In this document: piece by piece, positions 1 to 64,000 of the stretch | Position numbering within the stretch: the first letter of the stretch is position 1 | How the letters are laid out: the number at the start of each line of letters is the position of its first letter | Assembly: GCA_963714425.1 (NCBI GenBank) | Contig: CAVQOI010000005.1 | Span: forward strand, 19,218-83,217 | Direction of reading: 5' to 3' | Origin: an uncultured Chloroflexia bacterium | GTDB taxonomy: Bacteria; Chloroflexota; Anaerolineae; Anaerolineales; UBA4823 | Length of the DNA: 64,000 nt | Program-made: the position numbers and the translations under genes | The notes under the pieces: generated by a model | The model's database searches: none | Told to the model about the DNA's origin: nothing | Seen by the model: only the letters and a program-made list of their open reading frames with translations

Positions 1-846
1 CTGCACTTTTTGAATCATCGTATCAAATGCATCACCGTAACTCATTGCTGTGTAATCGTTTACCGCGATATCGCCTTCGTTCAAGCTGATCCGTGTGCGC
101 GATTCTTTGTAAAAGCGAAATGGATCTTGATTTAAATCCACATAGTTATAGCCTGCAGGGATAGGTACAGATGGGTCATCCGATGTGAATAGCAAGCCAT
201 CGCTGCCAAATCCGGAGGGGAAGCTCTGGTTGTCATCCGGCGACCAAACTACAAGCACACCACCAATGATTTCGTCCCCTTGTTCCGGATCGAGGACGGT
301 CGACGCATAGGCGGTTGACCAGCCATGCCCATCACGCTCTTCAAGGAAAGGTCCTCCCCAAATATTGGACCAATACGCTACAGCAAACACCTGGACTCCA
401 GGATCGTCCCGCCCGTTGTTATCCACATCGACCTGTGTCCCTTGAGGAATTGAAGGCAATGCCAGGCTGTAAGTGAGCGGTTCGCCATCCGAATGAACCT
501 GTACTGGACCAATTGCTTGACCTTCGAGGCGAAATACAAAATCTTTATCCCTTTTGATAAAACCTGCTTGGTCCTCTAAGAGCACAAAAGGCTCATTAAT
601 GCTATTCAAGAAAAATGGCGAAGTATAAGTGATTTCTCCGGCGATAAATACCGGCTCATCAGGATTTTCATCCCCTGGCTGAACGGGTATTGGCGGTAAT
701 GGTGTAGGCTCGGGCGTTTGAGTCGGTGTTGGAGGGAGGGGTGACAGGTCTGTTACCTGGCAAGCAATTACACCGATGAGGATGACCGAAATAAAGAAGA
801 GAATCTTTGCTGTTCTTGTTGAGCAAGTCATTCGACCAAACTCCAT
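1..846 (-). CDS. Putative secreted lipoprotein; start in window, C-terminus runs off the left edge
   Basis: Own minus-strand translation from ATG 846-844 gives MEFGRMTCSTRTAKILFFISVILIGVIAC..., a signal peptide ending in a lipobox-like Cys. A Pro/Thr-rich linker (PLPPTPTQTPEPTPLPP) follows. The frame stays open to position 1. It is absent from the ORF track because it is truncated. Confidence 0.55.
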   Translation of the reverse strand, partial: MEFGRMTCSTRTAKILFFISVILIGVIACQVTDLSPLPPTPTQTPEPTPLPPIPVQPGDENPDEPVFIAGEITYTSPFFLNSINEPFVLLEDQAGFIKRDKDFVFRLEGQAIGPVQVHSDGEPLTYSLALPSIPQGTQVDVDNNGRDDPGVQVFAVAYWSNIWGGPFLEERDGHGWSTAYASTVLDPEQGDEIIGGVLVVWSPDDNQSFPSGFGSDGLLFTSDDPSVPIPAGYNYVDLNQDPFRFYKESRTRISLNEGDIAVNDYTAMSYGDAFDTMIQKVQ

Positions 847-847
847 T

Positions 848-1996
848 TTATTTCCCAATTCTTAAGATTAGTCCAGCCAACGCCCCTGCCAGGATCAACC
901 AGGTTGTGTTAATGCGATAGATCAGGAGCATAACACATGAGACCAGGATAATAACCACACTCCAGAATTCCGTCAACAAGGGTGCGGTCAGTTGCCAGGT
1001 GACACCTGCCATCAACCCCAAAGATGCCAGAATGACTCCGTCCAATAGGCTGGCGAGCCATGGGGAGGAGCGAAGGTATGGGATAAGCGAGCTACTCAGT
1101 GCGACGAATACGAATGATGGGAGGAATATTCCAATGGTGGCCAGGATTGCTGCAGGGAATCCCCCTAGTATATAGCCAATGAAAGTAGCAGAGGTAAAAA
1201 CTGGCCCAGGTGTAATCTGGCCAATGGCTATTGCATCGAGCAATTGGCTATCCGTGAGCCATCCGAGGCGAGCGACAAAATCAGCATGAAGGAACGCCAA
1301 AAGAACGTATCCAGAGCCATAAAGGACGGCCCCAATTTTTAGGAAGGTGAGAAATAATAAAGGCAGGCTGAATGGTATGAAAGCTACTGATGGCGAAGCC
1401 AGGCTTCCATAGGAAAGAATAAGGGTTGTGAGATGTGTGTTGTGCAGTCGAGGGGCGTTTTCCACCAGCATCACGACGATCGCACATGAGAGGATGATCA
1501 CGAGAGGGTGTATATTGAAAAGATAAAGGACGAGAGCTGCGACAGCTACCATCCCTGAGAACAGGCTCTTTAGGGCAGTGCGGCTTAACCCCCAAAGCGC
1601 CTGTGCGATGATCGCAACAACCACGGGCTGGACGCCGCCAAACAGCCAGCTGGCTTGGGGCGTAGTGCCGTAGCGAGTATACAGCCAGGCGAGCAAAAGT
1701 ACCATAGCCACTGATGGCAATATGAAACTAAATCCCCCTAAGAAGAACCCTGCCCACCCGGCTCGTCTGAGACCGATATGGAGGACCATCTCGGTGGAAT
1801 TTGGCCCTGGGATCAGATTGGTGATTCCGATTAAATCCAGGAATTGCTGGTCGGTTAGCCACTTACGGCGTTTCACAACCTCATCTTGGTACATGGCGAT
1901 ATGCGCTACAGGTCCCCCAAAGGCGGTAAAACCCAATCGTAAGAAGAGAATGACCACCTCAATTAGAGGGTGAGTACCCGAAGAGTTGTTTTTCAA
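848..1996 (-). CDS. chrA: Chromate ion transporter (CHR family)
   Basis: 382 aa and polytopic. The N-terminal GGPVAHIAMYQDEVVKRRKWLTDQQFLDLIGITNLIPGPNSTEM and the second-half repeat QITPGPVFTSATFIGY are typical duplicated CHR motifs. Confidence 0.85.
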   Translation of the reverse strand: MKNNSSGTHPLIEVVILFLRLGFTAFGGPVAHIAMYQDEVVKRRKWLTDQQFLDLIGITNLIPGPNSTEMVLHIGLRRAGWAGFFLGGFSFILPSVAMVLLLAWLYTRYGTTPQASWLFGGVQPVVVAIIAQALWGLSRTALKSLFSGMVAVAALVLYLFNIHPLVIILSCAIVVMLVENAPRLHNTHLTTLILSYGSLASPSVAFIPFSLPLLFLTFLKIGAVLYGSGYVLLAFLHADFVARLGWLTDSQLLDAIAIGQITPGPVFTSATFIGYILGGFPAAILATIGIFLPSFVFVALSSSLIPYLRSSPWLASLLDGVILASLGLMAGVTWQLTAPLLTEFWSVVIILVSCVMLLIYRINTTWLILAGALAGLILRIGK

Positions 1997-2000
1997 CGGA

Positions 2001-2420
2001 TTAAGTAGCTAGCCCGTCCAGCTGCTCACTAAGGGTATCGAGCTGCGCCAGGATCTTGTCAATATCTTCCCGGGATGGGATATTATGAGTCTGCAAGACT
2101 GACTCAATGAGCTCTTCGCTGGGAGCAGATTTGTGGAGGATATGGGAGAAGAGATTGTGTTGTACGTCGAGAAGCTGATCTCTTCGAGCTTGGATCAGGT
2201 CTGCCAAAAGAGAGCGAGGCATAAACCCAGCCTGCCTTTTCTCCTGATCACAGATCACCTGGGTGAGTGTGAAAGCGGTAAGATCCTCAGCAGATGTGTG
2301 GTCGATTACCTGCACGTCCTGTCCCTGGCGGATCAACTCTGCGATACCGTCGAGCGTGATATATCGTTTCGCTTGCGCATCGTAGAGCTTCCGATTCTCG
2401 TAGCGTTTTATCAGCCGCAT
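2001..2420 (-). CDS. phaR: PHA synthesis repressor PhaR-like DNA-binding protein
   Basis: The N-terminus IKRYENRKLYDAQAKRYITLDGIAELIRQGQDVQVIDHTSAEDLTAFTLTQVI matches the PhaR/PHB accumulation regulator N-terminal domain. Confidence 0.75.
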   Translation of the reverse strand: MRLIKRYENRKLYDAQAKRYITLDGIAELIRQGQDVQVIDHTSAEDLTAFTLTQVICDQEKRQAGFMPRSLLADLIQARRDQLLDVQHNLFSHILHKSAPSEELIESVLQTHNIPSREDIDKILAQLDTLSEQLDGLAT

Positions 2421-2430
2421 GGGTGAGGGT

Positions 2431-2805
2431 TCAGGACGATTGGGATGATTTCTTTAATTCATCCACTTTTTTTGACAAAGTTGCAATTTTGTTCCCGAGT
2501 GCTTCAATATCTGCCTTGGTAGGGACGTTGAGGCGAGTGAGGATCGTCTCGATGCGTTTGGTAAACTCATCCTCCATTTTGGACGAGTTTTTCTTGCGCC
2601 TCTCGATAATCTCGTGCAACAATTGGCGTCCCTCACGGTCGGCAATCTCCCCCCTGTCTACAAGGCGGGTGATAAATTCTTCAATCTCGTCTTGCGCTAG
2701 TGCCATTGCGCCGATTGCAGCAAGCAAAACCTTGCGCGAGGATTCAAATAAAGGGCGTGACGTATCTTCCGATGGTTGTTCTACTCCCTTTGTCTTTGCA
2801 GGCAT
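2431..2805 (-). CDS. Phasin-like PHA granule-associated protein (COG3937-type)
   Basis: 124 aa, helical and charged (LLAAIGAMALAQDEIEEFITRLVDRGEIADREGRQLLHEII...NVPTKADIEALGNKIATLSKKVDEL). It lies immediately upstream of phaR on the same strand. Confidence 0.65.
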   Translation of the reverse strand: MPAKTKGVEQPSEDTSRPLFESSRKVLLAAIGAMALAQDEIEEFITRLVDRGEIADREGRQLLHEIIERRKKNSSKMEDEFTKRIETILTRLNVPTKADIEALGNKIATLSKKVDELKKSSQSS

Positions 2806-2825
2806 GGGTCAACTCCTTTCGTTAA

Positions 2826-2844
2826 TATAACGCAATGCGTTATA
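2826..2844. promoter_or_regulatory. Perfect 9-1-9 palindrome TATAACGCA-A-TGCGTTATA upstream of the phasin gene; candidate operator
   Basis: Read directly from the sequence, 21 nt upstream of the phasin start codon (2805). A third TATAAC half-site follows at 2850-2855. Confidence 0.4.
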
Positions 2845-3026
2845 GCGATTATAACATGTCGCACCATTTGTATCAGCCCTCATGGCACAGGTTATAATCC
2901 TGTAGATCCAGTTGGTCGTTACCTTCTGGGAAAAAACATCGAACAATTCAATAAGAGAGGAATGAGGGTGGGTCGAAATTGGGAAGATTATCTTATTATT
3001 TTATCCACTCATAGTGAACCTGCCTG

Positions 3027-3695
3027 ATGAAGATCCTTAGCATCTCGGACGTAATTGTACCGTTTATATACAGTCCTCAGATTCGCAATCGGTTCCAAGA
3101 CATCGACCTGATCATTGGTTGTGGAGACCTTCCGTATTACTATCAGGAATTCGCTCTCACCATCCTTGAGAAGCCTCTTTTTTATGTGCGCGGCAACCAT
3201 GACAAACGAATTGAGTTCGGAAGGGCTGGCAAGCGCACCGGACCCGATGGAGGTACAGATCTCCATCAAAAGGTGGTCCAATATAACGGTCTACTACTAG
3301 CCGGGGTCGAAGGCAGCCTGCGATACAAAGAAGGCGATTACCAATATACTCAATTTGAGATGTGGTTGAATGTCACGTCAATCATGCCCGCATTGCTAAG
3401 GAATCGGATCCTCTATGGGCGCTACCTGGATGTTTTTGTAACCCACTCACCCGCAAAAGATACGCATGATCGCGATGATCTTACCCACCAGGGCATCAGT
3501 GCGTTCCGGTGGCTGGTGAAGACATTCCAGCCCGAATATCATTTTCATGGACATGTCCACGTTTACCATCCCGAAGAAGTCACTGAAACGCTTGTTGGTC
3601 GCACGCGGGTAATTAACACCTATGGGTTTAAAGAAACCACCATCCCGGACTACCGGCAAATCAGAACAGGTGTTTTCGCTTCCCGCAAAACGTGA
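3027..3695 (+). CDS. Metallophosphoesterase (calcineurin-like)
   Basis: Motifs GCGDLPYY, VRGNHD, VTHSP and GHVHV occur in the canonical order. Confidence 0.75.
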   Translation: MKILSISDVIVPFIYSPQIRNRFQDIDLIIGCGDLPYYYQEFALTILEKPLFYVRGNHDKRIEFGRAGKRTGPDGGTDLHQKVVQYNGLLLAGVEGSLRYKEGDYQYTQFEMWLNVTSIMPALLRNRILYGRYLDVFVTHSPAKDTHDRDDLTHQGISAFRWLVKTFQPEYHFHGHVHVYHPEEVTETLVGRTRVINTYGFKETTIPDYRQIRTGVFASRKT

Positions 3696-5401
3696 TCTAC
3701 CTTACTTCCCAAGATGGATTTCAATCCGGGGTTCAACCCGTACCCACCCATAATGATGATATCAGCTTGAGTCGAATTGACGGTTTTGAGAATCGTTGCG
3801 GCAACAGGACCTGTTTCTGCGACCAGATTGGCCTCAACCTCATGCTCTTCGAGATAGATTTTTGCACGTAACAAAGTTTCAGGGGGGATATCGCTTTCGC
3901 CGAAAACAGTAATGACCGTTAGTGGAATTGACCAGCGAGTTGCACAATATGTGGCGATGAAAAGAGCTTCATCAGCTTTTGGGCTGCCGTCGTATGAGAG
4001 CAAAGCGTGATTTGCAGGCGACACTACTTGCGGCACTGCGAGAATAGGACGAGGACAGCGCCGGATGAGCTCTCTAAATCCCCATTCGCGCCGGGCAAGC
4101 AGGCTCGTGGGGGGTGGGTAAAGTAAGGTGGTGACGACCAGATCTGTCAGGCGGGCTTCGTTTGCGATCGCCCGAGCAATCTCTCCCGATCGGATCATCA
4201 ACCTCCCCTGAATGCCTCGTTCCTGGCACCGCTGCTCAAACTCCAATTTCACTCCCTGGGCAATTTCACTCTCGATCTCGTTTTCAAGAACGAGGTGGAA
4301 CCCAAACAAGCGCGAGCCTTCTTTTTCTGCAATAACCAGCGCTTGATTGAGTGCAAACCAGCCACTTTCCTCTCCATTGACCGGCACGAGAATATCTGGA
4401 AAGATCCGGTCATCGTGATGGGTAGCGGAAACTTCCTGGCGCCACTTCCCAGGAGGCGGTCCAACCTCAAGCGAGCCTAGCGAGACGAATTCGAGAAGGG
4501 CCCCTCCGATACGGCTGATAAGCGATTCTTCATCTGCGTTCTCTTGTTCGCTCAAATCCAGAGCAGCAACTTCTGTAGGGATTTCAATATCCCACTCTTC
4601 TTCAAGGGATGTGCGATGTTCAGTGATCCACAAATATAAATCAGTTTCGGTTCGTCCGGGGAAGTGGCGGAGTATGCCCAACTCGCGGATTGAGCGCACA
4701 ACCGGGAGATACACAGTATCGTACCAATCCTGACCTGATTCTTGCTCTGAGATGAAGCGCATTTGCTCATTCCCCATATGATGGCGATGGACGGCAATAT
4801 GCTCCAGTAGGATAGCGTACTGACCGGGTATTGTAACGCTGAGATTTGAGTCAGGGTACAATTTATCCAGGCTTGTGCGTTCGAGGAACTCTGCGTACTC
4901 TGCTATTACGATAAGATCATCCGGTTGTGTTTCGGGTGTTAGAGGGACACGAGTGCGGACTTCAGTAACATACGCCTGGATAAACTCAGCACCGAGCTGG
5001 CGTGCCACTGAGACGCGATGATTGCCATCCTTGACGAAATATACATCTCCCATCTTGTAAACATCGATCGGAGGAAAACCTCTCGAACCGTCTGCTATGG
5101 CTTTCACACGTGCCCACCGTTCCTTGTCCGAGTCCTGACGGGGTAAAAAATCACGTGTAAAATCGTTATACCTCCCGACGGAACCGACAATAGAGGTGAG
5201 GGGGATGTCCTGAAGGCCACGATCTGAGCTGGCATACGCACGAAGCTTCTGGCGAACATCCTCATAAGAGAGCAATTCGGTCGACTGACCGGTGTAACGG
5301 GAGACAATTTCTCTCAGGAAGGCCTGGCTACGGGCGCGGCGAAAGTCCTGTAATGCTGAGGAATACATTTGTCGCTCGGGAAGATTGTGAAAGTCCGCCA
5401 T
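3650..5401 (-). CDS. Fusion protein: N-terminal ParB/sulfiredoxin-like domain plus C-terminal tandem universal stress protein (UspA) domains
   Basis: YFVKDGNHRVSVARQLG is a ParB/Srx-type motif. The C-terminal ADIIIMGGYGLNPGLKSILGSKVDHVLREAKTPVLICR is a USP signature. Its 3' end overlaps the convergent gene by 46 nt. Confidence 0.6.
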   Translation of the reverse strand: MADFHNLPERQMYSSALQDFRRARSQAFLREIVSRYTGQSTELLSYEDVRQKLRAYASSDRGLQDIPLTSIVGSVGRYNDFTRDFLPRQDSDKERWARVKAIADGSRGFPPIDVYKMGDVYFVKDGNHRVSVARQLGAEFIQAYVTEVRTRVPLTPETQPDDLIVIAEYAEFLERTSLDKLYPDSNLSVTIPGQYAILLEHIAVHRHHMGNEQMRFISEQESGQDWYDTVYLPVVRSIRELGILRHFPGRTETDLYLWITEHRTSLEEEWDIEIPTEVAALDLSEQENADEESLISRIGGALLEFVSLGSLEVGPPPGKWRQEVSATHHDDRIFPDILVPVNGEESGWFALNQALVIAEKEGSRLFGFHLVLENEIESEIAQGVKLEFEQRCQERGIQGRLMIRSGEIARAIANEARLTDLVVTTLLYPPPTSLLARREWGFRELIRRCPRPILAVPQVVSPANHALLSYDGSPKADEALFIATYCATRWSIPLTVITVFGESDIPPETLLRAKIYLEEHEVEANLVAETGPVAATILKTVNSTQADIIIMGGYGLNPGLKSILGSKVDHVLREAKTPVLICR

Positions 5402-5539
5402 GGCAACTATTTTACAGTGAAAATTGAGATCGAGGTAAAATTAGGCTTAGTGGGGTAGACAAACCCACATACGCGACCGAATGAATATATATGCGTATAA
5501 CAATCAGGACCAGGCACCTAAACGAGAGGAGCGCTATTA

Positions 5540-6334
5540 ATGCGAAGAGGTTCATTATTCTGGGGATTGTTGTTGGTGCTCATTGGGCTGATATTAATGC
5601 TGGACAACCTGGGATTACTGGGAAATATCAATATTTGGAACATAATTTGGCCAACGCTTCTTATCATGCTAGGCGCGAGAATCCTGTACGGGACGCTATT
5701 CCGGCAAGCACCAGCGAGTGAGCACAGAAGTATTCCTCTGGATGGCGCTCACCAGGCAAGGATAAAATTTCAGCATGCTGCTGGAAGACTGAACGTCTAT
5801 TCTGGTGGTCAGGTTGATACTCTGGTCGAGGGCGATTTTGGAGGAGGTGTAGAGGTAGATACCCAAAGGCAAGGGGAAACCCTTTCGGTGAAAATGAGTG
5901 TACCGAAGGGTATGTTTCCATTCGATTGGATGCCAGGGGGATCGTTAGACTGGTCAGTCGGACTCAGCGAAAAGATCCCAGTAGCATTGGAATTTGAAAC
6001 CGGTGCGGGGGAAGCGCGCATTGATTTGCGCGATCTGAAGGTTTCCGAGATACACCTGAAATCTGGGGCGAGCTCGACTGAAATCGAATTGCCCGCGAAC
6101 GCGTCAAGCACACGAGTTATCGTGGATGCCGGGGTAGCTTCCGTTCTCATGAGAGTGCCATCAGGCGTGGCTGCGCGTATACGGTCGGAAGGAGGTCTGT
6201 CGTCGATCGATGTGGATCCGAACCGTTTTCCCCTGGTGGGATCTAACCTGCACCAGTCCGCCGGATACGAAACCGCGGAGAACAAGGTCGAGATGGAAAT
6301 CCATATGGGTGTTGGCTCAGTCAAAATCAGCTAA
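5540..6334 (+). CDS. LiaF-like / toastrack envelope-stress membrane protein
   Basis: N-terminal LiaI-LiaF-like TM region (LFWGLLLVLIGLILMLDNLGLL...IWPTLLIMLGARIL) and a beta-rich C-terminal domain. A GAGAGGAG RBS precedes the ATG. Confidence 0.6.
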   Translation: MRRGSLFWGLLLVLIGLILMLDNLGLLGNINIWNIIWPTLLIMLGARILYGTLFRQAPASEHRSIPLDGAHQARIKFQHAAGRLNVYSGGQVDTLVEGDFGGGVEVDTQRQGETLSVKMSVPKGMFPFDWMPGGSLDWSVGLSEKIPVALEFETGAGEARIDLRDLKVSEIHLKSGASSTEIELPANASSTRVIVDAGVASVLMRVPSGVAARIRSEGGLSSIDVDPNRFPLVGSNLHQSAGYETAENKVEMEIHMGVGSVKIS

Positions 6335-6349
6335 TCAGGTGGCATTCTT

Positions 6350-7927
6350 GTGAAACCAGAAGAACAACGTATAGCCGAAGGGATACTCTTTACGGATCAA
6401 TACCAGCTTACTATGGCCCAGCTGTATTTCCGCATGGGATTGCACGAGAAGCAAGTGCAGTTCGACCACTTCTTCCGTCATTACCCAGATTACGGTAATC
6501 ACAAAGCGGGATATTGCATTAACGCTGGCTTGGAATGGCTGGTAGATTGGATGGACAGGGCGAGCTTTGGTGATGAGGAGATCGAATATTTACGAGCCCA
6601 TCAAAGCCTGCAGGGAGGGCAATTATTTGCCGATGACTTCCTCACCTGGCTTAGAAGAAATGGAGATTTCAGCGGGATCAGTCTGCAAGCAATCCCAGAA
6701 GGCCGTGTAATCCATCCAAATGAGCCGGTCACCGTGGTGCAAGGACCACTTGCCATGGCTCAGATCCTCGAGACCTCTCTGCTCAATCATCTAAATTACC
6801 AGATTCTGATCGCCACCAAGGCAGCCCGTATTCGAGAGATTGGCAGAGGCCAGGTCATGCTGGAGTTTGGCCTGCGACGGGCGCACGGCACAGGGGCAAA
6901 TGCAGGTGCGAGAGCTGCTCTGATTGGAGGAGCGGACTTTACGTCCAATGTTGGGATTTCATCGGTACTGGATTTCCCACCCAAAGGCACGCATGCGCAC
7001 AGCATGGTTCAGCTCTACCTGGCATTGGGCATGACTGAGCTGGATGCTTTTCAAGCGTATGCTGATATTTACCCGGATGATTGCTTGTTGCTCGTAGACA
7101 CGATCAATACACTGGAAAGCGGCGTGCCGAATGCAATCCGCGTATTTGAGAGTCTTCGCCGCAAGGGGCACAAACCGATGGGCATCCGATTGGATTCTGG
7201 CGACCTTGCTTACCTGGCGATTCAATCTGCCCGTATGTTGAACAATGCTGGTTTCCCGGATGCATCGATCGTCCTTTCGAATAATTTGGACGAGCTCATC
7301 ATCTGGCAAATTATTACACAGATCGAGGAGGAAGCCCCACGGTACGGGATCGACGCAGAGAGCCTGATCCGCCGGTTAGTATACGGCGTGGGAACTCGGT
7401 TGATAACGTCTTGGGGTGAGCCGGCGCTCGGTGGGGTGTATAAGCTAGTAGCAGTATATGATCAAGGTGGCTGGATACCTGCCATAAAGATTTCTGAAAC
7501 GCCCTCTAAAACACCAAATCCAGGACATAAACAGGTGTGGCGCATCTACGATCAGCGTGGAAAGGCAACGGCAGACCTGCTCAGCCTTGCGCAGGAAGCC
7601 CCGCGGGAAGCCGATCGTCTCACGATGAGACACCCTACTGACCATACCAAATATCGTTTCATGGAGCGGAGAGGAATCTCAGAGATCGAAGGACTGCTTG
7701 TGGACATTTTGAAAGAAGGCAAGCTGGTATACGAGATGCCTCCGATTGATATGATTCGACAGAGAAGAATCGAAGATGTCAACCGGCTGGACTTGGGTGT
7801 TCGCAGGATCATGTTCCCGCATATTTATCATGTCTCCCTGAGCCAACAGTTGTGGGAGTTAAAGCAGAACCTTATCCGGTCATCGATGTCTGGAGATGGT
7901 TCGATAAAGGAGGCTGAGAATGTCTAA
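6350..7927 (+). CDS. pncB: Nicotinate phosphoribosyltransferase
   Basis: 525 aa with a GTG start. Motifs include [32 protein letters not shown] and IRLDSGDL. Confidence 0.85.
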
Positions 7928-8558
7928 GTGGCTTCAATCGCGTGTATTGTGGGGAGTATTATTGATTGTTGCTGGGGTGATTTTTCTCCTTCAAAACCTG
8001 TTCAGCTTTGAGCTGAGCGGGATATTTTGGGGAGTGGTATTTGCTCTTGCGGGATTATTGTTTCTCGTGGTATTTCTCAGCGACCGCATGCATTGGTGGA
8101 GCCTTATCCCTGGGTTCACTCTCTTAGGAATCGCCGCCACGATTATTTCCGATAGTTATCTTCCCACCATAAGCAGTATTTTCGGCGGCGCATTCATTTT
8201 AGGCGGGATAGGGGTTGCTTTTTCTGCGGTGTATCTTTCCGATAGCCGCAACTGGTGGGCATTGATCCCAGCTGGGGTGATGTTTACGCTCACAACCATC
8301 ATTTTCCTGGACAACGCCATGGGGGGTTTTGGGAGCGCAGGGGTCTTATTCTTTGGCTTGGGTCTGACCTTCCTGGTGCTTGCGCTAATACGTACACCAG
8401 AAAACCGCCTGACATGGGCTTGGTACCCGGCGATTATTTTGTTAGTCATCGGAGTGATCATCTCTGCCGCAGCGGAGCAACTATTTGGGTATGTATGGCC
8501 AGTTGCTCTGATTCTTGGAGGGATTGTCTTGATCTACCGAACCTTTCGATCAAGATAG
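7920..8558 (+). CDS. Polytopic membrane protein with repeated LiaI/LiaF-like TM hairpins
   Basis: 212 aa, almost entirely TM segments with a repeated W-W-ALIPG pattern. Its start ATG overlaps the pncB stop (ATGTCTAA, 8-nt overlap). Confidence 0.55.
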
Positions 8559-8567
8559 AGGAGTTAT

Positions 8568-9035
8568 ATGAATCAGAGACTGTATCGAAGTCGTAGCGAT
8601 TCCATGATCGCTGGCGTTTGCGGAGGTCTGGCAGAATATCTGCGAATTGATTCGGTCCTAGTGCGCTTGTTTTTCATTCTGCTCACATTTGGGGGCGGTG
8701 GCGTCGCAATGCTGGTTTACATCCTTCTGTGGATAATTATCCCCCTTGAAGGTCTGGAAGGCGATGCAAACCTGCAAGAGACCGTACTGTTGAGTAGCCA
8801 GGAGATCGCCGAGCGCGCCCGATTGATGGGGGACGACCTTCGTAGTATTGTGCGCAATCCCAATCCACGCGCCGGTCTTTTGATCGGGTCTGCCCTTGTG
8901 ATTCTCGGGATTGCATTCCTGATTCAAAATTTAGAGCTCCCCTGGTTATACTGGCTGGATTTCGATGTGATCTGGCCTGTGCTGATCATCCTGGGGGGGA
9001 TCGCGTTGCTCACGCGTCACTGGAGAGGAGAATAA
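8568..9035 (+). CDS. PspC domain-containing membrane protein
   Basis: LYRSRSDSMIAGVCGGLAEYLRIDSVLVRLFFIL is the PspC domain signature, followed by TM segments. Confidence 0.8.
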   Translation: MNQRLYRSRSDSMIAGVCGGLAEYLRIDSVLVRLFFILLTFGGGGVAMLVYILLWIIIPLEGLEGDANLQETVLLSSQEIAERARLMGDDLRSIVRNPNPRAGLLIGSALVILGIAFLIQNLELPWLYWLDFDVIWPVLIILGGIALLTRHWRGE

Positions 9036-9036
9036 G

Positions 9037-10101
9037 ATGAGCAATTCACAAAGTCAAAAAACACGCAAGCGAGGCAGTTTGTTCGGCCCACTGATACTCA
9101 TCGCGCTGGGAGTGATCTTTTTGCTCAATAATATTAACGTTTTACCGGGGGATTTGTGGGGGACGCTCCTGCAGTTCTGGCCGCTAATACTGGTCGCGAT
9201 TGGATTGGATAATATTTTTCAGCGCGAAGGGCTAGTTGGAGCGACTTTCATGATTGGTTTGGGCGTCGTCTTTCTTCTCTCAAATCTCGGTTATATAAAC
9301 ACAAACATCTGGCAGCTAATTCTTCGCCTGTGGCCTCTTTTGTTAGTCGCTATCGGTCTGGATCTCGTGGTGGGCCGGCGCTCTATCTGGGCATCGCTGG
9401 CAGGGTTGGTAGTTCTACTTGTGCTACTGGTAGGAGCTTTATTGCTGTTCGGTGTGAATGTTGAAACCGGTCAGGTGTTGCAGGGTGAAAGCATCAGCCA
9501 GTCATTTGATGGGGCTCGGAGCGGAGAGGTCATCCTAGATAATGCCGTGGGGGATGTTTACATACAAGCTGGGAATGACCCAGCGCTATTAGTATCTGGA
9601 ACTGTAACCGCCAGACGGGGAGTGGGCACCAGCCAAGAGTTTTCAATACAAGGAGAAGAGGCAGTATACAGGCTGAGACAATCTGGGGCGTATGTCGGAA
9701 TTGGTAATGCTGGCAGTCGCACCTGGGATATCGGACTAAATCGTAACCTCCCGATCAGCCTGCGCTACAACCAGGGAGCAGGACTTTCGATACTGAATCT
9801 TGACCAGGTGCAGATTAGTTATCTGGACGCAAACATAGGCGTTGGGCAGTTACACATCATCTTGCCCCAGAATGGAGATTTTGAGGGCAAAATCAGTGGT
9901 GCTATTGGTCAGATTGTCATCGAGGTTCCAAGCGGGGTTGGTATTCGAATTCGCTCCGACGGTGCGCTGGTAACGGTGCACACACCGGATGGATACGAGA
10001 AGCTGGAGAACAGCTACACATCTCCTGATTATGACAGTGCGGAATTCCGCATGGATTTACAGATTAATTTGGCAATTGGAGATGTACGCGTTACAGATTA
10101 A
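9037..10101 (+). CDS. LiaF-like / toastrack envelope-stress membrane protein (second copy)
   Basis: Repeated N-terminal LiaI-LiaF-like TM units (LFGPLILIALGVIFLLNN...WPLILVAIGLD...WPLLLVAIGLD) and a beta-rich C-terminus. It starts 1 nt after the PspC gene. Confidence 0.6.
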   Translation: MSNSQSQKTRKRGSLFGPLILIALGVIFLLNNINVLPGDLWGTLLQFWPLILVAIGLDNIFQREGLVGATFMIGLGVVFLLSNLGYINTNIWQLILRLWPLLLVAIGLDLVVGRRSIWASLAGLVVLLVLLVGALLLFGVNVETGQVLQGESISQSFDGARSGEVILDNAVGDVYIQAGNDPALLVSGTVTARRGVGTSQEFSIQGEEAVYRLRQSGAYVGIGNAGSRTWDIGLNRNLPISLRYNQGAGLSILNLDQVQISYLDANIGVGQLHIILPQNGDFEGKISGAIGQIVIEVPSGVGIRIRSDGALVTVHTPDGYEKLENSYTSPDYDSAEFRMDLQINLAIGDVRVTD

Positions 10102-12889
10102 GCCATTGTTTTGCGGCACCTGGCAGACCGGTGAGTGGGCCCACTTTGGAAGTGCAAGGAGGCAAGGACTCGAGAAATATTCGCCCATAACGCTTGGAGA
10201 GAACCCGTTTGTCCAGGATTGCGACAACCCCACGATCAAACTGGGTGCGGATCAACCGACCAAAACCCTGGCGGAAACGTAAGATCGCCTCGGGCAAGGA
10301 ATACTGGTAGAAAGGGTCATCGAATGTTTCTGAGCGGGCGGCGACGATGGGGTCGGAAGGTACGGCGAAGGGGAGCTTGACGATGACCAGTACAGAAAGC
10401 GCATCCCCAGGCACATCCACACCTTCCCAGAAAGCGCGCGTCCCAAGCAGCACTGCTCGCGGGCTGGTGCGGAAGGTTTCAAGCAAGCTATGTGGGGATG
10501 CACCCTCTCCCTGCTCGTAAACCAATATATCGTGTTTAGCCAGGGCTGGTGCGATCGCCTGCGAGGTGCGACGAAGCTGGTCGTAAGAGGTAAAGAGTAC
10601 TAATGTGCGACCACCGGTGGCTTTACATAAGTTGATCAAGCCACTCTCTACGGCGCGCTGGTGACCATGCCGGTCACCCGGTTCTGGGATATCGTTAGCA
10701 ACGTAAAGCAGTGCGGCGGTCTCGAAGTCAAACGGTGAACCCAGGGCTAGCTCGTCAGCATCTTCAGCATACAGCCGGCTTCGCAGATAAGAAAATTCTC
10801 CCGCCGCAGTAAGTGTGGCAGAGGTCAGGATAACCGAGTCTTTTTCATGCCACAAATATCGCTGCATCAACTGACCGATGTGGAGCGGAGCAGCATTGAG
10901 GGCAAGCTGCGAGGCACTCGAATTGATCTCAGCCCAATAGATACGGTCGGCTTCTGGCTTGAACACTAATCCTTCAAGATTATCGTGTAGGTCGCTGTAG
11001 CGTCGATACAGATTAGATAATGCGCTGAAAAGCTCGTCATCGCCTTCCGGCAAGGAAGGTAATATTTCTGTCAAGCCCTGGAGTATTTTCCCCTGAATTT
11101 CAATTAACGTGCTCAGGAGATGGCTGGCTTCATCCCAGGCGCTCTCGACATCCGCCCAAGAAGCCAGCGTGCGTGTAGCCGGAACAATTCGCTCTTGCTG
11201 GGAATATGAGCCCAGTGCCCTGCCTTCGCGCTGCTCGGCTAAGAACTCTTCAACCGCTTTGTAGAATTGGCGTGTAGCTTGGTCGAATTGGAAAGCCAGA
11301 TCTGCCGCTTGATGCGCCATATTCTCTGCGGTGATAAACTCTTCCGGTCTCAATGCCTCCTGGGCTGCAGCCAGGAACCAGCCAAGTGCACCTGCACGTG
11401 GTCCTCCGAGCTCGCGCAGCATGCGATCGATCTCCCATTGAGTTACCCGGAAGCTGAGGGCGTTGGTGGTAGCATCTTCAAGATGGTGGGCTTCGTCTAC
11501 GATTAAATTCTGGTATTCAGGGAGCACCCTGTTACCCGTAGCGACATCAGATAACAGCAAGGCGTGGTTTACGATGAGCAAGTGCGCTGATTGGGCTGCC
11601 TGGCGTGCCCGGTAGAATGGACAGATGCCTCCAGTGCTTTTTAGACAATTTTCAGCGGTACAGCCATCATCTTCAGCAGAAATGCGGCTCCACATGCTGC
11701 GCTCGATGGGACCATTCAGATTGAGCTCCGCGCGATCTCCACTGCGAGTTGCTTGCAACCAAACAAGGATCTTGGCGAGCACACGGATTTCGTCTGCTGT
11801 TTCTGCGCCTCTGCGTCGCAGTGTTTCAAGCCTGCGAGGGCATAGGTAGTTAGAGCGGCCTTTTAAGATTACCGAGCGCAGGTCGATCCCTAGAGCATTA
11901 CACAAATCGGGGATATCTTTATTGATCAACTGGTCCTGCAAGTTGATGGTATTCGTGGATATCACTACACGATTCTTATTCTGTATTGCCCAGAGTGCGG
12001 CGGGGATTAAGTATGCCATGCTCTTCCCCGTGCCGGTAGAAGCTTCAACCATGAGATGTTTGCTGTAGGATATGGCGTCGGCGACTGCATGCGCCATGCC
12101 AACCTGTTGAGGGCGGTACTCAAAGTTTGGGAAGTGTTGTGAGAATGCCCCACCATATTCTAGAATAGCCGCCGTCTCCTCCGGATCGATTGGGATGGAT
12201 TTCTCCAGGGGTTGGAGGGGCGACGAGGGCTTCACTGGCGTTTCGGTGAAGATTGGTCCCTGGTAAGCGTAGCGAACTTGCTGGGCAGATACAAGTTCCC
12301 GGCTTCGGGCACGCATTGCCTGGCGAAACGCCCAGGCGCCACCCCATTCAATGGGCTCACTAAGCCTGACGATCTCCGCTAGCAGGTGGATGGGAAGCTC
12401 CATAGCTAGCTCGACCAGCCGGAGGAATACGCCGCGGGTTGCATGAGCATCATCATGAGCGCGGTGCGTAGCAGGCAGCAGGACTCCTAATTCCTGAGTC
12501 AGTGATCCGAGATTGTAGCGGCTGGCGCTCGGGAGAAGTACCGCTGCCAGTTCGTAGGTATCTATGGCATCATTCGCCTGCAGGATTTTGTAACGCCGCA
12601 AGAAGGAAAGATCAAAGCCGATATTATGTCCGAGAACAGGAGTGTTTCCAATAAACTCAACCAACTCCGGGAGAGCTGCCTTGATTGGGGGAGCGCCAAG
12701 CACCATTTGGTCTGTGATGCCGGTCAAATTTGTGATTAATGGGGGTATTCGCCTTGCGGGATTGATCAGGGTTGTCCATTCCCCTTCAATTCGACGGTCA
12801 TTAAAACGCACCGCTCCGATTTCGATGATGGCGTCTTTTTGATAATCGAGCCCGGTCGTCTCGATGTCGAGGGCAACAATAGATGTCAT
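10091..12889 (-). CDS. dinG: Bifunctional DnaQ-type 3'-5' exonuclease / DinG-family ATP-dependent helicase
   Basis: 932 aa. The N-terminus has Exo I (ALDIETTGLD) and later H-x4-D (HRAHDDAH). The helicase part has Walker A (EASTGTGKS), DEAHH and four Cys for the Fe-S cluster region. Confidence 0.85.
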   Translation of the reverse strand: MTSIVALDIETTGLDYQKDAIIEIGAVRFNDRRIEGEWTTLINPARRIPPLITNLTGITDQMVLGAPPIKAALPELVEFIGNTPVLGHNIGFDLSFLRRYKILQANDAIDTYELAAVLLPSASRYNLGSLTQELGVLLPATHRAHDDAHATRGVFLRLVELAMELPIHLLAEIVRLSEPIEWGGAWAFRQAMRARSRELVSAQQVRYAYQGPIFTETPVKPSSPLQPLEKSIPIDPEETAAILEYGGAFSQHFPNFEYRPQQVGMAHAVADAISYSKHLMVEASTGTGKSMAYLIPAALWAIQNKNRVVISTNTINLQDQLINKDIPDLCNALGIDLRSVILKGRSNYLCPRRLETLRRRGAETADEIRVLAKILVWLQATRSGDRAELNLNGPIERSMWSRISAEDDGCTAENCLKSTGGICPFYRARQAAQSAHLLIVNHALLLSDVATGNRVLPEYQNLIVDEAHHLEDATTNALSFRVTQWEIDRMLRELGGPRAGALGWFLAAAQEALRPEEFITAENMAHQAADLAFQFDQATRQFYKAVEEFLAEQREGRALGSYSQQERIVPATRTLASWADVESAWDEASHLLSTLIEIQGKILQGLTEILPSLPEGDDELFSALSNLYRRYSDLHDNLEGLVFKPEADRIYWAEINSSASQLALNAAPLHIGQLMQRYLWHEKDSVILTSATLTAAGEFSYLRSRLYAEDADELALGSPFDFETAALLYVANDIPEPGDRHGHQRAVESGLINLCKATGGRTLVLFTSYDQLRRTSQAIAPALAKHDILVYEQGEGASPHSLLETFRTSPRAVLLGTRAFWEGVDVPGDALSVLVIVKLPFAVPSDPIVAARSETFDDPFYQYSLPEAILRFRQGFGRLIRTQFDRGVVAILDKRVLSKRYGRIFLESLPPCTSKVGPLTGLPGAAKQWLNL

Positions 12890-13107
12890 GAGGAAGATTA
12901 TACTCTGCCTGTTCGATACACCTTGAGTTCCTTCAAAGGTCTAATTGTTGATTCCAGTTCTTCTAACCGAGTTGACCCCCATCACTCCGCCGTGATTGCG
13001 CGTGCGTATTGGTAAGCACCCTGAAATCGAGACTGATGGATTGGTAGGTAAGCGCGCCTGGACGTCGAACCGGGGTTTTGGGACTTGAGAGAATCCACAC
13101 TCGGAAC

Positions 13108-13153
13108 AATAGAAGAAATAAACCTGTTTGACATGGTTTTTGTCAAACAGGTT
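13108..13153 (-). terminator. Intrinsic terminator after the CBS gene
   Basis: Perfect 13-bp inverted repeat AACCTGTTTGACA / TGTCAAACAGGTT (13121-13133 and 13141-13153) with a 7-nt loop. On the minus strand it is followed by UAUUUCUUCUAUU. Confidence 0.55.
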
Positions 13154-13179
13154 CTGCTATCCGCAAATCAGAGGGGCGA

Positions 13180-13827
13180 TTATGGATTAGTGACGCGAAT
13201 ATCTACCAATCCTTCGACAACCGGCTCAACGATTGCCTTGACCTGGTCCATATTTATGCCTTCGACTTTGAATGTAACCAGGCGATTGGTGACATTCTCT
13301 CCCTGAAACATACCAAATGCAACGAAGTTCCCACCTGCGTTTGCAATCGCCTGTGAGAGTTTTGCTAGTTGCCCACGCTCCTCGTGGACAAGGACAGAAA
13401 CACGCACACCAGAATAGCGTGCGCCCATGAGCTCCAAGAAAATCTTGAAGAGATCGGTTTCGGTGATGATGCCGACGATCACACCTTTTCGTGTTACCGG
13501 TAAACCACCGATCTTATTATCAGCCATGATTCTTGCAGCTTCTTCGATTGGAGTATCCTCACTCACAGTTTTCACATCACGCGTCATCACATCGCTCACT
13601 TTTATCTTGCTGAGCAAATAGTTTAACTCCCAGACACTGAGCGATGTTGCCGGTGATGCAGAAGCATTCAATAGATCTTTATCCGAAACAATCCCAACCA
13701 GCTTGCCATCCTTGACTACGGGTGTGCGGCGAATACGCTCACGCTTCATCAAATTTTGGGCGTCTATGATCGGCATCTCGGGCTGGATGGAAATTACAGG
13801 GTGGGACATTCGTTCGCCAATTAGCAT
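13180..13827 (-). CDS. CBS-pair domain protein with C-terminal ACT-like domain (AcuB-like)
   Basis: Two CBS motifs (HPVISIQPEMPIIDAQNLM...VVKDGKLVGIVSDKDLL and VMTRDVKTVSEDTPIEEAARIM...VTRKGVIVGIITETDLF). Confidence 0.75.
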   Translation of the reverse strand: MLIGERMSHPVISIQPEMPIIDAQNLMKRERIRRTPVVKDGKLVGIVSDKDLLNASASPATSLSVWELNYLLSKIKVSDVMTRDVKTVSEDTPIEEAARIMADNKIGGLPVTRKGVIVGIITETDLFKIFLELMGARYSGVRVSVLVHEERGQLAKLSQAIANAGGNFVAFGMFQGENVTNRLVTFKVEGINMDQVKAIVEPVVEGLVDIRVTNP

Positions 13828-13844
13828 ATCAAGCTCCTTCGCTA

Positions 13845-14555
13845 TTATAAACCAAGATAGGTCGTGCGGATATGATCGTTCTTAATAAGCTCACGAGCAG
13901 GGCCTTGCAGTTCGACCCTACCTTCGGACAGAACATAGCCATAATCGCTGATAGCCAAGGCCATCTGGACGTTTTGCTCAACAAGAAGGATGGTGATCCC
14001 CAACGCACGCAATGCTTTGATACTCTCGAATAGACTCAGTATCAGAACCGGTGCTAGCCCCAGCGATAATTCGTCGATCATCAGAACAGTGGGCTCAGCC
14101 ATGATGCCACGCGCAACAGCCAGCATTTGTTGCTCACCGCCACTGAGGGTGCCTGCTTTTTGATCCCGGCGTTCTTTCAAGCGGGGAAACATCTCATAAA
14201 CGCGCTCTAAGTTAATTTTGAACTTAGGCTGAGCACGCTTATTTGATCCGCCCATCTCCAGGTTCTCGTAAACGCTCATATCTGTGAACAACTGGCGACC
14301 TTCGGGAACCAGGATCAAACCCAACTCAGCTTTGGTATAAGCGGGTACCCGACTGACATCCCTTCCATCGAAGGAGATTGACCCCTGCCAGGGATTTAAA
14401 AGGCCAATTATTGTTCGTAATAATGTAGTTTTTCCAACGCCATTCCCGCCAACCAGACAGGTTAATTTACCTTTCTCCAACTTCAAGCTGGATCCCCACA
14501 GGATTTGGACTTCTCCATAGCCGGAGGAAACTTCGTTGATTTCTAAGATCGCCAT
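13845..14555 (-). CDS. livF: Branched-chain amino acid ABC transporter ATP-binding protein
   Basis: Walker A (GGNGVGKTT), signature (LSGGEQQML) and Walker B (LMIDELS). It is the last gene of the liv-type operon. Confidence 0.85.
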   Translation of the reverse strand: MAILEINEVSSGYGEVQILWGSSLKLEKGKLTCLVGGNGVGKTTLLRTIIGLLNPWQGSISFDGRDVSRVPAYTKAELGLILVPEGRQLFTDMSVYENLEMGGSNKRAQPKFKINLERVYEMFPRLKERRDQKAGTLSGGEQQMLAVARGIMAEPTVLMIDELSLGLAPVLILSLFESIKALRALGITILLVEQNVQMALAISDYGYVLSEGRVELQGPARELIKNDHIRTTYLGL

Positions 14556-14557
14556 AT

Positions 14558-15313
14558 CTATTCGTCCTCCTGAAGCAGTTTCTCAGCCAGTTTTGGATCG
14601 CCAAGGTAGGCTTCGATAACTTTTTCGTTGGAAGAAATCTCTTCCGGAGTACCTTCTGCGATTTGTTGGCCGTAATCGAGCACCATGATTCGGTCGGAGA
14701 CGTTCATCACAGCTTTCATTACATGCTCGATCATTATGATCGTGATGCCTCGCTCACGGATTTTCTTCACCGTTTCGACCATTCCCCCAATCTCAGAGGA
14801 ATTGAGCCCAGCCAGCACTTCATCGAGCAGTAACAGGTATGGACGAGCTGCTAATGCACGCGCCATTTCCAGCCTCTTCTTCTGACCGACATTCAAACTG
14901 CCTGCCATTTGGTCAACACGATCTTGCAGACCAAGGAAATTCAAAACTTCTTCTGCAATACCAGCTGCATGACGTAGGCTGTGATTTTCGCGTCCAAAGC
15001 AAGCCCCAACGATAACGTTTTCACGAACCGTGAGCTCATTTAACGGTTGCACTATCTGGTGGGTGCGCGCCATCCCCATACGCGCGTGCTGGTATGTTTT
15101 TGCATGGGTCACATCCTTGTCGCGAAAAATCACTCGGCCTTCTTCAGGTGGATAGACCCCATTAATCGCGTTAAACAGCGTGGTTTTACCAGCACCATTT
15201 GGGCCAATCAGACCCAGAATTTGCCCTTCTGGGAGGTCAAGAGTCACATTCGTGAGGGCTTGCAGACCGCCAAAGCGTTTGGTGACCCCTTGTATTGATA
15301 ACAGAATGGTCAT
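14558..15313 (-). CDS. livG: Branched-chain amino acid ABC transporter ATP-binding protein
   Basis: GPNGAGKTT, LNVGQKKRLEMARAL and LLLDEV motifs. I prefer the internal start MTILLSIQG at 15313, because that ATG overlaps the livM stop (ATGA). The track ORF extends to 15355. Confidence 0.8.
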   Translation of the reverse strand: MTILLSIQGVTKRFGGLQALTNVTLDLPEGQILGLIGPNGAGKTTLFNAINGVYPPEEGRVIFRDKDVTHAKTYQHARMGMARTHQIVQPLNELTVRENVIVGACFGRENHSLRHAAGIAEEVLNFLGLQDRVDQMAGSLNVGQKKRLEMARALAARPYLLLLDEVLAGLNSSEIGGMVETVKKIRERGITIIMIEHVMKAVMNVSDRIMVLDYGQQIAEGTPEEISSNEKVIEAYLGDPKLAEKLLQEDE

Positions 15314-16281
15314 GCCAGTACCCTCCTCATAACTGGGAAGCGTCGACGTAACCAACCGATAGCGCCTGCAGGAATGAACAACACGATCAGCAACAGGAGC
15401 ACCCCAGATACGGATAGCTGGATATCTTTGAAGAAATTGCTCGTCAAGAGATATCCGCGCATGCCCTGGTAGGCAAATGCACCAAGGATTGGCCCCAGAA
15501 CAGTGCCCTGCCCCCCCAACATCACCATAACTAACAACTCGATAGAGGCATGCAGGGGGAAAGCAACGTGGGGTTCCACATTACCGTTCTTGAAGAAAAA
15601 CAATACGCCTACCATGCCCGGGATGATGGCTGAAAGCACATACGCCCATGTCTTTGCATCGGGGGCGACAACGCCCATGACCTCGGCGGCGTCTTCGTTC
15701 TCCCGAATTGCCTGCAGACCCAAGCCGAATTTTGACGTGCGAACCAGGTGGCTGAGGATTATGGCTGCGAACGTAAGCACAGCCATAATGTAGAACGAAA
15801 TGCTCAGAGCCAGGGCTGCACCGCCATAGGATTTGTATACCGAGAAGTTGAGGGTCATGCCGATGGGACCACCGAACAGGTCAAAATTGTTAATGAAGGC
15901 TTTCATAGCTTCATTGATGCCGATCGTGGCCAGAGCAAAGTAAGCGCCACGCAAGCGCAAGATCGCTTTCCCGAGTAAAAAAGCCAGCACTCCTGCTGCA
16001 ATTCCGCCAACCACTATCCCGAACCAGATCGACCACCCTTGCTCATTGATGAAATACAAGCCCACATAGCCGCCAAAACCATAAAAAACGATATGGCCAA
16101 AACTCACATAGCCTGTATATCCTAGCAATATATTCAAGCTCGACGCAAGAGCTACCGCCTTTAATATTGTGAAGGCGATTTCACGATTGGAGACATTTGC
16201 CGTAATGACGGGCCATAGAACTAAACCAGCCACAGCCAGCATCGGCACGAGAAGACCAAGATGATTTCGCCAGTTTTTCAT
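15310..16281 (-). CDS. livM: Branched-chain amino acid ABC transporter permease
   Basis: 323-aa polytopic protein in the LivM position and of LivM size. 4-nt overlaps on both sides. Confidence 0.8.
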   Translation of the reverse strand: MKNWRNHLGLLVPMLAVAGLVLWPVITANVSNREIAFTILKAVALASSLNILLGYTGYVSFGHIVFYGFGGYVGLYFINEQGWSIWFGIVVGGIAAGVLAFLLGKAILRLRGAYFALATIGINEAMKAFINNFDLFGGPIGMTLNFSVYKSYGGAALALSISFYIMAVLTFAAIILSHLVRTSKFGLGLQAIRENEDAAEVMGVVAPDAKTWAYVLSAIIPGMVGVLFFFKNGNVEPHVAFPLHASIELLVMVMLGGQGTVLGPILGAFAYQGMRGYLLTSNFFKDIQLSVSGVLLLLIVLFIPAGAIGWLRRRFPVMRRVLA

Positions 16282-17144
16282 TTCTTCGCTCCGAAGAGTC
16301 CATATGGCCGAACCAAAAGGATGACGACAAACAGGCCGAATTCAATCACTGGGACCCAGGAAGTCTCCATAAAAGCTGGGATAATCCCTTCGAGAACTCC
16401 CAGGATCAGGCCACCCAGCAACGCGCCAATCGGGTTGCCCAGACCGCCGAGCACACCAATGACGAAGCTCTTCAATTCGTAACCGCCTCCCGACAGGATG
16501 TTGAAAGGAAAAAAAGTGGCGATCAACGCACCTGAAACAGCGGCGAGCATTGTGCCTAGCCCAAAGCTCAGCGCAAGGATGCGGGTTGAGGGTACTCCCA
16601 TCAATTCTGCTGCAGCTCGGTTGTTGGTAACAGCACGGATAAATTTTCCAGGCCGGGTTCTGTAGAGGAACAAATAAAGCGCGCCGGTGAATAGGATGGC
16701 GATCGCGGCTGCGATCAAACGAGTTCCAAGAATGGTTGTCGACCCCAGCTTGAAGCTGCCCATGTTGAAATCAACATTATAGGGCGAGGTTGTAAGTGCA
16801 GCCGTACCCAGGCCAATGATGATCATATTGACAGAGAAGGTCGCCAGCAGTGATGATAGGTGAGGCGCATCGATGACGCGATGGACAGCCACAAAATAGA
16901 TCGCGACACCTAATAATAGCCCGAGTATCGCGATCAGAAATAACCCAATGTAAGGATTAATTCCCATCTGGATGAAAATGAAGAATGTACCAAACATACC
17001 CAAGGCGATGATGGGTCCGTGCGATAGGTTGATAACATTCATCACTCCCCAAATCAACGTCAGGCCCATGGCAGCCACGCCATAAACAAACCCGAGCAAA
17101 ATGCCATCCGGCAGGGAAGTCAGTAGCAAGCTTAATTGTTGCAT
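16278..17144 (-). CDS. livH: Branched-chain amino acid ABC transporter permease
   Basis: Polytopic. I prefer the start MQQLSLLLTSLPDGILLGFVYG at 17144, which is preceded by a GGGAG RBS. The track ORF extends to 17237. Confidence 0.75.
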   Translation of the reverse strand: MQQLSLLLTSLPDGILLGFVYGVAAMGLTLIWGVMNVINLSHGPIIALGMFGTFFIFIQMGINPYIGLFLIAILGLLLGVAIYFVAVHRVIDAPHLSSLLATFSVNMIIIGLGTAALTTSPYNVDFNMGSFKLGSTTILGTRLIAAAIAILFTGALYLFLYRTRPGKFIRAVTNNRAAAELMGVPSTRILALSFGLGTMLAAVSGALIATFFPFNILSGGGYELKSFVIGVLGGLGNPIGALLGGLILGVLEGIIPAFMETSWVPVIEFGLFVVILLVRPYGLFGAKK

Positions 17145-17275
17145 GTCCACTCCCGTTAATATGAAAGCAATCTTCCGTAAGAAAATCAACAACCAGGGCG
17201 GTAGTTGATTTCTCCAGATCTCAAAAGTGTTCGCCATCCCCCCAGCAAACCTGGGGGGATGGAATTTTCAAAGCG

Positions 17276-18661
17276 TTAAGGTGCTGGAACAGGGTAGAGC
17301 GGGTCAGCAGTTGCGACATCTGCTGGAGCAATGATCACGCGCACCAGTTCACCAGCTTCATTCTTCTGCCATTGGGCAACAACCATTTTGTGAGCTAATT
17401 GCAACCCGTGGGCTTCTTCGGAAGTGTCGAATTGGATGCCACCGTAGAAGGTGAATAGGTTCATGGCGTTCAATGCGGCTTTGACGGCTTCAGGATCAAC
17501 CGAGTCTGCATCGATGATGGCTTTCTGCAAAACAAGTCCCGCAGCATAACCACCGGCGACATGGTAGGTCGGGGGATCGCCAAACGCCGCTTCGTAAGCA
17601 GCGGCGAATTCTTCACCAGTAGGGCCGAACCATTCTATCCCCTGGTTGCCAGCTTCTTCTTCTGTATGGGTAGCGGCAAGTTCCCATTGGCTGGAAGTTG
17701 CAATGCCCAGGGCAGCATCCCCTAGCTCGGGGAATTTCGTATCGGCGGGGGCTACCAGCAGGTATGCGAAATTGAGGCCGATATTCCGGTCGTAGAGGCT
17801 GCGAGCCAGCGCAGTGCCATCATTGTAGTGTCCACCTCCGAGTAGAACGGTCGCGCCGGACCCGGCGATCTTGTTCACGATGGGGCCAAAATCGGCGGTG
17901 TCTGAAGCATATCCTTCTTCGAGCACGATTTCGAAGCCATTGGCTTCCAGATAGGGCTTGATGCCTTCTGCTACGCCCGTAGAGAACTTGTCGCTTTCAT
18001 GAACGAGGGCGATTTTGGCTTCTGGATCCAATTGTTTCAGCATGTCCACTGTGCTTGCCATGTATAGGCTGCCGGGTGTGTACAGCTGGAACAGGCTGGT
18101 ATTACCGGTTTTGTAGGCATCATCATCCGCTGCACCGGCAGTGATCATGACCTTAGCGTTCTGTTCGGCTACAATCGATGCTGCGGATGTCAGGCCAGAC
18201 GAGTATGGGCTGATCAGGAAATCGGCGTTATCTTCGGTAATTAGGCGAGTATACAGCTCTTGTACCCGTTCGGCGTTAGATTCGTCGTCGTATGTCTTGA
18301 AATCGAACTTGACCACAGTGCCATCGCTTAATGTGATCCCGCCAGCTTCATTGAGCTGATTCATCCATAGAGTAAACCCATTTACCTGTCGCTTTGAAGA
18401 TACTTCCTGCGAGCCGGTTAACGACGATGTGAAGCCGATCACAACGGTTTGTTCGACCATCGGCGGTTCAGCGGGCGCTTCGGTTGGAGCAGGCTCTTCC
18501 ATAGCCTCAGTTTCAACGGGCTCCTCCATTGCCTCGGGTTCGGTGGGTGCTGGCGCTTGTGTCGGCTGTTGGGGTTCGGGCGTTGCTTGTGGCGCGCAGG
18601 CAGCCAGCATCAAACTAGCTAGTACCAGGACCGATAGAATGGAAAACAGAGTTCGTTTCAT
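17276..18661 (-). CDS. ABC transporter substrate-binding lipoprotein (LivK/type I periplasmic binding fold)
   Basis: Signal peptide with lipobox (LMLAAC) and an acidic Pro/Glu-rich linker with a repeated EAMEEP unit, followed by a periplasmic binding domain. Confidence 0.75.
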   Translation of the reverse strand: MKRTLFSILSVLVLASLMLAACAPQATPEPQQPTQAPAPTEPEAMEEPVETEAMEEPAPTEAPAEPPMVEQTVVIGFTSSLTGSQEVSSKRQVNGFTLWMNQLNEAGGITLSDGTVVKFDFKTYDDESNAERVQELYTRLITEDNADFLISPYSSGLTSAASIVAEQNAKVMITAGAADDDAYKTGNTSLFQLYTPGSLYMASTVDMLKQLDPEAKIALVHESDKFSTGVAEGIKPYLEANGFEIVLEEGYASDTADFGPIVNKIAGSGATVLLGGGHYNDGTALARSLYDRNIGLNFAYLLVAPADTKFPELGDAALGIATSSQWELAATHTEEEAGNQGIEWFGPTGEEFAAAYEAAFGDPPTYHVAGGYAAGLVLQKAIIDADSVDPEAVKAALNAMNLFTFYGGIQFDTSEEAHGLQLAHKMVVAQWQKNEAGELVRVIIAPADVATADPLYPVPAP

Positions 18662-18782
18662 TTTTCTTCTCCTTTTTAAGTGGCTATCTTTGAAGTTAAC
18701 AAATCATCCAGCATACTCATTGTATATATTGTTTGAAAATATAGACTAAACAGATATAAAGATTTGTAAAAAAGCTGTAAAT

Positions 18783-18825
18783 AAAAGCAAAAACGTGCCA
18801 ATGGGTCTGGTACGTTTTTGCTTTT
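18783..18825 (-). terminator. Intrinsic terminator immediately 3' of tmRNA
   Basis: Perfect 13-bp inverted repeat AAAAGCAAAAACG / CGTTTTTGCTTTT with a 17-nt loop. It starts 1 nt after the tmRNA CCA end, and the minus-strand flank is U-rich. Confidence 0.6.
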
Positions 18826-18826
18826 A

Positions 18827-19224
18827 TGGTGGAGATGGGGGGATTCGAACCCCCGTCCGAAAGATTCGTCCCGCGAATATCTACGAGCGTAGTCGGTTTA
18901 TGGGTGTCGCCGCCAGCGTCCAGACCGACAAAGGAGGCTGGCAGCCAGCCGCTCGGACCCGAAAGCCCTTCTTTCGCACGGTTAGCGGCGTCTGGTGCGG
19001 CACTCTATCTTTGTTTCGCCCGATCCTACCACCGGATAGAGGGCGGGGCAGGCGGACGCGGTCCTACGTTGAGGACCGGCTACTCTTGCGATCGCTTATG
19101 CAGCGAGCGGAAGGGCAGCGTAGTTTGTGCTTTTGGCACTTATGGTTTGCGCTGATTTAACGATCTCGGCGCCTATCGGCTCGCAATCCGGGGCCAGCTT
19201 CTCCCGTCGAAGCCTGTCATCCCC
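18827..19224 (-). ncRNA. ssrA: tmRNA (transfer-messenger RNA)
   Basis: The minus strand reads 5' GGGGATGACAGGCTTCGACGGG ... GGACGGGGGTTCGAATCCCCCCATCTCCACCA 3', a tRNA-Ala-like acceptor and T-arm. The internal tag frame is ...GCC AAA AGC ACA AAC TAC GCT GCC CTT CCG CTC GCT GCA TAA (..AKSTNYAALPLAA*). The exact resume codon is not certain. Confidence 0.9.
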
Positions 19225-19233
19225 GTGCTGAGG

Positions 19234-19239
19234 ATTATA
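19234..19239 (-). promoter_or_regulatory. Candidate -10 box (TATAAT) for ssrA
   Basis: The minus strand reads TATAAT, then 9 nt, then the GGGG 5' end of tmRNA. No convincing -35 box was seen. Confidence 0.35.
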
Positions 19240-19287
19240 ACATAGCCCAAAAATTTCATAATTGTATGTGTTGATGTTATACTCGCT

Positions 19288-19896
19288 GTGAAACTTTTCT
19301 CTCTAGGCAGGGTTATTATGAATGAACCCTGCCACCATAAGGTGAAGTCTGTGGCAGAGCTCAAAGATGAGGCCATACTAAGTCTGGCGTCACAAGGTGA
19401 CGGAGAAGCCTTCGGAGAACTTTACCAGCGCTACGTCAGCCGGATTTATAACTATATCTATTATCGGACAGGGAACGCCAGCGACGCCGAAGACCTAACT
19501 GCCCGTGTCTTCTACCGGGCTATGCGTCATATTGGAACCTACCGTGATCGTGGTTTACCTTTTTCAGCCTGGCTTTACCGGATCGCCCACAACCTGGTGG
19601 CAAACTGGCACCGCGATAATAGCCGTCGCAAGGAAATTCCTCTCGAGGAAGGCGTGCATGGGAATTTAGGCGGGAGCCATCCAGAGAGTGATCTGCTCAA
19701 ATGGGAAGAAAGGGAACGGTTGATGCGAGTGATCCGTACCCTATCCCCTGAAAGGCAACAACTATTGATCTTAAAATTCGTTGAGCATATGTCCAATTCA
19801 GAGATTGGTCTGATTATGGGACGGTCTGAGGGGGCAGTCAAGAGCCTGTATCACCGGACGCTCCTGGCACTTCGAGATGAGTACAGTCATTTATAA
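19288..19896 (+). CDS. RNA polymerase sigma-70 family (ECF-type) sigma factor
   Basis: Region 2 (YQRYVSRIYNYIYYRTGNASDAEDLTARVF) and region 4 HTH (ERQQLLILKFVEHMSNSEIGLIMGRSEGAVKSLYHRTLLALR). The true start may be the ATG at 19318 (MNEPCHH). Confidence 0.8.
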   Translation: MKLFSLGRVIMNEPCHHKVKSVAELKDEAILSLASQGDGEAFGELYQRYVSRIYNYIYYRTGNASDAEDLTARVFYRAMRHIGTYRDRGLPFSAWLYRIAHNLVANWHRDNSRRKEIPLEEGVHGNLGGSHPESDLLKWEERERLMRVIRTLSPERQQLLILKFVEHMSNSEIGLIMGRSEGAVKSLYHRTLLALRDEYSHL

Positions 19897-19906
19897 GGTA
19901 AGTTGA

Positions 19907-20254
19907 ATGAAACGAGCAGTTAAGTCCATCTTCAAGGGCAACGTACAAGATTTTAGCGAGTTCGAGCGCCAGATTGCGGCTGCCCTCGAGCCCGTTTCGC
20001 CCCCCGATATGTTTGTGCGTGAACTACGCGAAAAATTATTAAATCAAATTGAAGAAACCCGATTTGGGAATAAGATCAGCACAAAGAACATATTCTTGCT
20101 CATCATCGCCGGTTTTCTGAGCATAATATTGGTCATTGCTACTGTTGCACGAGTAATAATTTCCCTTATCGCGGGCATACGTTTGTTCGATAAAGTGCGA
20201 AGCGAACGGGGGAATAAACGAAAACGGGCTACCAGCACGACTGAAGAAGGCTAG
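19907..20254 (+). CDS. Candidate anti-sigma factor (single-pass membrane protein)
   Basis: 115 aa and starts 10 nt after the sigma gene. One TM segment (IFLLIIAGFLSIILVIATVARVIISLIAGI). Position is the only evidence for the function. Confidence 0.4.
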   Translation: MKRAVKSIFKGNVQDFSEFERQIAAALEPVSPPDMFVRELREKLLNQIEETRFGNKISTKNIFLLIIAGFLSIILVIATVARVIISLIAGIRLFDKVRSERGNKRKRATSTTEEG

Positions 20255-20519
20255 GGGCGGCAAGATAGTATTCAGGCGAGTGCTGTGAGGGATTTAAACA
20301 CCGAAGGGTTTCATCCGATGCCAAGTGTGGTCAAGAAAGAGGATTCTAGCCACTGATTAAGCGCAGTAAACCATCCCCGCCTTTCACCCGGTTCGAGGGT
20401 GTTCATGGGTTCAGCGATAACACGCAAACATCCAGAAAACGATCCCAAAAATCAATAAATCAGGACAACTCCCAGGTAGACGAAAGCATTTCGGATAAAC
20501 CAACTGGTGAGCAGAGGCA

Positions 20520-21287
20520 TTATTCGCTTAGATCTCCAGGCGTAAGGTAATTTATACTGCGATGAGGGCGGACTTGGGCTTCGACATCGTCTTTTAAGAC
20601 ATTCCCTGATACGTGCATGAGCGTGTCCCCAAAATCAATATCTTTTCCCATGCTTGCGAGACAGGGGTAGTGATGGTGCAATAGACCAGCTTTTTCGCTA
20701 GCCTCATCCACCGAAACCCCAACCAGCTTTTCTGCAACGTAACGAGCACAGCCACAAACAGCATCTCTTTGTACTTGCACGGAGCTGATAGTACGTGATT
20801 TCTCGTCTACTTCAATTTCTAGATGAGGTTGACCGAAGTAGGACGCGAATTCGGAAATGAGTGGGCTCAGGTAGGTGATTCGCTGGCGGCGGGTGACGCC
20901 ATAATCGGTTTCGGTGAGCGAACATAGCGGTTTAGGCGTCGCGCAGACGACCCCAATATTATCCAGCCATCCTCGCAGCTGGCGTGCAAGGCCGCGGGGC
21001 AGCCAGGCTTCATTATCTACAGAGGCAATTACAGCTTGTGCGCCCGTCATTTTGGCGATATCTGGGATAAGCTCAGCAACTCCACGGTGCTCAGCAAACG
21101 AGAGAATGAGATCACTCTCAGGCAGTTCGGAAGGGAGGTAATCTTCGGGATAATCGAGAATTAGTGGAAATGTGGCAGGCGCCCGCCAGGTAACGATCTC
21201 CCAGGAGGGGGGTGCATGTTTCCGGATATTGTCAGCGTGACGGACCCCGTAATCACCTGAGATAATTGCCAAGATGCGCATAGTCAA
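20520..21287 (-). CDS. DUF166 / COG1810-like uncharacterised protein
   Basis: 255 aa. From memory, MRILAIISGDYGVRHADNIRKH...PKPLCSL...CGCARYVAEKL...HHHYPCLASM resembles the mainly archaeal DUF166 family. Conserved Cys/His suggest metal binding. Confidence 0.45.
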   Translation of the reverse strand: MTMRILAIISGDYGVRHADNIRKHAPPSWEIVTWRAPATFPLILDYPEDYLPSELPESDLILSFAEHRGVAELIPDIAKMTGAQAVIASVDNEAWLPRGLARQLRGWLDNIGVVCATPKPLCSLTETDYGVTRRQRITYLSPLISEFASYFGQPHLEIEVDEKSRTISSVQVQRDAVCGCARYVAEKLVGVSVDEASEKAGLLHHHYPCLASMGKDIDFGDTLMHVSGNVLKDDVEAQVRPHRSINYLTPGDLSE

Positions 21288-22372
21288 ATCCTTTTGGCCA
21301 GAGATTTTTGCCGTTCAATTAAAATCGTAGTGATTACGATTCCCAGAAATAGCAGCACTGCAACGCCATTTACTAAGCCTCCCCAACGACGGAGTACCGC
21401 ATTTGTAGCCAGGTCGCCTGCCAGGCGCATGACCAGAGAGCTGTGTAGGAGAACCAAGGGAAAATAAAAATTATTGGTGAACCCTACTGGAAAACCCAGT
21501 ACTGCAGGAAAGATAATTGGCGCGTGACCGAAGATCATTGAGATGACAAACCCCACCAAAATGGAATGCAAAAAAGCATCGTACCCAAGCCCACCTGCCA
21601 TACCGCCCAGGGTAATCCCCAGCAGACCGCCAATCCCCAGCCAAATAAAACCGGAGAGCAAGCAATACGCTGCATAGCGTGGCAAGCCTGGCTGCCGGAT
21701 TGTTCGTCGGGAGATATCGTTCGCCAGAAACCAGGAAGCCAGAGCAATCAAACCCAGGCCGAATAATCGTGTCCCCAGTGAGTGGGTGATGGCAGCAATG
21801 AACAATCCTACAATCATGAGTGTGATGCAGAAGGTGAAAGCAAGATTGGTAAGGCGCGAGATGCGTTGTAACTTACCCAGCTCCAAACGCTCTCCAGCAA
21901 TGGTCAAAACGAGAAACGCAATCCACCACAAAACCACACGGGGAATTGACCAACCACTTAACCACAAGACATTACCGATAGCAAAAAATAGGGCACCGAG
22001 GGCCATCGTCAAGGTGTACGCTGCAAACTGCTTGCGAAGTATGACATAAAATATGCCCACTAAAAAGAAGCTCCCCGATGTCAGGAGGAGTATTCCCCCA
22101 GTCGAGGAGGTTGCAAAAATTATGAGCAATGCACCAAGGCCACTGAGCAAAGGACCAATATACATCCACGTTGCTCGAAGTGCAACAGCTCTTTCCAATC
22201 CGATCAGGGTGCCAAGGAAGCCAGCGACCATCAACGGACCATGAGATCCCGGTAGGGCGGGCAGCAAGGGAGGCCAGGTCCATCCAATACGGATCAAGCC
22301 CGCCCAGAGTGCAGCTAAAAATGAAAGTAAAGCCAGCGCAAGAAATGGTGCATTTGTTCGGTATCGCGGCAT
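21284..22372 (-). CDS. Polytopic membrane protein with conserved His (possibly NnrS-like)
   Basis: 362 aa with roughly 11-12 TM segments. His-containing TM motifs include SHGPLMVAGFLGTLIGLER and FLHSILVGFVISMIFGHAPIIFP. 4-nt ATGA overlap with the DUF166 gene. The family assignment is tentative. Confidence 0.35.
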   Translation of the reverse strand: MPRYRTNAPFLALALLSFLAALWAGLIRIGWTWPPLLPALPGSHGPLMVAGFLGTLIGLERAVALRATWMYIGPLLSGLGALLIIFATSSTGGILLLTSGSFFLVGIFYVILRKQFAAYTLTMALGALFFAIGNVLWLSGWSIPRVVLWWIAFLVLTIAGERLELGKLQRISRLTNLAFTFCITLMIVGLFIAAITHSLGTRLFGLGLIALASWFLANDISRRTIRQPGLPRYAAYCLLSGFIWLGIGGLLGITLGGMAGGLGYDAFLHSILVGFVISMIFGHAPIIFPAVLGFPVGFTNNFYFPLVLLHSSLVMRLAGDLATNAVLRRWGGLVNGVAVLLFLGIVITTILIERQKSLAKRI

Positions 22373-22378
22373 CTGACA

Positions 22379-22702
22379 TTAATCTTTGAACATTAGTAAA
22401 AGCATTTTTGTGGGGGATTTCGCATAGATGCTATGAGGCAGATTAGCTTGCATGTGAGCCCAGGCTCCGGGTCGTGCATCGAAGGTGTCATTTCCAAGGG
22501 TCACCTTCGACTCACCTTCCAGGATGTGGAGCATAGCAGGCACCGACGCTGTGTGTTCGGAGAGCTCCTGACCTGAATCAAAGGCAAACAAGATTACTTT
22601 AATCCGGTCGTCTGTGAATAGGGTGCGGCTGATGATACTATCACGCTGAATCTCATGGACCTGATCTTGTATTTCGGCGAAGTATTGGTACTCGGAGCTC
22701 AT
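22379..22702 (-). CDS. Cupin-2 domain protein
   Basis: GQELSEHTASVPAMLHILEGESKVTLG...ARPGAWAHMQANLPHSIYA is the two-motif cupin pattern. I prefer the start MSSEYQYF at 22702, which has an AAAGGAAAG RBS. Confidence 0.7.
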   Translation of the reverse strand: MSSEYQYFAEIQDQVHEIQRDSIISRTLFTDDRIKVILFAFDSGQELSEHTASVPAMLHILEGESKVTLGNDTFDARPGAWAHMQANLPHSIYAKSPTKMLLLMFKD

Positions 22703-22724
22703 AATCTTTCCTTTTCGTGAAAAT

Positions 22725-23063
22725 TTATTTTGATAAAAGCTCACGGGCTAACCAGTGAGCTTCAGCAATAAGGTCAGCATCGATGGGGAGCACGTGATCC
22801 GGAGTGATGCGAAGTATAAAGTGACCCATGATTTCCCTAGTCATCGGGGGGATTGTTGGTAGCTCAAGGAATGCTTTCATGTGCACATACGCACTCGGAT
22901 TTGAGAGTTCAACACCTTGTCGCATCAAATACTCCGCCACAATGATGCCAACTGCCCTCCGAGCACAAACGCGCGCCTTACCCTCATTTCCTTGACGCCG
23001 AGCACCTTCAGCCTGATTGATTTCGTGGGTAAAGCGCGAGTCCCAGGATTGCCTGGATGTCAT
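22725..23063 (-). CDS. Hypothetical helical protein with an R-x4-H motif near the C-terminus
   Basis: The track ORF runs to 23177, but I prefer Met39 (23063). A TACAAT box sits 6 nt upstream of it, and the divergent gene starts at 23101. The motif LRITPDH fits Rx4H (HEPN-like), which is weak evidence. Confidence 0.3.
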   Translation of the reverse strand: MTSRQSWDSRFTHEINQAEGARRQGNEGKARVCARRAVGIIVAEYLMRQGVELSNPSAYVHMKAFLELPTIPPMTREIMGHFILRITPDHVLPIDADLIAEAHWLARELLSK

Positions 23064-23100
23064 GTGAAGATTGTACCGTAAAAGACGGTAAAATACATGC

Positions 23101-23325
23101 ATGGCACAAGATCTGCGCAAGTACGCGCGCCAGACTACCACGCGGCTCATCATAGGCGGGATTGCTCTGCTATTCATAATTGGGGACGGTTTAATATATT
23201 TTTTCTATGGAGAAGAGGCAGGGGCGATGGCGACACTATGCTTAATCGTGGGTTTGTCGCCCCTCGTGGTAATTTGGCTGGCACTTGAGGTGATTGGCTT
23301 GATTGCCCGCCGCGCGAACCGATGA
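23101..23325 (+). CDS. Small two-TM membrane protein
   Basis: 74 aa with two hydrophobic segments. ATGA overlap with the downstream esterase gene. Confidence 0.45.
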   Translation: MAQDLRKYARQTTTRLIIGGIALLFIIGDGLIYFFYGEEAGAMATLCLIVGLSPLVVIWLALEVIGLIARRANR

Positions 23326-23990
23326 ATGAACTCGGATCCGCAGAAAAGGTCCAAATTGGGGATTGGAATTTGCGTTTGCGTATCCCTGATGGTTCGGGGC
23401 CTTTTCCAGTAATCTTGATGCTTCATGGTTGGACAGGGGACGAAAACTCGATGTGGGTATTTGCCTCCCGTTTCCCCGAGAACGCAATGCTGATTGCCCC
23501 GCGCGGACCCTTTCCAACACCTCTCGGTGGATTCGGATGGCATGCTTACAAGGCGAAGATATGGCCCTGGCTGGATGAATTCCAGCCTGCCCTAAAAGCG
23601 CTTGATACTCTTCTAACGCCAGAGAACTTTCCGCAAGCGAATATTGGGCACTTGCATTTGGTTGGCTTTAGTCAGGGGGCGGCACTGGCCTTTTCGTTTT
23701 TACTGGAGAATGCCGGCAGAATCGCTTCCGTGGCAAGTTTGTCGGGTTTTTTGCCATACGGCGTGGATGCAATCGAAATCGATGAGTCTCTGGCTGGAAT
23801 TCCAATATTTATCGCACACGGCAGCGAGGACGATCTCGTGCCGGTTGACCGGGCGCGCGGTGCAGTGGCTTTCTTAGAAGCCGCGGGTGCCCGAGTAACC
23901 TATTGCGAGGATGAGGTAGGGCATAAACTCAGCACAAATTGCTTTCGGGGACTCGAATCCTTCTTTACAAAAGGTTTAGATCACTGGTAA
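23322..23990 (+). CDS. Alpha/beta hydrolase (phospholipase/carboxylesterase family)
   Basis: VILMLHGWTGDE, a nucleophile elbow GFSQGA, and HGSEDDLVP...H form a catalytic triad pattern. Confidence 0.7.
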   Translation: MNELGSAEKVQIGDWNLRLRIPDGSGPFPVILMLHGWTGDENSMWVFASRFPENAMLIAPRGPFPTPLGGFGWHAYKAKIWPWLDEFQPALKALDTLLTPENFPQANIGHLHLVGFSQGAALAFSFLLENAGRIASVASLSGFLPYGVDAIEIDESLAGIPIFIAHGSEDDLVPVDRARGAVAFLEAAGARVTYCEDEVGHKLSTNCFRGLESFFTKGLDHW

Positions 23991-25007
23991 CGGCTCTTCT
24001 ATGGAGCGCCCTGCGACATAACTGAATTCAAGAGCCAATTGCTGGCGGATGTGATTGAAAATTGCGCTGAGGGGTTGGTGTTGCGGGCACGATTGCTCAC
24101 ACATACCACAACCTGCACAAGAGATCATCCAGCGCATGACGTCTTGGGGCAAGAGCCGACCAAGAGAATCCCGTCTTGGCGTATCAACCGAGCATATTGG
24201 GCAGGCATCCAGGCAGGATTGGCAGCTCCCACAAGAGTACAACTGCTCGACAAGAGAATCAAGATCGGCTGGCATTACATCTGAGATGCCCTTGACCACT
24301 CTTTCTTGTGTGCGAGCCCTCCGTTCAGCCATTTGATCGAGCAGTTTCTGGCGCTGTTCGATGAGCTTATCCTCTGCTGGACCATCGGTGATTGTTTCCA
24401 GATGCAAACTCTCAGCAATGCTATCATCTGGAGTAAATACGAGCATATACTGGCGTACTGGCACGCCTAGCACACCGATATTGATGTCTGCATATTGGGC
24501 ACCAGGGAATATACACAACTGGCATGCTGAGCGGTAACGGTAAGCCATGATCCCGCCCTGGCGAGCGAATTGGAGGGTTTCATCGGTCAGTTCATCCGAA
24601 GAACCTTTTCGTTTTGAGCGCCAGGAGTACTCAGAAGACGGCAGAGTTCCCAAACAATCGATGCTGATCGTAAGCAAGCTTTTTAGCTGAATATCGGTGC
24701 GCTTTGCCATTTCGACGAGGGCGCGCAATTCGCAAGGGCGGAACATGGCAGCGTAAGAGGCTGATGATTCAGTAAGCAGATCAGGCACCAGTTTCGCCGC
24801 GTTAGTATTCATGATGGGTTTAAAGGGATTGACGGCGTCAAGCTGGGCTGGATTAACGATTAATTTGGGTTGTATGGAAGTTTCTGGCGAGCCGTTAATC
24901 GGCACCAACATTCCGTCTAGGCGGGACTGAAGCCAGACTGTGCGGATGAAATTGCGGAGCGTGTTTACGGGATCACCACGAGTATTCAACACCCAACTGG
25001 TAGACAT
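23976..25007 (-). CDS. FrhB/FdhB-like Fe-S protein with C-terminal 2x[4Fe-4S] ferredoxin motifs
   Basis: MFRPCELRALVEMAK...ISIDCLGT resembles the FrhB_FdhB C-terminal fold. The C-terminus has CGSCQSCLDACP and CAGCGMCEQSCP. It is the last gene of the Rieske/cyt b operon. Confidence 0.5.
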   Translation of the reverse strand: MSTSWVLNTRGDPVNTLRNFIRTVWLQSRLDGMLVPINGSPETSIQPKLIVNPAQLDAVNPFKPIMNTNAAKLVPDLLTESSASYAAMFRPCELRALVEMAKRTDIQLKSLLTISIDCLGTLPSSEYSWRSKRKGSSDELTDETLQFARQGGIMAYRYRSACQLCIFPGAQYADINIGVLGVPVRQYMLVFTPDDSIAESLHLETITDGPAEDKLIEQRQKLLDQMAERRARTQERVVKGISDVMPADLDSLVEQLYSCGSCQSCLDACPICSVDTPRRDSLGRLLPQDVMRWMISCAGCGMCEQSCPQHQPLSAIFNHIRQQLALEFSYVAGRSIEEPLPVI

Positions 25008-25037
25008 GACTGCCTCCTTTGCATTCCATTAAACCTA

Positions 25038-26969
25038 CTACGCACCTTGCTCCTGACCGGGCTCGAGCTGGTGGTCCAGTATTTCTGCGATGTCCAATAC
25101 CTGTACCTGCTCGCCTAAACCCTTGGAGCGAATGGCATCGTCAAACATGAGCAGGCAGTAAGGGCAAGCTGTAGCTATTGCATCCGCCTTAGCACTCAGC
25201 ACTTCATCTAAGCGACGATGATTGATGCGTGTCTCTGCATCCGTTTCCAACCACATCTGACCGCCCCCTCCGCCGCAACAAAAACTATTCTCCCCTTTAC
25301 GTGCGAGCTCTACTCGTTTGACCTTTGATTGATCGAGCAGCTGTCGGGGTTGGGCGTAAATATTGTTATAGCGCCCCAGGTAGCAGGAATCGTGGACAGC
25401 AAACCGGGCTTGTGCTCCATTGCCGTTAGCTGGGGACATCATGCCTGGCAGTTGCAATTCAGCTAAGAATTCGGTATAGTGTTGGACTTTGAAATTCCCG
25501 CCCATTTGCGGATATTCGTTCTTCAGCGTATTGAAGCAGTGTGGGCACTGGGTGACGATCCTATTGAACTTGATTTTTGAGAATACCTCAATGTTCTGTT
25601 CGGCGAAGGTCTGGAATAGATATTCATGTCCCATCCGCCTGGCAGTCTCTCCACAGCACATTTCATCAAAGCCAAGAATACCGAAATCAACACCAGCTTT
25701 GACCAGCAGGCGAGCAAACGATCGGGCAACTTTCTTATTGCGATCGTCGAAAGCGAAAGCGCATCCCAAGAAAAGCAGCACGTCCGTCTCGTCGCCTGGA
25801 GCTAATTCGCGTAATTCGAGCCCTTCCGCCCATGCTAGCCTGTCTTCTGGGGGCATCCCCCAGGGGTTGCCCTGACGCTCCATGTTTCGCAATGTGTCCG
25901 CGACCGATTTAGGTAGTTTTCCGGTTGTCAATGCCTGATAGCGGCGCAAATCGATGATGGCATCTACCGGGTTGACGAAGGCGGGGCACTTCACCAGACA
26001 GGCTCCACAGGTTGTGCACGACCAGGCGAAATCCTCCGGGAGAACCTCTCCTAAGATCTCACTGTCTGGGTGCCCATTAGGGCTGACCAAAGTATCGAGC
26101 ATGCCAGATCTGAGCGATTGGATCAGGTTTTTTGGGGTATATGCCATACCGCTGATGGTGGCGGGACAGGCCTCTTCACAGCGCCCACAGCGCACACAAG
26201 CATCGAAGGATAATAGCTGGATACTCTGGAATTCTGTGATCTTGCCCACACCCAGCTTCTCGGCATCATCAATATTTTCAATCTTGCTTAATGCACCCAA
26301 TTTTCTTCTCGGGTGAACGAGGATCTGTAGCGGTGTGAAAATTAGATGGCGCAGCTTGGTAAATGGGATGCTGGCAACCAAAGCCAAACCCAAGCCTATA
26401 TGGGAGTATAGAAAAACCGGGTGCAGACTGGCTGCCATTTCTGGTGTCATACCAAGGGTGCGTCCGAAGTGCGCAAGTGCGTTGCCAACCGGCGACCAGC
26501 TGGCCCAGGCAGGTGAGGTGGAAAGGAATCTGGCAGCTTCTGTGGCGAAGCCCACAAGCGGAAGAAGACCGAGTAGAGTGAGCGCGTAAGCATCATCCCA
26601 GCTATTTTCTAGCGTTTTCGGGCGTGCAATAAAGCGCCTGATAGCTGCCATGAAAACACCCAAAATTATGGCTACGCCAGCAATATCCATAATCAGCTCA
26701 TACCCAAGGTAGGCAGCGCCGCGTGGAAAAGGCAGCTCAACAAATGGGATAAAGAGCTGCATTTGCATCAAGTTGATGGCGGTTCCTAACACTTGAACGG
26801 TCACGCCCCAGAAGATAAAAGCATGCATGATGCCAGGGTAAATCTTCTTATAGAGGCGTACTTGACCGAGGGTATTGACGAAGAATTCTGATAAATACGG
26901 CTTGAGGGTTTCTAGCGATTTTCTTATATCCCATCTTCTAGGAGTCGTTGATAGCGTCTTTGTGGTCAT
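25038..26969 (-). CDS. Membrane-bound HdrD/DsrK-like Fe-S reductase (NarI-like TM domain, 2x[4Fe-4S], two CCG domains)
   Basis: N-terminal 5-6 TM region with conserved His (IMHAFIFWG, YSHIGLG, LRHLIF). Ferredoxin motifs CVRCGRCEEACP and CTTCGACLVKCP. CCG-type Cys motifs (LGCAFAFD...MCCG...CPHC and FCCGGGGG...CPYC). Confidence 0.75.
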   Translation of the reverse strand: MTTKTLSTTPRRWDIRKSLETLKPYLSEFFVNTLGQVRLYKKIYPGIMHAFIFWGVTVQVLGTAINLMQMQLFIPFVELPFPRGAAYLGYELIMDIAGVAIILGVFMAAIRRFIARPKTLENSWDDAYALTLLGLLPLVGFATEAARFLSTSPAWASWSPVGNALAHFGRTLGMTPEMAASLHPVFLYSHIGLGLALVASIPFTKLRHLIFTPLQILVHPRRKLGALSKIENIDDAEKLGVGKITEFQSIQLLSFDACVRCGRCEEACPATISGMAYTPKNLIQSLRSGMLDTLVSPNGHPDSEILGEVLPEDFAWSCTTCGACLVKCPAFVNPVDAIIDLRRYQALTTGKLPKSVADTLRNMERQGNPWGMPPEDRLAWAEGLELRELAPGDETDVLLFLGCAFAFDDRNKKVARSFARLLVKAGVDFGILGFDEMCCGETARRMGHEYLFQTFAEQNIEVFSKIKFNRIVTQCPHCFNTLKNEYPQMGGNFKVQHYTEFLAELQLPGMMSPANGNGAQARFAVHDSCYLGRYNNIYAQPRQLLDQSKVKRVELARKGENSFCCGGGGGQMWLETDAETRINHRRLDEVLSAKADAIATACPYCLLMFDDAIRSKGLGEQVQVLDIAEILDHQLEPGQEQGA

Positions 26970-27400
26970 GCCTCGCCTCCTACGTAGACCTCATCACCGG
27001 CCACCGATACAGCTAGTGGAGCTAGCGCCTTTGGAGGTGGACCTGAGATTACATGACCGTCCAAAGGATCAAAATATCCTTCATGGCATGGACATACGAT
27101 TTGAGATATTTCTGGATCCCATTTGCAGATGCAGGCGAAGTGCGTACATACTGCTGAATATGCTCGCAGACCCTCAGGGGTATTGACCACCAGGGCTGGA
27201 TAACGCCCAAAACGGACTGTCTTCGCCATCCCGACAGGAAGCTCTGAGACTTTGCTGACCAGCACCGGCTCTGATGGCATCTCCTCCAGATTGGGGGGGT
27301 AGAAGAAGGCAACCACGGGTCCAAATACCGCCGCCAGACCGGTGGCAGAGAGAGCTTTTTTGGCTAAGGAAAGAAATTCGCGGCGTGATATCTGGCTCAT
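26966..27400 (-). CDS. Rieske [2Fe-2S] protein with twin-arginine signal
   Basis: MSQISRREFLSL is a Tat motif. CTHFAC...CPCHEG is the Rieske CxH / CxxH pair. I prefer the start at 27400, which has a GGAGAGGTGA RBS. ATGA overlap with the downstream HdrD-like gene. Confidence 0.85.
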   Translation of the reverse strand: MSQISRREFLSLAKKALSATGLAAVFGPVVAFFYPPNLEEMPSEPVLVSKVSELPVGMAKTVRFGRYPALVVNTPEGLRAYSAVCTHFACICKWDPEISQIVCPCHEGYFDPLDGHVISGPPPKALAPLAVSVAGDEVYVGGEA

Positions 27401-27402
27401 GT

Positions 27403-27804
27403 CTAGCTCACCTCTCCCCAAATCGTTAATGCGATCAGCAGCACCATCCCAACAATGACAGCAATAAGCCGTGTCGTGTAGATTTTTTTGGATGTGTCCG
27501 GCTTACGGTCAAAGAAAGGCCAAAGCGCAATGATTCCGACCCCAATTACGGGTAATACTGCACCAATAGTTTTTGGGATGTATTTCAACAGCTGGTATAG
27601 AGCCAGGAAATACCATTCCGGTTTAACATGAGCGGGAGTGTCCATTGGGTCGGCGGGGTCGCCCAAACCGATCGGGACGAAGAAACCCAGGATTGCTATG
27701 GCAACTATCACGAAGGTAACGCCCAACACAACCCGGAATTCGGTGCGTACGTGATCAGGGTAGAAAGGAATAGATTCTTCTTCGGTCGCGTGGAGTTCAG
27801 CCAT
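27403..27804 (-). CDS. Cytochrome b C-terminal domain (b6f subunit IV-like)
   Basis: 133 aa with three TM segments and the PEWYFLALYQLLKYIP motif. Confidence 0.8.
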   Translation of the reverse strand: MAELHATEEESIPFYPDHVRTEFRVVLGVTFVIVAIAILGFFVPIGLGDPADPMDTPAHVKPEWYFLALYQLLKYIPKTIGAVLPVIGVGIIALWPFFDRKPDTSKKIYTTRLIAVIVGMVLLIALTIWGEVS

Positions 27805-27828
27805 TAATATCTCCTAGAATTTTAGCGC

Positions 27829-28833
27829 TCACAGCGGTTTAGCAACACCTTGACGGCGCACCATCAAGAAATGGGATCCCATAAAGACCAGGGTCATGAT
27901 CGGGATGACGATGACATGCAGACTGTAGAACCGGCTCAGAGTCAAGGCACCCACATCCCAACCCACACGCAGGAAAACAAGCGATAAGTTGCCAATCACT
28001 GGGATTGCTCCGGCGATCTCTGTACCCACCGTGGTTGCCCAAAATGCACGCTGGTCCCAGGGGAGCAGGTAGCCAGTGAAACCGAAGCCCAGGGTCAATA
28101 TAAGCAGGATCACACCACTCACCCAATTAAGCTCCCGAGGAGCCTTGAACGCCCCCATGACAAAGACTCGCAGCATGTGGGCAGTGCACATGACAATCAT
28201 GCCATTAGCTGCCCAATGGTGGATAGCCCGGATGGCAGCCCCAAAGCGCACCTGTGTCTCAATAAAGAGGATGCTTGCGTAAGCAGCCTCAGGTGTGGGT
28301 TTGTAGTAAAAAGCCAGCATGATACCGGTGATAGCCTGGACGACAAAAAGGAATGCGGTAATGCCTCCCAGACAGTACCACCAGCGTAAGGCAAATGTCG
28401 GGACTGGCTTGTTCAGAACTTTGGAAAGCGGATCACGGATGGAGTAGCGTTCATCGACCCACTCGAAGGCACGGAGCTGGAGCGGTTTCCAGGGAGCGCG
28501 GGTGACCCAGGCGCTGGCGCTGCGATAAACTCCCATTACGAACACCAGCCCGACCATTCCGAAGAACGTCCACCGCACCAGTGGTGTCCAGAGACCTTTA
28601 TTCTCTCCGCTGATATGGCAGTGCAAGCACGGGTCTCTTTCCGGCGGCGGGATTGTGGCAGCGGCACTCGGGTCATGAGATACATTCTGAACGATTGACC
28701 AGGCTGGTATGGAGGGGTCTGGCGCGGTCGCCATCGCCTTGCCATGGGCGTTCATGAAGATTGCCCCAGCAAGCCCAAGGACAAGCAAAACAGTGAAGGA
28801 TAGTAGGAGGATGCGCGGGGAACGATTTGTCAT
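27829..28833 (-). CDS. Cytochrome b (b6-like N-terminal domain) with an N-terminal extension carrying a c-type haem motif
   Basis: Cyt b core (WWYCLGGITAFLFVVQAITGIMLAFYY, AIHHWAANGM, GYLLPWDQRAFWATTV, SLHVIVIP). The N-terminal TM helix is followed by CLHCH (CxxCH). Confidence 0.8.
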   Translation of the reverse strand: MTNRSPRILLLSFTVLLVLGLAGAIFMNAHGKAMATAPDPSIPAWSIVQNVSHDPSAAATIPPPERDPCLHCHISGENKGLWTPLVRWTFFGMVGLVFVMGVYRSASAWVTRAPWKPLQLRAFEWVDERYSIRDPLSKVLNKPVPTFALRWWYCLGGITAFLFVVQAITGIMLAFYYKPTPEAAYASILFIETQVRFGAAIRAIHHWAANGMIVMCTAHMLRVFVMGAFKAPRELNWVSGVILLILTLGFGFTGYLLPWDQRAFWATTVGTEIAGAIPVIGNLSLVFLRVGWDVGALTLSRFYSLHVIVIPIMTLVFMGSHFLMVRRQGVAKPL

Positions 28834-29092
28834 GGGCGACTACCTCAATGAATCTGAGCGTTTTTGCAAGTTTTTGTTTGATTCTTATCATAAGGATACT
28901 GGATTTGCACACTGCATGTAAACCCCTGATGGTCTGAACTTATCTCAGGTGCGCGACCTAATTCCATCCACTATGGACCCTAGAAGGCATTGGGGTTATT
29001 TACCCAACGGCAAATAATTACGCTCGTTCATAGTTGTCTGCATTCTATGGTCAGCATATCCAACCTCTCTACAGATTTTGGACCAGGAAGTG

Positions 29093-29139
29093 AAATAAAA
29101 AGTGGGAAATCCGGTCGTATTGCGACCGGATTTCCCACT
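29093..29139 (-). terminator. Strong intrinsic terminator after the response-regulator gene
   Basis: Perfect 17-bp inverted repeat AGTGGGAAATCCGGTCG / CGACCGGATTTCCCACT (29101-29139) with a 5-nt loop. UUUUUAUUU follows on the minus strand. Confidence 0.75.
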
Positions 29140-29173
29140 CTAATTTTAGTTATTCAGCCAGCTATTTGATTAA

Positions 29174-29821
29174 TCAGATCTCGATGATTTTCTTCTGGAT
29201 GGCGTATTTGATCAGGTCGCCACGGTCATGAAGGTCCAATTTGCTCATCAGGTTAGTGCGGTGAGATTGGACCGTCTTGACCGAGATCGTGAGGATGCCG
29301 GCTATCTGTTTGGTGGTGTAGCCTTCCGCGATCAATTGTAAGACTTCATGCTCCCTCGGAGTGAGCCCATCATCAACCTGAGGTTGCAGTTCGCCCCATC
29401 GCAGATAGTCCTCAATAACCATGCGCGTGATGGCGGGCGATAAGACTGCCTCTCCACGATTGACTGTACGGATGGCGCCGATCAGATCGCGCGCAGCAGC
29501 ATCTTTGAGGATATAACCCATAGCTCCACAGGCTAACACCTGGCGGATATATTCTTCGTTTTCGTGCATGGTGAGGATGAGCACCCTGGTTTGGGGATTA
29601 TCGCGCTTGATCTGGCGGGTAGCTTGAAGTCCATTCAACACTGGCATAGCGATATCCATGAGAACAACATCTGGCTCAAGTTGCGAGACCATCTGCACAG
29701 CTATACGACCATCGTCTGCCTCACCCACAACAACCATATCACTCTCACTCTCAAGGAGTGAGCGGATACCATCCCGCAGGATTGTGTGGTCGTCGGCGAT
29801 CAAAATGCGAATCTTTTGCAC
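29174..29821 (-). CDS. NarL/FixJ-family response regulator (REC + LuxR HTH)
   Basis: ILIADDH...DVVLMDIAMP...K in the receiver domain. The C-terminus has LTPREHEVLQLIAEGYTTKQIAGILTISVKTVQSHRTNLMSKL. Confidence 0.85.
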   Translation of the reverse strand: MQKIRILIADDHTILRDGIRSLLESESDMVVVGEADDGRIAVQMVSQLEPDVVLMDIAMPVLNGLQATRQIKRDNPQTRVLILTMHENEEYIRQVLACGAMGYILKDAAARDLIGAIRTVNRGEAVLSPAITRMVIEDYLRWGELQPQVDDGLTPREHEVLQLIAEGYTTKQIAGILTISVKTVQSHRTNLMSKLDLHDRGDLIKYAIQKKIIEI

Positions 29822-29822
29822 G

Positions 29823-30878
29823 TTAGGCTACCTCGCCATTAATCACGGGCATAGTGACCTCGAGGGAAGTTCCCCGTCCGGGTTTTGAGTCCAATCTCAC
29901 ATTGCCACCAACCAGCTCAGCGCGTTCGATAATTCCAACAAGCCCCCACTGCTGCAAACGAACGGCACACGACGAGATTTGTTCCGTATTGAAGCCATGT
30001 CCATCGTCTTCAATGTGCAACCGAATGATATCATCACCTCTTTCCAGAGAGATTTTAGCACTACCAGCATTCGAATGTCTGACGATGTTGGTGACTGCTT
30101 CCTGTGCAATACGAAAGAGTGTGGTTTTGATCTCCTGGGAGAGCTGAGCAAATTCATCGGTGGCATTAAAATCAACACGAATGCCTGCTTCTTCTAATGA
30201 ATTGCGCGCATACCAACGGATTGCAGGTACGAGACCGAGGTCATCGAGAATGGTCGGGCGCAGATCGTGTATGGTCTTGCGCAAATCGCTCAAAGTCACT
30301 TGCGCTATATTGCGTGTATTGGTGAGCTTCTCTCGAATTCCCGAATCCTCTGGGGTCAGCTGATTTTCGAGGTGCTCGAGGTTGATAATCAGCATGCTCA
30401 ACGCTTGTCCTGTGTCGTCATGAAGGCTGCGGGCGATGCGTTTGCGTTCTTCCTCATGCGCATTAATGGCACGTTCTGATAGGTGTCGCAGCTGCCGGTT
30501 TTGGGCCTCAAGCTCAATGACCAATGTGTTGAGACCCGCGGCGATCTGGCTTATGTCTGGCGCTGCAGCCTGTAAGAATTCTGGTGGGATGTAGGTCTCG
30601 CCAGTATGGATTTTTTCAACCGCATTGGACAAGTCGATTAGGGGACGAAGTGCGAGTTTTATCAACCAATAGTTGAGAGTGATCGAAAGCAGCGTACCAA
30701 TGGTGGCAAAGAGGGCGATCAAGCTGATATCTGCAGCCTGGTCGGTCAGCAAGCGAGTCAGCAATGTCCCGCCAATTGCGCCTATAACGATGATTATCGA
30801 ATTACCGATGGCAATTTGCTTGAAGAGGGGTTGGCGGATAAATGGGCGCCGCAGGAAATCGAACAGGGATGAGCGCAT
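29823..30878 (-). CDS. Sensor histidine kinase (2 TM, HAMP, HisKA_3, HATPase_c)
   Basis: H-box ERKRIARSLHDDTGQAL (NarX/DegS type). ATPase N/G boxes (EAVTNIVRHSNA, DDGHGF, GLVGIIERAELVGG). Confidence 0.8.
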   Translation of the reverse strand: MRSSLFDFLRRPFIRQPLFKQIAIGNSIIIVIGAIGGTLLTRLLTDQAADISLIALFATIGTLLSITLNYWLIKLALRPLIDLSNAVEKIHTGETYIPPEFLQAAAPDISQIAAGLNTLVIELEAQNRQLRHLSERAINAHEEERKRIARSLHDDTGQALSMLIINLEHLENQLTPEDSGIREKLTNTRNIAQVTLSDLRKTIHDLRPTILDDLGLVPAIRWYARNSLEEAGIRVDFNATDEFAQLSQEIKTTLFRIAQEAVTNIVRHSNAGSAKISLERGDDIIRLHIEDDGHGFNTEQISSCAVRLQQWGLVGIIERAELVGGNVRLDSKPGRGTSLEVTMPVINGEVA

Positions 30879-31043
30879 ATGACAATAAAGGAGTGTCTAG
30901 GTAGGATAGCTGGTCACCAGGCCCCTACTTTCTTAAAATTATTATACATGAGAAAACCAGTATTCCTGGACAGGTGTGCCACCACAGGGTTGCTTAGGAT
31001 CATGCGCATATTCGTGGTCAAACAATTCAATTCCGCTGATAAT

Positions 31044-31085
31044 GAAAAAGCGGGGTCAGGCAGAGCAATTGAGCTGCTTGACCCC
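31044..31085 (-). terminator. Intrinsic terminator after the Flx/Hdr-like operon
   Basis: The minus strand reads GGGGTCAAGCAG-(10 nt)-CTGCCTGACCCC with one A/C mismatch, followed by GCUUUUUCAUUAUC. It lies 28 nt downstream of the stop at 31113. Confidence 0.5.
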
Positions 31086-31112
31086 ATTTCCCTTCTTATT
31101 CGCTTGCGCAAG

Positions 31113-31967
31113 CTATAGGAAACTTTCTAATAAAGAACCTACCTCAGCCATAGAAAATACAGGACCATCTACACAAACCAGTTTCTCACCCAGGTTGCAG
31201 CGACCGCATTTTCCGATGCCACAATGCATGCGCGCTTCAAGAGTTACATAGTTCTGGTCAGGTGTGAAGCCGAGCTTCTCAACGAGGATCTTGTTCACAA
31301 AGTGAATCATGATGGGCGGGCCGCAAGTAATCGTGATTGCGTTCTCTGGTACGGGTGCGACTCGATCCAGCAAATCCGTAATCAGGCCGACGTGATGGTC
31401 CCAATGGGAATCGGGGACATCTACGGTGAGATGCAATTGGGTGTCGGGAGCAGAGCGCCAGCTTTGGTACTCGTCAGTAAAAACCAGCAAGGAGGGGTGT
31501 CTTGCTGCCCAAAGGATCGTCAGGTGGCCGTAGTCCTGGCGGTTATTCAAGACATGTTGAATAACCGGGCGCAAGGGTGCCCCGCCTATCCCACCACCGA
31601 GGACGACCAGATCTTTGCCTTTAAAATCCTCCATGGGGAACCAATTCCCAAGAGGACCACGCACACCTATGATATCGCCAACACCCAGCTCGTGCATCTC
31701 TGTTGTAACCGATCCCAGGCGTTGAACGGCAAACTCCAGGGGACCACCATTTGGAGCAGAGGCAAAACCAAAAGCTGCCTCACCCACGCCAAATGCAGAT
31801 ACGAACGCGAACTGCCCAGGTTTATAGGAGCGAAAATGCTCGCTCCCTCCGTTTAGCATTTGCACTCCAAAGAGCTTGATCTCGGACCCAAGGTCTCTGG
31901 TGAAAACGAGTTTACCCAGGTAGGGCTTCATCGGATTATCGTGGTTATTTTCCGTATCTCGCGTCAT
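31113..31967 (-). CDS. FAD/NAD(P)-binding oxidoreductase with C-terminal [2Fe-2S] (FlxA / HydG / AsrB-like)
   Basis: Ferredoxin-reductase-type fold (PGQFAFVS, GPLG, VVLGGGIGGAPL). C-terminal CGIGKCGRCNLGEKLVCVDGPVF. Confidence 0.7.
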   Translation of the reverse strand: MTRDTENNHDNPMKPYLGKLVFTRDLGSEIKLFGVQMLNGGSEHFRSYKPGQFAFVSAFGVGEAAFGFASAPNGGPLEFAVQRLGSVTTEMHELGVGDIIGVRGPLGNWFPMEDFKGKDLVVLGGGIGGAPLRPVIQHVLNNRQDYGHLTILWAARHPSLLVFTDEYQSWRSAPDTQLHLTVDVPDSHWDHHVGLITDLLDRVAPVPENAITITCGPPIMIHFVNKILVEKLGFTPDQNYVTLEARMHCGIGKCGRCNLGEKLVCVDGPVFSMAEVGSLLESFL

Positions 31968-32971
31968 GAGGCCACCTCCGCCATGTCAGCAAGCACTTCT
32001 CCAATATCGATATTGACAGGGCACATCTCAATACAGCGTCCACAGCCGGTACATGCCATTGGACCGTACTGCTCTGCATAGTAGTGAAACTTACACATAA
32101 AGCGATTACGCAGACGTTGGCTTGTGGAGGCGCGTGGGTTATGACCCCCAGCAATCCGACGATAGGAGGGACTGGTGCAAGTATCCCAACAGCGAATGCG
32201 CTCGTATTCGGATTTACCGTCACCACCCGTTAGCGCTTCATCGCGCACGATGAAACACCTGCAGGTAGGACATACATAACCACATATGCGGCAGCTCAGA
32301 CATCGCTCTGCCAAACGCTCCCAGTAAGCATCCGTGAAACGCGCAGACCAGCTTATCGTCTGGGGAGATGGGATCTTGGATAGATCCCGCCTATCGATGA
32401 TGGGTGGTACAACCACCTCGCCAGTAACTGGTTTGAGGCGATCTGATAGGAGCTGGTTGCCTTTTTCAGTCACAATTTGGGCGAGGTAACCTCCATCAGT
32501 TTCGGTAAGCATGATGTCCATGTCCTGAGGATCATCTGGAAACCCTCCAACACTGGTACAAAAGCAGGTTTCGCCCATCTCGCGGCATGCGAGGCCAATC
32601 AGGGTTGTATTTTCCCGACGCTTGGCATAGTACGGATCAGATGGCTCCATCAGGAACATCTCATCCAGGATCTTCATCCCCCTGGCGTCACATGGGCGGA
32701 CACCAAAGATGACGACCTCACCTTCAGGCAAGGTCTCGGTAAGCTGAAGCTCTTGCCCGTTTATGTGGATATGTAGCAGCGCCTCCGTTGCAGGGAAGAA
32801 CACTTCTTTTATGGATAGTGCAGGGCGCGAAAACTTCCAGGCGATTTCCGACGTGGTTCCCACCTGGCGGTAACGAAGGACACCTTCATCCCGGGTGGGA
32901 GCAACAAGATTCGATTCTTGTGCTAAGTTATCGAGTATTGCGGAGAGATCTGCTTGGGATAGGAACTTCAT
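31964..32971 (-). CDS. 4Fe-4S dicluster protein (FlxB/C, HydB, AsrA-like)
   Basis: CLSCRICGYVCPTCRCF and CTGCGRCIEMCPVNI. 4-nt overlaps with both neighbours. Confidence 0.65.
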   Translation of the reverse strand: MKFLSQADLSAILDNLAQESNLVAPTRDEGVLRYRQVGTTSEIAWKFSRPALSIKEVFFPATEALLHIHINGQELQLTETLPEGEVVIFGVRPCDARGMKILDEMFLMEPSDPYYAKRRENTTLIGLACREMGETCFCTSVGGFPDDPQDMDIMLTETDGGYLAQIVTEKGNQLLSDRLKPVTGEVVVPPIIDRRDLSKIPSPQTISWSARFTDAYWERLAERCLSCRICGYVCPTCRCFIVRDEALTGGDGKSEYERIRCWDTCTSPSYRRIAGGHNPRASTSQRLRNRFMCKFHYYAEQYGPMACTGCGRCIEMCPVNIDIGEVLADMAEVAS

Positions 32972-34329
32972 GGCAGCTGCTCCTCTCCGTTCAGGATTGT
33001 GACGAATGGTGATGGGACTGGCTCCAGACCGGCACGGTGCCCGAATACTGTCTGCATCTCCTGGATGAGTTTCCCGTTGAGCAAGCTAATCGGGATCTCC
33101 ATCGGACACACACGCTCGCACTCGTGGCAATCCACGCAACGACCAGCCAGATGATATGCTCTTCCCAGGTGGAAGGTGCGTTTCTCATTTGCATTGATGC
33201 CCATGCCTACCCAGAGAGAGTCATCTCGCTCGTACAAGCAGGTGGGGCAGGCACACATCGGACAGACCTGGCGACAAGCATAGCAGCGGATACATCGATC
33301 GAACTGCGACAGCCAATATTCCATACGCTCTGGAGCTGACTTAGCATCCAGCTCGGAAAGCCGCGGGGGAATCACAAGCTGAGGATGCACTTCTGGGGCA
33401 TCGCCGACCAGGGTGTCGTATACAATGGGTATACGCTGATCACATTCCTGGCATCGCTCCTGGAGACTGCAATTGTCGCTGTTCACTTCTCGCATCCCCT
33501 GGCAGGCCACTCCAATCACATGAACCTGACCCCGCTCAAACCGATTTTCAGCGAGCAACACGTTTATCGCCCGGCTGTCACACGGTTTTGCCACGATGGC
33601 GATGGGTTTTTTGGGTTCTGATCCTGCCTTTGTCCCCGGAGGGTAGAGGGTCGAGTGCAGGTAAGTCGTCAGGTTATGGGAGCAGTCCTGGTTCCAAACT
33701 AGGCGCTGGACCTCTGCCGGATTGCGGACAAACGCTGGGCGTGTGCGCCCATGCGTACCAGACTCATAGCCTATTACAACGCTCACTTCGCCTGTGGAAA
33801 GCAACTGGCGCGCTGTATCCTGGATCAACACGGCCACATGGGATTCATCAGGAGGCGCAACCAGTCTGGCTGTCGAAGTCTCTGTATTGAAATTAGTTCT
33901 TACTGGATCGTGGTCTCGCTGGCTTAATCTCCATTTCACTGGTCCAAGTGAACGCACCTTGTCTGTGAACTCGTTTACGATGCGACTGAAGCGCTCACCT
34001 TCAGAAGCGGAAACGTAATCGAGCCGCAGCCTTTCGGGCTCCAGCCCGGTAAAAGCCATGAGCGATTGGAGAATTGGCAGGCGCTTGGCTGTGCGATGAT
34101 TGCCAGTGTCATAATGGCATTCACCGACGTGGCAGGCGAGGACAAGCACACCATCTGCCCCTTGGTCAAAGGTACGCATGATTATCTCGGGAGCGACACG
34201 TCCAGAACAGGGGACGCGCACAGCACGCACATTTGCTGGAGATTTCAGCCGAGCGATACCAGCTGTATCAGCGCCTGTATAGCTACACCAGGTACATAGA
34301 AATGCAATGATCTTAGGTTCGTATGGCAT
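32968..34329 (-). CDS. MvhD/FlxD-domain protein fused to an Fe-S (2x[4Fe-4S]) module
   Basis: The N-terminus KIIAFLCTWCSYTGADTAG...VRVPCSGRVAPEIIMRTF..GADGVLVLACHVGECHY is an MvhD/FlpD domain. The C-terminus has CIRCYACRQVCPMCACPTC and CVDCHECERVCP. Confidence 0.7.
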   Translation of the reverse strand: MPYEPKIIAFLCTWCSYTGADTAGIARLKSPANVRAVRVPCSGRVAPEIIMRTFDQGADGVLVLACHVGECHYDTGNHRTAKRLPILQSLMAFTGLEPERLRLDYVSASEGERFSRIVNEFTDKVRSLGPVKWRLSQRDHDPVRTNFNTETSTARLVAPPDESHVAVLIQDTARQLLSTGEVSVVIGYESGTHGRTRPAFVRNPAEVQRLVWNQDCSHNLTTYLHSTLYPPGTKAGSEPKKPIAIVAKPCDSRAINVLLAENRFERGQVHVIGVACQGMREVNSDNCSLQERCQECDQRIPIVYDTLVGDAPEVHPQLVIPPRLSELDAKSAPERMEYWLSQFDRCIRCYACRQVCPMCACPTCLYERDDSLWVGMGINANEKRTFHLGRAYHLAGRCVDCHECERVCPMEIPISLLNGKLIQEMQTVFGHRAGLEPVPSPFVTILNGEEQLP

Positions 34330-34340
34330 TCCACGACCTC

Positions 34341-37300
34341 CTAAGTACTTACGATTCCCGGGACTATCGGCATGGAAGTGGCAGGCACATCCATATCCAG
34401 AGCTCCGAGCATCTCATTAATGATCTGGCGATCATCGTAGTGGATCAGGCTCATGGCTTTATTTGGACAAGCTGCAGCGCAAGTACCACAGCCTTTGCAC
34501 AGGAAGCCTTTCACTACAGCGACTCCATCCTGAAGCTCGACCGCCCCATAAGGGCAAGCGTAGGTGCATTGCCCGCAACCCGCACAGCGGACTTGATTGA
34601 CAACAGCAATGGATGGATCCAAAGCGATCGTACCCTGGTCTATCAGCGAGAGAGCAGCAGCGGCTGCGGCTCCTGCCTGGGCGACACTATCGGGGATATC
34701 CTTCGGGCTCTGGCAGGCGCCGGCCAGGTAGATCCCTTCGTTCGCCGTTTCAACGGGAGCGAGCTTGGGGTGGCGCTCGAGAAAGAAACCATCGCGGCTG
34801 CGGCTAAGACCAAAAGTGTTGGCGACGCGGGAGGAATCATCGCGCGGCTCGAAACCGGTAGCGAGGATAACCATATCCACTTCGACATGGTCTGGCTGGT
34901 TATAGAAACTCTCATCCCAGGAGACACGTAGCTTTCCATTCACACGCTCGACGCTCCGTACTCTCCCGTGGTAGAAGTTGACACCCTTCTTTCGTGTGCG
35001 GTTATAGAACTCCTCATAATCTTTGCCGAAGGTGCGCATATCTCGATAAACTTCGTGGACTTCGGCGTCCACATAGTCATGTACCAGCTGGGCAAATTTC
35101 AAGGAATACATGCAACATGCACGCGAGCAATACTCATTGGTTTCCGTGTCGCGGCTACCAATACAATGCACAATGGCGACACTTTTCGGAGGCTTGCCAT
35201 CGGTAAGCAGCACTTTTCCACTGGTTGGACCGCTGGCGTTGATCAGTCGCTCAAATTCCATCGCAGAGACAATGTTGTCAAGCTTGCCATAGCCAAGTTC
35301 GGGAATGCGGGCAGGATCGAAATCCTTAAAGCCAGTCGCCAGAATGATCGTACCGACCTTAATGTCGATGGTCTCATCCTGCATATTGTGATCGATTGCG
35401 CCGCGCTCGCACGCTGCCAGGCACTCCAGGCACTCTGAACAGATGCCACAGCGCAAACATCGCTCAGCCTCGCTCAGCGCCTCTTCCTCGCTCATGGTCA
35501 GGTCGACCTCGCGGAAATTGTGAACGCGTTCTTGCACGGGGATGCTTCGTATGGGGACACGCCCAGCCAAGGAGGCCTCCCCGTTGTCAAACTTTTGCTC
35601 GATCTCTTCCTGGGTCAACTGGACTGTAGGCAGCTTGCGTGGTTCCTGAAGGCCGTTTTCGCCGCGCAGATAACGGTCAATACTGCGTGCGACGCGGTGA
35701 CCTTCGCCGATGGCATCGACAACAAAGAAAGTAACGCCGCGATGGACGTCGCCAGCGACAAATACACCTCGTTGTGTGGTCATCATATCCGCATTGCTCT
35801 GGATGCCCACGGGGTAGCGTGTATTGATGCTGCCATCGGGTGGCAGGAAGGAGAAATCCGGTCCCTGACCAATTGCCCATATGACCAGGTCGGCGGGAAG
35901 AATATGCTCGGTGCCAGGGATTTCATCCATATCCGGACGCCCCTGCTTGAAGCCTCGGAAGTTGACCTCGACACTGCGCACACCAAGAATCTTATCTTCT
36001 TTCACCACAATTTCTTTGAAGGTCCTGGAGGGGCATAAGATCACGCCTTCCTCTTCAGCAACACCGACCTCCCAGTCGAAACCAGGCATCTCGCCGCGCG
36101 GTTCCAAACAAGCCATACGTACCTCATCCGCGCCTAGACGCAGGACAGTTCGGGCAGTGTCTAGGGCGACATTTCCGCCACCCAGGACCACGACTTTCTT
36201 ACCGCTTAAGTCGATCTTCTCACCGAGTGTAACCTGGCGAAGCAGTTTCAAGCTGAGCCAGTTGTCCGGATGGTTCGAGTTACGGATAGGCAGCTTTTTG
36301 GCGGAATGAGCGCCAGTCGCAACAAGAACGGAGTGATAGCCGTTCTCGAGTAGGGAGGGGATGTCATCTACCCAGGCGTTCAGGCGAAGATCGACGCCCT
36401 CCTCAATTACCTGCTTGATCTCCCAATCGAGCATATCTGTTGGCAGCCGGTGAGGGGGGATACCGACGCGCATCATCCCGCCTGCAACGGGGAGTGCATC
36501 GAAGACGGTAACCTGGTGTCCTAATCGCACCAAGTCAAGAGCGGCAGTAAGCCCTGCTGGACCTGCCCCGATAATGGCGACCTTTTTCCCAGATTGTGGG
36601 TGGTTGTGCTGGAACGGGGTGCCAACCAAACTTTTATCACGCATCTGGGGTAATTCATGCCTGTGCTCGTACGCCCAGTCTGAGACGAAGCGCTTTAAGC
36701 CCATGATGTTCACGGATTCATCATACTTGCCTCGGCTGCACATATCCTCGCAGTGGTGATTGCAGACCCGCCCGCAGACAGATGGGAAAGGATGCTCCCT
36801 GCGAATCGCCCAATAGGCGTCTGCATAGCGTTTTTGACCAATGAGAGCGATATATCCCTGCGCGCGCTGGTCGGTAGGGCAGGCACTCCTACAAGGAGCA
36901 ACGCCTAGTTTTTGGATGGCGTAAGCCCCCGGAACTGCCTGGGCGGAGAATCGGTAAGATGCTTTGCGTGTGCTGAGGCCCATATCGAACGGGTTGGAGA
37001 TGTCAACAGGGCAAACTTCTGCGCATTTCCCGCATCCAGTGCATTGGGATTCATCGATATAACGTGATTTGCGGTGCACGCGCACATCGAAATTCCCAAC
37101 ATAACCAGAAACCGATTGGACCTCGCTGTAGCTCAGTAAGCTGATGTTTTCGTGGCGTCCAACGGACACCATTTTTGGTGTGAGTATTCAAGCCGCGCAG
37201 TCAAGCGTGGGGAAGGTCTTATATAGCTGAGCCATATGCCCACCGATGCTTGGCTCACGCTCTACAAGGTATACGTGCTTCCCAGCGTCTGCGAGCCTGA

Positions 37301-37781
37301 GGGCAGCCTCGATCCCAGCAATGCCTCCACCAACCACTAGAGTAGATGGGAGCATGTCAACATTGCGCTGCTCCAGCGGCTCGTGATAGCGTACTCGCCG
37401 GACAGCAGCTTCGACCAAACTCATGGCTTTATTGGTCGCCATATCCCGGTCGTCGATCACCCAGGAGCAATGCTCACGGATATTTGCCATCTGGAAGAAG
37501 AAAGGATTGAGTCCGCCTTCCATGCAGGCTTTTCTAAAGGTCGGCTCATGCATCAACGGGGTGCAAGAAGCCACCACAACCCGGTTCAAACCGTACTCAC
37601 GAATATCCTCTTTGATCAGATCCTGGCCCGGATCGGAGCACATATAGGTGTAATCTTTAGCTAGAATGACACCATCCAGAGTCCGGGCGTGGTCAGCGAC
37701 CGACTTCACGTCCACCGTGGCGGCAATATTGGTGCCGCAATGACAGACGTACACGCCGGTTCTGATTTTGGAGAGGTTCAT
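34341..37781 (-). CDS. hdrA: HdrA-like flavoprotein with in-frame UGA (predicted Sec198) and an inserted GltD/NfnB-like NAD(P)H module; read-through product 1146 aa
   Basis: Track ORFs 37188..37781 and 34341..37172 are in the same frame, separated only by TGA (37188-37190): TLDCAA-TGA-ILTPKMVSVGRHENI. The N-terminus has VVGGGIAGIEAAL (FAD). An insert at about 35460-36930 has CRSACP...CGRVCNHHCEDMC plus IIGAGPAGLTAA and VVLGGGNVALD, which is GltD-like. Confidence 0.7.
37153..37171 (-). promoter_or_regulatory. Candidate bacterial SECIS hairpin for the long hdrA
   Basis: The minus strand reads U GGUGUCC GUU GGACGCC A, an 8-bp stem with a 3-nt G-containing loop, starting 16 nt after the UGA. Confidence 0.5.
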
Positions 37782-39820
37782 GCCGGCACCTCCTCTAAAG
37801 GCATTGTGCGCAATGAGTTGAGCAACGCGCCTTCTATTTCAGCCATAACCTGCTCATAAGTAAACCCATGCTGGAGAGCAGCGCCAGCCGGACAAGCGCC
37901 CGCACATGCGCCGCATCCCTTGCAAAGAACTTCATTGATGAGAGCCACCTGCCTCCCTTCAAAGTCAACCATCTCGATGGCACCGTATGGGCAAAGCCCC
38001 TCGCAGGTGCGGCAGCCACCGCATTTTTCAGGGATTACGTAAGTAGTAAATGGCTCCAATGTGACATGCCCAGCATCCAGCATGGATAAGACACCCGCAG
38101 CAGCGGCACCACCCTGGGCAACGCTATCGGGGATATCCTTAGGTCCCTGGCAGGTCCCCGCAAGGAATACTCCATCGGTGGCAGTTTCCACGGGGGCTAG
38201 CTTGGGATGCTTCTCTAAGAAGTACCCGTCGGGGCTTAGACTAATGCCGAAAGTCTTGGCTACCTCAAGCTGGTCGCTATGCGGTTCGAGCCCAGTGCTA
38301 AGCACCACCATATCCACCAGGACATCATCAGGCTGCCCGGTAAAAATATCTATGGTTGAGACTTTCAGGTGCCCATTCTGCTGCGAGACATGAATTTTCT
38401 CTTCGAAGCGATGGAAATGAACACCATTTTGGGCAGCGCGAGTGTAGAAACCTTCATAATCCTTACCGAAGGTACGCATATCCCGGTAAAACTGGTAGAC
38501 TTCCGCATCCACGTAATGACGGATAAGCTCTGCCAGTTTGAGTGAGTACATACAGCAAACCCGCGAGCAGTATTCATGATGTTGCAGATCGCGGCTGCCG
38601 ACACAATGCAGGATTGCGATCCGCTCAGGCTTGCGCCCGTCTTTGAGCACCACTTGACCATTTGTGGGTCCACCGGTATTGATCATGCGTTCGAATTCCA
38701 TGCCGGAGACTACATTGTCGAGCTCTTTATAACCATATTGGGGAGCTTTGTGGGGGTCGAAATCTTGAAATCCAGTTGCCAGGACAATGCCACCGACTTC
38801 GACATCTATTAATTCATCCTTTTGCTCAAAGTCGATCGCCTGGCGTTGGCAGAACTTCTCGCAGGCACGACATTTGCCTCGTAGGAAATATGCACAGTTC
38901 TCAGTATCGATTATCGGTACGCGCGGCACAGCTTGGGCAAAGGGGAAGTAGATCGCCGGGCGATTGCCTAATCCCATATCAAATTCGGAGGGGATCTTTT
39001 TCCATGGGCATTTTTCAACGCATGCGCCGCAGCCAGTGCAATTTTCTTCGTTTACATAGCGCGCTTTTTTACGGATCTTCACGTTGAAATTTCCCACATA
39101 TCCCGATACCGATTCAACCTCACTGTTGCTCAGCAGAGTGATGTTTTCGTGGCGTCCCACGGACACCATCTTCGGAGTGAGAATTCAAGCCGCGCAGTCT
39201 AAGGTTGGAAATGTTTTGTACAACTGCGCCATGTGCCCGCCGATACTGGGCTGGCGCTCAACTAGATAGACATGCTTACCTGCGTCCGCCATGCGAAGGG
39301 CAGCTTCAATACCGGCGATCCCGCCACCAACGACTAACGCTGCCTGCTTGACGGTAACCTGCCGGCTGGTGAGCTCTTGGTTTAAGGCTACCCGGCGCAC
39401 GGCTGCAGACACGAGGGCTTTTGCTTTCTGGGTTGCCAGGACCATATCATCGGAAACCCAGGAGCAATGCTCGCGTATGTTTGTCATCTGGAAGAGAAAT
39501 GGGTTGAGCCCTCCCTCAGCGCATGCCCGCCGAAAGGTGGTCTCGTGCATCAGGGGTGAGCATGAGGCAACCACAACTCGATCTAAGCCCTCATTTTGTA
39601 TATCATCCTTGATGAGAGCCTGACCTGGATCAGAACACATGTAGGCGTAGTGGCGCGAGACTGCAACACCGTCGAGCGTGGATGCAAAATCAGCGACTGC
39701 AGCAACATCCACCATGCCTGCGATGTTTGTACCGCAGTGGCAGACATAAACGCCGATCTTTTCCCCGCAACCAGCGCGCAGAGAGGGTGGTCCGGTTTGG
39801 GAGCTCTGCTTTGGCTTCAT
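37778..39820 (-). CDS. hdrA: HdrA-like flavoprotein with in-frame UGA (predicted Sec212); read-through product 680 aa
   Basis: Track ORFs 39185..39820 and 37778..39169 share one frame, separated only by TGA (39185-39187): TLDCAA-TGA-ILTPKMVSVGRHENI. It has VVGGGIAGIEAAL, four ferredoxin-type Cys motifs, and an AAGGAGG RBS upstream of the ATG at 39820. Confidence 0.7.
39150..39168 (-). promoter_or_regulatory. Candidate bacterial SECIS hairpin for the short hdrA
   Basis: The minus strand reads U GGUGUCC GUG GGACGCC A. Stem and spacing (16 nt after the UGA) are identical to the paralog; only the loop base differs. Confidence 0.5.
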
Positions 39821-39909
39821 CCGGCTGACCTCCTTAAATGGGTATTGTGTTGTTGGTCATAATTGGGCATTGGTGCACCGTTAACTCGCTACAATAATTC
39901 TTAACGATG

Positions 39910-39918
39910 ATTATACCA
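39910..39918 (-). promoter_or_regulatory. Candidate extended -10 promoter (TGGTATAAT) for the hdrA/flx-like operon
   Basis: The minus strand reads TGGTATAAT about 90 nt upstream of the ATG at 39820, in an AT-rich divergent region. No clear -35 box. Confidence 0.3.
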
Positions 39919-40110
39919 AAGCTTGTGAAAAAAAGCACTAATTACTTTAGTTATTTATCTTTTTACCAATTGGAAATCAAGACATCTGGTCTCAACATCC
40001 AACCAGTAGCATGTCGTTTCGATGAGAAGCTAGATAAACATTCATCCTTTCTTTAGAGTGCGTCGCAGCAAGTGCGGTAAAATTAATTGACACCTATGCC
40101 AAGGAAAATT

Positions 40111-41502
40111 ATGAAGCTTCGATTATATGACACCTATACACGCAGTTTGAGGGAGTTCGAGCCGATCAAGGCGCCGGAAGTGGGACTTTACACTTGCGGG
40201 CCGACAGTATACGACTACGCCCATATCGGCAATTTGCGATCCTACATTTTTGAGGATATCTTACGGCGAGTCCTGATGCTGAACGGCTACTCAGTCAGGC
40301 ATGTGATGAACATCACGGATGTAGGACATCTGACCTCAGACGCTGATGAGGGGGAAGATCGCATGGAGAAGGGCTCCCAGCGAACGGGATTGTCTGCCTG
40401 GGAAATTGCTGAGCTGTACACTGAAGAATTCAAGACGGATCTCAACCATCTCAATATTTACCTGCCCACGGTCTGGTGCCGGGCTACCGATCACATCCCA
40501 GAGCAAATCGATTTGATCCAATGCATTGAAGACAAAGGTTTTACCTACCGTACTTCTGATGGAATATATTTCGATACTTCGAAGCTAGAAGACTATGGAT
40601 ATCTCGGCAGACTGGATATCGAAGGATTACAAGCTGGGGCACGCATCGATATCGGTGAGAAACGCAACCTGACGGATTTTGCATTATGGAAATTTAGCCC
40701 GTCTGACAGCACACGCCAGATGGAATGGGAGAGTCCCTGGGGAGTGGGGTTTCCCGGTTGGCATATTGAATGCTCTGCGATGTCGGCGAAATACCTCAGC
40801 CCCTGGTTTGACATCCACTGCGGCGGGGAAGACCACATCAATGTGCATCACACCAATGAGATTGCACAAACCCAAGCCTGCTACGGTACAAGACTTGCGA
40901 ATTTCTGGATGCATGGGTATTTCTTGCAGATCGACGAAGCGCGCATGGGCAAGTCCGAAGGCAATTTCTTAAGGGTGCAGACGCTGATTGATAAGGGTTA
41001 CGATCCACTCGTATGGCGTCTATTCTGCTTAAACGCTCACTACCGAACGAAATTAAATTTCACCTGGGATGGCGTGGATGGCGCAGCGATCTCGTTGGAA
41101 AGGCTTCGAAATGCTGTCTATGAATGGGGAGATGCCGGCGACGCTGATGAAGAATTTATTGACAAATTTGTTGAAACAGTCAATGAGGATTTAAATATGC
41201 CACGTGCGATGGCTATAACCTGGGAGCTGGTCAAGAGCGACCTGCCTCCCGCCATGAAAAAAGCGACGATTCTCTATTTCGACCGGGTACTGGGTCTGCG
41301 CCTGGGAGAATGGCAACCGAAAGAGGAGCGCGTACCCGCGGAGATCCAGTTGATGGTAAATGAGCGGCAAACTGCACGCCAGGAGAAACGCTGGGCAGAC
41401 GCTGACGCACTGCGCGACCAGGTCATCGCAGCCGGATATGAGGTGGAGGACACGCCACAAGGGCCGCGCGTGAAGCAGAGAAGAATGAAGTTTGAAGGAT
41501 AA
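40111..41502 (+). CDS. cysS: Cysteine--tRNA ligase
   Basis: HIGN (HIGH) and RMGKSEGN (KMSKS) motifs, and WHIECSAM for the zinc site. I prefer ATG 40111 (MKLRLYDTYT), preceded by AAGGA. The track ORF begins at a TTG at 40087. Confidence 0.9.
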   Translation: MKLRLYDTYTRSLREFEPIKAPEVGLYTCGPTVYDYAHIGNLRSYIFEDILRRVLMLNGYSVRHVMNITDVGHLTSDADEGEDRMEKGSQRTGLSAWEIAELYTEEFKTDLNHLNIYLPTVWCRATDHIPEQIDLIQCIEDKGFTYRTSDGIYFDTSKLEDYGYLGRLDIEGLQAGARIDIGEKRNLTDFALWKFSPSDSTRQMEWESPWGVGFPGWHIECSAMSAKYLSPWFDIHCGGEDHINVHHTNEIAQTQACYGTRLANFWMHGYFLQIDEARMGKSEGNFLRVQTLIDKGYDPLVWRLFCLNAHYRTKLNFTWDGVDGAAISLERLRNAVYEWGDAGDADEEFIDKFVETVNEDLNMPRAMAITWELVKSDLPPAMKKATILYFDRVLGLRLGEWQPKEERVPAEIQLMVNERQTARQEKRWADADALRDQVIAAGYEVEDTPQGPRVKQRRMKFEG

Positions 41503-41562
41503 AAGTCCTTCATGAATCTTGGAACTGGGATGGATAAAAATGCAATATAGAGGTAGGTTGAG

Positions 41563-42336
41563 ATGAAAATAGCGATCACTGGTAAAGGTGGGGTTGGAAA
41601 GACAACACTGGCGGCGCTCTTGGCGCAGTCCTATGCAGATGCAGGCCGTCAGGTACTGGCAGTTGACGCTGACCCATCACCGTGCCTGGCTGGTGCCTTG
41701 GGATTTCCAGACACTCTCCGCACACGCCTGCACCCAATTTCTGAGATGGATGAGCTGATATTTGAACGGACTGGTGCAAAACCAGGCAGCATTGGAGGGT
41801 TTTTTACATTAAACCCGCAAGTGGATGATATCCCTGAGCGTTTTAGCATTGCAAATCGAAATGTAAGTCTGCTGGAAATGGGCGCGGTGGATATAGGTGG
41901 CACTGGGTGCATCTGTCCCGAAAGCGCATTACTTAAGACGCTCTTTACCCACCTGCTCTTTCGTAAAGAAGATGTTCTCATTCTTGATATGTACGCGGGT
42001 GTGGAACATCTGGGCAGGGCGACGGTGGATTTCGTGGACGCCATGCTGGTTGTCGTGGAACCGACGCGACGCAGCCTGGGCACCGCAGCTCAGATCAAAA
42101 AGCTGGCGAACGATATCGGCTTAACACAGCTCTGGCTTGTAGGGAACAAGGTCCGAAGTCCGGAGGAAGTGACATTTCTCGAGACAGAAACACCCGGTCT
42201 ACCCGTCCTGGGCTTTATGCCAGCTGATATGGCGGTTCAGGAGGCAGACCGGTTGGGCATCGCGGTTTATGACTATGTGCCATCATTGCGGCAGGCAGCT
42301 GAACAGATGGCAGCAATGCTGGTAGAGACGGTTTAA
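41563..42336 (+). CDS. cooC: CooC-type (MinD/ParA-fold) nickel-insertion ATPase
   Basis: MKIAITGKGGVGKTT deviant Walker A, DADPS, a CxC metal motif (GCICPE), and VGNKV. Confidence 0.7.
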   Translation: MKIAITGKGGVGKTTLAALLAQSYADAGRQVLAVDADPSPCLAGALGFPDTLRTRLHPISEMDELIFERTGAKPGSIGGFFTLNPQVDDIPERFSIANRNVSLLEMGAVDIGGTGCICPESALLKTLFTHLLFRKEDVLILDMYAGVEHLGRATVDFVDAMLVVVEPTRRSLGTAAQIKKLANDIGLTQLWLVGNKVRSPEEVTFLETETPGLPVLGFMPADMAVQEADRLGIAVYDYVPSLRQAAEQMAAMLVETV

Positions 42337-42352
42337 TGATCGAGGTGAAAGT

Positions 42353-43138
42353 ATGTCTACAACAATAGCTTTAGCGGGAAAAGGGGGTGTGGGTAAGACG
42401 ACAATTGCCGGCATGGTAGTTAAATATCTTGTTAGACAAAAGGATGGAGCTGTGATTGCCATCGATGCAGACCCAAGTAGCAATTTAAATATGGTCTTGG
42501 GTTTGGATCTGGAATGGACGGTTGGGGATATCCGCGAGGATATGCTCTCACAAGTGAAAGACTCATTGACCACTGGCGGGGCAGCCATGGGCAGCATGCC
42601 CGGAGGCGTTTCTAAGCGGGATTATCTGGATTACCAGATTCGCTCTTCACTGGCGGAAGGCGATCATGTAGACTTGATCGCTATGGGGCGATCGGAGGGA
42701 CCGGGGTGTTACTGCGCTGTAAATCACAACTTGAGGGAAGTGATTGACACCATCAGCAAGAACTACAGCTACGTGGTGATCGATAACGAGGCAGGCATGG
42801 AACACCTTAGCCGCAGGACGACAAGGGACGTGGATCACCTTCTCATCGTATCTGACCCGACGCAGCGCGGCATTATGGCAGCACAGCGTATTAGTGATCT
42901 GCGGAATGAGCTGGATGTCCAGGTGAAAAACGCCTACCTAATACTGAACCGCCTGAACGGCAATATGCCTGAGCCATTACGACAGCGCATTGAAACGCTA
43001 GATATACCCCTTTTAGGTATTGTGCCGGCTGACGGCGATATCGCAGAATATGAGTTTAGCGGGCGACCTCTGGTCGAAATGAAGGAAGATGCTCCAATTT
43101 ATAGAGCTGTAGCTGGGATGATGGAGAAGATCTTATAG
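42353..43138 (+). CDS. Second CooC/AcsF-type ATPase paralog
   Basis: IALAGKGGVGKTT, IDADPSSNL, CxC (GCYCAVN) and VIDNEAGMEHL. Confidence 0.65.
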   Translation: MSTTIALAGKGGVGKTTIAGMVVKYLVRQKDGAVIAIDADPSSNLNMVLGLDLEWTVGDIREDMLSQVKDSLTTGGAAMGSMPGGVSKRDYLDYQIRSSLAEGDHVDLIAMGRSEGPGCYCAVNHNLREVIDTISKNYSYVVIDNEAGMEHLSRRTTRDVDHLLIVSDPTQRGIMAAQRISDLRNELDVQVKNAYLILNRLNGNMPEPLRQRIETLDIPLLGIVPADGDIAEYEFSGRPLVEMKEDAPIYRAVAGMMEKIL

Positions 43139-43188
43139 TTATGCAGGTGGGTTCACCCGCCTCCATTAATTTTCGACAAATTCGCGGG

Positions 43189-44719
43189 TCAGTCTCCGAA
43201 TTTAATCCCCTGCGCAAGGGGTAAATCCTTCGACCAGTTGATTGTATTGGTCTGGCGGCGCATGTAGGCTTTCCATGCATCCGACCCGGATTCTCTACCT
43301 CCACCTGTCTCTTTCTCACCACCGAAAGCACCGCCAATCTCCGCGCCCGAAGTACCGATATTTACGTTGGCGATGCCACAATCCGAACCAGCGACAGAGA
43401 GGAATTGCTCGACCTGGCGCATTGAATCTGTAAATATGGCGCTTGAGAGACCCTGGGGGACATCGTTATGTATTTGGATGGCTTCGTCTAATGATTGGTA
43501 TTCTAATAAATATAGGATAGGCGCGAAGGTCTCTCGGCGGACAATATCTGTCTGAGCGGGCATTCTAATGATTGTAGGCTCAACGAAATTTGGTCCGACC
43601 TCGGGGAGCATGTTCCCGCCAAATAACACTTCCCCGCCATCCGCTCTCGCCTGATCAATCGCATCCATCATCTCTTCTACGGATGTGTTTACTACCAGAG
43701 GCCCCATGAGGACATCGGGGTGAAACGGATCACCGATATTTACTTGTTTGTAGGCTGCGACCAGACGCTTTTCCAGCTCTTTTTCAATGGATTTGTGAAC
43801 AATGATGCGGCGCGTGGAAGTGCAGCGCTGCCCGGCGGTCCCCACAGCGCCAAACAGGATCGCGCGAGTTGCCAATGCCAGGTCTGCATCTTCCGCTATG
43901 ATGATTGCATTGTTTCCGCCAAGCTCGAGGATTGACCGCCCAAAACGACGGGCGACTACTTCGGAAACGTGCCGTCCAATCTGCGTGGAGCCTGTAAATG
44001 AGATTATCGGCAAGCGTGGATCATTGAGGAGCAACTCGCCAACCTCCCGCCCCGAGCCGATGACTAGGTGTAAAAATGCCATGCAAGCCATGATCGGCCA
44101 TCACCTGGTTGCAGATATGCTGGGTAGCGATTGCGGTAAGAGGTGTATAGGAGGACGGTTTCCACACAACGGTATCACCGCAAACAGCTGCTAAGGCAGC
44201 ATTCCAGGACCACACTGCGGTGGGAAAATTGAATGAAGTGATTAATCCCAGGACGCCTGCAGGATGCCACTGCTCGTACATGCGGTGGGAAGGGCGCTCT
44301 GAATGCATGGTCAGGCCATAGAGCTGGCGGGAAAGTCCGACAGCGAAATCTGAGATATCGATCATCTCCTGAATTTCGCCAGAGCCTTCGACGCGGATCT
44401 TGCCCATTTCCAAGGTAACCAGCTCCGCCAACGGCTCTTTGAGCTGGCGCAATGCATTCCCAAGATCTCGTACGAAATCCCCCCGCTTCGGTGCAGGAGT
44501 CTCCCGCCAGGTAAGGAAAGCTTCGTGTGCTGTTCTTGCAACGGTCTCATACGTGCTTGGCGTAGCCTGAAGGACGTTCGCGAGCGGCTCACCTGTGGTC
44601 GGATTGAAGGATACCAGTACTTTTCCATTCGGGTCAGATAGCCAGCCGTCTTGACCGGTGCAAGCACCGGGGTTTGTCTCATTGAGATTGAGTTTCTTCA
44701 GCAGTGGATGCATGATCAC
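43189..44719 (-). pseudogene. ALDH7-type aldehyde dehydrogenase (alpha-aminoadipic semialdehyde / piperideine-6-carboxylate dehydrogenase-like) interrupted by a 1-nt frameshift
   Basis: The N-terminal part (44021..44719) and the C-terminal part (43189..44091; [22 protein letters not shown], ...[10 protein letters not shown]) are in different frames. The shift maps to a T5 run in the coding strand (A5 at 44072-44076). Removing one base restores [16 protein letters not shown]. Confidence 0.75.
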
Positions 44720-44795
44720 CTCGTGCGGGTATTATACTGGTATCTTATTTTCTCACCATATTACTGCCCTTAATAGAAAAAATAGTATTAAAAAG

Positions 44796-44833
44796 AACTG
44801 TGCGCACGGACCAGGTGGTCTGTGCGCACAGTT
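44796..44833 (-). terminator. Intrinsic (bidirectional-looking) terminator after the 423-aa ORF
   Basis: AACTGTGCGCAC(G)GACC-AGGT-GGTC(T)GTGCGCACAGTT is a 16-bp stem with one mismatch. On the minus strand it is followed by CUUUUUAAUACUAUUUUUU. Confidence 0.6.
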
Positions 44834-44854
44834 TTGTGTGAATTAGCCTTGTGG

Positions 44855-46126
44855 TTATTCCAGCTTGTGCAAATTCTGTGCGGCGACGAACGAGAGACCT
44901 TTCTGGGTTAGCGCCCAGGCAGTTTTGTTAAGCGCCTCGAATTTGTCCAAGAAGTTGGTTGTCAGGGAGTCCCAATCACCTGAGGCCATCACTTCACTCT
45001 TATCACGGAAGTAATCCAGGATGTCGGATGGGTGGGAGCGGGTGCTGTCAATCTCAGGATCGCCGCCTTCGTGTTTGGCAGAAATATTGGGGACATGGTC
45101 AGCAATTTCAACTAGCTCATCTCGGCGGTTATACGGCTGGCGAACGATGCTCTTGTAGGTCTCAGTAATATGGTGCTCGAAGCGTACGATGTCTTCAAAC
45201 CCCAGGGCTTTCCGGAACTGAGCGGTTAGCTCCATGCTCTGGTTGTTCACTGAGTTGCTCCAATTAAATCCCACCAACGGCGATGACCCATCGTCACGCG
45301 AGAACAGCTTGGCACCAATGAGGGTCCACAATGCGGCATATGGGTTGTCATTGCCCATAAATACCGAGATTTTGAATTCGATATCCACACCCAGGCGGTG
45401 TAGCAAATAGCCTACAAGAACGGTTCCTGGGTTGATGTTGAGCACCTGCTGAACTCCGTAGGTTGTGTAGTAGTACAGGTATTCGTCCAGCCATTTCAAG
45501 GCATAGTGATTGGGCTGACCGACGCCTCCGAAGTATCCTGTGATTGTCTCAGGTCCACCTAGATGCACATTTGAGCCATCTGTGCCTTTGGTATCCAATG
45601 TTTCCACATAAGTGGCGCCAATTATCTGCATGGCAGCGATCATGGCAGGAAGATCGCCATCTGCTTCCTGCTCTTTCATCTTGCGCACTTTTATAAAGCG
45701 CCCCGGCACCAACATTTGGTTTTCAATGGCTTTCTTCGCGATCATGCTGACCCATGGGAAGTATTGCGCCGCGCTAATCTCAAGAGTAACGGCAAACTCG
45801 TCTTTGAACTGGATCGTGTCAGCTTCAGAGCCGAGCACTTTGCGGCGGTAATCAGGAACGGTGATAAACGCATTCCTGTCGCGCTGCTCCTGAAGCCATT
45901 CAAGGTCAGCTACGTATTCTGGTTTGGTAGATGCCACCCGGCTGAGTAAAGCAGGCAAGTAGCGAGCTGCGGAGGCTTTTTGATTAATCTCCTCAGGAGT
46001 ACCGTATTTCGCTACAATATTCAAGAAATCTTTTATAACCTGGGTCTCAGGATCGAGGAGTACAGCATTAATTTCATCTAGCCGGGCGTAGGGGATCTTG
46101 AGTAAATTATGGTGGTTGCCAGTCAT
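44855..46126 (-). CDS. Conserved-looking hypothetical protein (423 aa), family not recognised
   Basis: Long clean ORF with no TM segments and no cofactor motif that I can name. It has its own terminator. Confidence 0.4.
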   Translation of the reverse strand: MTGNHHNLLKIPYARLDEINAVLLDPETQVIKDFLNIVAKYGTPEEINQKASAARYLPALLSRVASTKPEYVADLEWLQEQRDRNAFITVPDYRRKVLGSEADTIQFKDEFAVTLEISAAQYFPWVSMIAKKAIENQMLVPGRFIKVRKMKEQEADGDLPAMIAAMQIIGATYVETLDTKGTDGSNVHLGGPETITGYFGGVGQPNHYALKWLDEYLYYYTTYGVQQVLNINPGTVLVGYLLHRLGVDIEFKISVFMGNDNPYAALWTLIGAKLFSRDDGSSPLVGFNWSNSVNNQSMELTAQFRKALGFEDIVRFEHHITETYKSIVRQPYNRRDELVEIADHVPNISAKHEGGDPEIDSTRSHPSDILDYFRDKSEVMASGDWDSLTTNFLDKFEALNKTAWALTQKGLSFVAAQNLHKLE

Positions 46127-46208
46127 AACTGCCCTCCAGTGTGCGCCTTCTCAATAAGTAGCATTCTGCTCTACCCGAAGCTTGGTGTGGTAGAGCAGGA
46201 GAATGGTA

Positions 46209-47063
46209 TTAATCTAACATATCAAGGAGCTCGTCATACTCGCTGTCAGGCATGGTAAACCAGTGCTCGGGCTGTGGGAAAGTATGCGTGGTTACCTCTT
46301 CAACGTACTGTTGCAATCCTTGTAAGATCACCGTTCCCGCTTCGGCGAACACTTTTGCCATGCGAGGCTTAAAGCGCGGGTAAAGACCAAACATATCGTG
46401 ATAGATAAGCAGCTGACCGTGCGCATGCGGTCCAGAGCCTAAGCTCATGATGATGCAATCCTTGGCACGCTCGGTGATGAGCTTGCAAACCCGGTCTGGG
46501 ACCATCTCAAGTAAGATCGCAAAGGCGCCGGCCTCTTCTAATGCTTTTGCATCAGCGAGTATTTTCTTCGCTTGCAGGGCGCCCTTGCCCTGAACGCGAA
46601 ATCCGCCGAGAGCGCTGACGCTCTGAGGCGTGAGCCCGAGATGGCCAATGGCAGGTATGCCAGCAGAAACGATACCGTGGATGCGGTCAGCCATTTCGGC
46701 GCCACCTTCAAGCTTGATACAATCGCAGCTTGCTTCAGCCATAAAACGCCCAGCGTTGCGTATAGCCGATTCCACGCTTGGTTGGTAACTCATGTAGGGC
46801 ATATCGCCTACAAGAAAAACGTTTGGTGCACCCCGACGCACAGCCTGGCTGTGACGGATCATATCCTCCATGGTTACAGGAAGGGTGCTCTCATATCCCA
46901 GCATGGTCATACCCAGGCTGTCGCCAACCAGGATCATATCGATGCCTGCTTGGTCTTGAAGATATGCTGTCGGGTAGTCGTAGCAGGTTAGCCAGGTGAT
47001 CGGTTTCCCTTCCGTGACTTTCTTAAATAACGATGGTAAGGTTACTTTCTTGCGTTCAGTCAA
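46209..47063 (-). CDS. panB: 3-methyl-2-oxobutanoate hydroxymethyltransferase
   Basis: ITWLTCYDYPTAYLQDQAGIDMILVGDSLGMTMLGY and DMPYMSY motifs. TTG start preceded by GGAGG. Confidence 0.85.
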   Translation of the reverse strand: MTERKKVTLPSLFKKVTEGKPITWLTCYDYPTAYLQDQAGIDMILVGDSLGMTMLGYESTLPVTMEDMIRHSQAVRRGAPNVFLVGDMPYMSYQPSVESAIRNAGRFMAEASCDCIKLEGGAEMADRIHGIVSAGIPAIGHLGLTPQSVSALGGFRVQGKGALQAKKILADAKALEEAGAFAILLEMVPDRVCKLITERAKDCIIMSLGSGPHAHGQLLIYHDMFGLYPRFKPRMAKVFAEAGTVILQGLQQYVEEVTTHTFPQPEHWFTMPDSEYDELLDMLD

Positions 47064-47185
47064 GGCAGCCTCCGAGGTTAAACGGACGATATTTCAGATA
47101 GCTTATCAGTATTTTACGTGAAAGATGGCACAAATGCAATGTGAAGAACGACCCCAATCGAAAGGAAGGGGATCACATGTTTGCG

Positions 47186-47524
47186 TTAAAAAATTCGTTT
47201 GCGATTAAGTACGATACCGAGAAGGATCACCAGCACAATTAGCATCCCCGAAAGGATGATCAAGCCGGTTGTTCTTGGATTTGTTGGAGGTGGAAAGGCT
47301 GGAGGCACCGGAGTGCTGAGGACGGATAGAGTCGCCTCCGGGGTGGTTTGTTGGAAACTTGTGAAGAATCTGGGAGGTAATTGGCTATCTTTAGATATGG
47401 CTTGCATTCTTCCGGCTTCTTTAACAAATCGCGTCATTTGCGCCTGAACTGCTCTGGTGCTCATGGCGCCCAGGAGCAGGCCAGCTAATACGAACGTCAA
47501 TACGAGAAGGGATCTATGCTTCAT
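47186..47524 (-). CDS. Small secreted/anchored protein with a C-terminal sorting-signal-like tail
   Basis: N-terminal signal peptide (LLVLTFVLAGLLLGAMSTRAVQA). The C-terminus is Pro-rich, then NPRTTG, a hydrophobic helix and the basic tail NRKRIF. Confidence 0.45.
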   Translation of the reverse strand: MKHRSLLVLTFVLAGLLLGAMSTRAVQAQMTRFVKEAGRMQAISKDSQLPPRFFTSFQQTTPEATLSVLSTPVPPAFPPPTNPRTTGLIILSGMLIVLVILLGIVLNRKRIF

Positions 47525-47532
47525 GTAGTCTC

Positions 47533-48691
47533 TCAGCTTGCCTTGAGGATATGTGTGATGATAGTAGCCCCGCTTCCGCCGATATTTTGAGCCATGCCAA
47601 TCTTAGCGCCATCGACCTGCGTCGCACCGGCTTCACCGCGCAACTGTTGGACAACTTCAACTATTTGGTAAATCCCTGTCGCACCGACTGGGTGTCCGCG
47701 CGCTTTCAAGCCACCGCGGGTGGTGATTGGGATGCGACCCGAAATACTAATCTCGCCCTCCTGCGCCAGACGGGGTCCCTGCCCGCGCTCTGCAAAACCA
47801 CACGCCTCTAGGGAAAGCGCTGACATGATCGAAAAAGCATCGTGCAGCTCGAACAGGTCAATGTCCTCAGGTTTCACTCCCGCCTGAGTATATGCTCGCT
47901 CGGCAGAGCGGGCAGCGGCTGCGAGCCAGAGCGGATCTGGCCGATCGTGTACAGCCAGGGTGTCGGTTGCGGAAGCTGAGCCAGCGATCGTGATCACTGG
48001 GCTCCTGGAGCCATTCGCGCGCAGGCTCTGGGCAGGGACGATTAGGGCAGCGGCAGCGCCATCCCCAATCGGGGATGCATCCAGCAAGTTAATGGGGTTG
48101 GATATCATGCGAGATTGTTGGTAATCGTGATCCGTGATGGCTTCTTGGAGACGAGCGCAGGGGTTGTGCACAGCATTCGCATGTGCATTGATCGAAAACG
48201 GGGCGAAATCGGTGTGCTTCCAGCCGTACTCAAACAAATAGCGCTGCATTACCAGGGCATTGATCGCTACAAAGGAGAGACCCATTGCAGCTTCATAATC
48301 GGCGTCAGCAGCAGTTGCCAGTGCGGCTGTCGTGTCCACACCTTTGGTATCGGTCATTTTCTCAAGTCCCAGGGCGATGGCGCTATCCATCTCGCCAGAG
48401 CTCACAGCCATAAGGGCGACCCGCAAAGCAGCCGCGCCTGAGCCACAGGCAGCTTCAACTTTGTAAGCTTCCACGCCTCGCATGCCAACCCAATCAGAAA
48501 CCAGCGCGCCCAGGTTTTCCTGATGCGAGATCAATCCTGAGAGCATATTACCGATGAAGATTCCGTCCACATGCTCGCGCTTTGCATCGGCAAGCGTTTT
48601 CATGAGAGCTTCCCCCTAGCTCACGCAGGGACTTCTCCCAGTGTTCATCAACTCGTGTCTGACCGATGCCGATAATGGCAATTTCACGCAT
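47533..48691 (-). pseudogene. Thiolase-fold protein (archaeal/SCP2-type acetyl-CoA acyltransferase-like) with a 1-nt frameshift near the 5' end
   Basis: The main ORF (47533..48603) has the active-site EAACGSGAAAL but lacks the N-terminal strand. Own translation from ATG 48691 gives MREIAIIGIGQTRVDEHWEKSLRELGG in another frame. The frames meet at a G5 run (C5 at 48612-48616). Deleting one base gives ...SLRELGEALMKTLADAK. Confidence 0.7.
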
Positions 48692-48812
48692 AATTTTGTT
48701 TATCAAAAAGGATTTGTACCAGTGAACGCGGTCAAGAAGTACTATGAATTTCCATTTATAAATGAAAACCGTATATATTTTAACTTGCCCTGCTATCAGA
48801 AGCTATCCACAT

Positions 48813-49700
48813 CTAATGAGGAGCTATCGTTTCGAGGTGTAAGATCGTAATCTCAGGGCGGCAATTCCAACGCATCTGCAGCTCGGCGGTACCAAGGCCG
48901 CGATTTGTGTATTGCAACATCCCATTGATATTGTAGAGGCCGGAGGGATATTTGCGTGCATACCCGGGTAGAAAAGGCGCCCCGATAAATGGAAGTACGA
49001 TCTGCCCTCCGTGGGAATGACCAGAAATCTGCAAGTCAAATCTACCGGTCGAAGCGCTGACCTCTGCAAAGTCGGGTTCGTGGGAGAGCAGAATTGCAGA
49101 TCCATCCTCCGGCAGCATCTGTAGGACTGCCCCCAGATTGTCTTTGGCATTCATGTAATCATCAACCCCACAGAGATGAAGTTTGCCATTGCCACGTTTC
49201 AGAGTGAGCAAAGTATTGCTGAGATCATGAATACCCGCTTGAGCGATCACCTGGCGGACTATCTCAGGGTCACTCCAATGATCGTGATTGCCTAGGACGG
49301 CCACGACCCCCTCTCGAGCATCCAGCTCGCTCAGTTTGGCTACCAGGTCATCAAAATAACGTTCAGGGTTGTAGGTTACGAAATCCCCTGTTATGGCTAC
49401 CAGATCAGGATTTTCCTGGTTTACAAGCTTGACCGCCTGGGCGAGATACTCGGAAGAGAGCCAGGTGCCAATGTGAAAATCGCTAATCTGGGCCAGCTTG
49501 AAGCCATGAAAATCACCAGAAAGGCGCGGCAATGGCAAGTGGATATGGGTTATGTCTACCCATGACCTTCCGTTTTGCCGGTTCAGCAAGCGTGTACTGG
49601 CAGAGAGGGCGATGCCGACAGGGTTGTGCAATAAGTATTTTACAGCCGTCTGGGTAATCCGTTTAACCAGACTGGGACCATTACGGTGATTGAAACTCAT
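48813..49700 (-). CDS. Metallophosphoesterase (YkuE/LpxH-like fold)
   Basis: QISDFHIG, ITGDF, LGNHDHW, LSHEP and SGHSHGGQ motifs in order. Confidence 0.75.
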   Translation of the reverse strand: MSFNHRNGPSLVKRITQTAVKYLLHNPVGIALSASTRLLNRQNGRSWVDITHIHLPLPRLSGDFHGFKLAQISDFHIGTWLSSEYLAQAVKLVNQENPDLVAITGDFVTYNPERYFDDLVAKLSELDAREGVVAVLGNHDHWSDPEIVRQVIAQAGIHDLSNTLLTLKRGNGKLHLCGVDDYMNAKDNLGAVLQMLPEDGSAILLSHEPDFAEVSASTGRFDLQISGHSHGGQIVLPFIGAPFLPGYARKYPSGLYNINGMLQYTNRGLGTAELQMRWNCRPEITILHLETIAPH

Positions 49701-49842
49701 TAAATCCTATCGTAACACAATCAAGGATTGCTCTGGAAGCACGCCTCCCAATGCGCTTTACGTATACAGCAAGCACACTTGCTCCCACGTATGCAAAAAT
49801 TATAAACATCTCTTGGGATGGGTAATCGCCATCTACCTATTT

Positions 49843-50886
49843 TCAATTGAGCGTGATGGCGTTCTGGGGGCAGGTAGTAACGCATTCACCGCAGAAAGTG
49901 CATCGGGACGGCAGCACGGCGTGAGCAAGCCATTCAGCAGCGTTTTGACCTGTCTCCCGCCCAGATTGGGGCGCGATGACAAATACCTGTGCTGGACAGG
50001 CTTCCACGCACCGCCGGCACTCTCTGGCGTCCTGGCAGCCTTGCACGCGTACGCGATATTTTCCAGGTTGGGCGGAGCGACGCTGCCAGCTGAATTCTCG
50101 TACACGTTGCTCCAGAGAAATTGCGTCTTTCTTACAGATGGCGCGGCAAATGCCACACCCATAGCAAAGATTCGGATCGACCAAACATTTATCGTTGGCG
50201 GCAGAATATCGGATCGCTCCAAATGGACAATGACCTCGGCACAACTTACAGCCTGAGCAGTCATCCCAATTAATTGCTGCAACATATTCCGCTGGAAAGA
50301 ATACTTGAAGCATGCCCGTTCCGATTTGCATTCGGTAAGCCATACAATCCTGGTCGCAGTTGCATAAACCACCGATGAATGGTGTGTCAAAAGTCCAGAC
50401 AGAGTGAACCAGACCTTCCTGATCTAACCTGTGGATAGCCTGGCGAGCATCCTCTCGACTGAGCCATTCCAGGTTATCCCCATAATCTGGGAAATCGCCG
50501 ATTAATCCAGTTGGGTCGATGGAGAGACCATAACAATAGCGGGTCTCTTGCCTACCGGTTGTCAGGCTGCGACACACGCATGGGATTCGAACAACAGTGG
50601 TGACATCATCGAGGATGGTGTCTACATCTTCAATCGGCACGACTTGCCCGAAATGGCTTTTCTTCTGGCGGTTGGTTGCTACTCTGCTTACAATGGATGA
50701 TACGAACGGAAGAGCCTGGACTTTATCCAGCATGGATAACGATCTGGCTGTACGAGCTTCGAAATCCTGAAAGAATTCGCGGATATGTGCTTTCCTGCCA
50801 TTCATTGAAAGCAGCTCCTGGCCGTAATTCTTCATAGTCAGGTACCAGACTTTGCCTTCACCATGTTCAGTACAGAATTCACACAT
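49843..50886 (-). CDS. Cys-rich Fe-S protein with at least three ferredoxin-type [4Fe-4S] motifs; family not recognised
   Basis: N-terminal CEFC. Later motifs are CSGCKLCRGHCP, CYGCGICRAICKKD, CRRCVEACP and CTFCGECVTTCP. Confidence 0.55.
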   Translation of the reverse strand: MCEFCTEHGEGKVWYLTMKNYGQELLSMNGRKAHIREFFQDFEARTARSLSMLDKVQALPFVSSIVSRVATNRQKKSHFGQVVPIEDVDTILDDVTTVVRIPCVCRSLTTGRQETRYCYGLSIDPTGLIGDFPDYGDNLEWLSREDARQAIHRLDQEGLVHSVWTFDTPFIGGLCNCDQDCMAYRMQIGTGMLQVFFPAEYVAAINWDDCSGCKLCRGHCPFGAIRYSAANDKCLVDPNLCYGCGICRAICKKDAISLEQRVREFSWQRRSAQPGKYRVRVQGCQDARECRRCVEACPAQVFVIAPQSGRETGQNAAEWLAHAVLPSRCTFCGECVTTCPQNAITLN

Positions 50887-50970
50887 AGATTACCAGCACC
50901 TATAGGTTTAGGCCAGCTCTTCTAGAAAATCGAGCGGGGAAATACTTTGCCACCCAATTATTGTATCGTA

Positions 50971-52257
50971 TCAACGAACGAAGTAGTTCAGGCAAGCCTC
51001 ATCAATGATATCAGGTGACAAGCGGGGGGGTGTATCGTCGTATTCACATAATGAAGTGATCGTGCGGAGGATATCCCGTGGATGGACAGCCTGCATCACA
51101 CGTCCATTTTGACGATACCAGGTGTGGATAAAATGGACAAAAGATTCTTTGTTGAACTGGATATTATATTCTTTGCACATCATCACAAAGATCTGGAAAA
51201 ACAACTTTTCATCTGGTGGGCTGACCTCAACCTTAATTTGAATGCGGCGCAGGAAAGCGTCATCGACCAACTCGTAAGGGTCCAGGTTTGTGCTGAAGAT
51301 GGTGAGCATGCGGAAAGGGACGACGATCGTCTGCCCGCTGAGCAAGCGAAGGATATCAACTTTCTCTTCGAGAGGAACGATCCACCGGTTGAGCAGATCG
51401 CTTGGTTTGACTTGCTGCCTGCCAAAATCGTCGATGAGCAGCATGCCTCCATTTGCTTTCAGCTGGAGTGGAGCTTCATATATTTTCGCCACCGGGTCGA
51501 AGCGCAGATCGAGCGCCTCCATTTTCAATTCACCTCCAACCATAACGCTAGGGCGAGTGAAAAAACTCCAGCGCTGATCGATACGTCCCATACCCTCGGC
51601 GCGAACGCCGTTAGTGGGCGGGGGCTTGTGTGTAATGCGATCATATACCTGGATAATTTGACCGCCACTGGTGAGCGCGTACGGTAGCCAGATGGGGTCT
51701 GTACCAGAAATAAGTTTGCCGATTGCTTGCGCGATTGTGGTTTTTCCGTTCCCGGGTGGACCATACAAGAAGAGAGATGTTCCGGATATAAGTGCTGGCC
51801 CAATATGGCGGTGGAAGTTACTTGGAAGAACTAAAGATGCCAGAGCTTCTTTCACCTGTGCGGGAGTAACGCGCCGGCGCTCCATGGTTTGAAGCTCCAA
51901 GCCACGCTGGTAGAAGTTGATGGCTACTGGGACAGGTCCCACATACAGGCTGCGTTCTAGTGCATCCCTGGCGCGTTGCCTCCCAGCGTCTGATAATGTA
52001 TACACATATCCCAGGCGCCCCAGCTCCGAGCTGGCTTTGGATACCTCGATCAGGTGCTCTTTCTGCATCCAGAGGGTGACTTCATCGATGATCCGGCTCG
52101 ATATTTTCATCACTTCGACAAAGCGACTTAATGCAACATTGCCCTCGTTGAATAATAATCGAAACATAATGTCGATAACAATACTGTGGGTGATATGCAG
52201 GTCATCGATATTCTGCGGCTCCACTAGTATTTGCTTCATACTCATATCGTCAAGCAT
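50971..52257 (-). CDS. AAA+ ATPase with an N-terminal helical (winged-helix-like) domain
   Basis: Walker A (GPPGNGKTT), Walker B (MLLIDDFG), sensor-1-like FSTN, and DDAFLRRI. Confidence 0.65.
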   Translation of the reverse strand: MLDDMSMKQILVEPQNIDDLHITHSIVIDIMFRLLFNEGNVALSRFVEVMKISSRIIDEVTLWMQKEHLIEVSKASSELGRLGYVYTLSDAGRQRARDALERSLYVGPVPVAINFYQRGLELQTMERRRVTPAQVKEALASLVLPSNFHRHIGPALISGTSLFLYGPPGNGKTTIAQAIGKLISGTDPIWLPYALTSGGQIIQVYDRITHKPPPTNGVRAEGMGRIDQRWSFFTRPSVMVGGELKMEALDLRFDPVAKIYEAPLQLKANGGMLLIDDFGRQQVKPSDLLNRWIVPLEEKVDILRLLSGQTIVVPFRMLTIFSTNLDPYELVDDAFLRRIQIKVEVSPPDEKLFFQIFVMMCKEYNIQFNKESFVHFIHTWYRQNGRVMQAVHPRDILRTITSLCEYDDTPPRLSPDIIDEACLNYFVR

Positions 52258-52404
52258 AAATGCTCCTTGGTCAGGCTTAGAGCCTCATCTTAAACCACAG
52301 TCGATTTTACCATTCCGGCAGGGATTCGAATGAGCAGAGATGATTAACTAACAATAAAGTAAGGGTTATTTCGATAGTTATTTTAAATATGAAATGCTCA
52401 GGTC

Positions 52405-52433
52405 TTGACCGATCGTGCATTTTGACGTAGACT
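52405..52433 (+). promoter_or_regulatory. Candidate sigma-70 promoter for the FHA-GAF-cyclase gene
   Basis: TTGACC, a 17-nt spacer, then TAGACT, located 34 nt upstream of the ATG at 52467. A GGAGGG RBS lies between. Confidence 0.4.
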
Positions 52434-52466
52434 TTATCACACAGGAGGGCGAGCTGGATTAATCAA

Positions 52467-53957
52467 ATGTGGAGTCTCACTCTTCGATCCCCTGAGGGAA
52501 AACCACGCGAGTTCACTGTCAGATCTCCCAGGACTACTATTGGGCGAAGAGCTGACAATGACATCGTCGTTGCTGATATCTCTGCCTCTCGCTTGCATGC
52601 AGAAATCGAATACGATCTTCGCGATGATGCTCTAATCATTCGTGATCTTGGAAGCACAAACGGGACATTCGTCAACCGTGAGCGCTTAACGAATGATCGC
52701 CGTCTAGAGCACCACGACATTATTCGTATTGGAGAGCATGTGATCTATATTGCCCGGTACCATACTGGGGAGAAGCTAGGTCCAGGGCGTTCGGTCACCC
52801 ATCCCTTAACGCGTGATATTGTCCTCGAGTTGATCGACCAACACGCAGTGCTGTTGTACGAGATTGCTGGGAAGCTAAACAACATTTTGGATATCGACAC
52901 TGCCCTCAAAGAAGTCTCCCATATGATGCGCGTAACCCTAGGCGCAGACCGGTGCGAGTTGATCGTTGCAGAACAATTCAGCTCGTTGAGCGATATGGGA
53001 TTTCCAACCTCTATCGCAAATATGGTCATCGATCGCAAGTCAGCAATTATCATTCCGGATATCGGGGAAGAGGAAGAGCGATATGGAAAAAGCGCCTTTC
53101 TCTACCGTGTGCGTTCTGTGTTATGTGTGCCCATCATTCACAGTGACGAAGTCCTCGGTTTGATCTATATGTATAAGACAGACCCTCGCGAGCGTCCTTT
53201 CGACCAAAGGGATTTTCAGCTCGCAGTAGCCATCAGTCACCAGACTGCATTAACGATTCAGCGTATGAAGCTATTGGATAAATTCCAGGAAGAACAGCGC
53301 ATTCGGCTCTTGCTTCAACGATTTGTATCGCCAGCCGAGGCAGATTTTATCCTGAGCGAATACCAACCTTCGGGGCAGCTGCCTGAATTGGCGGAACATG
53401 TGCTTACAGTACTGTTTGCGGATATCGCTGATTCAACTGGAATGGCAGAGCGCTTAGGTGCGACAGCTTTCGGTAACATTTTGACCCGCTATTATATGGA
53501 AATGACAGATGTAATCTTCAATCACGGGGGAATGGTGGATAAATTCTTGGGAGATGGGATTATGGCCATCTTCGGGATGGCGGGCGATAAACATGATCCT
53601 GAGGGACGGGCAGTTACAGCAGGATTACATATGCTCGAACGGCTGGACAAGATCAACGAAGAATTCAAAGAACCAATGGAAATCGGAATCGGTGTAAACA
53701 CTGGCCTTGTAATGGCAGGTTACGTTGGTACCAAGCAACAGGTCGAGCTCACAGTTGTTGGGGATACGGTCAACGTTGCAGCAGGACTTCAAAACATGGC
53801 GCGCCCCAATCGCTTATTTGTTGGACCGGCGACGGTCGCCTCGGTCGTGGGTAGATTTTCCACACAGCGCGTCGGCGCGCTTGTAGTTAAAGGTAGGACG
53901 CGCAAAATCCAGGTACACGAGATATTACATCAAGCCGAACCCGAGCAGGGCAGTTGA
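52467..53957 (+). CDS. FHA-GAF-class III adenylate/guanylate cyclase
   Basis: N-terminal FHA (TIGRRADNDIVVADISASRLHAEI...LGSTNGTFVN), a central GAF domain, and a C-terminal cyclase (VLFADIADSTGMAERLG...GDGIMAIFG...IGVNTG). Confidence 0.8.
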   Translation: MWSLTLRSPEGKPREFTVRSPRTTIGRRADNDIVVADISASRLHAEIEYDLRDDALIIRDLGSTNGTFVNRERLTNDRRLEHHDIIRIGEHVIYIARYHTGEKLGPGRSVTHPLTRDIVLELIDQHAVLLYEIAGKLNNILDIDTALKEVSHMMRVTLGADRCELIVAEQFSSLSDMGFPTSIANMVIDRKSAIIIPDIGEEEERYGKSAFLYRVRSVLCVPIIHSDEVLGLIYMYKTDPRERPFDQRDFQLAVAISHQTALTIQRMKLLDKFQEEQRIRLLLQRFVSPAEADFILSEYQPSGQLPELAEHVLTVLFADIADSTGMAERLGATAFGNILTRYYMEMTDVIFNHGGMVDKFLGDGIMAIFGMAGDKHDPEGRAVTAGLHMLERLDKINEEFKEPMEIGIGVNTGLVMAGYVGTKQQVELTVVGDTVNVAAGLQNMARPNRLFVGPATVASVVGRFSTQRVGALVVKGRTRKIQVHEILHQAEPEQGS

Positions 53958-54018
53958 GAGCACACTCTTAAGGCTTGAATTTTCCACAGTCAAGCTCTTT
54001 GTGAAATACTATGATCGG

Positions 54019-55146
54019 TTACAGGGTGCGAGTATACACCCTGTGATTTTTATAAGCTTTCCCGCCAATATTTTCAAGGTCACTGCGCATCTGCGTGGCT
54101 GTCTCAGCCACCTGGGTTAAATCTGCGTGGAGGAAATTGTACTCCCGGATGGTTTTTTCCATTTCAGAATACAATAATGCATTGCCTCCACGCCCTTGAA
54201 ACTCAGGCAATATACCAGCCCCGTTCAATGCTACCCATTTCGTTCGGCGCATCTCAAGGAGGATGTCAATGATCCCGAAGGGGAGTAGTCGACCCCTCGC
54301 ACGCTGTAGCGCTGCAGATAAATCCGGAAATCCAAACAAGAATCCCACCGCCATATCATCGTGTGTGATAATTTTGATCAGCCGGGGATCAGCGACTGTG
54401 AGTAAATTCTCGAGTAGAAAGGCTATCTCTCGGTCGGTGAGTGGATAGTACTCCCAGTTGTTCACGAACGCATTGTTGTATGCTTCACCGATACGCCCAG
54501 CCCAAGCTTTCAACTCAGCTTTGGTGCGGAATCTTTGTACTTTTAAAGTGCCACGCTCTTGGATCCGCTCAGCAATGCGGTGAATACGTTCCGGTAGGCG
54601 GAAAGAATCGGCGCTCAGGTAACAGGAGACAAAGTCAACTTCTTTGGTGAAACTGTTCGCTTCTACGAGCCGGACATAATAGGGCTCGTTGTAATTCATC
54701 ATGGTCATGATTTGTCTTTGGTCATAGCCTTCTACCAGCAGCCCATAGCCATCGAGCACCCCGAAGCCTTTAGGGCCAACGACAGTATCCAGATTGCGCT
54801 GCCGTGCCCATTCAAATACCGCCTCGAACAATTTTGTAGCCGCTTCTAGGTCATCCTCACACTCAAAGAGGTAGAATTGTGCCTGGCGCGTGTTGTGGTA
54901 CTCGTTGAAGCGCCGATTTTGAAGCGCTGCAATGCGACCGATATCCGTTCCGTGGCGCGATGCGACAAAGAAATCAGCCTCCGAATGCTCATAAAATGGA
55001 TGTTTTCTTCGGTTGAGCTGCATCTCCGAGTCAATACGTAAAGGCGGTACCCAAAATTTGTGTGAAGCATATAAACGATAAGGGATTTCTACGAAGCGAC
55101 GTACCTGAGCTTTCAAATTAGTGTCTAACTTTTCGATAGATACCAT
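54019..55146 (-). CDS. Uncharacterised protein, probably GNAT-fold acyltransferase-like
   Basis: 375 aa. The C-terminal segment LNGAGILPEFQGRGGNALLYSEM resembles the GNAT acyl-CoA binding loop (Q/RxxGxG/A). Confidence 0.4.
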   Translation of the reverse strand: MVSIEKLDTNLKAQVRRFVEIPYRLYASHKFWVPPLRIDSEMQLNRRKHPFYEHSEADFFVASRHGTDIGRIAALQNRRFNEYHNTRQAQFYLFECEDDLEAATKLFEAVFEWARQRNLDTVVGPKGFGVLDGYGLLVEGYDQRQIMTMMNYNEPYYVRLVEANSFTKEVDFVSCYLSADSFRLPERIHRIAERIQERGTLKVQRFRTKAELKAWAGRIGEAYNNAFVNNWEYYPLTDREIAFLLENLLTVADPRLIKIITHDDMAVGFLFGFPDLSAALQRARGRLLPFGIIDILLEMRRTKWVALNGAGILPEFQGRGGNALLYSEMEKTIREYNFLHADLTQVAETATQMRSDLENIGGKAYKNHRVYTRTL

Positions 55147-55155
55147 GATGACCTC

Positions 55156-56130
55156 TCACTGCGTGTAATGCTGGCTGGCATCATCGAGTGCGGAGACTTC
55201 AGCCTCGGTTAACCGCCATCCTAATGCACCAAGATTCTCAACGGCTTGCTCAACAGTCTTTACGCCCGGGATTGGGACGGCGCCTTTGCAGATTACCCAA
55301 TTGATGGCGACCTGGGAGGCTGTCTTGCCCTCATGGGCTGCCCCGATTTCGTGCAGTAGGCGGATGAGTGGGTCAATTTTAGAGAGCAATTTTGCAGGAT
55401 ACCTGCGACCACGTATGCCAGGGAGCGGATTCCTTGCGCTGTACTTTCCTGATAAAACACCTTGTGCGATAGGACCGTAGGCAATGCAAGTTATTTCGAG
55501 ATCTTTGCAGAGTTCAAGCATCCCATTTCTTTCGATTCTGCGGTCTAACAGGCTGTACTCGACTTGATTTGAAGAAAGGAAATACCCGCGTTTTATCAGT
55601 ACGGCGTGGGTGCGATTCATCTGTTTGGCGTTGTAATTTGAAACACCAACGGCTCCCACTAGACCTTCATCCATAGCATCTGCCAGCGCTGAAGCCCAGC
55701 TCTCGATTGGGATGGGTGGAAAAGGTTGGTGAATCTGGTACAAATCAATTATGGGTATTTTTAGCCGTCTCAAGCTGCCCTGTAAGGCATTGATCAGGCT
55801 CCTGTTTCTCAGTCGCCACGGGTAAGGATAGAATTTACTCGCCACAATTATGGGAGGTGCTTCATCTGGGAGAGATTGGATAAATTGTCCCAACAATCTT
55901 TCCGATCGTCCCTGCCCATATATCTCAGCTGTATCGAAGAAGTTAATACCAGCATCGACGCAGGTTTCAAAAGCCTTTTTTACGTGAGATTCGCCATAAT
56001 CCTTTCCGTACCCCCAATAAAAGCGGTCCCCCCATGCCCAGGCACCTATCCCCATTAGAGGGATCTGGATGGTTGATTTTCCCAGGAATATCTCGCCAAA
56101 CTCAGGGTTCAAATTGTGGGCTCCTTGCAT
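55156..56130 (-). CDS. Aldo/keto reductase
   Basis: GIGAWAWG, FFDTAEIYG, KF...P and LYQIHQP motifs. I prefer the start MQGAHNL at 56130. The track ORF extends to 56292, inside the upstream gene. Confidence 0.8.
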   Translation of the reverse strand: MQGAHNLNPEFGEIFLGKSTIQIPLMGIGAWAWGDRFYWGYGKDYGESHVKKAFETCVDAGINFFDTAEIYGQGRSERLLGQFIQSLPDEAPPIIVASKFYPYPWRLRNRSLINALQGSLRRLKIPIIDLYQIHQPFPPIPIESWASALADAMDEGLVGAVGVSNYNAKQMNRTHAVLIKRGYFLSSNQVEYSLLDRRIERNGMLELCKDLEITCIAYGPIAQGVLSGKYSARNPLPGIRGRRYPAKLLSKIDPLIRLLHEIGAAHEGKTASQVAINWVICKGAVPIPGVKTVEQAVENLGALGWRLTEAEVSALDDASQHYTQ

Positions 56131-57649
56131 GCAACTTTGTCTGCCATTTCGAGAAATGGTATGATTTCCGTCCATCCTGATCGATGATCTGCCTGGCAAC
56201 CCGCATCCCACCAAGGGCGGTGGCTGCGGTGGATTGACCGGGAAAAATACTGTCTCCAACCATCCATAATTGTGGAGCAAGACGAGGAGCATGCGTGCGA
56301 AATAGATGCGTCTGAGGAAAGCCCCCTACCCACCCATATTCGCGGCGTGTAAAGCGCTGGAAAGTTACCGGAGTACCAGGCATGACCAGTTTGGAAGCCT
56401 GACGCAATCCCGGCAGGGCAATTTCTGCAGTCTGAAGTATTTTATCGGCCAGGAGGGTTTTTTGCTGATCATACGCGACACGGTCATTATGGTAATAGTG
56501 CCACCAACGCCGCAGGTCTGTGTGCGTACTTATCGTCGCTGCGCGCTGACCCGCTGGGGCCCGGCTAGAATCCCACCCAGGGTTGGCAGAAATGAATATC
56601 GAGTTACCTTCGCCTAAAGGTTCGCCGGCGATAACTTGATGGTGAAGTGAACTCTCGTCCGGCAATATCATGCTGTCAAAACCGACGTATATTATAAACG
56701 CACCCCATCCATCTTGCGGGATTTGGTAGCGACTCTTGTTCTGTGGAAGCGAGTGCTCTTCCATCAATCTATATATATTCGGAGGAGGCAGGTTAAGAAT
56801 AAGAACATCCAGTGGGAATTTCTCCCCCCGCCGGGTTTCAACGGAAATTGGCTTGCCGGATTTTAGCAGGATACGTGTGACTTGTTGGCGATAATGCACT
56901 TGCCCACCTGATTTGTGGATGGACTGCACGAGAGCCTCAGCAATTGAACCCATCCCGCCCTCTAAGTGCATAACGCCTCGCCGGGCGATATCCAATGCAG
57001 CGGCCCCATACAATGCGTTGGTCTGTTTGCTGGTAGCTTGTGCGGAGATGAGCAGCTGGGCATCGACAAACTGCCGCAATCGATCGGGGGCTCCCTTTAA
57101 GTGCGTCGCCACCGGAAGGATTGCATCTATTAAGAAGTTTGGGGACAACCTGTAGAAAGGATCGACCTTGATCCATGGGAGTGCCTGGCGTAGCAGCTGG
57201 AGGCCATCGCCAACATTTTGTAGAGGCCAAATTGGCGAGCGTAGCGCCAGATCCCAGAGCGCATCTGCAGTTCGTTCCTGCCACACCCAAAACGCCTCAG
57301 ATTGGGAGCCAAAAGCTGCCTGTCGCGCTGACCAGCGTCGATCATCACTCCACAGCTTGAGTTCTTCGCCGCCCGGTTGGTGGACAGTCATTGCCAATTC
57401 TGCGGGAAGACCATTCCAATGAGGGATGCCTACTGCCTGCGCCAGTTGGTCCATTGGCCCACCGGGGTAGAATCCAGCAGCCATTGTCGCGCCGCTATCA
57501 AAACGGTATCCCTGATGAAAAAACGTGGCTGCACAACCACCGGGATAGACCTGGGCTTCTAATACTACAACATCGTATCCTGCGCGGGCTAGTACAGCAG
57601 CTGCGGATAGTCCTCCTACGCCAGCACCTACAACGATGCAGCGGGGCAT
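56102..57649 (-). CDS. Phytoene desaturase-family (CrtI/CrtD-like) FAD-dependent oxidoreductase
   Basis: IVVGAGVGGLSAAAVLARAGYDVVVLEAQVYPGGCA is a dinucleotide-binding motif, and the C-terminus has WMVGDSIFPGQS. I prefer the start MPRC at 57649, 2 nt after the upstream stop. Confidence 0.7.
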   Translation of the reverse strand: MPRCIVVGAGVGGLSAAAVLARAGYDVVVLEAQVYPGGCAATFFHQGYRFDSGATMAAGFYPGGPMDQLAQAVGIPHWNGLPAELAMTVHQPGGEELKLWSDDRRWSARQAAFGSQSEAFWVWQERTADALWDLALRSPIWPLQNVGDGLQLLRQALPWIKVDPFYRLSPNFLIDAILPVATHLKGAPDRLRQFVDAQLLISAQATSKQTNALYGAAALDIARRGVMHLEGGMGSIAEALVQSIHKSGGQVHYRQQVTRILLKSGKPISVETRRGEKFPLDVLILNLPPPNIYRLMEEHSLPQNKSRYQIPQDGWGAFIIYVGFDSMILPDESSLHHQVIAGEPLGEGNSIFISANPGWDSSRAPAGQRAATISTHTDLRRWWHYYHNDRVAYDQQKTLLADKILQTAEIALPGLRQASKLVMPGTPVTFQRFTRREYGWVGGFPQTHLFRTHAPRLAPQLWMVGDSIFPGQSTAATALGGMRVARQIIDQDGRKSYHFSKWQTKLHARSPQFEP

Positions 57650-57651
57650 GT

Positions 57652-58125
57652 TTACACTTGGTCCAGATAGGATGTCTGCTTCGACATTTCTCTGATTAGC
57701 TTGCGCGTTTTCCACCCTCGATATGCGAACAATAGTGGCAGACTTAGACCCATGACAAGTCCAACCAAACCCCAGAGCAGGTGTTTTTTTACTCGGAATT
57801 GGATTTCGTCGACGACAAGCGTTTCACCAGTATCGAGCTGGTGATATTTATGGGCATGGGACCATGTTTCGAACGGACCGGAGGTCTGCCGGTCGGTAAA
57901 CCCATTGAGTGAGACGTCTTCAATATTCGCAACCCAGTGGATCGGCAACGGTCCCAACCACAAGGTGAAATCCATCACATCTCCCTCCCCTAATTTTTGC
58001 TTGGCAGAGTGAATCTGCACTTTTACAGGTGGGGGTGTGATTGCAGCCATACTTGTAGAGTTGGAGTGGAAAGCACTCACAACATTGATTGGCGCTGGGA
58101 CCAGAAACTCGTGACGGTATTTCAT
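57652..58125 (-). CDS. SRPBCC-fold protein with C-terminal TM helix
   Basis: 157 aa. This arrangement is commonly paired with TIGR01777-type SDR genes. ATGA overlap with the upstream gene. Confidence 0.5.
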   Translation of the reverse strand: MKYRHEFLVPAPINVVSAFHSNSTSMAAITPPPVKVQIHSAKQKLGEGDVMDFTLWLGPLPIHWVANIEDVSLNGFTDRQTSGPFETWSHAHKYHQLDTGETLVVDEIQFRVKKHLLWGLVGLVMGLSLPLLFAYRGWKTRKLIREMSKQTSYLDQV

Positions 58126-59060
58126 GCGTTAAACAGATTGTTTACAGCTGACTCAGCGGTCGGGTACTGAAATTTGAAGCCAAGATCCAACAAACGGGCG
58201 GGGATTTGCCTTTGGCTGCACAGCAAAATATTCGCTTTTTCTCCGAAAAGAAAGCGCAAAGCGAACGCAGGCACAGGAAGCCAATAGGGGCGATGGAGCA
58301 CTTTTGCCAGGATGCGGCTAAATTGTGCGTTCGGGAGGGGCTCGGGGGAACTCAGATTGAATGCTCCGCTTGCCTCAGGATTTTCAATAAGGAATCGGAT
58401 GGCACGGACATGATCTTTTATATGTATCCACGAAAACCAATGCTTTCCCGCGCCCAAAGGGCCGCCAACAAATAGTCGGAAAGGCAGGAGCATAAACGGG
58501 AAGGCACCAGATTTTAAGCTCAGTGCAACACCAGCAGTACGGATGACAGCGCGGCGGACACCTAGTTTCTCCACCGGTGCAGTGGTCGCCTCCCATTGTT
58601 TGCAAATCTCAGCCAGAAAGTCATCTGTTGGGGGAGAGAATTCATTCAGCTCTACGTCCTCGCGACACCCGTAATAACCCACGGCAGATGCTTGAATGAC
58701 CACTTTGGGCTTATCAACAGCTTGTTGCACAGCCTGAAGGACAGCTTCTCCGGCATTCAGCCTGCTCTCAAGCAGCACACGCTTTTGGTCTGTTGTCCAG
58801 CGTTTCAAGATCAACGAAGGAAAATTATCGCCAGCGATCGATTCGCCAGCCAGATTTACAATTGCATCAGCACCATCCGCAAGCTGACCCCAACCCGCGG
58901 ATGTCTTTGCATCCCAACCTACTATTTGCATGCCTTCAGGGAGGGCGCCCAACTTTTTCGGATTGCGACTCAGGAGAACAATCTCGTAGCCATTTTCGTG
59001 CAACTCTTGTGAAAGGGCTCGCCCAATTAGACCAGTGCCACCGGTGATGATTACCCGCAT
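58122..59060 (-). CDS. TIGR01777/YfcH-type NAD-dependent epimerase/dehydratase-family protein
   Basis: MRVIITGGTGLIGRAL Rossmann motif, and a DUF1731-like C-terminus (RQIPARLLDLGFKFQYP). Confidence 0.75.
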   Translation of the reverse strand: MRVIITGGTGLIGRALSQELHENGYEIVLLSRNPKKLGALPEGMQIVGWDAKTSAGWGQLADGADAIVNLAGESIAGDNFPSLILKRWTTDQKRVLLESRLNAGEAVLQAVQQAVDKPKVVIQASAVGYYGCREDVELNEFSPPTDDFLAEICKQWEATTAPVEKLGVRRAVIRTAGVALSLKSGAFPFMLLPFRLFVGGPLGAGKHWFSWIHIKDHVRAIRFLIENPEASGAFNLSSPEPLPNAQFSRILAKVLHRPYWLPVPAFALRFLFGEKANILLCSQRQIPARLLDLGFKFQYPTAESAVNNLFNA

Positions 59061-59117
59061 AACAACCTCCGTTTCTTGAATAGATTATACTCCGTAACAT
59101 CCACGCCGTCAATGTAT

Positions 59118-59161
59118 TGTACAGTTAATGTCTAAACCCTTGACAATCCATGTGGATATTG
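59118..59161. repeat. Four tandem 11-bp units (TGTACAGTTAA / TGTCTAAACCC / TTGACAATCCA / TGTGGATATTG); candidate CarH-type operator
   Basis: Read directly from the sequence. The T-G-T-n-n-A phase recurs every 11 nt at 59118, 59129, (59140, degenerate) and 59151. The block overlaps the -35 box of the regulator's own promoter. Confidence 0.45.
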
Positions 59162-59168
59162 GTAAACT
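59140..59168 (+). promoter_or_regulatory. Sigma-70 promoter of the CarH-like gene
   Basis: TTGACA (59140-59145), a 17-nt spacer, then TAAACT (59163-59168). An AGGA RBS is followed by ATG 59206. Confidence 0.6.
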
Positions 59169-59205
59169 TAGTTGTTCAATAATTAGACAGAAGATAGGAA
59201 TATCT

Positions 59206-60210
59206 ATGACATCACTCGTGGAAATACGGACGGGTAGCACGGAGCCCTTATATAACATTGGAGTCGTCTCTCGTATGACAGGGATATCCATGGCAACCCT
59301 GCGAGCCTGGGAGCGGAGATACGATTTTCCAGATTCCAAGCGCACTTTGGGTGGTCACCGGCTTTATACTGAGCAAGATATCTTGCGTTTGAGGTGGGTC
59401 AAAGAAAGAATCGATAAGGGCATGCAAACAGCTCAGTCCATCCGTGCCTTACACCACCAGGAAGAAACCGGTGAATCAATTCTTACTGAGAGTGCACTTG
59501 CCCAAGGGAAACTGCAACGCGAGCAGTATTTCGTTGGATCTGGAAAACTCGAAACTGATGGACACCAACCTTTCTTCGCCAATGCGATTGATCGCTTGAT
59601 AGGCGCCCTAATAAATCGAAAGATCGAAGAGGCAGATGAGGTACTGGCAGATGCATTAGTGCTGTTTCCACCGGAGGCCTTGATATTACATTTGATCCGC
59701 CCAGTGATGAACGAAATCGGATGTATGTGGGAAAATGGAAAAATTAATGTTTCCACGGAACACCTTGCGACGAATTATTTGAGGCAACGGATGTTAATGT
59801 GGATGGTGAGCGGACCTCCTCCACGAACAAGAAGCTCAATTCTATTGGCTTGCGCCCCGGATGAATGGCACGAAGGTAGCTTGCTGATCATGGGTGCGTT
59901 GTTACGCCGCAGGCAGTGGCCCGTGCTCTACCTTGGCCAGGCGGTGCCGCTCCCGGATCTTGCTGCGTTTGTGGAGGACGCAAAACCAGCATTGGTTATA
60001 TTGATCGCCATGACAGAAGAGGCAGCGCAGAATCTCTCGAGCTGGCAGCAATACCTACCGGATACTGCGACAAAAGGCACGCCAATTGTGTGCTTTGGCG
60101 GGTTGGTTTTCGTGGAGAAACCAGAGTGGCGCATGAAGGTGCCGGGGATCTACCTTGGGGATACCTTTGAAGAAGGGATCACCGCAGTTGAGAAGTTGTT
60201 AACCAGCTAG
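59206..60210 (+). CDS. MerR-family, B12-binding light-responsive regulator (CarH/LitR-like)
   Basis: MerR HTH (YNIGVVSRMTGISMATLRAWERRYDFP). Wx9EH motif (WENGKINVSTEH). B12-binding domain with DEWHEG followed by an alpha/beta Rossmann-like region. I prefer the start at Met27 because the track's upstream codons contain the promoter. Confidence 0.75.
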   Translation: MTSLVEIRTGSTEPLYNIGVVSRMTGISMATLRAWERRYDFPDSKRTLGGHRLYTEQDILRLRWVKERIDKGMQTAQSIRALHHQEETGESILTESALAQGKLQREQYFVGSGKLETDGHQPFFANAIDRLIGALINRKIEEADEVLADALVLFPPEALILHLIRPVMNEIGCMWENGKINVSTEHLATNYLRQRMLMWMVSGPPPRTRSSILLACAPDEWHEGSLLIMGALLRRRQWPVLYLGQAVPLPDLAAFVEDAKPALVILIAMTEEAAQNLSSWQQYLPDTATKGTPIVCFGGLVFVEKPEWRMKVPGIYLGDTFEEGITAVEKLLTS

Positions 60211-60235
60211 ACGTGGGATTTGATTCTCTCTATCA

Positions 60236-60271
60236 GCAAAGCGCCCCAATATTTAGGGCGCTTTGCTTTTT
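60236..60271 (+). terminator. Intrinsic terminator after the CarH-like gene
   Basis: GCAAAGCGCCC-(9 nt)-GGGCGCTTTGC followed by TTTTT. Confidence 0.75.
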
Positions 60272-60276
60272 ACAAA

Positions 60277-60352
60277 TGGGGTGCCTGAGGAGATTTGAAC
60301 TCCCAACCACCTGATCCACAGTCAGGTGCTCTGCCATTGAGCTACAGGCACC
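60277..60352 (-). tRNA. tRNA-His (GTG anticodon) with genomically encoded G-1 and CCA
   Basis: Manual cloverleaf: G(-1) GTGCCTG TA GCTC AATGGCA GAGC A CCTGA CTGTGGA TCAGG TGGTT GGGAG TTCAAAT CTCCT CAGGCAC C CCA. Confidence 0.9.
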
Positions 60353-60370
60353 ATGGCACGCCGGATTCTA

Positions 60371-61660
60371 TCATGGAGAGTGGGGCTTTTCAAGCATCTC
60401 TCGCAGGACATTGGGCGCCTCTGTCCTGGGAACAGCACGCTGCTCCCCAGAGTCCAAACTCTTGATCGATACCTCTCCGTTTTTCTTCTCGTCAGGTCCG
60501 AGCACGATTGCAAGGCGGATTCCTACGCGATCAGCGAATTTGAATTGCTTACCAAGCTTACTCGCCTCAGGGTAGCAATTGACCTTCAAGCCCGCCCGGC
60601 GGAGTTCCGCGGCAAGGGTGAAGGAATCTAGAAGAAACGTGTCGTCAAATACGGTGACCAATACTGGAGCAGGGGGTTTCAATAGATCGGCGGGAATACG
60701 TTGGTACTGCTCTAAGAGCAGCGAGATAACTACGTCCCCCATAGCGAAGCCGACACTGGGCAATTGATCGCCGCCGACATCCGCCAGAAGGTTGTCATAG
60801 CGCCCGCCGCCTAGGATTGATCGGCGCAGTTCTCCCTGCATGTCTACAGCTTCAAAGACGATGCCGGTGTAATAATCCAGCCCCCGCACGATATTGGCGT
60901 CGAAGCGGACGTACTCCTGGAAGCCCATGGATTTTATAGCGGCGAAAAAACGGATGAGCTCGTTAGATTTGCGCCACAACTCTGCGTCTGAGAGCATATC
61001 TTTTATGCTGCTTAGCTGGCGATCCGTGAGGCCAATGTCTTTGCCGTAAGCTTCCCATTCCAGCGGAGACATCTTGCCGCGCCGGTCGATCCAACGCAGG
61101 ACTTCAGGCCGAATTTCAGGAGCTACGCCTTGCGACGACAACTGGGCATCAACAAGGCGACGATCGTTAACCAGCAGGTTGACCTCGTCGGGACGGAGAC
61201 CGACGTCTGCGATAAAGGCGCAGGCGATCGCGACCAGCTCGGCATCAGCCTCGGGTGACTCAACCCCAAACAGGTCGATATTCCATTGAAAAAATTCCCT
61301 AGAGCGGCCCTTCTGGGGGCGCTCATACCGCCAGAAAGGACCAAAAGACCACCAGCGCACTGGGTAAACCAGTTGTTTCTGGCGCTGGGCGACCATGCGC
61401 GCTAATGAAGGCGTCAATTCCGGACGGAGTGTAATTAGGTCGCCACTACGGTCTGGAAAGACGAAGGATTGCTCCTTTACCAGCTCTTCCCCGGATTTCG
61501 CTGCATAGAGCTCAATCAACTCAAGAAAAGGGGCTTCATACTCCTGGTAACCATAAGCTTCGGACACTCTACGCGCAGTGGCATACAACCATGTACGGAG
61601 CGCCATCTCCTCCGGATAAAAATCGCGCGTGCCTTTGATCGATTGAATAATAGTCTTCAT
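60371..61660 (-). CDS. hisS: Histidine--tRNA ligase
   Basis: GTRDFYPEEM, LRPELT, YFGPFWRYERPQKGRSREF-type motif 2, and GGGRYD motif 3. Confidence 0.9.
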   Translation of the reverse strand: MKTIIQSIKGTRDFYPEEMALRTWLYATARRVSEAYGYQEYEAPFLELIELYAAKSGEELVKEQSFVFPDRSGDLITLRPELTPSLARMVAQRQKQLVYPVRWWSFGPFWRYERPQKGRSREFFQWNIDLFGVESPEADAELVAIACAFIADVGLRPDEVNLLVNDRRLVDAQLSSQGVAPEIRPEVLRWIDRRGKMSPLEWEAYGKDIGLTDRQLSSIKDMLSDAELWRKSNELIRFFAAIKSMGFQEYVRFDANIVRGLDYYTGIVFEAVDMQGELRRSILGGGRYDNLLADVGGDQLPSVGFAMGDVVISLLLEQYQRIPADLLKPPAPVLVTVFDDTFLLDSFTLAAELRRAGLKVNCYPEASKLGKQFKFADRVGIRLAIVLGPDEKKNGEVSIKSLDSGEQRAVPRTEAPNVLREMLEKPHSP

Positions 61661-61694
61661 AACGAATGGATTTTAGCATAAAATAGATGACGTT

Positions 61695-62459
61695 ATGAAG
61701 ATTATCACATGGAACGTCAATGGACTACGAGCAGTGCTGAAGAAAGGCGCGTTGGCATGGTTGCTTGAGCAAGAGGCAGATGCGATTTGCCTGCAGGAGA
61801 TTAAAGCCAGGCCTGAGCAACTGGAGCCGCAAGACCATCAGACTTTTGCGGGATATCACGCATACTGGAACCCCGCAGATCGGCTTGGATATAGCGGCGT
61901 GCTGACGCTCTGCAGGGATGAGCCGAGGGAAGTGACAATGGGGCTGGATCGACTCGAGTTCGATGAGGAAGGCAGGGTGATCTGCACGCGTCACCCTGGA
62001 TTTATGCTCTTTAATATCTATTTCCCCAATGGTCAGCGTAGCCAGGAACGAGTGGATTACAAGCTAAAATTCTATGCCCGCCTATTAGAAATGTGTGGAG
62101 AACTGCACGCTTCCGGCGAGAAGATTGTGCTGTGTGGGGATTTCAATACGGCACACCAGGAAATTGACCTGAAAAACGCAAAGCAAAATGTAAACACTTC
62201 CGGCTTTCTGCCTGAGGAGCGTGCCTGGATCGACCGGTATCTAGAAAATGATTTTGTGGATATCTTCCGCCAGCGCTACCCAGAGCGAGTCCAATACTCG
62301 TGGTGGACTTATATTGGGAAGGCACGCGAGCGCAATACGGGCTGGCGATTGGATTACTTCCTGGTTTCGAACACGCTCGTACCTGATGTCCAGGACACGA
62401 TCATCCACGATGAAGTGCTTGGATCAGACCACTGCCCGGTATCGTTATCGATCACTTGA
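61695..62459 (+). CDS. xth: Exodeoxyribonuclease III
   Basis: MKIITWNVNGLRA, CLQEIK, GDFNTAH and SDHCPV motifs. Confidence 0.9.
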   Translation: MKIITWNVNGLRAVLKKGALAWLLEQEADAICLQEIKARPEQLEPQDHQTFAGYHAYWNPADRLGYSGVLTLCRDEPREVTMGLDRLEFDEEGRVICTRHPGFMLFNIYFPNGQRSQERVDYKLKFYARLLEMCGELHASGEKIVLCGDFNTAHQEIDLKNAKQNVNTSGFLPEERAWIDRYLENDFVDIFRQRYPERVQYSWWTYIGKARERNTGWRLDYFLVSNTLVPDVQDTIIHDEVLGSDHCPVSLSIT

Positions 62460-63033
62460 AGCTTGGGTCGTTTGCCATAGAATGCAGCACTGCTCTTGCA
62501 AGAAGGGTGTCATCGCGGGCGTGATGGGTGTTGGGCAGCGGGATGCGAAAGTGACGACCGGCATCTTCGAGTGAACGCCAGCGGTAGGAGCCTCGGGTCC
62601 GATTCCATTCCCCAGAGTATTGCGCGTATAGCTTCATAATACAAAAAGATGAAAAGCTATGTGGAGCCGTGGTGGGGATGCTGTAGCGGGCGTGAGTTTG
62701 CTGGATTAAGCGCAGATCGAACTCGGCGTTATATATGCCAACCGTGTGTCCAGCGAGTGCCTGCTCGAGCTCGGGCCAGACATCCAGCCAGTTGGGCGCG
62801 TTTAGAACATGCGCATCGGTAATCCCGTGGATGCGTGTGGCGTCTCGAGGAATTGAGCGCGTAGGCTTTACAAGCAATTCAAAGACAACGCTGCCGAGAT
62901 GATCAACCACACAGACCTCAACAATCTCACTGATGCGATCGACCCCCGTGGTTTCGGTGTCCAGATAACAGGGATTATCCGCCAATCTATCACGAGCGAT
63001 CTTGATTGCCTCAAGGCGTGGTGAGAGCATCAT
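62452..63033 (-). CDS. DnaQ/DEDDh-family 3'-5' exonuclease
   Basis: YLDTETTG (Exo I), YNAEFD (Exo II) and HHARDD (Exo III, H-x4-D). Confidence 0.75.
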   Translation of the reverse strand: MMLSPRLEAIKIARDRLADNPCYLDTETTGVDRISEIVEVCVVDHLGSVVFELLVKPTRSIPRDATRIHGITDAHVLNAPNWLDVWPELEQALAGHTVGIYNAEFDLRLIQQTHARYSIPTTAPHSFSSFCIMKLYAQYSGEWNRTRGSYRWRSLEDAGRHFRIPLPNTHHARDDTLLARAVLHSMANDPSFK

Positions 63034-64000
63034 TTCGTTTTGAGCTGAATGCGAAGGTCGAGAGGAGTGGTGACAGGCAGATTACACACGAAATTTTGGC
63101 AAACGTATGCGGTGGGCAGATCATTTAGCATTGGTCGCTCAAACAGAAGGGGAGGGGAGCCTGGGGGAGCGGGCACAGATGAGCGGGCAGCAATGAGATG
63201 AGGGCGGTAAGTTTCCCACAGCACGCTCTCGAGAGCTACGGTAGCTGGATTGGAATCCGCACCCAGGATGGCAACTTCGTGGACAGGCTGGAGAGCAAAA
63301 TCAAGTGCGCATAGCCAATTTGCGAAAGACGTTGGATAGCGTATTGCCAGCTCTTGAATGGGACGGAGAGCAGCTTCTGCATGATCACGCATGTCACTTA
63401 GCCCAGAAAAAGCTGCAAGCTGTAAAAGTGCCGTTGCTGCCAGCGAGCTGCCACAGGGCGTGGCATTGTCCTGGAGATCCTTGGGGCGAGTAAGCAACGG
63501 ACCGTGATCGTCTCGCGTGTCATAAAAACCACCAGCGGGATCCGAGAAATGTACCAGCATTTCTTCAAGCAGTGCCTTGGCGGAGTTGTACCAGCTGGGC
63601 TTAGGGTCAGTCTGGTAAAGGGCAAGTAACCCAAGCGCCAATGCGGAATGATCTTCTAAGAAGGCGTTATGTTGTGCAGAACCACGTCTCCACGAACGCA
63701 AGAGTCTATCGTGGGGACGAAGCTGTTCTAAGAGAAATGAAGCATTGCGTATAGCCACCTGGGTGTAGTCTGCACGCTTAAGATATCTGCCAGCCTCTGC
63801 GAAGGCAATCAATGCCAGGGCATTCCAGGAAGTCAACACCTTATCATCTGTTTGTGGTCGTATCCTCTTTTGACGATAAACAAGGAGTTTGCTGTGGAGC
63901 TGCGAGAGGGTAGTGCTAATCTCGCTTTCAGGGATGCCGAACATGGCGGCAATTTCATTGTCAGTAAGGGCACGCTGGAGTACGTTATTTCCTTCGAAAT
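63030..64000 (-). CDS. Thioredoxin-domain/YyaL (DUF255) family protein, C-terminal six-hairpin part; N-terminus lies beyond the right window edge
   Basis: The frame stays open to position 64000 (..FEGNNVLQRALTDNEIAAMFGIPESE..). The AGE/glycosidase-like helical repeat region fits the YyaL C-terminus. ATGA overlap with the downstream exonuclease gene. Confidence 0.6.
   Translation of the reverse strand, partial: FEGNNVLQRALTDNEIAAMFGIPESEISTTLSQLHSKLLVYRQKRIRPQTDDKVLTSWNALALIAFAEAGRYLKRADYTQVAIRNASFLLEQLRPHDRLLRSWRRGSAQHNAFLEDHSALALGLLALYQTDPKPSWYNSAKALLEEMLVHFSDPAGGFYDTRDDHGPLLTRPKDLQDNATPCGSSLAATALLQLAAFSGLSDMRDHAEAALRPIQELAIRYPTSFANWLCALDFALQPVHEVAILGADSNPATVALESVLWETYRPHLIAARSSVPAPPGSPPLLFERPMLNDLPTAYVCQNFVCNLPVTTPLDLRIQLKTK

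Follow-up and report, generated by a model that had tools for sequence, protein, structure and literature searches.

The window analysed here, a stretch of 64,000 nucleotides, contains five closely packed genes on its minus strand. In the direction of transcription, they encode cytochrome b (27829–28833, 334 aa), subunit IV (27403–27804, 133 aa), a Rieske protein (26966–27400 from ATG, 144 aa), an EMO/EtfD-like protein (25038–26969, 643 aa), and an FdhB/ElpB-like protein (23976–25007, 343 aa). For the Rieske gene, the ORF listing also offers an alternative TTG start at 27421. The gaps, read directly at each junction, are 24 nt, 2 nt, −4 nt, and 30 nt. The negative value is an ATGA start/stop overlap at 26966–26969, which is predicted to couple translation of the Rieske and EMO-like genes. 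Start/stop overlaps also occur between genes with non-interacting products. The five ORFs, their domains and their spacings agree to the base with an earlier note on this DNA, which called the last two products HdrD-like and FrhB-like.

Conservation and boundaries of the five-gene unit

Relatives of the FdhB-like gene were sought in one genome per species, and 164 were found. The best 80 all come from Chloroflexota/Anaerolineae MAGs. All five genes are present in identical order in 66 of these best 80 species-level loci, and the Rieske and EMO-like genes share the in-frame 4-nt overlap in 63 of the 66. The related proteins are 42–82% identical to those of the window, so the relatives are not near-duplicate genomes. 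The operon is thus intact in at least 66 Anaerolineae species and is not a chance arrangement. The genes form one tightly packed unit, as described before, and their order is kept in relatives. On genetic grounds, the five products may belong to one complex or fused unit.

The other 14 loci lack the full set. Twelve are cut by a contig end, and two (L036 and L067) are real exceptions in which the FdhB-like gene is present and the other four genes are absent nearby. These two count against the model of linked modules favoured below.

A two-component system lies upstream on the same strand. It consists of a HisKA_3 sensor histidine kinase with two N-terminal TM helices (29823–30878; PF07730, 1.9e-15; PF02518, 3.3e-13) and a NarL/LuxR-type response regulator (29174–29821; PF00072, 4.7e-32; PF00196, 1.3e-20). 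In 43 of the 66 loci, including L001 and L002, the regulator gene immediately precedes cytochrome b, and in 22 a kinase homolog is found just upstream of the cluster. The kinase likely regulates the five-gene operon. A strong intrinsic terminator on the minus strand (29099–29141), built of a 19-bp stem with 10 GC pairs and a T-rich tail, ends the two-component transcript and sets the upstream boundary of the unit. The following intergenic region (28834–29098, minus strand) is predicted to contain a promoter of the operon. Its two candidate sites, 29071–29042 and 28922–28893, match a sigma-70-like consensus at 9 of 12 positions, a weak indication. A sequence scan of the unit found no terminator-like site between the five genes; the single such site is a weak 6-bp stem within cytochrome b (28328–28314).

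The Rieske/cytochrome b6 module and its haem-c extension

Residues 121–334 of cytochrome b (PF00033 Cytochrome_B, 1.7e-51) match cytochrome b6 of b6f complexes with an E value of 1e-63. This part contains four histidine haem ligands, H205, H219, H306, and H321. The cysteine of its CxGG motif, which reads YCLGG at residues 153–157, is that for haem cn. Subunit IV is PetD-like (PF00032 Cytochrom_B_C, 3.2e-16) and carries the Qo motif PEWY at residues 62–65. The Rieske [2Fe-2S] protein (PF00355, 3.8e-11; NCBIfam b6f iron-sulfur subunit, 3.4e-16) possesses a Tat signal (RREF), the cluster boxes CTHFAC and CPCH, and a TM anchor. The module thus has a full set of b6-type features.

Cytochrome b additionally bears an N-terminal extension of approximately residues 1–120 (28474–28833, minus strand), delineated by a conservation profile of 65 sequences. 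It is sequentially composed of a signal/anchor helix, a variable linker, a haem-c motif with the consensus PPPxxDxCLxCHIxGxxKxxWTPLxRW, and an extra TM helix. No Pfam domain and no NCBIfam or PDB match was found for the extension. The motif CLHCH (residues 69–73; 28615–28629, minus strand) is a CxxCH site for c-type haem, and C69, C72, and H73 are 100% conserved in the profile (65/65 cytochrome b sequences). Counted by locus, 64 of 66 have CxxCH; of the two others, one is truncated where its contig stops and one has a divergent cytochrome b. From the topology of the protein, the site is predicted to face the periplasm. Its invariance refutes the earlier idea that the quinol-oxidising module is joined to its partners instead of a c-type cytochrome. 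The haem would supply the electron exit needed by a quinol:cytochrome c reductase. Genes for cytochrome c oxidases are present and transcribed in many Anaerolineae MAGs (PMC11748557), which implies a need for such a reductase.

The EMO/EtfD-like and FdhB/ElpB-like proteins

The 643-aa protein is composed of a NarI-type five-TM haem-b domain (26295–26969, minus strand; PF02665 NarI-like, 3.7e-08) and a cytoplasmic Fe-S part (25038–26294, minus strand) with a 4Fe-4S dicluster and two stretches of PF02754 (8.5e-34). Over its full length it is homologous to M. smegmatis EtfD (PDB 9ojn_A, E 9.2e-102), and 9ojn is also the top Foldseek match of its low-confidence model (E 2.4e-23). The alignment pairs H49 with H78 and H208 with H241 of EtfD. 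Following the haem-ligand roles assigned in EMO/EtfD (PMC13083937; preprint 10.64898/2026.08.18.745454), H49 and H208 correspond to the proximal haem ligands and H190 to the distal one. H183 is an additional invariant histidine, and the pattern H-x6-H-x17-H is present in 64 of 65 EMO-like orthologs. The menaquinone-site phenylalanines of M. smegmatis EtfD are replaced by valine and leucine. There are two cubane [4Fe-4S] motifs (C258–C269 and C318–C329), followed by two complete CCG/noncubane motifs, the first formed by C403, C438, C439, C475, and C478 and the second by C529, C564, C565, C602, and C605. Both are complete in 65/65 orthologs.

The domains that had led to the name HdrD-like, namely the NarI-like TM domain, 2x[4Fe-4S] and two CCG domains, are thus present, but the DsrMK/HdrD-type label calls for revision, as EtfD is the closest solved relative (E 9e-102). 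The protein is better described, from its sequence, as a member of the EMO/EtfD family. The two characterised EMOs transfer electrons from a cytoplasmic flavoprotein, ETF, to (methyl)menaquinone (PMC13083937; preprint 10.64898/2026.08.18.745454). Family membership therefore makes electron flow opposite to that of DsrMK/HdrDE possible. The complete CCG motifs also allow a catalytic thiol/disulfide site and flow from quinol to the cytoplasm.

An enzyme of the HdrDE/DsrMK type would reduce a cytoplasmic disulfide or trisulfide with menaquinol at the noncubane clusters, or pass electrons from a dithiol such as dihydrolipoamide to menaquinone. The FdhB-like protein would then be an accessory wire, and the Rieske/b6 genes would share regulation only. 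The two CX(n)CCX(n)CXXC motifs are indeed complete as in catalytic HdrB/HdrD, and the best NCBIfam matches, TfrB (3.9e-47), HmcF, TmcB, and DsrK, are thiol-linked enzymes; all of these matches are weak and far below their cut-offs. Genes for 2-oxoacid dehydrogenase E2/E3, with lipoamide dithiol chemistry, lie just upstream in 25–27 of 66 loci, but they are absent from the window and the synteny may reflect common descent only. Moreover, no gene for DsrC, CoM/CoB or another thiol carrier is present in the window operon or among recurrent neighbours. The closest solved relative, EtfD, is an electron wire and not a disulfide reductase, and the invariant FdhB-like partner would be left unexplained. 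Such an enzyme is decidedly improbable.

The strong EtfD homology could also indicate an ordinary ETF:menaquinone oxidoreductase with EtfAB encoded elsewhere and the FdhB-like protein as a minor accessory. Adjacency to complex III would then reflect a joint respiratory switch-on, with no special functional or physical link. Co-transcription is common among respiratory genes, a conserved two-component regulator lies upstream of the operon, and the translational overlap by itself does not prove interaction. However, five related genomes contain near the cluster a second, EtfD-type paralog, which is about 35% identical and has a degenerate 'CTG' first motif like that of M. smegmatis. This marks the Rieske-linked protein as a distinct, specialised paralog. 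Gene-by-gene annotation of L001 and L002 revealed neither etfAB nor acyl-CoA dehydrogenase genes within 8 kb, and the neighbour families that recur across the 66 loci include none. The gene order and 4-nt overlap also persist down to 42–60% identity, which is unusual for a loose association. An operon of convenience is therefore unlikely.

The 343-aa protein matches PF04432 (FrhB_FdhB_C) weakly (1.7e-4, 21.9 bits against a 23.3-bit cut-off). It contains the FrhB-type cluster cysteines C92, C118, C162, and C165 and a 2x[4Fe-4S] ferredoxin domain (C259–C269 and C297–C307). Twelve cysteines are conserved in the family, enough for three predicted [4Fe-4S] clusters. The family profile matches FdhB (9t1s_M, 5e-38; 7bkb_E, 9e-33) and ElpB (8rvu_E, 2e-32) in the PDB, and an AF2 model (pLDDT 87) can be superimposed on 7bkb_E and 8rvu_E by Foldseek with TMq values of 0.76 and 0.72. 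A search for PF04422 (FrhB_FdhB_N) gave no match at E<=10, and where FdhB has its GG and GS motifs, the alignment shows an invariant GDP and PFxP. A flavin/F420 site is doubtful, since the N-domain signature is lost and GG/GS are replaced. The Fe-S protein formerly described as FrhB-like is thus FdhB/ElpB-like in profile and fold, with an N-domain that has diverged beyond recognition as that of FrhB. FdhB and ElpB are electron-input subunits that feed Hdr-type Fe-S chains (PMC12350162). Distant FdhB-like paralogs in Anaerolineales likewise adjoin CCG-domain proteins, a pattern that favours a general partnership of FdhB-like and CCG proteins. The recurrent neighbours of the 66 loci include no conserved catalytic partner beside the cluster, whether FdhA-like or ETF.

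Proposed electron flow and comparison with known systems

We tentatively favour a model in which the FdhB-like and EMO-like proteins relay electrons from a cytoplasmic donor to menaquinone, from where Rieske/b6 passes them on to haem c, with the two halves made in fixed stoichiometry and possibly assembled into a supercomplex. The first module would be a b6c-type menaquinol-oxidising complex of cytochrome b6 (haems bL, bH, and cn), subunit IV and the Tat-exported Rieske protein, with haem c carried by the periplasmic N-terminal extension of cytochrome b6 and not by a separate subunit. The second would combine the EMO/EtfD-family protein with its dedicated FdhB/ElpB-like partner, which carries three predicted [4Fe-4S] clusters. 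The FdhB-like subunit would take electrons from a cytoplasmic reductant, perhaps an F420H2-type or other hydride carrier, ferredoxin, or a docked dehydrogenase. In the role that ETF plays in the characterised EMOs, it would deliver them to the EMO-like protein at its noncubane clusters, and the cubane clusters and haem(s) b would conduct them on to menaquinone. At its Qo site, the co-translated Rieske/b6 module may then oxidise the menaquinol. One electron would leave through Rieske and haem c to a periplasmic carrier or terminal oxidase, and the other would be recycled through bL/bH/cn in a Q cycle.

The model is suggested by the conserved order and overlap, the unit's own upstream transcription boundary, the complete b6 features, the full-length EtfD homology with retention of the three family-wide haem histidine ligands, and the electron-input role of FdhB/ElpB relatives. 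The direction of electron flow, the donor or substrate, and contact between the modules, as opposed to shared regulation and quinone pool only, are provisional assignments. Several features speak against the model. The EMO-like protein has full CCG motifs like those of true heterodisulfide reductases, whereas the distal site is degenerate in both characterised EMOs. In addition, an FdhA-like or ETF neighbour is not conserved, the menaquinone-site phenylalanines are changed, and the FdhB-like flavin site is doubtful.

In a reading after the anammox systems, quinol oxidised at the Qo site would be bifurcated. The high-potential electron would leave via Rieske and haem c, and the other would pass from bH/cn to the EMO-like haem b, the Fe-S chain and the FdhB-like protein, bypassing the Qi quinone. 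The end acceptor would be low-potential and cytoplasmic: NAD(P)+, F420, ferredoxin or a disulfide. Anammox Rieske/cytochrome b6 operons with cytoplasmic Fe-S/NAD(P) oxidoreductase subunits exist and are expressed (PMC5600118), and CCG motifs of the complete Hdr type are in keeping with electron flow from membrane to cytoplasm, as in HdrDE (preprint 10.64898/2026.08.18.745454). The Rieske/EMO-like coupling is very tightly conserved, and a haem-b membrane domain would suit as an in-membrane adaptor beside cytochrome b6. However, domain searches of the operon found no domain that would bind NAD(P) or evidently form a product, the flavin site is doubtful, and the retained cn cysteine suggests a working Qi site. 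Anaerolineae are also for the most part organotrophs, for which making low-potential reductant from quinol would meet no obvious need. We regard bifurcation as rather doubtful.

No description of the five-gene composition was found in the searchable literature, in line with the earlier note, which knew of no characterised complex of this kind. Of that note's overall interpretation, the tight conserved unit and the anammox likeness stand, the c-type claim falls, and two partner identities are revised. The combination may represent a new kind of respiratory machine.

The locus shares with b6f and the Firmicutes/Heliobacteria b6c complexes (PetB/PetD/PetC) a split cytochrome b, the four histidines, the CxGG cysteine, PEWY, and a Tat-exported Rieske protein with CTHxxC/CPCH boxes. 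However, it contains no gene for cytochrome f, c1 or a dihaem c subunit, has a single CxxCH on a novel extension of cytochrome b, and is extended by genes for two redox proteins that face the cytoplasm.

The likeness to anammox systems is well founded, as Rieske/cytochrome b with cytoplasmic Fe-S/flavin oxidoreductase subunits is a known precedent (PMC5600118). The systems compared are the Rieske/cytochrome b complexes of anammox Kuenenia/Brocadia and the cytochrome b 'subfamily G' operons that encode large NAD(P)/Fe-S oxidoreductase subunits (PMC5600118). They likewise join a short b6-type cytochrome b and Rieske to cytoplasmic Fe-S oxidoreductases, and share the idea of extending a bc complex by a redox arm in the cytoplasm. 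Here, the partners are an EMO/EtfD-type haem-b/noncubane protein and an FdhB-like protein, domain searches of the operon revealed no NAD(P)-binding flavoprotein, multihaem c or HAO-like subunit, and the host is Chloroflexota, a phylum not mentioned in that survey (PMC5600118).

Like the EMO/EtfD proteins of M. smegmatis (9OJN) and Syntrophus aciditrophicus, the 643-aa protein combines in a single chain a five-TM NarI-like haem-b domain, an HdrC-like domain with two cubanes, and an HdrB-like domain with two CCG motifs. Both motifs are complete, whereas M. smegmatis EtfD has a 4-Cys linear [3Fe-4S] and the S. aciditrophicus EMO one cysteine fewer. The gene is unlinked to etfAB, and is always followed by the FdhB-like gene and preceded by the overlapping Rieske gene. 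Compared with mycobacterial EtfD, the protein lacks the disordered C-terminal tail of ~265 residues and the menaquinone-site phenylalanines.

HdrDE, DsrMK, HmeCD, and TmcBC/HmcEF also wire a NarI-like dihaem module to two cubanes and two full noncubane motifs on the cytoplasmic side. In contrast to these, the protein here is one fused chain, scores far under all their NCBIfam cut-offs, has no thiol carrier or substrate gene nearby and has an extra FdhB-like partner.

FdhB and ElpB are F420-reactive input subunits with FAD and 4x[4Fe-4S] in the Fdh-Hdr-Fmd and Elp-Hdr supercomplexes, and their genes adjoin Hdr-type CCG proteins as here (PMC12350162). The 343-aa protein shares with them and the FrhB family the overall fold (TMq 0.76 and 0.72) and the succession of an FrhB-type and a 2x[4Fe-4S] ferredoxin domain. 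It differs in having only 12 conserved cysteines (three clusters), no PF04422 signal, GDP/PFxP for GG/GS, and no FdhA/ElpA or MvhD partner in the operon; F420/flavin use is doubtful.

A further comparison is Nar1 (NarGHI) of Streptomyces coelicolor, from a different phylum, which is a molybdoenzyme nitrate reductase with no operon fusion. Nar1 is reported to depend on and co-purify with the bcc-aa3 supercomplex, a precedent for a NarI-family enzyme that is functionally and physically tied to Rieske/cytochrome b and is not a free quinol oxidase (PMC7931247).

Organization and conservation of the five-gene unit

The unit is encoded on the minus strand. It is sequentially composed of the genes for cytochrome b (27829–28833; PF00033), subunit IV (27403–27804; PF00032), a Rieske protein (26966–27400, ATG start; recognized by Pfam and NCBIfam families and by its motifs), a 643-residue EMO-like protein of the EMO/EtfD family (25038–26969; Pfam domains and a match to PDB chain 9ojn_A), and a 343-residue FdhB-like protein (23976–25007; assigned to FdhB/ElpB by profile and AF2 model). 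The open reading frames listed for the window reproduce the five frames and coordinates of an earlier note on this DNA, and all domains named there are recovered with Pfam and NCBIfam. The spacings, read from the junctions in the sequence, are likewise exact: 24 nt, 2 nt, an ATGA overlap at 26966–26969, and 30 nt.

A terminator scan locates a strong intrinsic terminator with a 19-bp stem (29141–29099, minus strand) directly 3′ of the gene for a NarL-type response regulator. No terminator-like site is found between the five genes, and the sole match within the unit is a weak 6-bp stem inside cytochrome b (28328–28314). At the other end, a convergent Abhydrolase_2 esterase gene (23322–23990, plus strand) overlaps the 3′ end of the FdhB-like gene by 15 nt, including the stop codon; a matching convergent esterase is present in eight related loci. 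With a terminator upstream, none between the genes and a convergent gene at the 3′ end, the five genes are a self-contained unit. Co-transcription with the two-component genes upstream is unlikely, given the 19-bp-stem terminator after the regulator gene. The hairpin (29099–29141) is near-perfect, has a T-tail and reads as a terminator on either strand; it is flanked by the response-regulator gene on one side and the promoter region of cytochrome b on the other.

Alignment of the 343-residue protein against one genome per species yielded 164 relatives. The best 80 of them, all from Chloroflexota and mainly from Anaerolineales, were examined as loci (designated L), and their gene content was scored by tblastn with the proteins of the window. 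The earlier note had named the absence of this gene order from relatives as the outcome that would count against it. That outcome clearly fails to appear, as 66 of the 80 loci contain all five genes in identical order and 12 of the remaining 14 are interrupted by a contig end. In the other two, L036 (210–3211) and L067 (6069–8999), the 343-residue protein gene directly follows the kinase and regulator genes and the rest of the cluster is absent from the locus. Neither contains a cytochrome b, Rieske or EMO-like gene, and the downstream genes in L067 encode a methyltransferase, plsX and fabF. Identity to the window ranges from 42–55% for the last gene up to 64–82% for cytochrome b. More broadly, the 643- and 343-residue proteins each have hundreds of relatives, 50–72% identical, in Chloroflexota/Anaerolineae metagenome bins. 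The exact coordinates and the conservation rule out chance or mis-annotation.

In 63 of the 66 complete loci, the Rieske gene and the 643-residue protein gene share the four-nucleotide start/stop overlap in frame. As an inference from gene arrangement, this conserved translational coupling argues for a fixed stoichiometry of the two proteins and possibly for a supercomplex. A NarL-type regulator lies upstream in 43 of the 66 loci and a HisKA_3 kinase in 22. The recurrent neighbors of the 66 loci are only this regulator, the kinase, and the E2 and E3 subunits of 2-oxoacid dehydrogenases; they include no conserved catalytic partner and no ETF.

The 2-oxoacid dehydrogenase genes adjoin the regulator and the cluster in related loci (E2 lipoyl-acyltransferase in 25, E3 dihydrolipoamide dehydrogenase in 27, E1 in 8), and none is present in the window. 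Examples are L001 (1–3067 and 11202–12599), L024 (1683–3080) and L028 (309–1601). The adjacency could reflect synteny by descent, or hint that the CCG protein is linked to lipoamide, a dithiol.

Two tandem HdrA-like genes are found elsewhere in the window (34341–39820, minus strand). Each has an in-frame TGA (39185–39187 and 37188–37190) inside the identical motif FPTLDCAA*ILTPKMVSVGRHENI. The TGA occupies the Cys/Sec position of HdrA and therefore probably encodes selenocysteine. A GltD-like pyridine-nucleotide oxidoreductase portion forms a fusion with the second HdrA-like gene. Downstream (31113–34329, minus strand) are genes for an MvhD (FlpD) fusion, whose Fe-S C-terminal part resembles the FdhB ferredoxin domain, a Fer4_22 protein, and a NAD_binding_1/DHODB_Fe-S protein. 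The HdrA genes and these three genes form a soluble Hdr/Mvh-like electron-transfer cluster. In the window, this block of about 9 kb separates the kinase gene from cysS; L002 lacks it at that position, and its cysS directly abuts the kinase gene. We rejected the reading of the five-gene unit as part of this adjacent HdrA(Sec)/MvhD/Fer4_22/NAD-binding cluster (31113–39820), because L001 and L002 keep the regulator and the five genes without it. In addition, three closely packed genes downstream of the esterase gene (20520–22744, minus strand) encode a DUF166 protein, a 362-residue polytopic membrane protein without a Pfam match, and a small cupin.

The Rieske/cytochrome b module and its N-terminal extension

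An end-to-end alignment pairs the cytochrome b with the b6 chain of b6f complexes (E = 1e-63). The cytochrome b is of the split type, with a four-helix b6 (PF00033) and a three-helix subunit IV (PF00032). The His ligands of haems bL and bH, H205/H219 and H306/H321, align with those of b6 and share the 14/15-residue spacing of the aligned b6 chain. By the motif definitions of PMC5600118, the CxGG cysteine of haem cn is present as YCLGG at residues 153–157 of cytochrome b, and PEWY is located at residues 62–65 of subunit IV. The Rieske protein contains the CxH...CxxH boxes, CTHFAC (85–90) and CPCH (103–106), and a Tat export motif, RREF (6–9).

The N-terminus of cytochrome b carries about 120 extra residues. 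The extension consists of a hydrophobic signal/anchor segment ending AxA-like, a variable linker, the motif PPPxxDxCLxCHIxGxxKxxWTPLxRW, and one extra transmembrane helix. C69, C72 and H73 of this motif are invariant in 65 of 65 sequences. The N-terminus of b6 in b6f complexes is on the n-side. Since one helix lies between the N-terminus and the motif, the CxxCH is predicted to be periplasmic and next to the Rieske cluster. Most likely, then, the complex brings its own monohaem c, which replaces cytochrome f or c1.

A separate c-type cytochrome gene, whether for cytochrome f, c1, a dihaem c or a c domain fused to subunit IV, is found neither in the operon, nor in L001 and L002, nor among the recurrent neighbors of the 66 loci. 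The earlier view that a DsrMK/HdrD-type module stands here instead of a c-type cytochrome missed the cytochrome b extension and its CxxCH. The extension matches no family or structure in Pfam, NCBIfam or the PDB chains. In its conservation profile, no invariant His or Met is available as a sixth haem-c ligand; H30 is present in only 58% of the sequences. A b6 extension bearing haem c would be a previously unclassified answer to the missing cytochrome c1/f.

The EMO-like and FdhB-like proteins

The top PDB sequence match of the 643-residue protein is M. smegmatis EtfD (9ojn_A, E = 9.2e-102), which aligns over the full length; HdrB chains are far behind. Foldseek still ranks 9ojn first, and this fold search is taken as supportive only, because the AF2 model is weak (pLDDT 63). 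The protein has the EMO/EtfD architecture, a single chain combining a NarI-like part of five transmembrane helices with two cubane [4Fe-4S] motifs and a pair of CCG domains. Its earlier description as an HdrD-like CCG reductase is correct as to the NarI-like and CCG domains, but the closest match is EtfD rather than Hdr.

EtfD/EMO proteins are single chains composed of a NarI-like haem-b domain, an HdrC-like domain with two cubane clusters, and an HdrB-like noncubane-cluster domain. Mycobacterial EtfD wires ETF to menaquinone via one proximal haem (PMC13083937). In Syntrophus, the proton motive force drives the reduction of methylmenaquinone by EMO on the periplasmic side, by way of a low-potential distal twin haem (preprint 10.64898/2026.08.18.745454). 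Three His residues kept throughout the family, two for the proximal haem and one for the distal haem, are all invariant here as H49, H208 and H190. In the alignment, H49 falls on H78 of the M. smegmatis protein and H208 on its H241, and H190, 18 residues ahead of H208, occupies the position of the distal haem ligand. A further invariant His encoded in 25038–26969, H183, lies seven residues ahead of H190 and outside the three family-wide residues; it may serve as another ligand of the distal haem or as a proton donor at the quinone site.

Both five-Cys CCG motifs are complete in 65 of 65 orthologs (C403/C438/C439/C475/C478 and C529/C564/C565/C602/C605). Their form matches the CX(31-39)CCX(35-36)CXXC of HdrDE/DsrMK-type quinol:disulfide reductases, and completeness is a trait common to the window protein and true heterodisulfide reductases. 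In contrast, the distal noncubane site of both characterized EMOs is degenerate. M. smegmatis EtfD has CTG in place of CCG and a 4-Cys linear 3Fe-4S cluster, and the S. aciditrophicus EMO lacks one Cys. The complete motifs are, together with a doubtful flavin site in the FdhB-like protein, what mainly keeps competing interpretations alive. One of these is that the protein is an HdrDE/DsrMK-like thiol/disulfide enzyme sharing only regulation with the Rieske/b6 genes. We regard it as unlikely: NCBIfam scores are 36 bits for DsrK (cut-off 400), 52 for HmcF (750), 48 for TmcB (735) and 41 for HdrB (345), and no DsrC-like or other thiol-carrier gene is present in the operon or among the recurrent neighbors of the 66 loci.

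The close match to EtfD bears on another possibility, that the protein is an ordinary ETF-dependent EMO in an operon of convenience. No etfAB genes occur within 8 kb on either side in L001 and L002, which were annotated gene by gene, or among the recurrent neighbor families of the 66 loci, and we consider this explanation improbable.

A second EMO/EtfD paralog of about 690–700 residues, 35% identical, is encoded near the cluster in five genomes (L043 471–2564, L048 909–3008, L058 1553–3676, L061 7412–9400, and L080 10885–12960). Its first CCG motif is a degenerate CTG, as in M. smegmatis EtfD, and no etfAB genes are adjacent to it in the five loci. As this CTG-type paralog of about 35% identity coexists with the Rieske-linked protein, the latter is, on sequence grounds, a distinct lineage within the EMO/EtfD family.

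The family profile of the 343-residue protein matches, over nearly the full length, FdhB of Fdh-Hdr supercomplexes (9t1s_M, 5e-38; 7bkb_E, 9e-33) and ElpB (8rvu_E, 2e-32). The AF2 model is confident (pLDDT 87, pTM 0.89) and superimposes best on 7bkb_E (TMq 0.76) and 8rvu_E (0.72) in Foldseek, followed by FrhB, Fsr and HCAR. An FrhB-type fold is followed by a 2x[4Fe-4S] ferredoxin domain. Fold and profile place the protein nearest FdhB and ElpB, which refines the earlier designation as an FrhB-like FeS protein. PF04432 scores 21.9 bits against a cut-off of 23.3 in the window protein and reaches E ≤ 0.01 in 39 of 65 family members, and PF04422 (FrhB_FdhB_N) gives no match at E ≤ 10 in any of the five proteins checked.

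The Anaerolineae family differs from FdhB in the 'GG' and 'GS' motifs, which are presumably part of the flavin site and are replaced by invariant GDP and PFxP in the aligned stretches. A flavin site in the FdhB-like protein thus appears doubtful. FdhB and ElpB contain FAD and four [4Fe-4S] clusters and pass electrons from F420H2 into Hdr (PMC12350162), whereas the 12 conserved Cys of the Anaerolineae family would suffice for three clusters.

Distant paralogs of the FdhB-like protein in Anaerolineales (about 30% identity) are without a Rieske link and are found either in the company of CCG proteins, an acyl-CoA dehydrogenase and HdrA-like proteins, or next to a HisKA_3/NarL pair. Because they again adjoin CCG proteins, the partnership of FdhB-like and CCG proteins may be general. 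L083 (1–10694) and L084 (1–10784) each encode two FdhB-like paralogs and a soluble Fer4+CCG (HdrD-like) protein, along with an HdrA-like flavoprotein, small ferredoxins, an acyl-CoA dehydrogenase and a FAD_binding_2 protein. This cluster looks like a cytoplasmic Hdr-like complex tied to acyl-CoA oxidation.

Proposed electron flow and comparison with known systems

Combining what each protein family is known to do gives the best-supported model, which we put forward tentatively. Electrons from a cytoplasmic donor would enter the Fe-S chain of the FdhB-like protein and pass through the noncubane and cubane clusters and the haem(s) b of the EMO-like protein to menaquinone. The Rieske/b6 module would take electrons from menaquinol at its Qo site and send them to a periplasmic acceptor via the haem c on the cytochrome b extension, with a Q cycle operating via bL, bH and cn. 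Such a complex III would serve the cytochrome c oxidases that many Anaerolineae MAGs encode and transcribe (PMC11748557).

The five proteins might also form one membrane supercomplex, in which the Qo site and the Hdr-type noncubane site are electronically joined through the haem-b domain of the EMO-like protein, and quinone-based bifurcation, or its reverse, is directly coupled to a low-potential or thiol-type redox couple in the cytoplasm. This arrangement is unlikely. If true, it would add a new class to the energy-converting respiratory complexes, one that occurs outside anammox bacteria in a group among the most abundant in sediment, soil and wastewater, and whose cytochrome b has its own c haem.

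Rieske/cytochrome b complexes are central proton-motive engines of respiration and photosynthesis, and in nearly all textbook versions a periplasmic cytochrome c or plastocyanin is the only electron acceptor. Anammox bacteria indicate that such complexes can have extra cytoplasmic redox arms, although what these do is still a matter of debate. Soils, sediments and digesters harbor abundant Anaerolineae, and little is known of the energy metabolism of these bacteria. In at least 66 Anaerolineae species, a second, unrelated type of arm, made up of the EtfD/Hdr-like haem-b/noncubane-cluster protein and the FdhB-like protein, is genetically joined to a b6-type complex. If the modules cooperate, they would define electron entry to and exit from the menaquinone pool in these bacteria, extend the functional range of the newly characterized EMO/EtfD family past ETF, and provide a natural test system for coupling Qo-site bifurcation to Hdr-type chemistry.

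The earlier note knew of no characterized complex of such composition. Full-text searches likewise found no description of the cluster, and an earlier mention in subscription literature is possible. The EMO/EtfD papers of 2026 (PMC13083937; preprint 10.64898/2026.08.18.745454) do not mention Rieske, Chloroflexi or FdhB, and Chloroflexi are unmentioned in a survey of cytochrome bc complexes (PMC5600118). Streptomyces Nar1 is an earlier case of a NarI-family enzyme linked to a bcc complex (PMC7931247).

The concept of a cytoplasmic redox arm on a Rieske/b6 complex has precedents in anammox bacteria and in 'subfamily G' of cytochrome b (PMC5600118). As in the anammox type, the Rieske/b6 genes are co-operonic with genes for cytoplasmic Fe-S redox subunits. 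However, Pfam and NCBIfam detect no NAD(P)-binding flavoprotein, multihaem c or HAO-like domain in the five proteins. The anammox analogy drawn earlier thus captures the concept of a Rieske/b6 module with a cytoplasmic Fe-S arm, the arm here being of another, unrelated kind. An anammox-like direction, in which the low-potential Qo electron exits via the EMO-like and FdhB-like arm and reduces a cytoplasmic acceptor, seems rather unlikely, and electron entry through that arm into menaquinone is preferred. Each component of the unit is a member of a known family. The combination of a b6c module with EMO/Hdr-like and FdhB-like proteins, its strict conservation in Anaerolineae, and the haem-c extension of b6 appear to be new.

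Follow-up and report, generated by a model that had tools for sequence, protein, structure and literature searches.

The window, i.e., the whole 64-kb stretch of DNA that was analysed, carries five co-directional genes (g1 to g5) on the minus strand from 39820 to 31113, as read from the open reading frames and their junctions:

39820..37778, minus strand: g1, 680 codons, with an in-frame TGA at 39187..39185 (translation)
37781..34341, minus strand: g2, 1146 codons, with an in-frame TGA at 37190..37188 (translation)
34329..32968, minus strand: g3, 453 aa
32971..31964, minus strand: g4, 335 aa
31967..31113, minus strand: g5, 284 aa
39910..39918, minus strand: candidate -10 element (extended) of a promoter, TGGTATAAT, visible in the sequence itself 90 nt before g1 starts
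39150..39168, minus strand: SECIS-like hairpin of g1, UGGUGUCC-GUG-GGACGCCA (folding; TGA versus Cys loci)
37153..37171, minus strand: SECIS-like hairpin of g2, UGGUGUCC-GUU-GGACGCCA (folding; TGA versus Cys loci)
31085..31052, with a tail to 31041, minus strand: terminator-like hairpin GGGGTCA...TGACCCC, 28 nt past the g5 stop

The five genes form one real operon, as a sequence-only reading had proposed: the ATGA overlaps at the g1/g2, g3/g4 and g4/g5 junctions and the 11-nt gap (GAGGTCGTGGA) from the stop of g2 (TAG) to the ATG of g3 are where it had placed them. All five starts are preceded by GGAGG-type Shine-Dalgarno sequences. The promoter that it had placed upstream of g1 stands only in part. 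An AAGGAGG (39835..39829) and the extended -10 element are present in the intergenic region of 266 nt that separates g1 from the divergent cysS, but a generic sigma-70 scan of this region returned no site above chance, and none at 39918..39910, so the element is a candidate only. The proposed terminator is likewise partly upheld, given a hairpin (-26.7 kcal/mol) followed by GCTTTTTCATT (the tail is also given as GCUUUUUCAUU); however, its folding z-score is only -1.6, and a generic scan missed it because of its interior loop.

Pfam and NCBIfam models agree with the earlier domain calls for all five proteins. g1 is a type I HdrA selenoprotein with an N-terminal FeS domain, a thioredoxin-reductase-like FAD domain, an inserted ferredoxin domain and a C-terminal ferredoxin domain, and it matches 5odc_A over residues 21-666 (E = 5e-214) with the Cys motifs kept. 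g2 is an HdrL (type III HdrA), 61% identical to g1 outside a GltD/NfnB-like insertion of ~490 aa that brings an FAD, an NAD(P)H Rossmann fold and a Fer4_20 domain with two [4Fe-4S] clusters. In the g1/g2 alignment, this insertion separates the two cluster motifs that make up the inserted ferredoxin domain. By homology, the HdrA cofactors are all retained in both proteins, together with the residues that have been tied to flavin-based bifurcation. Both g1 and g2 conserve C-x13-C-x3-CC, the motif of the HA4-type cluster from which HdrC is fed in canonical complexes, and the equivalents of K409 and E356, which were proposed as marks of bifurcating HdrA (PMC12054007).

In the PDB, g2 matches HdrA plus 9bov_A, 9n5u_A, 8oh5_C, 5jca_L and 4ylf_B, and the closest solved homologues of its insertion are the NADPH-handling GltD-like modules (FAD and two [4Fe-4S]) of the Stn, NfnABC and NfnAB transhydrogenases (4YRY, 5JCA, 8OH5, 9N5U, 9BOV; E = 1e-58 to 1e-82). 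As in those enzymes, an NfnA/PyrK-family FAD/[2Fe-2S] subunit is present (g5; 2e-14 to NfnA, 4ylf_A), and two pyridine-nucleotide sites and a ferredoxin site would be expected. Unlike them, the g1-g5 system has an HdrA-based scaffold, and its g5, paired with a HydB-like subunit, is far more similar to sulfhydrogenase gamma. The loop that binds the NADPH 2'-phosphate in NfnB, GltD and Stn, YRR(T/S)xxEMP, is not conserved either; it reads ACLEPRGEMP in g2 and falls into three different subtypes among orthologues, and thus the insertion may be specific for either nucleotide. A putative nucleotide-specificity motif of g5, ILWAAR, does not co-vary with HdrL subtype.

HdrL or type III HdrA systems have been described in D. 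autotrophicum (HdrL1-3; PMC2702500), S. fumaroxidans (HdrABC/HdrL; PMC5947623), ANME-1 (HdrA-NfnB fusions; PMC9012536) and archaea (PMC12054007). [quoted passage not shown] Unlike them, it has an Anaerolineae (Chloroflexota) host and a non-YRR loop, lacks an HdrBC, DsrABC, Fdh or Mvh partner, and joins HdrL to an MvhD-FdhB fusion and to an NAD(P)H module that resembles sulfhydrogenase beta/gamma.

g3 had been called an MvhD-FeS fusion; the MvhD part stands (residues 1-132, [2Fe-2S]; Pfam FlpD, 9e-48), and the part fused to it is now recognised as an FdhB/FrhB-like domain followed by a C-terminal ferredoxin domain with two [4Fe-4S] clusters. PDB sequence matches (5odc_D, 7bkb_E, 8rvu_E, 9t1s_M), Foldseek matches of the AF2 model (pLDDT 63.9) to MvhD, FdhB, ElpB, FrhB and HCAR, and Pfam agree on this, with FrhB_FdhB_C weak in the g3 of the window and above the gathering cut-off in two homologues (P0123, P0205). 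Invariant Cys residues in an alignment (A1) are at 12, 15, 41, 66 and 71; 250, 276, 293 and 296; 346-364; and 398-408. g4 is an FeS subunit of the AsrA, sulfhydrogenase-beta (HydB) or FlxB-C kind (Pfam Fer4_22; NCBIfam ShyB, HydB and AsrA), and g5 is an FAD, NAD(P)H and [2Fe-2S] subunit of the AsrB, sulfhydrogenase-gamma (HydG) or FlxA kind (Pfam NAD_binding_1 and DHODB_Fe-S_bind; NCBIfam). Both are clear homologues of the beta and gamma subunits of Pyrococcus furiosus sulfhydrogenase I (9nez_B, E = 3e-48; 9nez_C, E = 3e-47) and of AsrAB, and they similarly make up a module for electron transfer between NAD(P)H and FeS clusters; unlike in those enzymes, no [NiFe] hydrogenase alpha/delta subunit or siroheme AsrC is encoded in the operon or the window. 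Together with the FdhB-like part of g3, g4 and g5 constitute, by homology, an NAD(P)H-linked electron-input arm that ends in the MvhD [2Fe-2S] domain of g3.

Domain homology thus bears out the earlier likening of the parts to FlxABCD-HdrABC and MvhD-HdrA bifurcating systems. FlxABCD-HdrABC of Desulfovibrio vulgaris, for which Ramos et al. reportedly proposed NADH-linked flavin-based bifurcation in 2015, combines in one operon, as here, FlxA (g5), FlxB/C (g4 and the C-terminal part of g3), FlxD (the MvhD part of g3) and HdrA, a likeness by subunit kind, not by direct alignment. Here, by contrast, the gene order is reversed, HdrB and HdrC (CCG) genes are lacking, the FlxD kind is fused to an FdhB-like protein, and there are two HdrA paralogues, both with Sec and one with the GltD insertion. 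In the methanogen complexes FdhAB-MvhD-HdrABC (7BKB) and ElpABC-HdrABC (8RVU; PMC12350162), HdrA is about 60% identical, MvhD and an FdhB/ElpB-like subunit stand between the input module and HdrA, and an exchangeable electron-donor arm feeds the bifurcating FAD. The g5/g4/g3 arm holds the place that FdhAB-MvhD, ElpABC or MvhAGD have in methanogen Hdr complexes, with the g4/g5 module at the catalytic FdhA/ElpA position; unlike the methanogen complexes, the operon lacks HdrBC and has a second HdrA (HdrL).

The order g1-g2-g3-g4-g5 recurs in about 40 uncultured Anaerolineae/Chloroflexota genomes with unrelated flanks and no recurrent redox gene beside it, which points to a self-sufficient cassette. 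At one locus (L084), cysS and two CbiA-type genes directly adjoin the RR-Rieske operon. This is the arrangement of the window minus the five genes and the histidine kinase, and it suggests that the five genes occur either all together or not at all. HMM, regex and Pfam searches confirmed the earlier statement that the operon encodes no CCG subunit, hydrogenase or formate dehydrogenase, and lacking HdrBC is a conserved trait of such clusters. None of the roughly 40 genomes has HdrB or HdrC beside the five genes, and 41 of 46 HdrL loci lack a CCG protein in the DNA examined, up to 10 kb either side of g3 (5 have one, which in two cases is the same HdrD-like gene of a Rieske operon), versus 8 without and 19 with CCG among loci that lack HdrL. 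As the 41 HdrL loci are one clade, this anticorrelation does not amount to 41 independent events.

Distant relatives of g3 occur in hdrC-hdrB(CCG)-hdrA-mvhD~fdhB-fdhA clusters (L047, L050, L059). Set against these, the operon shows a module swap, with the HydB/HydG-like g4/g5 at the place of FdhA and HdrL at that of HdrCB. However, the absence of HdrBC is not always accompanied by HdrL, given that a sister Anaerolineae cluster, fdhB-like-g4-g5-hdrA-mvhD (L048, L073, L075, L076), has neither HdrL nor CCG in the DNA examined. In other Anaerolineae, a sister cluster type adjoins a group-3b-like hydrogenase.

We tentatively suggest that g1-g5 make a soluble, self-contained, selenium-containing complex with multiple flavins and FeS clusters, built on the HdrA/HdrL pair of g1 and g2, that links NAD(P)H and ferredoxin by bifurcation or confurcation. 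Such a complex would be related to the electron-bifurcating heterodisulfide reductases, with a second NAD(P)H-binding module at the gene position of their disulfide-reducing subunits. The inserted ferredoxin domain of canonical HdrA is the exit for low-potential electrons, and in g2 the GltD/NfnB-like module sits in this domain. The earlier reading, which had put no name to the acceptor module, holds as to the lack of HdrBC in the operon, and is refined in that g2, at the hdrC-hdrB gene position, may provide it as a second pyridine-nucleotide site. Electrons from NAD(P)H would enter via g5, g4 and the FdhB-like part of g3 to its MvhD domain. If a pyridine nucleotide at the g2 insertion serves as third substrate, a CCG (HdrB/D) subunit would not be needed, and ferredoxin could dock at the free inserted ferredoxin domain of g1. 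The net reaction would then be of the Nfn/Stn type, between NAD(P)H, NAD(P)+ at a separate site, and ferredoxin, and may serve to balance fermentative redox pools. In published structure predictions of type III HdrA from archaea, GltD lies over the site at which ferredoxin is reduced, and NAD(H) is proposed as its substrate (PMC12054007), and the ANME-1 HdrA-NfnB fusions were described likewise (PMC9012536). Counting against this reading, HdrL is combined with HdrBC in S. fumaroxidans (PMC5947623), and HdrL and HdrBC occur together at three distant loci (L061, L065, L077). An HdrBC pair may also be encoded outside the 64 kb of this genome that were covered. Canonical complexes send the high-potential electron to HdrC by way of the HA4 cluster, and here the conserved HA4 motif has no partner in the operon.

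This last point would be explained if the complex were an NAD(P)H:disulfide/ferredoxin bifurcase like FlxABCD-HdrABC whose CCG module is encoded elsewhere, as an orphan hdrBC or hdrD or as the membrane HdrD-like protein of the Rieske/cytochrome b operon; the high-potential acceptor would then be a thiol/disulfide carrier or, via the membrane protein, the quinone pool. We consider this doubtful. In its favour, the HdrD-like protein (26969..25038; NarI-FeS-CCG) has an HdrC-like FeS domain and two CCG domains, is the only CCG protein in the 64-kb window, as had been claimed, and is encoded about 4 kb downstream of the cluster. In addition, the cluster and the Rieske operon are both widespread in Anaerolineae, and sister clusters there include soluble HdrD-like or HdrCB genes (L043, L046, L062, L066, L071, L079). 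Against this stand the 41 HdrL loci without CCG genes in the DNA examined (up to 10 kb either side of g3), and the Rieske operon is not a consistent neighbour. It is near the cluster in just 2 of 38 other five-gene loci (L008, L013), there on the opposite strand; of seven Rieske-operon loci examined, five are not close to any HdrA cluster, and the remaining two (L082, L089) have an hdrA-mvhD-fdhA-type cluster in place of the five genes. The two-component system between cluster and Rieske operon travels with the latter, and membrane HdrDE- and DsrMK-type enzymes are not known to bind HdrA.

It is rather improbable that the complex does not bifurcate and works as an NAD(P)H:ferredoxin (or NADH:NADP+) oxidoreductase, with the HdrA flavins and clusters acting only as a wire that joins ferredoxin and two pyridine-nucleotide sites. 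Modules of the GltD-like and AsrB-like kinds do serve generally to convert between two-electron and one-electron carriers and, as cited in PMC12054007, HdrA2 by itself reportedly coupled F420H2 to ferredoxin. However, both paralogues keep K409 and E356, and for a simple wire it would be uneconomical to keep Sec, both HdrA units complete and over 20 predicted clusters. Ferredoxin reduction by NADH alone is, moreover, endergonic.

The resemblance of g3 to FdhB, ElpB and FrhB, together with the FrhB_FdhB_C matches of its homologues, could mean that this domain keeps a flavin and a site for a hydride carrier (F420 or a related deazaflavin), so that a third soluble cofactor is a substrate and g4/g5 an alternative input; ElpB, for its part, oxidises F420H2 and supplies Hdr with electrons via a homologue of MvhD (PMC12350162). 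This seems very unlikely, as the match to the N-terminal (flavin) region of FrhB is marginal (E = 0.19), the g3 model is of low confidence, g4/g5 already give an input module at the FdhA position, and no F420 biosynthesis genes are among the Pfam-annotated genes of the window (about three quarters of its ORFs).

Although gene callers split both hdrA genes at the TGA and the entries in databases are mostly cut short at about 940 aa, decay of g1 and g2 into pseudogenes of a non-functional cluster is refuted by codon comparison and hairpin energies, and the reading frame is unbroken and highly conserved both before and after the TGA. Selenocysteine at the in-frame UGA of both genes, as read earlier, is well supported. 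The UGA of g1 aligns with Cys197 of M. thermolithotrophicus HdrA, and across related loci the codon is TGA 77 times and TGC or TGT 22 times. In each of the two genes, a conserved 8-bp SECIS-like hairpin spans +17 to +35 downstream of the UGA, and its mean MFE is -12.3 kcal/mol in TGA versions versus -7.1 in Cys versions (Mann-Whitney p = 1e-12).

The minus strand from 39820 to 31113 carries five densely packed genes, g1 to g5, with ATGA overlaps at g1/g2, g3/g4 and g4/g5, 11 nt between g2 and g3, and a GGAGG-type Shine-Dalgarno sequence upstream of all five starts. The coordinates and junctions that the sequence-only reading gave for a five-gene minus-strand operon hold, and Pfam and NCBIfam bear out the domain identities it claimed. 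It also bounded the operon with a promoter and a terminator. Candidate signals are present: the divergent intergenic region upstream of g1, 266 nt long and common to the operon and cysS, contains AAGGAGG and a possible extended -10, and a hairpin follows g5. However, a generic promoter/terminator scan of the operon flanks gave counts not above shuffles and picked up neither the extended -10 nor the imperfect hairpin; we regard both signals as plausible rather than proven.

Features of the HdrA gene pair and the operon boundaries
39820..37778, minus strand: g1, HdrA, with an in-frame TGA at 39187..39185 that is read through
37781..34341, minus strand: g2, HdrL (HdrA with a GltD/NfnB-like insertion), with an in-frame TGA at 37190..37188 that is read through
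39918..39910, minus strand: candidate extended -10, TGGTATAAT, read from the sequence of the 266-nt intergenic region
31085..31052, minus strand: terminator-like imperfect GC-rich hairpin, 28 nt past the g5 stop and followed by GCUUUUUCAUU, with a folding z-score of only -1.6

The in-frame UGA of both g1 and g2 aligns with Cys197 of M. thermolithotrophicus HdrA (5ODC). Related loci offer 99 homologous sites, of which 77 have TGA and 22 have TGC or TGT. An 8-bp hairpin with a 3-nt loop lies at +17 to +35 past the UGA in both genes; this SECIS hairpin is found in essentially all TGA versions and is degraded in Cys versions (mean MFE -12.3 versus -7.1 kcal/mol, p = 1e-12). With a UGA at the position of the homologues' Cys and a bacterial SECIS hairpin, g1 and g2 are predicted to be selenoprotein HdrAs, as had been proposed for both. 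The TGA/Cys codon pattern and the TGA-specific hairpin rule out that the in-frame stops mark pseudogenes. Public homologues of g2 (database matches P0004-P0120) are nearly all 930-945 aa long, since gene prediction ends or begins anew at the Sec UGA. Chloroflexota HdrA/HdrL selenoproteins are therefore systematically split in public annotation, and surveys under-count and mis-annotate both HdrA genes.

The g1 protein aligns end to end with the solved structure of a methanogen HdrA (5odc_A; E = 5e-214). MEFERM, CCMYSLK and every cluster-binding Cys motif are conserved, and equivalents of Glu356 and Lys409, proposed markers of bifurcating HdrA (PMC12054007), are present. Type I HdrA was defined by a thioredoxin-reductase-like FAD domain with these two equivalents, N-terminal FeS, inserted and C-terminal ferredoxin domains, and a C-x(12-13)-C-x3-CC motif; g1 has all of these and is predicted to be a bifurcating HdrA of this type. 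Its paralogue g2 is 61% identical to it outside an insertion of ~490 residues and, in the alignment of the two, retains the HdrA motifs of g1 outside that insertion. The inserted ferredoxin domain has two cluster motifs, and the insertion separates them, lying between CTGCGKCAEVCP and CLRCGICSECLEC. Pfam places Fer4_20 and Pyr_redox_2 at residues 294-693, and the insertion is a complete GltD/NfnB-like module of Fer4_20, FAD Rossmann fold and NAD(P)H Rossmann fold; among solved structures it is closest to the subunits that handle NADPH in the Stn, NfnABC and NfnAB transhydrogenases (9bov_A, 9n5u_A, 8oh5_C, 5jca_L, 4ylf_B). A GltD/NfnB-like NAD(P)H-FAD-2[4Fe-4S] module within the inserted ferredoxin domain defines the proteins named HdrL (Strittmatter et al. 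2009), type III HdrA (PMC12054007) or HdrA-NfnB fusion (PMC9012536). Because the module sits in that domain, g2 is, judging by its sequence, a bona fide HdrL/type III HdrA.

The g3 protein joins MvhD to an FdhB/FrhB-like protein whose C-terminal part is a two-cluster ferredoxin domain; the MvhD-FeS fusion recognized earlier stands, with its second part now defined. The sequence matches FdhB from the Fdh-Hdr complex and ElpB from the Elp-Hdr complex, and FrhB_FdhB_C is above threshold in g3 homologues. Foldseek with the g3 model, only moderately confident (pLDDT 63.9), returned MvhD, FdhB, ElpB, FrhB and HCAR. In the donor arm of Mvh/Fdh/Elp-Hdr, an MvhD [2Fe-2S] subunit and an FdhB/ElpB-like FeS(-flavin) subunit adjoin a catalytic subunit; g3 has MvhD and an FdhB-like fold. 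The g4 and g5 proteins, of the AsrA/AsrB family, are homologues of P. furiosus sulfhydrogenase I beta and gamma (9nez_B, 9nez_C; about 3e-48), and their genes occupy the position of the catalytic subunit MvhA, FdhA or ElpA. Pfam, run on the operon and about three quarters of the window's ORFs, detected no molybdopterin or [NiFe] subunit of the Mvh/Fdh/Elp kind, in line with the earlier claim that the operon has no hydrogenase or formate dehydrogenase. Nor did it detect a [NiFe] alpha/delta subunit or siroheme AsrC among these ORFs, and the cluster thus differs from group 3b sulfhydrogenase and AsrABC, in which the catalytic subunit is co-encoded.

The cluster is built of the same parts as FlxABCD-HdrABC and Fdh/Elp/Mvh-Hdr, and may work alike, but it lacks their defining feature, HdrBC. 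Domains of the FlxA-like (FAD/NAD(P)H/[2Fe-2S]), FlxB/C-like (FeS) and FlxD (MvhD) kinds are present. HdrB (CCG) and HdrC, co-encoded with hdrA and flxABCD in FlxABCD-HdrABC, have no counterpart in the operon. A CCG/HdrC profile and a CCG regular expression, applied to all ORFs of the window and of homologous loci in other genomes (L001-L081), found none of HdrB/C type next to any five-gene cluster. The sole CCG protein of the window is a membrane NarI-FeS-CCG protein (26969..25038), so that the sequence-only reading was right on both counts. Among loci with HdrL, 41 of 46 are without a CCG protein (up to 10 kb either side of g3) and 5 have one, versus 8 without and 19 with among non-HdrL loci; this is a pattern, not a statistic, since the 41 loci belong to one clade.

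Distant relatives of g3 in Gemmatimonadota (L047, L050) and Anaerolineaceae (L059) lie in hdrC-hdrB(CCG)-hdrA-mvhD~fdhB-fdhA(Sec) clusters, which is the canonical Fdh-MvhD-HdrABC layout. Compared with this scaffold, the cluster in the window has a HydB/HydG-like NAD(P)H module in exchange for FdhA, and HdrL in exchange for hdrCB. A third Anaerolineae layout, the sister cluster fdhB-like-g4-g5-hdrA-mvhD, is without HdrL; some of its loci contain a soluble HdrD-like gene or HdrCB, others neither of these. At L075:655-6803, and also in L046, L048, L073, L076 and L043, this sister cluster is directly downstream of a group-3b-like [NiFe] hydrogenase operon (HydB'/HydG', Oxidored_q6, NiFeSe_Hases, HycI) and of a response regulator and GAF histidine kinase pair, with HypF beyond.

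Conservation was read from a g3 profile scan with one genome per species, which gave 80 loci, each inspected ~10 kb either side of the match. The closest named relatives are Anaerolineales and Anaerolineaceae MAGs, and tblastn synteny places the order g1-g2-g3-g4-g5 in ~40 Anaerolineae/Chloroflexota genomes (L001 among them). The flanks vary between genomes. Recurrent neighbours across 38 five-gene loci are an InhA-like MAM-domain protein (14/38), cupin, ClpB/C, Usp and further unrelated genes, and no recurrent redox partner gene was found in these flanks. In locus L084, cysS and two CbiA-type ATPase genes directly adjoin the operon of response regulator and Rieske genes, which is the arrangement of the window minus the five genes and the histidine kinase. 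Given the varied flanks and the layout of L084, the five-gene cluster behaves as an autonomous cassette. The InhA-like MAM protein (~700 aa; e.g., L034:13173-15266 and 13 other loci) is absent from the window; its gene directly adjoins the cluster, with which it shares the strand, either before g1 or after g5, and no functional link is obvious.

The simplest self-consistent reading, which we favor only tentatively, is that the complex has two sites for pyridine nucleotides and one for ferredoxin and would carry out an Nfn/Stn-like coupled reaction, with HdrL in place of HdrBC. NAD(P)H would be oxidized at g5, and electrons would pass from its [2Fe-2S] cluster through the g4 clusters and the FdhB-like clusters of g3 to the MvhD [2Fe-2S] cluster and the HdrA FAD, a path suggested by the homologous structures of the Mvh-, Fdh- and Elp-Hdr complexes (PMC12350162). 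In canonical HdrA, the low-potential electron travels via the shuttle cluster HA3 to HA5/HA6 in the inserted ferredoxin domain, the binding place of ferredoxin or polyferredoxin, and the high-potential electron travels via HA4 to HdrC and HdrB (PMC12350162). The ferredoxin site may be the free inserted ferredoxin domain of g1, and that of g2 would be wired to the GltD-type FAD/NAD(P) site, a point also made for archaeal type III HdrA (PMC12054007). For the acceptor, for which the sequence-only reading had named no module, the GltD insertion is a reasonable candidate; overall, the observation of that reading is confirmed and its interpretation supported.

The nucleotide-specificity loop of the g2 insertion lies at residues about 560-575 (window about 36100..36060). 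The NfnB-type 2'-phosphate loop YRR(T/S)xxEMP, a mark of NfnAB-type transhydrogenases, is absent in g2, which has ACLEPRGEMP; the acidic residue here hints at a departure from NADPH without proving it. Across orthologous five-gene clusters (L001-L057) the loop has three subtypes, ACLEPRGEMP, IFRKPKGEMT and VC---RGMRA (CLEPR, FRKPK and VC-RGMRA for short), and in L016 and L045 a single cluster holds two HdrL genes whose subtypes differ. There is no co-variation with ILWAAR, the putative nucleotide-specificity motif of g5, and this motif is not diagnostic, because it is invariant and its 'AR' pair is common to SH1 gamma and NfnA. Co-variation would have supported two different nucleotides.

The HA4 cluster motif is conserved in the complex, and a CCG partner could be encoded in trans, which we consider rather unlikely; in the gene neighbourhoods of related genomes, proposed earlier as a check, the five-gene order is kept but neither HdrBC nor the HdrD-like gene is a consistent neighbour. 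The remaining probability is shared by a wire that does not bifurcate, a further site for a deazaflavin, and other readings. A specific membrane partner had also been suggested, the HdrD-like protein of the nearby Rieske operon.

The Rieske operon and its regulators
28833..23976, minus strand: Rieske operon, with cytochrome b (N-terminal and C-terminal parts), Rieske protein, HdrD-like fusion and 343-aa protein
30878..29174, minus strand: two-component regulators upstream of the Rieske operon

The HdrD-like protein is a membrane fusion of NarI-like, 2x[4Fe-4S] and 2xCCG parts (HdrD/DsrMK-like) that is itself widespread, with 4686 homologues at E <= 1e-30; the combination of a Rieske/cytochrome b complex with an HdrD-like subunit is unusual. 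Seven Anaerolineae loci examined have an operon of cytochrome b, cytochrome b-C, Rieske, HdrD-like and ~345-aa proteins, the last with weak Fer4 matches in L085, L087 and L088 and a faint FrhB_FdhB_C match in L087. A LuxR-type response regulator is directly upstream in 6/7 loci (all but L085), four of these six also having a HisKA_3 kinase. Since the regulators travel with the Rieske operon, the two-component system at 30878..29174 belongs to it rather than to the Hdr cluster. An HdrA-type cluster adjoins the Rieske operon only in the window, L008 and L013 (opposite strand in both), L082 and L089; the cluster of these last two loci is of the hdrA-mvhD-fdhA type, with its upstream end cut off. 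Five of the seven Rieske loci have no adjoining HdrA-type cluster, which rules out the operon as an obligate neighbour. The linkage is occasional, not systematic, and across the Rieske and five-gene loci the suggested HdrD-like partner fails as a consistent neighbour. It is very improbable that the HdrA/HdrL/Flx-like complex docks via its vacant HdrC port (HA4) onto the cytoplasmic FeS/CCG domains of the NarI-HdrD-like subunit to form a quinone-linked, Qmo-like supercomplex, which would link NAD(P)H and ferredoxin with the quinone pool of the membrane and with the Rieske/cytochrome b complex; we know of no described HdrA-to-NarI-HdrD architecture. A perfect 19-bp bidirectional terminator-like hairpin lies at 29141..29099, between the response-regulator and cytochrome b genes.

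Digesters, sediments and aquifers are rich in Anaerolineae, a group whose energy metabolism is poorly understood. Many HdrA clusters without HdrBC are already familiar to specialists, and the surprise is therefore moderate; such clusters, those with HdrL especially, have been noted since 2009, and to our knowledge none has been characterized biochemically. In the searchable literature we found no description of HdrA, HdrL, MvhD~FdhB and HydB/HydG-like proteins with two Sec in Anaerolineae, and only generic mentions of hdr genes. The cluster is compact (five genes) and moves as a unit; dozens of Anaerolineae species have it, and related metagenome proteins number in the thousands. Its only recognizable substrate sites are predicted to be two pyridine-nucleotide sites and one ferredoxin-type site, which makes this widespread and experimentally tractable cluster a clean test case for whether the HdrA flavin can bifurcate without a disulfide acceptor and for the role of the GltD insertion. 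If the Nfn-like reading is true, it would add a further, HdrA-based way of coupling NADH, NADPH and ferredoxin.

Several other features lie in the window. About 10 kb upstream of the operon (50886..49846, minus strand) is the gene of a 347-aa protein that carries several 4Fe-4S ferredoxin-type domains, a conceivable ferredoxin partner. Two tandem CbiA/MinD/ArsA-like P-loop ATPase genes adjoin cysS (41563..43138, plus strand, and 40087..41502); elsewhere the pair lies beside MTHFR, DUF3786 and formate-tetrahydrofolate ligase (L085) or beside the ligase (L087), which hints at a link to C1 metabolism or metalloenzyme maturation. An aldehyde dehydrogenase (Pfam Aldedh; 44719..43192, minus strand) is split in two overlapping ORFs, one matching profile positions 5-188 and the other 186-460, probably through a frameshift, sequencing error or pseudogene formation. 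Rfam and tRNA scans tied no RNA gene to the operon; elsewhere in the window they found only a tmRNA gene (18827..19224, minus strand; tag peptide AKSTNYAALPLAA) and a tRNA-His gene (60277..60351, minus strand).

Follow-up and report, generated by a model that had tools for sequence, protein, structure and literature searches.

In-frame TGA codons in hdrL and hdrA of a Chloroflexota operon: a mis-called pair of probable selenoprotein genes

Two HdrA-family genes interrupted at the same column

The window (the whole 64-kb stretch of DNA that was analysed) contains an operon at 39820-31113 whose only genes are hdrA, hdrL, an mvhD fusion and a Flx-like pair; these genes and the sites in them lie on the minus strand. 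The hdrL-type gene (34341..37781) encodes an HdrA into which a GltD/NfnB-like NAD(P)H module is inserted. It is interrupted by an in-frame TGA at 37188..37190, here read as a selenocysteine (Sec) codon, which would place Sec at codon 198 of 1146. Across the junction the strand reads ACG CTT GAC TGC GCG GCT TGA ATA CTC ACA CCA AAA ATG GTG, exactly the sequence given in the first-pass annotation. That annotation had also claimed that a 197-aa ORF (37188..37781) and a 943-aa ORF (34341..37172) are one gene cut in two, and indeed they share a single frame, with conceptual translation from 37781 to 34341 yielding 1146 codons and codon 198 as the sole internal stop. Its expectation that gene callers would split the locus is borne out as well, as public gene calls contain two proteins here, the 197-aa fragment and the 943-aa one, from a single 162,533-nt contig.

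Which residue does the TGA replace? The first-pass annotation named a D-C-x-x-C-I-L-x-P-K motif in HdrA proteins and put the UGA on its second cysteine. The motif is present in the solved structures 5ODC (NDCSICILAPK) and 8RVU (LDCSMCILAPK), and alignment places the TGA column on its second Cys, Cys197 of the PDB HdrA chains 5ODC, 8RVU and 8RVV. The string DCAA[TGA]ILTPK occurs in hdrL and hdrA alike and aligns to DCSICILAPK of 5ODC, so that positions 194-197 form the C-x-x-C/U motif (D-C-x-x-[C/U]-I-L-x-P-K) in both genes. At the TGA column, two full-length orthologs (P0002 and P0003) have Cys, and Methanococcus maripaludis HdrA has Sec197 in the equivalent one (PMC13518236); the homolog alignment at residue 198 that had been called for earlier thus finds Cys or TGA, with Sec in M. 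maripaludis. An in-frame UGA standing over a cysteine of the homologs, with coding conservation on both flanks, is the pattern of a bacterial selenoprotein. HdrA is, as the annotation had stated, an established family of selenoproteins, known from both archaea and bacteria and with CxxU as its motif (PMC9312934, PMC1794560).

The gene upstream, hdrA (37778..39820), is of canonical length, 680 codons, with a predicted Sec at codon 212. Its in-frame TGA (39185..39187) joins 39820..39188 and 39169..37778, and the peptide context, FPTLDCAA[U]ILTPKMVSVGRH, is identical to that of hdrL. This upstream recoding site is absent from the first-pass annotation. Once joined, the protein gives a single unbroken match to the HdrA2 model, residues 21-666 covering model positions 1-641 of 777; the start codon is uncertain, since the family match begins only at residue 21. 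At its other end the hdrA stop, a TGA, overlaps the ATG of hdrL as ATGA. Neither gene has further stops or frameshifts. When all six frames of the window were scanned for long ORF pairs joined by one stop, only the hdrL and hdrA junctions had homologous coding on both sides; the other same-frame pairs turned out to be adjacent genes or non-coding frames.

The domain content explains why hdrL is so long. Its two halves match HdrA2 model positions 1-303 and 300-652, with NCBIfam placing HdrA2 at residues 7-304, HdrA at 781-1129 and a GltD-like NAD(P)-binding protein at 288-810, and the N-terminal 300 aa match PDB HdrA chains at E=1e-113. The insert (35352..36920, residues about 288-810) is a GltD/NfnB-like module of Fer4_20 and Pyr_redox_2 type that would bind NAD(P)H and FAD, with PF14691 at 294-373, PF07992 at 399-693 and a PRK12771 match at 288-810 of 465 bits, under the 516-bit cut-off. 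An HdrA core joined to an NAD(P)H-binding domain resembling the glutamate synthase small subunit (residues 294-693) is what defines HdrL (Strittmatter et al. 2009). The first-pass description of a long hdrA that is one selenoprotein gene therefore stands as regards a single Sec gene, but the gene is an HdrL-type HdrA/GltD fusion and not a plain hdrA. The domain order of the HdrA family (COG1148) is also found: an N-terminal Cys-rich [4Fe-4S] region, a TrxR-like FAD domain, an inserted ferredoxin and a C-terminal 2x[4Fe-4S] ferredoxin. Against the methanogen equivalog models NF041778, NF041891 and NF040770, HdrA scores 812.5, 597.7 and 583.2 bits, all below the cut-offs of 1100, 1400 and 1300, and HdrL reaches 822.7 bits against a cut-off of 1100. 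As these cut-offs are missed and hdrBC is not adjacent, both proteins are to be taken as HdrA-family homologs and not as demonstrated CoM-S-S-CoB reductases.

The TGA column and the downstream hairpin in relatives

How general is the TGA? The comparison set consisted of 77 fetched related loci, species-representative and mostly from Anaerolineae MAGs, with relatives (Anaerolineae/Anaerolineales) of up to 80% identity. Together with the window they give TGA at the motif column in 116 of 132 gene copies (114 from the fetched loci, two from the window), TGT in nine and TGC in seven; TAA and TAG never occur. Among loci with several copies, 49 are all Sec (48 fetched plus the window), three are all Cys and none is mixed, an all-or-none pattern that is expected if decoding depends on genome-wide machinery. 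The protein search tells a similar story: 118 of the 120 matches listed are fragments of about 897-961 aa that span 78-82% of the query. Sequences were fetched for five of these, and all five start at the downstream M/VSVGRH. This suggests that the Sec form dominates the clade. Homologs of the Cys type occur in Bipolaricaulota and Fraserbacteria.

Past each TGA lies a putative bacterial SECIS hairpin of the general form UGGUGUCC-GUN-GGACGCCA. In hdrL it is UGGUGUCC-GUU-GGACGCCA (37153..37171), with 8 bp and a 3-nt loop, beginning 16 nt after the UGA; in hdrA it is UGGUGUCC-GUG-GGACGCCA (39150..39168) and folds as in the Sec-type homologs. It folds in nearly all of the Sec-type homologs and is missing from the Cys-type ones. 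Stem positions pair in 99.5% of cells. The stem codons GTG, TCC, GGA and CGC have a third-position entropy of 0-0.23 bits, against 1.39 bits for the loop codon GTN. A stem G-C is replaced by A-U in a compensatory manner in three sequences and a U.G by C-G in six; the double change is confined to one stem pair in 3 of 97 sequences, so that a formal covariation test is weak. With a stem that hardly varies, covariation is thin and the support comes mainly from synonymous-site conservation. The MFE fold z-scores of the two single sequences are modest (-2.1 for hdrL and -1.9 for hdrA).

Could the hairpin be a by-product of the peptide encoded there? The Cys-type Anaerolineales orthologs at L018, L023 and L048 encode similar peptides, with an identical MVSVGRH in two of six copies, using other codons, and none of the six forms the 8-bp hairpin. 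The two ortholog types, Sec and Cys, offer a clean natural comparison from which a compact bacterial SECIS can be defined. As in the SECIS of E. coli fdhF type, the stem-loop stands directly 3' of the UGA within the coding region, and the first two loop bases are the conserved G-U of bacterial SECIS elements. The bSECISearch consensus has the loop 16-37 nt after the UGA, and here it lies 24 nt past it. Unlike known bacterial elements, this one has a perfect 8-bp stem capped by a very small GUN loop of 3 nt, with no bulged U. The 8-bp GUN hairpin has the properties looked for in a SECIS stem-loop, which SelB would bind. At gathering thresholds, Rfam finds only tmRNA and tRNA-His in the whole window, with no SECIS family and no tRNA-Sec.

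How the TGA codons are read

Taken whole, the best explanation is that the TGA codons of hdrL and hdrA are both read as selenocysteine, which we consider very probable; the apparent stop of hdrL almost certainly encodes Sec. Four other readings have to be weighed.

The genes could be genuinely split, with translation stopping at the TGA and re-initiating at an ATG (37172 in hdrL, 39169 in hdrA), so that an N-terminal Fe-S protein and a C-terminal flavoprotein assemble non-covalently. The ATG does lie 18 nt (seven codons) past the TGA in both genes, gene callers give exactly these two products, and hdrA_N/hdrA_C arrangements are known in Deltaproteobacteria (PMC1794560). But what would then preserve the codons in between? 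In 108 unique sequences the amino acids I-L-T-P-K after the TGA are kept, except for seven T-to-S/A changes at the third codon, while third positions vary freely (0.8-1.7 bits). Conserved amino acids with free synonymous change mean that the stretch from TGA to ATG is translated in frame, which a split gene does not predict. Moreover, neither product would retain the ILxPK segment or the conserved Cys/Sec197, the same Met is kept (in KMV or KMT) within Cys-type proteins that have no interruption, the sequence before the ATG, ACUCACACCAAAA, has no Shine-Dalgarno-like purine run, and the break is always TGA, never TAA or TAG. A split gene is accordingly a very unlikely reading of the locus.

If the codon is translated, is it translated as Sec? 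Because coding is conserved on either side of it, the codon must be read through; the identity of the inserted residue as Sec is predicted from sequence, which leaves room for near-cognate suppression (Trp or Cys) or for a lineage-wide reassignment of UGA. However, TGA is the commonest ordinary stop in the window, ending 23 of 53 ORFs, hdrA included, and UGA is therefore not reassigned. Only two in-frame TGAs occur in the 64 kb, both at a known Sec position, and the SECIS-like hairpin is specifically tied to the TGA. SelB genes, or Sec-specific elongation factors, have been reported in Anaerolineales (PMC4959059). Decoding as something other than Sec is thus very unlikely, and Sec insertion, with SelB-dependent decoding as we infer it, is the better account.

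Where are the genes for it? Neither the 64-kb window nor the approximately 1 Mb of fetched related loci yielded selA, selB, selD or tRNA-Sec. ARAGORN, applied to the window and 60 related loci (L001-L060), gave no tRNA-Sec. The scan with family models covered about half of the window's ORFs: candidates picked by size, such as a 643-aa and 343-aa pair at 26969-23976, are not SelA, SelB or SelD by NCBIfam/Pfam, and 30 further ORFs of the window showed none of the three with NCBIfam or Pfam. A tblastn search of the window and all loci with E. coli SelD and SelB queries, a weak test, had no matches.

That no Sec machinery was seen in the window would suit a pair of pseudogenes, in which nonsense mutations had inactivated hdrL and, independently, hdrA; a conserved gene with an in-frame stop would by default be taken for one. 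Yet the same codon stands in the same column in 116 gene copies, with intact flanks on both sides over more than 1000 codons; the Cys column alone is hit, and by TGA alone, the downstream hairpin is conserved, and no other stop or frameshift is seen in hdrL or hdrA. The codon counts at the column effectively refute this reading, which is scarcely credible. Equally far-fetched is a sequencing or assembly error for TGC or TGT: TGA is one base from a Cys codon and the contig was probably assembled from a metagenome, to judge by the related records, all of them MAGs, but TGA occurs at two separate sites in the window and 114 times more in many projects and on many sequencing platforms (judged by record titles), and it is accompanied by the Sec-specific hairpin, which is missing from true Cys-type genes.

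The operon and a possible selenium-dependent complex

Downstream of hdrL lies a gene for MvhD (FlpD) fused to an Fe-S protein, FlxD-FlxC-like in its layout (32968..34329; FlpD at residues 7-129 and Fer4 at 343-412 in Pfam). It starts 11 nt past the hdrL stop, and this order, hdrL then mvhD, is kept in relatives. It is Cys-type (CTWCSY), with no in-frame stop. Its C-terminal part and the next gene are distantly related (24% identity, E=2e-7). That next gene encodes a HydB/AsrA-like, FlxB-like Fe-S subunit (31964..32971; Pfam Fer4_22), also kept in relatives, and is followed by a HydG/AsrB-like, FlxA-like subunit with FAD/NAD(P)-binding and DHODB-type Fe-S domains (31113..31967; relatives at 65-79% identity). 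The Flx-like genes match only generic sulfhydrogenase (beta subunit for the FlxB-like one), AsrA and AsrB models, all under cut-off; their domain content fits Flx. In the mvhD and flx genes of the relatives no TGA recurs at one column, the stops seen there being gene ends, frameshift noise and scattered stops of other kinds. HdrB/HdrC, with the CCG-domain catalytic subunit, is absent from the operon (39820-31113), and the nearest CCG/TfrB-like protein (25038-26969) belongs to a separate cytochrome b/Rieske cluster.

How does this compare with known systems? In 2009, Desulfobacterium autotrophicum was described as having HdrA and HdrL with Sec, with mvhD downstream and, at one locus, hdrL and hdrA in tandem (PMC2702500). 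The Sec column, CxxU motif, domain order and associated MvhD gene are shared with the Sec-HdrA of Methanococcales, Deltaproteobacteria and Firmicutes. In contrast to archaeal Sec-HdrA, which has its SECIS in the 3'-UTR, the host here, judged by its relatives, is probably one of the Anaerolineae and the putative SECIS lies in frame after the UGA. Unlike known Sec-HdrA systems, the operon has no hdrBC, hydrogenase or formate dehydrogenase gene, and unlike methanogen HdrA the proteins score under the NCBIfam equivalog cut-offs. HdrL of D. autotrophicum HRM2 and Syntrophobacter fumaroxidans is likewise a large HdrA to which a GltD-like module that binds NAD(P)H has been added, with mvhD next in line (PMC2702500, PMC5947623); it has Sec members (HdrL1, HdrL3) and a tandem hdrL/hdrA locus. 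Here the phylum is Chloroflexota, the order is hdrA, hdrL, mvhD fusion and Flx-like B and A, and there are no dsr or hdrBC neighbours, in contrast to deltaproteobacterial HdrL; the GltD fusion may have arisen independently. In Desulfovibrio, FlxABCD-HdrABC is an NADH dehydrogenase/heterodisulfide reductase (Ramos et al. 2015, as summarised in PMC5947623). Going by that summary, the resemblance is one of domains only: an FlxA-like FAD/NAD(P) subunit (31113-31967), a HydB-like FlxB/C and an MvhD-like FlxD beside hdrA. Compared with the same summary, the FlxD-like and FlxC-like parts are fused here, HdrB/HdrC are missing, and there are two HdrA-type subunits, one with its own NAD(P)H module.

How might the pieces work together? 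While the ribosome stands at the UGA, the hairpin 16 nt downstream would act as a bacterial SECIS, recruiting SelB-GTP-Sec-tRNA(Sec) and allowing translation to continue. The products would be HdrA of 680 aa and HdrL of 1146 aa, both with a C-x-x-U motif that by homology places Sec at HdrA position 197. In the solved methanogen complexes, this residue is either a ligand of the partner protomer's N-terminal [4Fe-4S] cluster or part of a Cys-Sec redox pair that stands between this cluster and the FAD at which bifurcation occurs. The domain content and the conserved order of the genes lead us to infer a soluble flavin-based bifurcating or confurcating complex of HdrA, HdrL, the MvhD fusion and the Flx-like pair of NAD(P)H/Fe-S subunits, which would link NAD(P)H and ferredoxin with no HdrBC partner in the operon. 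A more speculative proposal, possible but on balance doubtful, is that Sec-HdrA and Sec-HdrL form an obligate heterodimer, each Sec197 completing the other's N-terminal [4Fe-4S] cluster or redox-coupling to it; the enzyme would then bifurcate or confurcate between NAD(P)H and ferredoxin without HdrBC, and would have two flavin entry points.

As a mis-called selenoprotein pair, the locus is real and ordinary. Gene callers routinely cut well-known selenoproteins of the HdrA kind in two, and the understanding of selenoproteins is unchanged, HdrA and HdrL being known Sec families already. The consequences lie in the databases and in the physiology. Along with hdrL and hdrA, more than 100 Anaerolineae MAG orthologs are stored publicly as truncated fragments, so that metabolic reconstructions of widespread anaerobic Chloroflexota miss full-length HdrA/HdrL and under-count selenium dependence. 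What the operon suggests for Anaerolineae is an electron-bifurcation module of HdrA/HdrL that depends on selenium, is Flx-like and lacks HdrBC. If the heterodimer is true, selenium between the subunits would be under unusually strong selection: all 49 Sec multi-copy loci keep every HdrA/HdrL copy as Sec, and Cys forms occur in multi-copy loci only where all copies of a locus have switched together. For the function of Sec197 in HdrA, which a 2026 structural paper explicitly leaves open, these abundant environmental Anaerolineae would then offer a bacterial system.

Two in-frame TGA codons in one operon

The long hdrL gene (34341..37781, minus strand) carries a TGA at 37188-37190. Re-reading the minus strand at this junction returned ACG CTT GAC TGC GCG GCT TGA ATA CTC ACA CCA AAA ATG GTG, identical to what the first-pass annotation had given, and the two ORFs it had joined (37188..37781, 197 aa, and 34341..37172, 943 aa) indeed share a single frame. 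Translated from 37781 to 34341, the gene runs for 1146 sense codons if the TGA at codon 198, the sole internal stop, is included. The in-frame TGA is confirmed. Public gene calls keep the 197-aa and 943-aa pieces as separate proteins, both on one 162,533-nt contig, so the earlier remark that gene callers would split the locus was correct. The further claim, that this is one selenoprotein gene and not two ORFs, is supported by the alignment of the Cys column, the codons of homologs and a downstream hairpin; that the observation holds and selenocysteine (Sec) is its supported interpretation we regard as very likely.

Sequence comparison supports extending the Sec finding to the neighbouring gene and adding a defined putative SECIS hairpin. 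Family scans of adjoining genes found a split HdrA upstream of hdrL (37778..39820, minus strand): an N-terminal ORF of 211 aa (39185..39820; HdrA model positions 1-191) and a C-terminal ORF of 463 aa (37778..39169; positions 199-641) lie in the same frame with a TGA at 39185-39187 between them. It sits in the same peptide as in hdrL, FPTLDCAA[TGA]ILTPKMVSVGRH, and residues 21-666 of the joined 680-aa product match the HdrA2 model as one stretch. A six-frame scan of the 64 kb for long ORF pairs bridged by a single stop gave no candidates beyond these two sites. The terminating TGA of hdrA overlaps the hdrL ATG as ATGA (37778-37781, minus strand); since this stop is an ordinary one, a single operon would hold one terminating TGA and two Sec-decoded TGAs.

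Could translation simply stop at the TGA and re-initiate at the downstream ATG? The five codons between them encode I-L-T-P-K in 108 unique Sec-type sequences (those with TGA at this column), bar seven T-to-S/A changes at the third codon, and their third positions are free to vary (0.8-1.7 bits entropy, with all four codons used for Pro). This pattern indicates purifying selection on the protein, hence translation of the segment, and so excludes simple stop and re-initiation. No Shine-Dalgarno-like sequence was found ahead of the ATG. Genome-wide reassignment of UGA is excluded because TGA serves as the stop of 23 of the window's 53 ordinary ORFs (TAA 21, TAG 9). As for the Sec machinery, selA, selB, selD and tRNA-Sec were not found in the window, with about half of its ORFs scanned, or in the fetched loci. 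Indirect support comes from the uniform use of either TGA or Cys codons within each multi-copy locus (below) and from published reports of elongation factors specific for Sec, and of formate dehydrogenases of the Sec type, in Anaerolineales single-cell genomes and in A. thermophila (PMC4959059, PMC5736913).

The Cys/Sec column and a candidate SECIS hairpin

What residue does the TGA stand for? The first 302 residues of the hdrL product, with Cys put at position 198, match PDB HdrA chains at E=1e-113, and the TGA aligns with their second Cys (Cys197; NDCSICILAPK in 5ODC, LDCSMCILAPK in 8RVU). Two full-length Cys-type orthologs, P0002 and P0003 (1132-1133 aa, 70-71% identity), have DCAACILTPK. 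These alignments bear out the HdrA motif given in the first-pass annotation, with UGA on the second Cys. In methanogen HdrA, Cys197 of the other protomer ligates the N-terminal [4Fe-4S] cluster (PMC9012536); M. maripaludis HdrA has Sec197 and a possible Cys-Sec selenylsulfide relay from cluster to FAD (PMC13518236). Reviews list HdrA among the selenoprotein families, giving CxxU as its motif (PMC9312934), and it has numerous bacterial members (PMC1794560).

The column was surveyed in 77 related loci, the majority from Anaerolineae, Anaerolineales or Chloroflexota MAGs (57-80% identity) and a minority from Bipolaricaulota, Fraserbacteria, Deferrimicrobium and Thermotogae MAGs (45-48%). Counting the motif in every frame of these loci and the window turned up 132 occurrences, two of them the window's own, with TGA in 116, TGT in nine, TGC in seven and TAA or TAG in none. 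Among multi-copy loci, 49 with two or three copies are all-TGA (48 fetched and the window), three are all-Cys and none is mixed, as expected if genome-wide machinery governs decoding. A third Sec-type hdrA/hdrL copy lies about 6 kb or less from the pair in L004, L005, L011, L020, L059, L061 and L071. In the protein database, 118 of the 120 matches listed are fragments of ~897-961 aa spanning 78-82% of the query, and all five whose sequence was fetched start at the downstream MVSVGRH or VSVGRH.

A candidate SECIS element, UGGUGUCC-GUN-GGACGCCA, begins 16 nt past the UGA and has an 8-bp stem and a 3-nt loop. Of the possible folds at the hdrL site this one has the lowest free energy (-14.7 kcal/mol, z=-2.1), and it forms in almost every Sec-type homolog. 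Within the stem, the third codon position is invariant (0 bits) in GTG (Val), TCC (Ser) and GGA (Gly) and nearly so in CGC (Arg; 0.23 bits); the loop codon GTN has 1.39 and flanking four-fold sites 1.0-1.7. By formal pair count, 99.5% of stem cells are paired, against 24-60% with partners slid. One pair changes from G-C to A-U in three sequences, with one A.C intermediate, and another from U.G to C-G in six; covariation by the same count is weak, and we claim no support from it. The decisive contrast is the natural control offered by Cys-type genes. The three all-Cys Anaerolineales loci (L018, L023, L048) encode similar peptides with other codons (e.g. ATGGTCTCCGTCGGCCGCCAC), and the identical MVSVGRH in two of six copies, whereas the 8-bp hairpin is found neither there nor in Cys-type genes of other phyla. 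The bSECISearch consensus places the loop 16-37 nt from the UGA with a G within its first two bases, which the hairpin presumably fits. No Rfam family matched it.

In L018, L023 and L048, TGC replaces TGA in both hdrA and hdrL, and synonymous changes have eroded the hairpin. This suggests that the lineage as a whole lost Sec decoding and that all copies then changed from Sec to Cys.

Protein architecture and genomic setting

Residues 7-304 and 781-1129 of the hdrL product match HdrA models, and ~288-810 match GltD/NfnB-like NAD(P)H-binding flavoproteins (Fer4_20 and Pyr_redox_2, PRK12771). Judged by these domains, the protein is more than a long HdrA and has the HdrL architecture, in which heterodisulfide reductase is fused to glutamate synthase; this was first described from Desulfobacterium autotrophicum (PMC2702500) and is also reported for S. 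fumaroxidans (PMC5947623). D. autotrophicum has Sec in two HdrL and two HdrA proteins, mvhD after each gene and a tandem hdrL/hdrA locus (PMC2702500); the window resembles it in fusion architecture, Sec, tandem arrangement and mvhD after hdrL. Distant near-full-length homologs (45-48% identity) occur in Bipolaricaulota, Fraserbacteria, Deferrimicrobium and Thermotogae MAGs (L050-L058, L072, L073, L076), all Cys-type (TGT or TGC) and without the hairpin. Given their presence in several candidate phyla, the HdrA/GltD-type fusion probably has a far wider distribution than its description in 2009 suggested.

Three more genes follow hdrL. By family models, the first joins an MvhD (FlpD) domain to an Fe-S protein, the second encodes a HydB/AsrA-like Fe-S protein and the third a HydG/AsrB-like FAD/NAD-binding protein. 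Since the MvhD fusion shows weak homology to the HydB-like gene in its C-terminal part, these three resemble FlxD-C (fused), FlxB and FlxA of the Flx system. The five-gene order is kept in most relatives with contigs long enough, Cys-type ones included. No hdrB or hdrC was found within the operon, and both proteins missed all HdrA equivalog cut-offs; they are filed as HdrA-family and HdrL-type, not as demonstrated CoM-S-S-CoB reductases. From domains and synteny, the proposed function is that of a soluble complex, linked to NAD(P)H and ferredoxin, that would bifurcate or confurcate electrons.

Directly downstream on the same strand lie a NarL/LuxR-type response regulator and a HisKA_3 histidine kinase (29174-30878), which could regulate the operon; the pair was not seen beside the operon in related loci. 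A three-gene cluster (25038-28833, minus strand) encodes cytochrome b6-like, Rieske Fe-S and 643-aa TfrB/HdrD-like CCG-domain Fe-S proteins, and may be a membrane quinol-linked partner of the Hdr-like system. Its cytochrome best matches the NCBIfam model 'selenite/tellurite reduction operon cytochrome ExtP' (258 bits vs a 290-bit cut-off), and the 643-aa protein has an additional weak match to 'diclust_near_Sec'. A DUF166 protein (20520-21287, minus strand; Pfam E=1e-48) weakly matches NCBIfam 'DUF166 family (seleno)protein DfsP', and its gene has no in-frame TGA. Also on the minus strand are a tmRNA gene (18827-19224; tag peptide AKSTNYAALPLAA) and tRNA-His(GTG) (60277-60351), which adjoins hisS at 60371-61660.

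The hdr genes are a mis-annotated case of a known selenoprotein type, with the Sec form evidently the rule in this lineage. This will not surprise a specialist; its value lies in annotation and in understanding Anaerolineae physiology.
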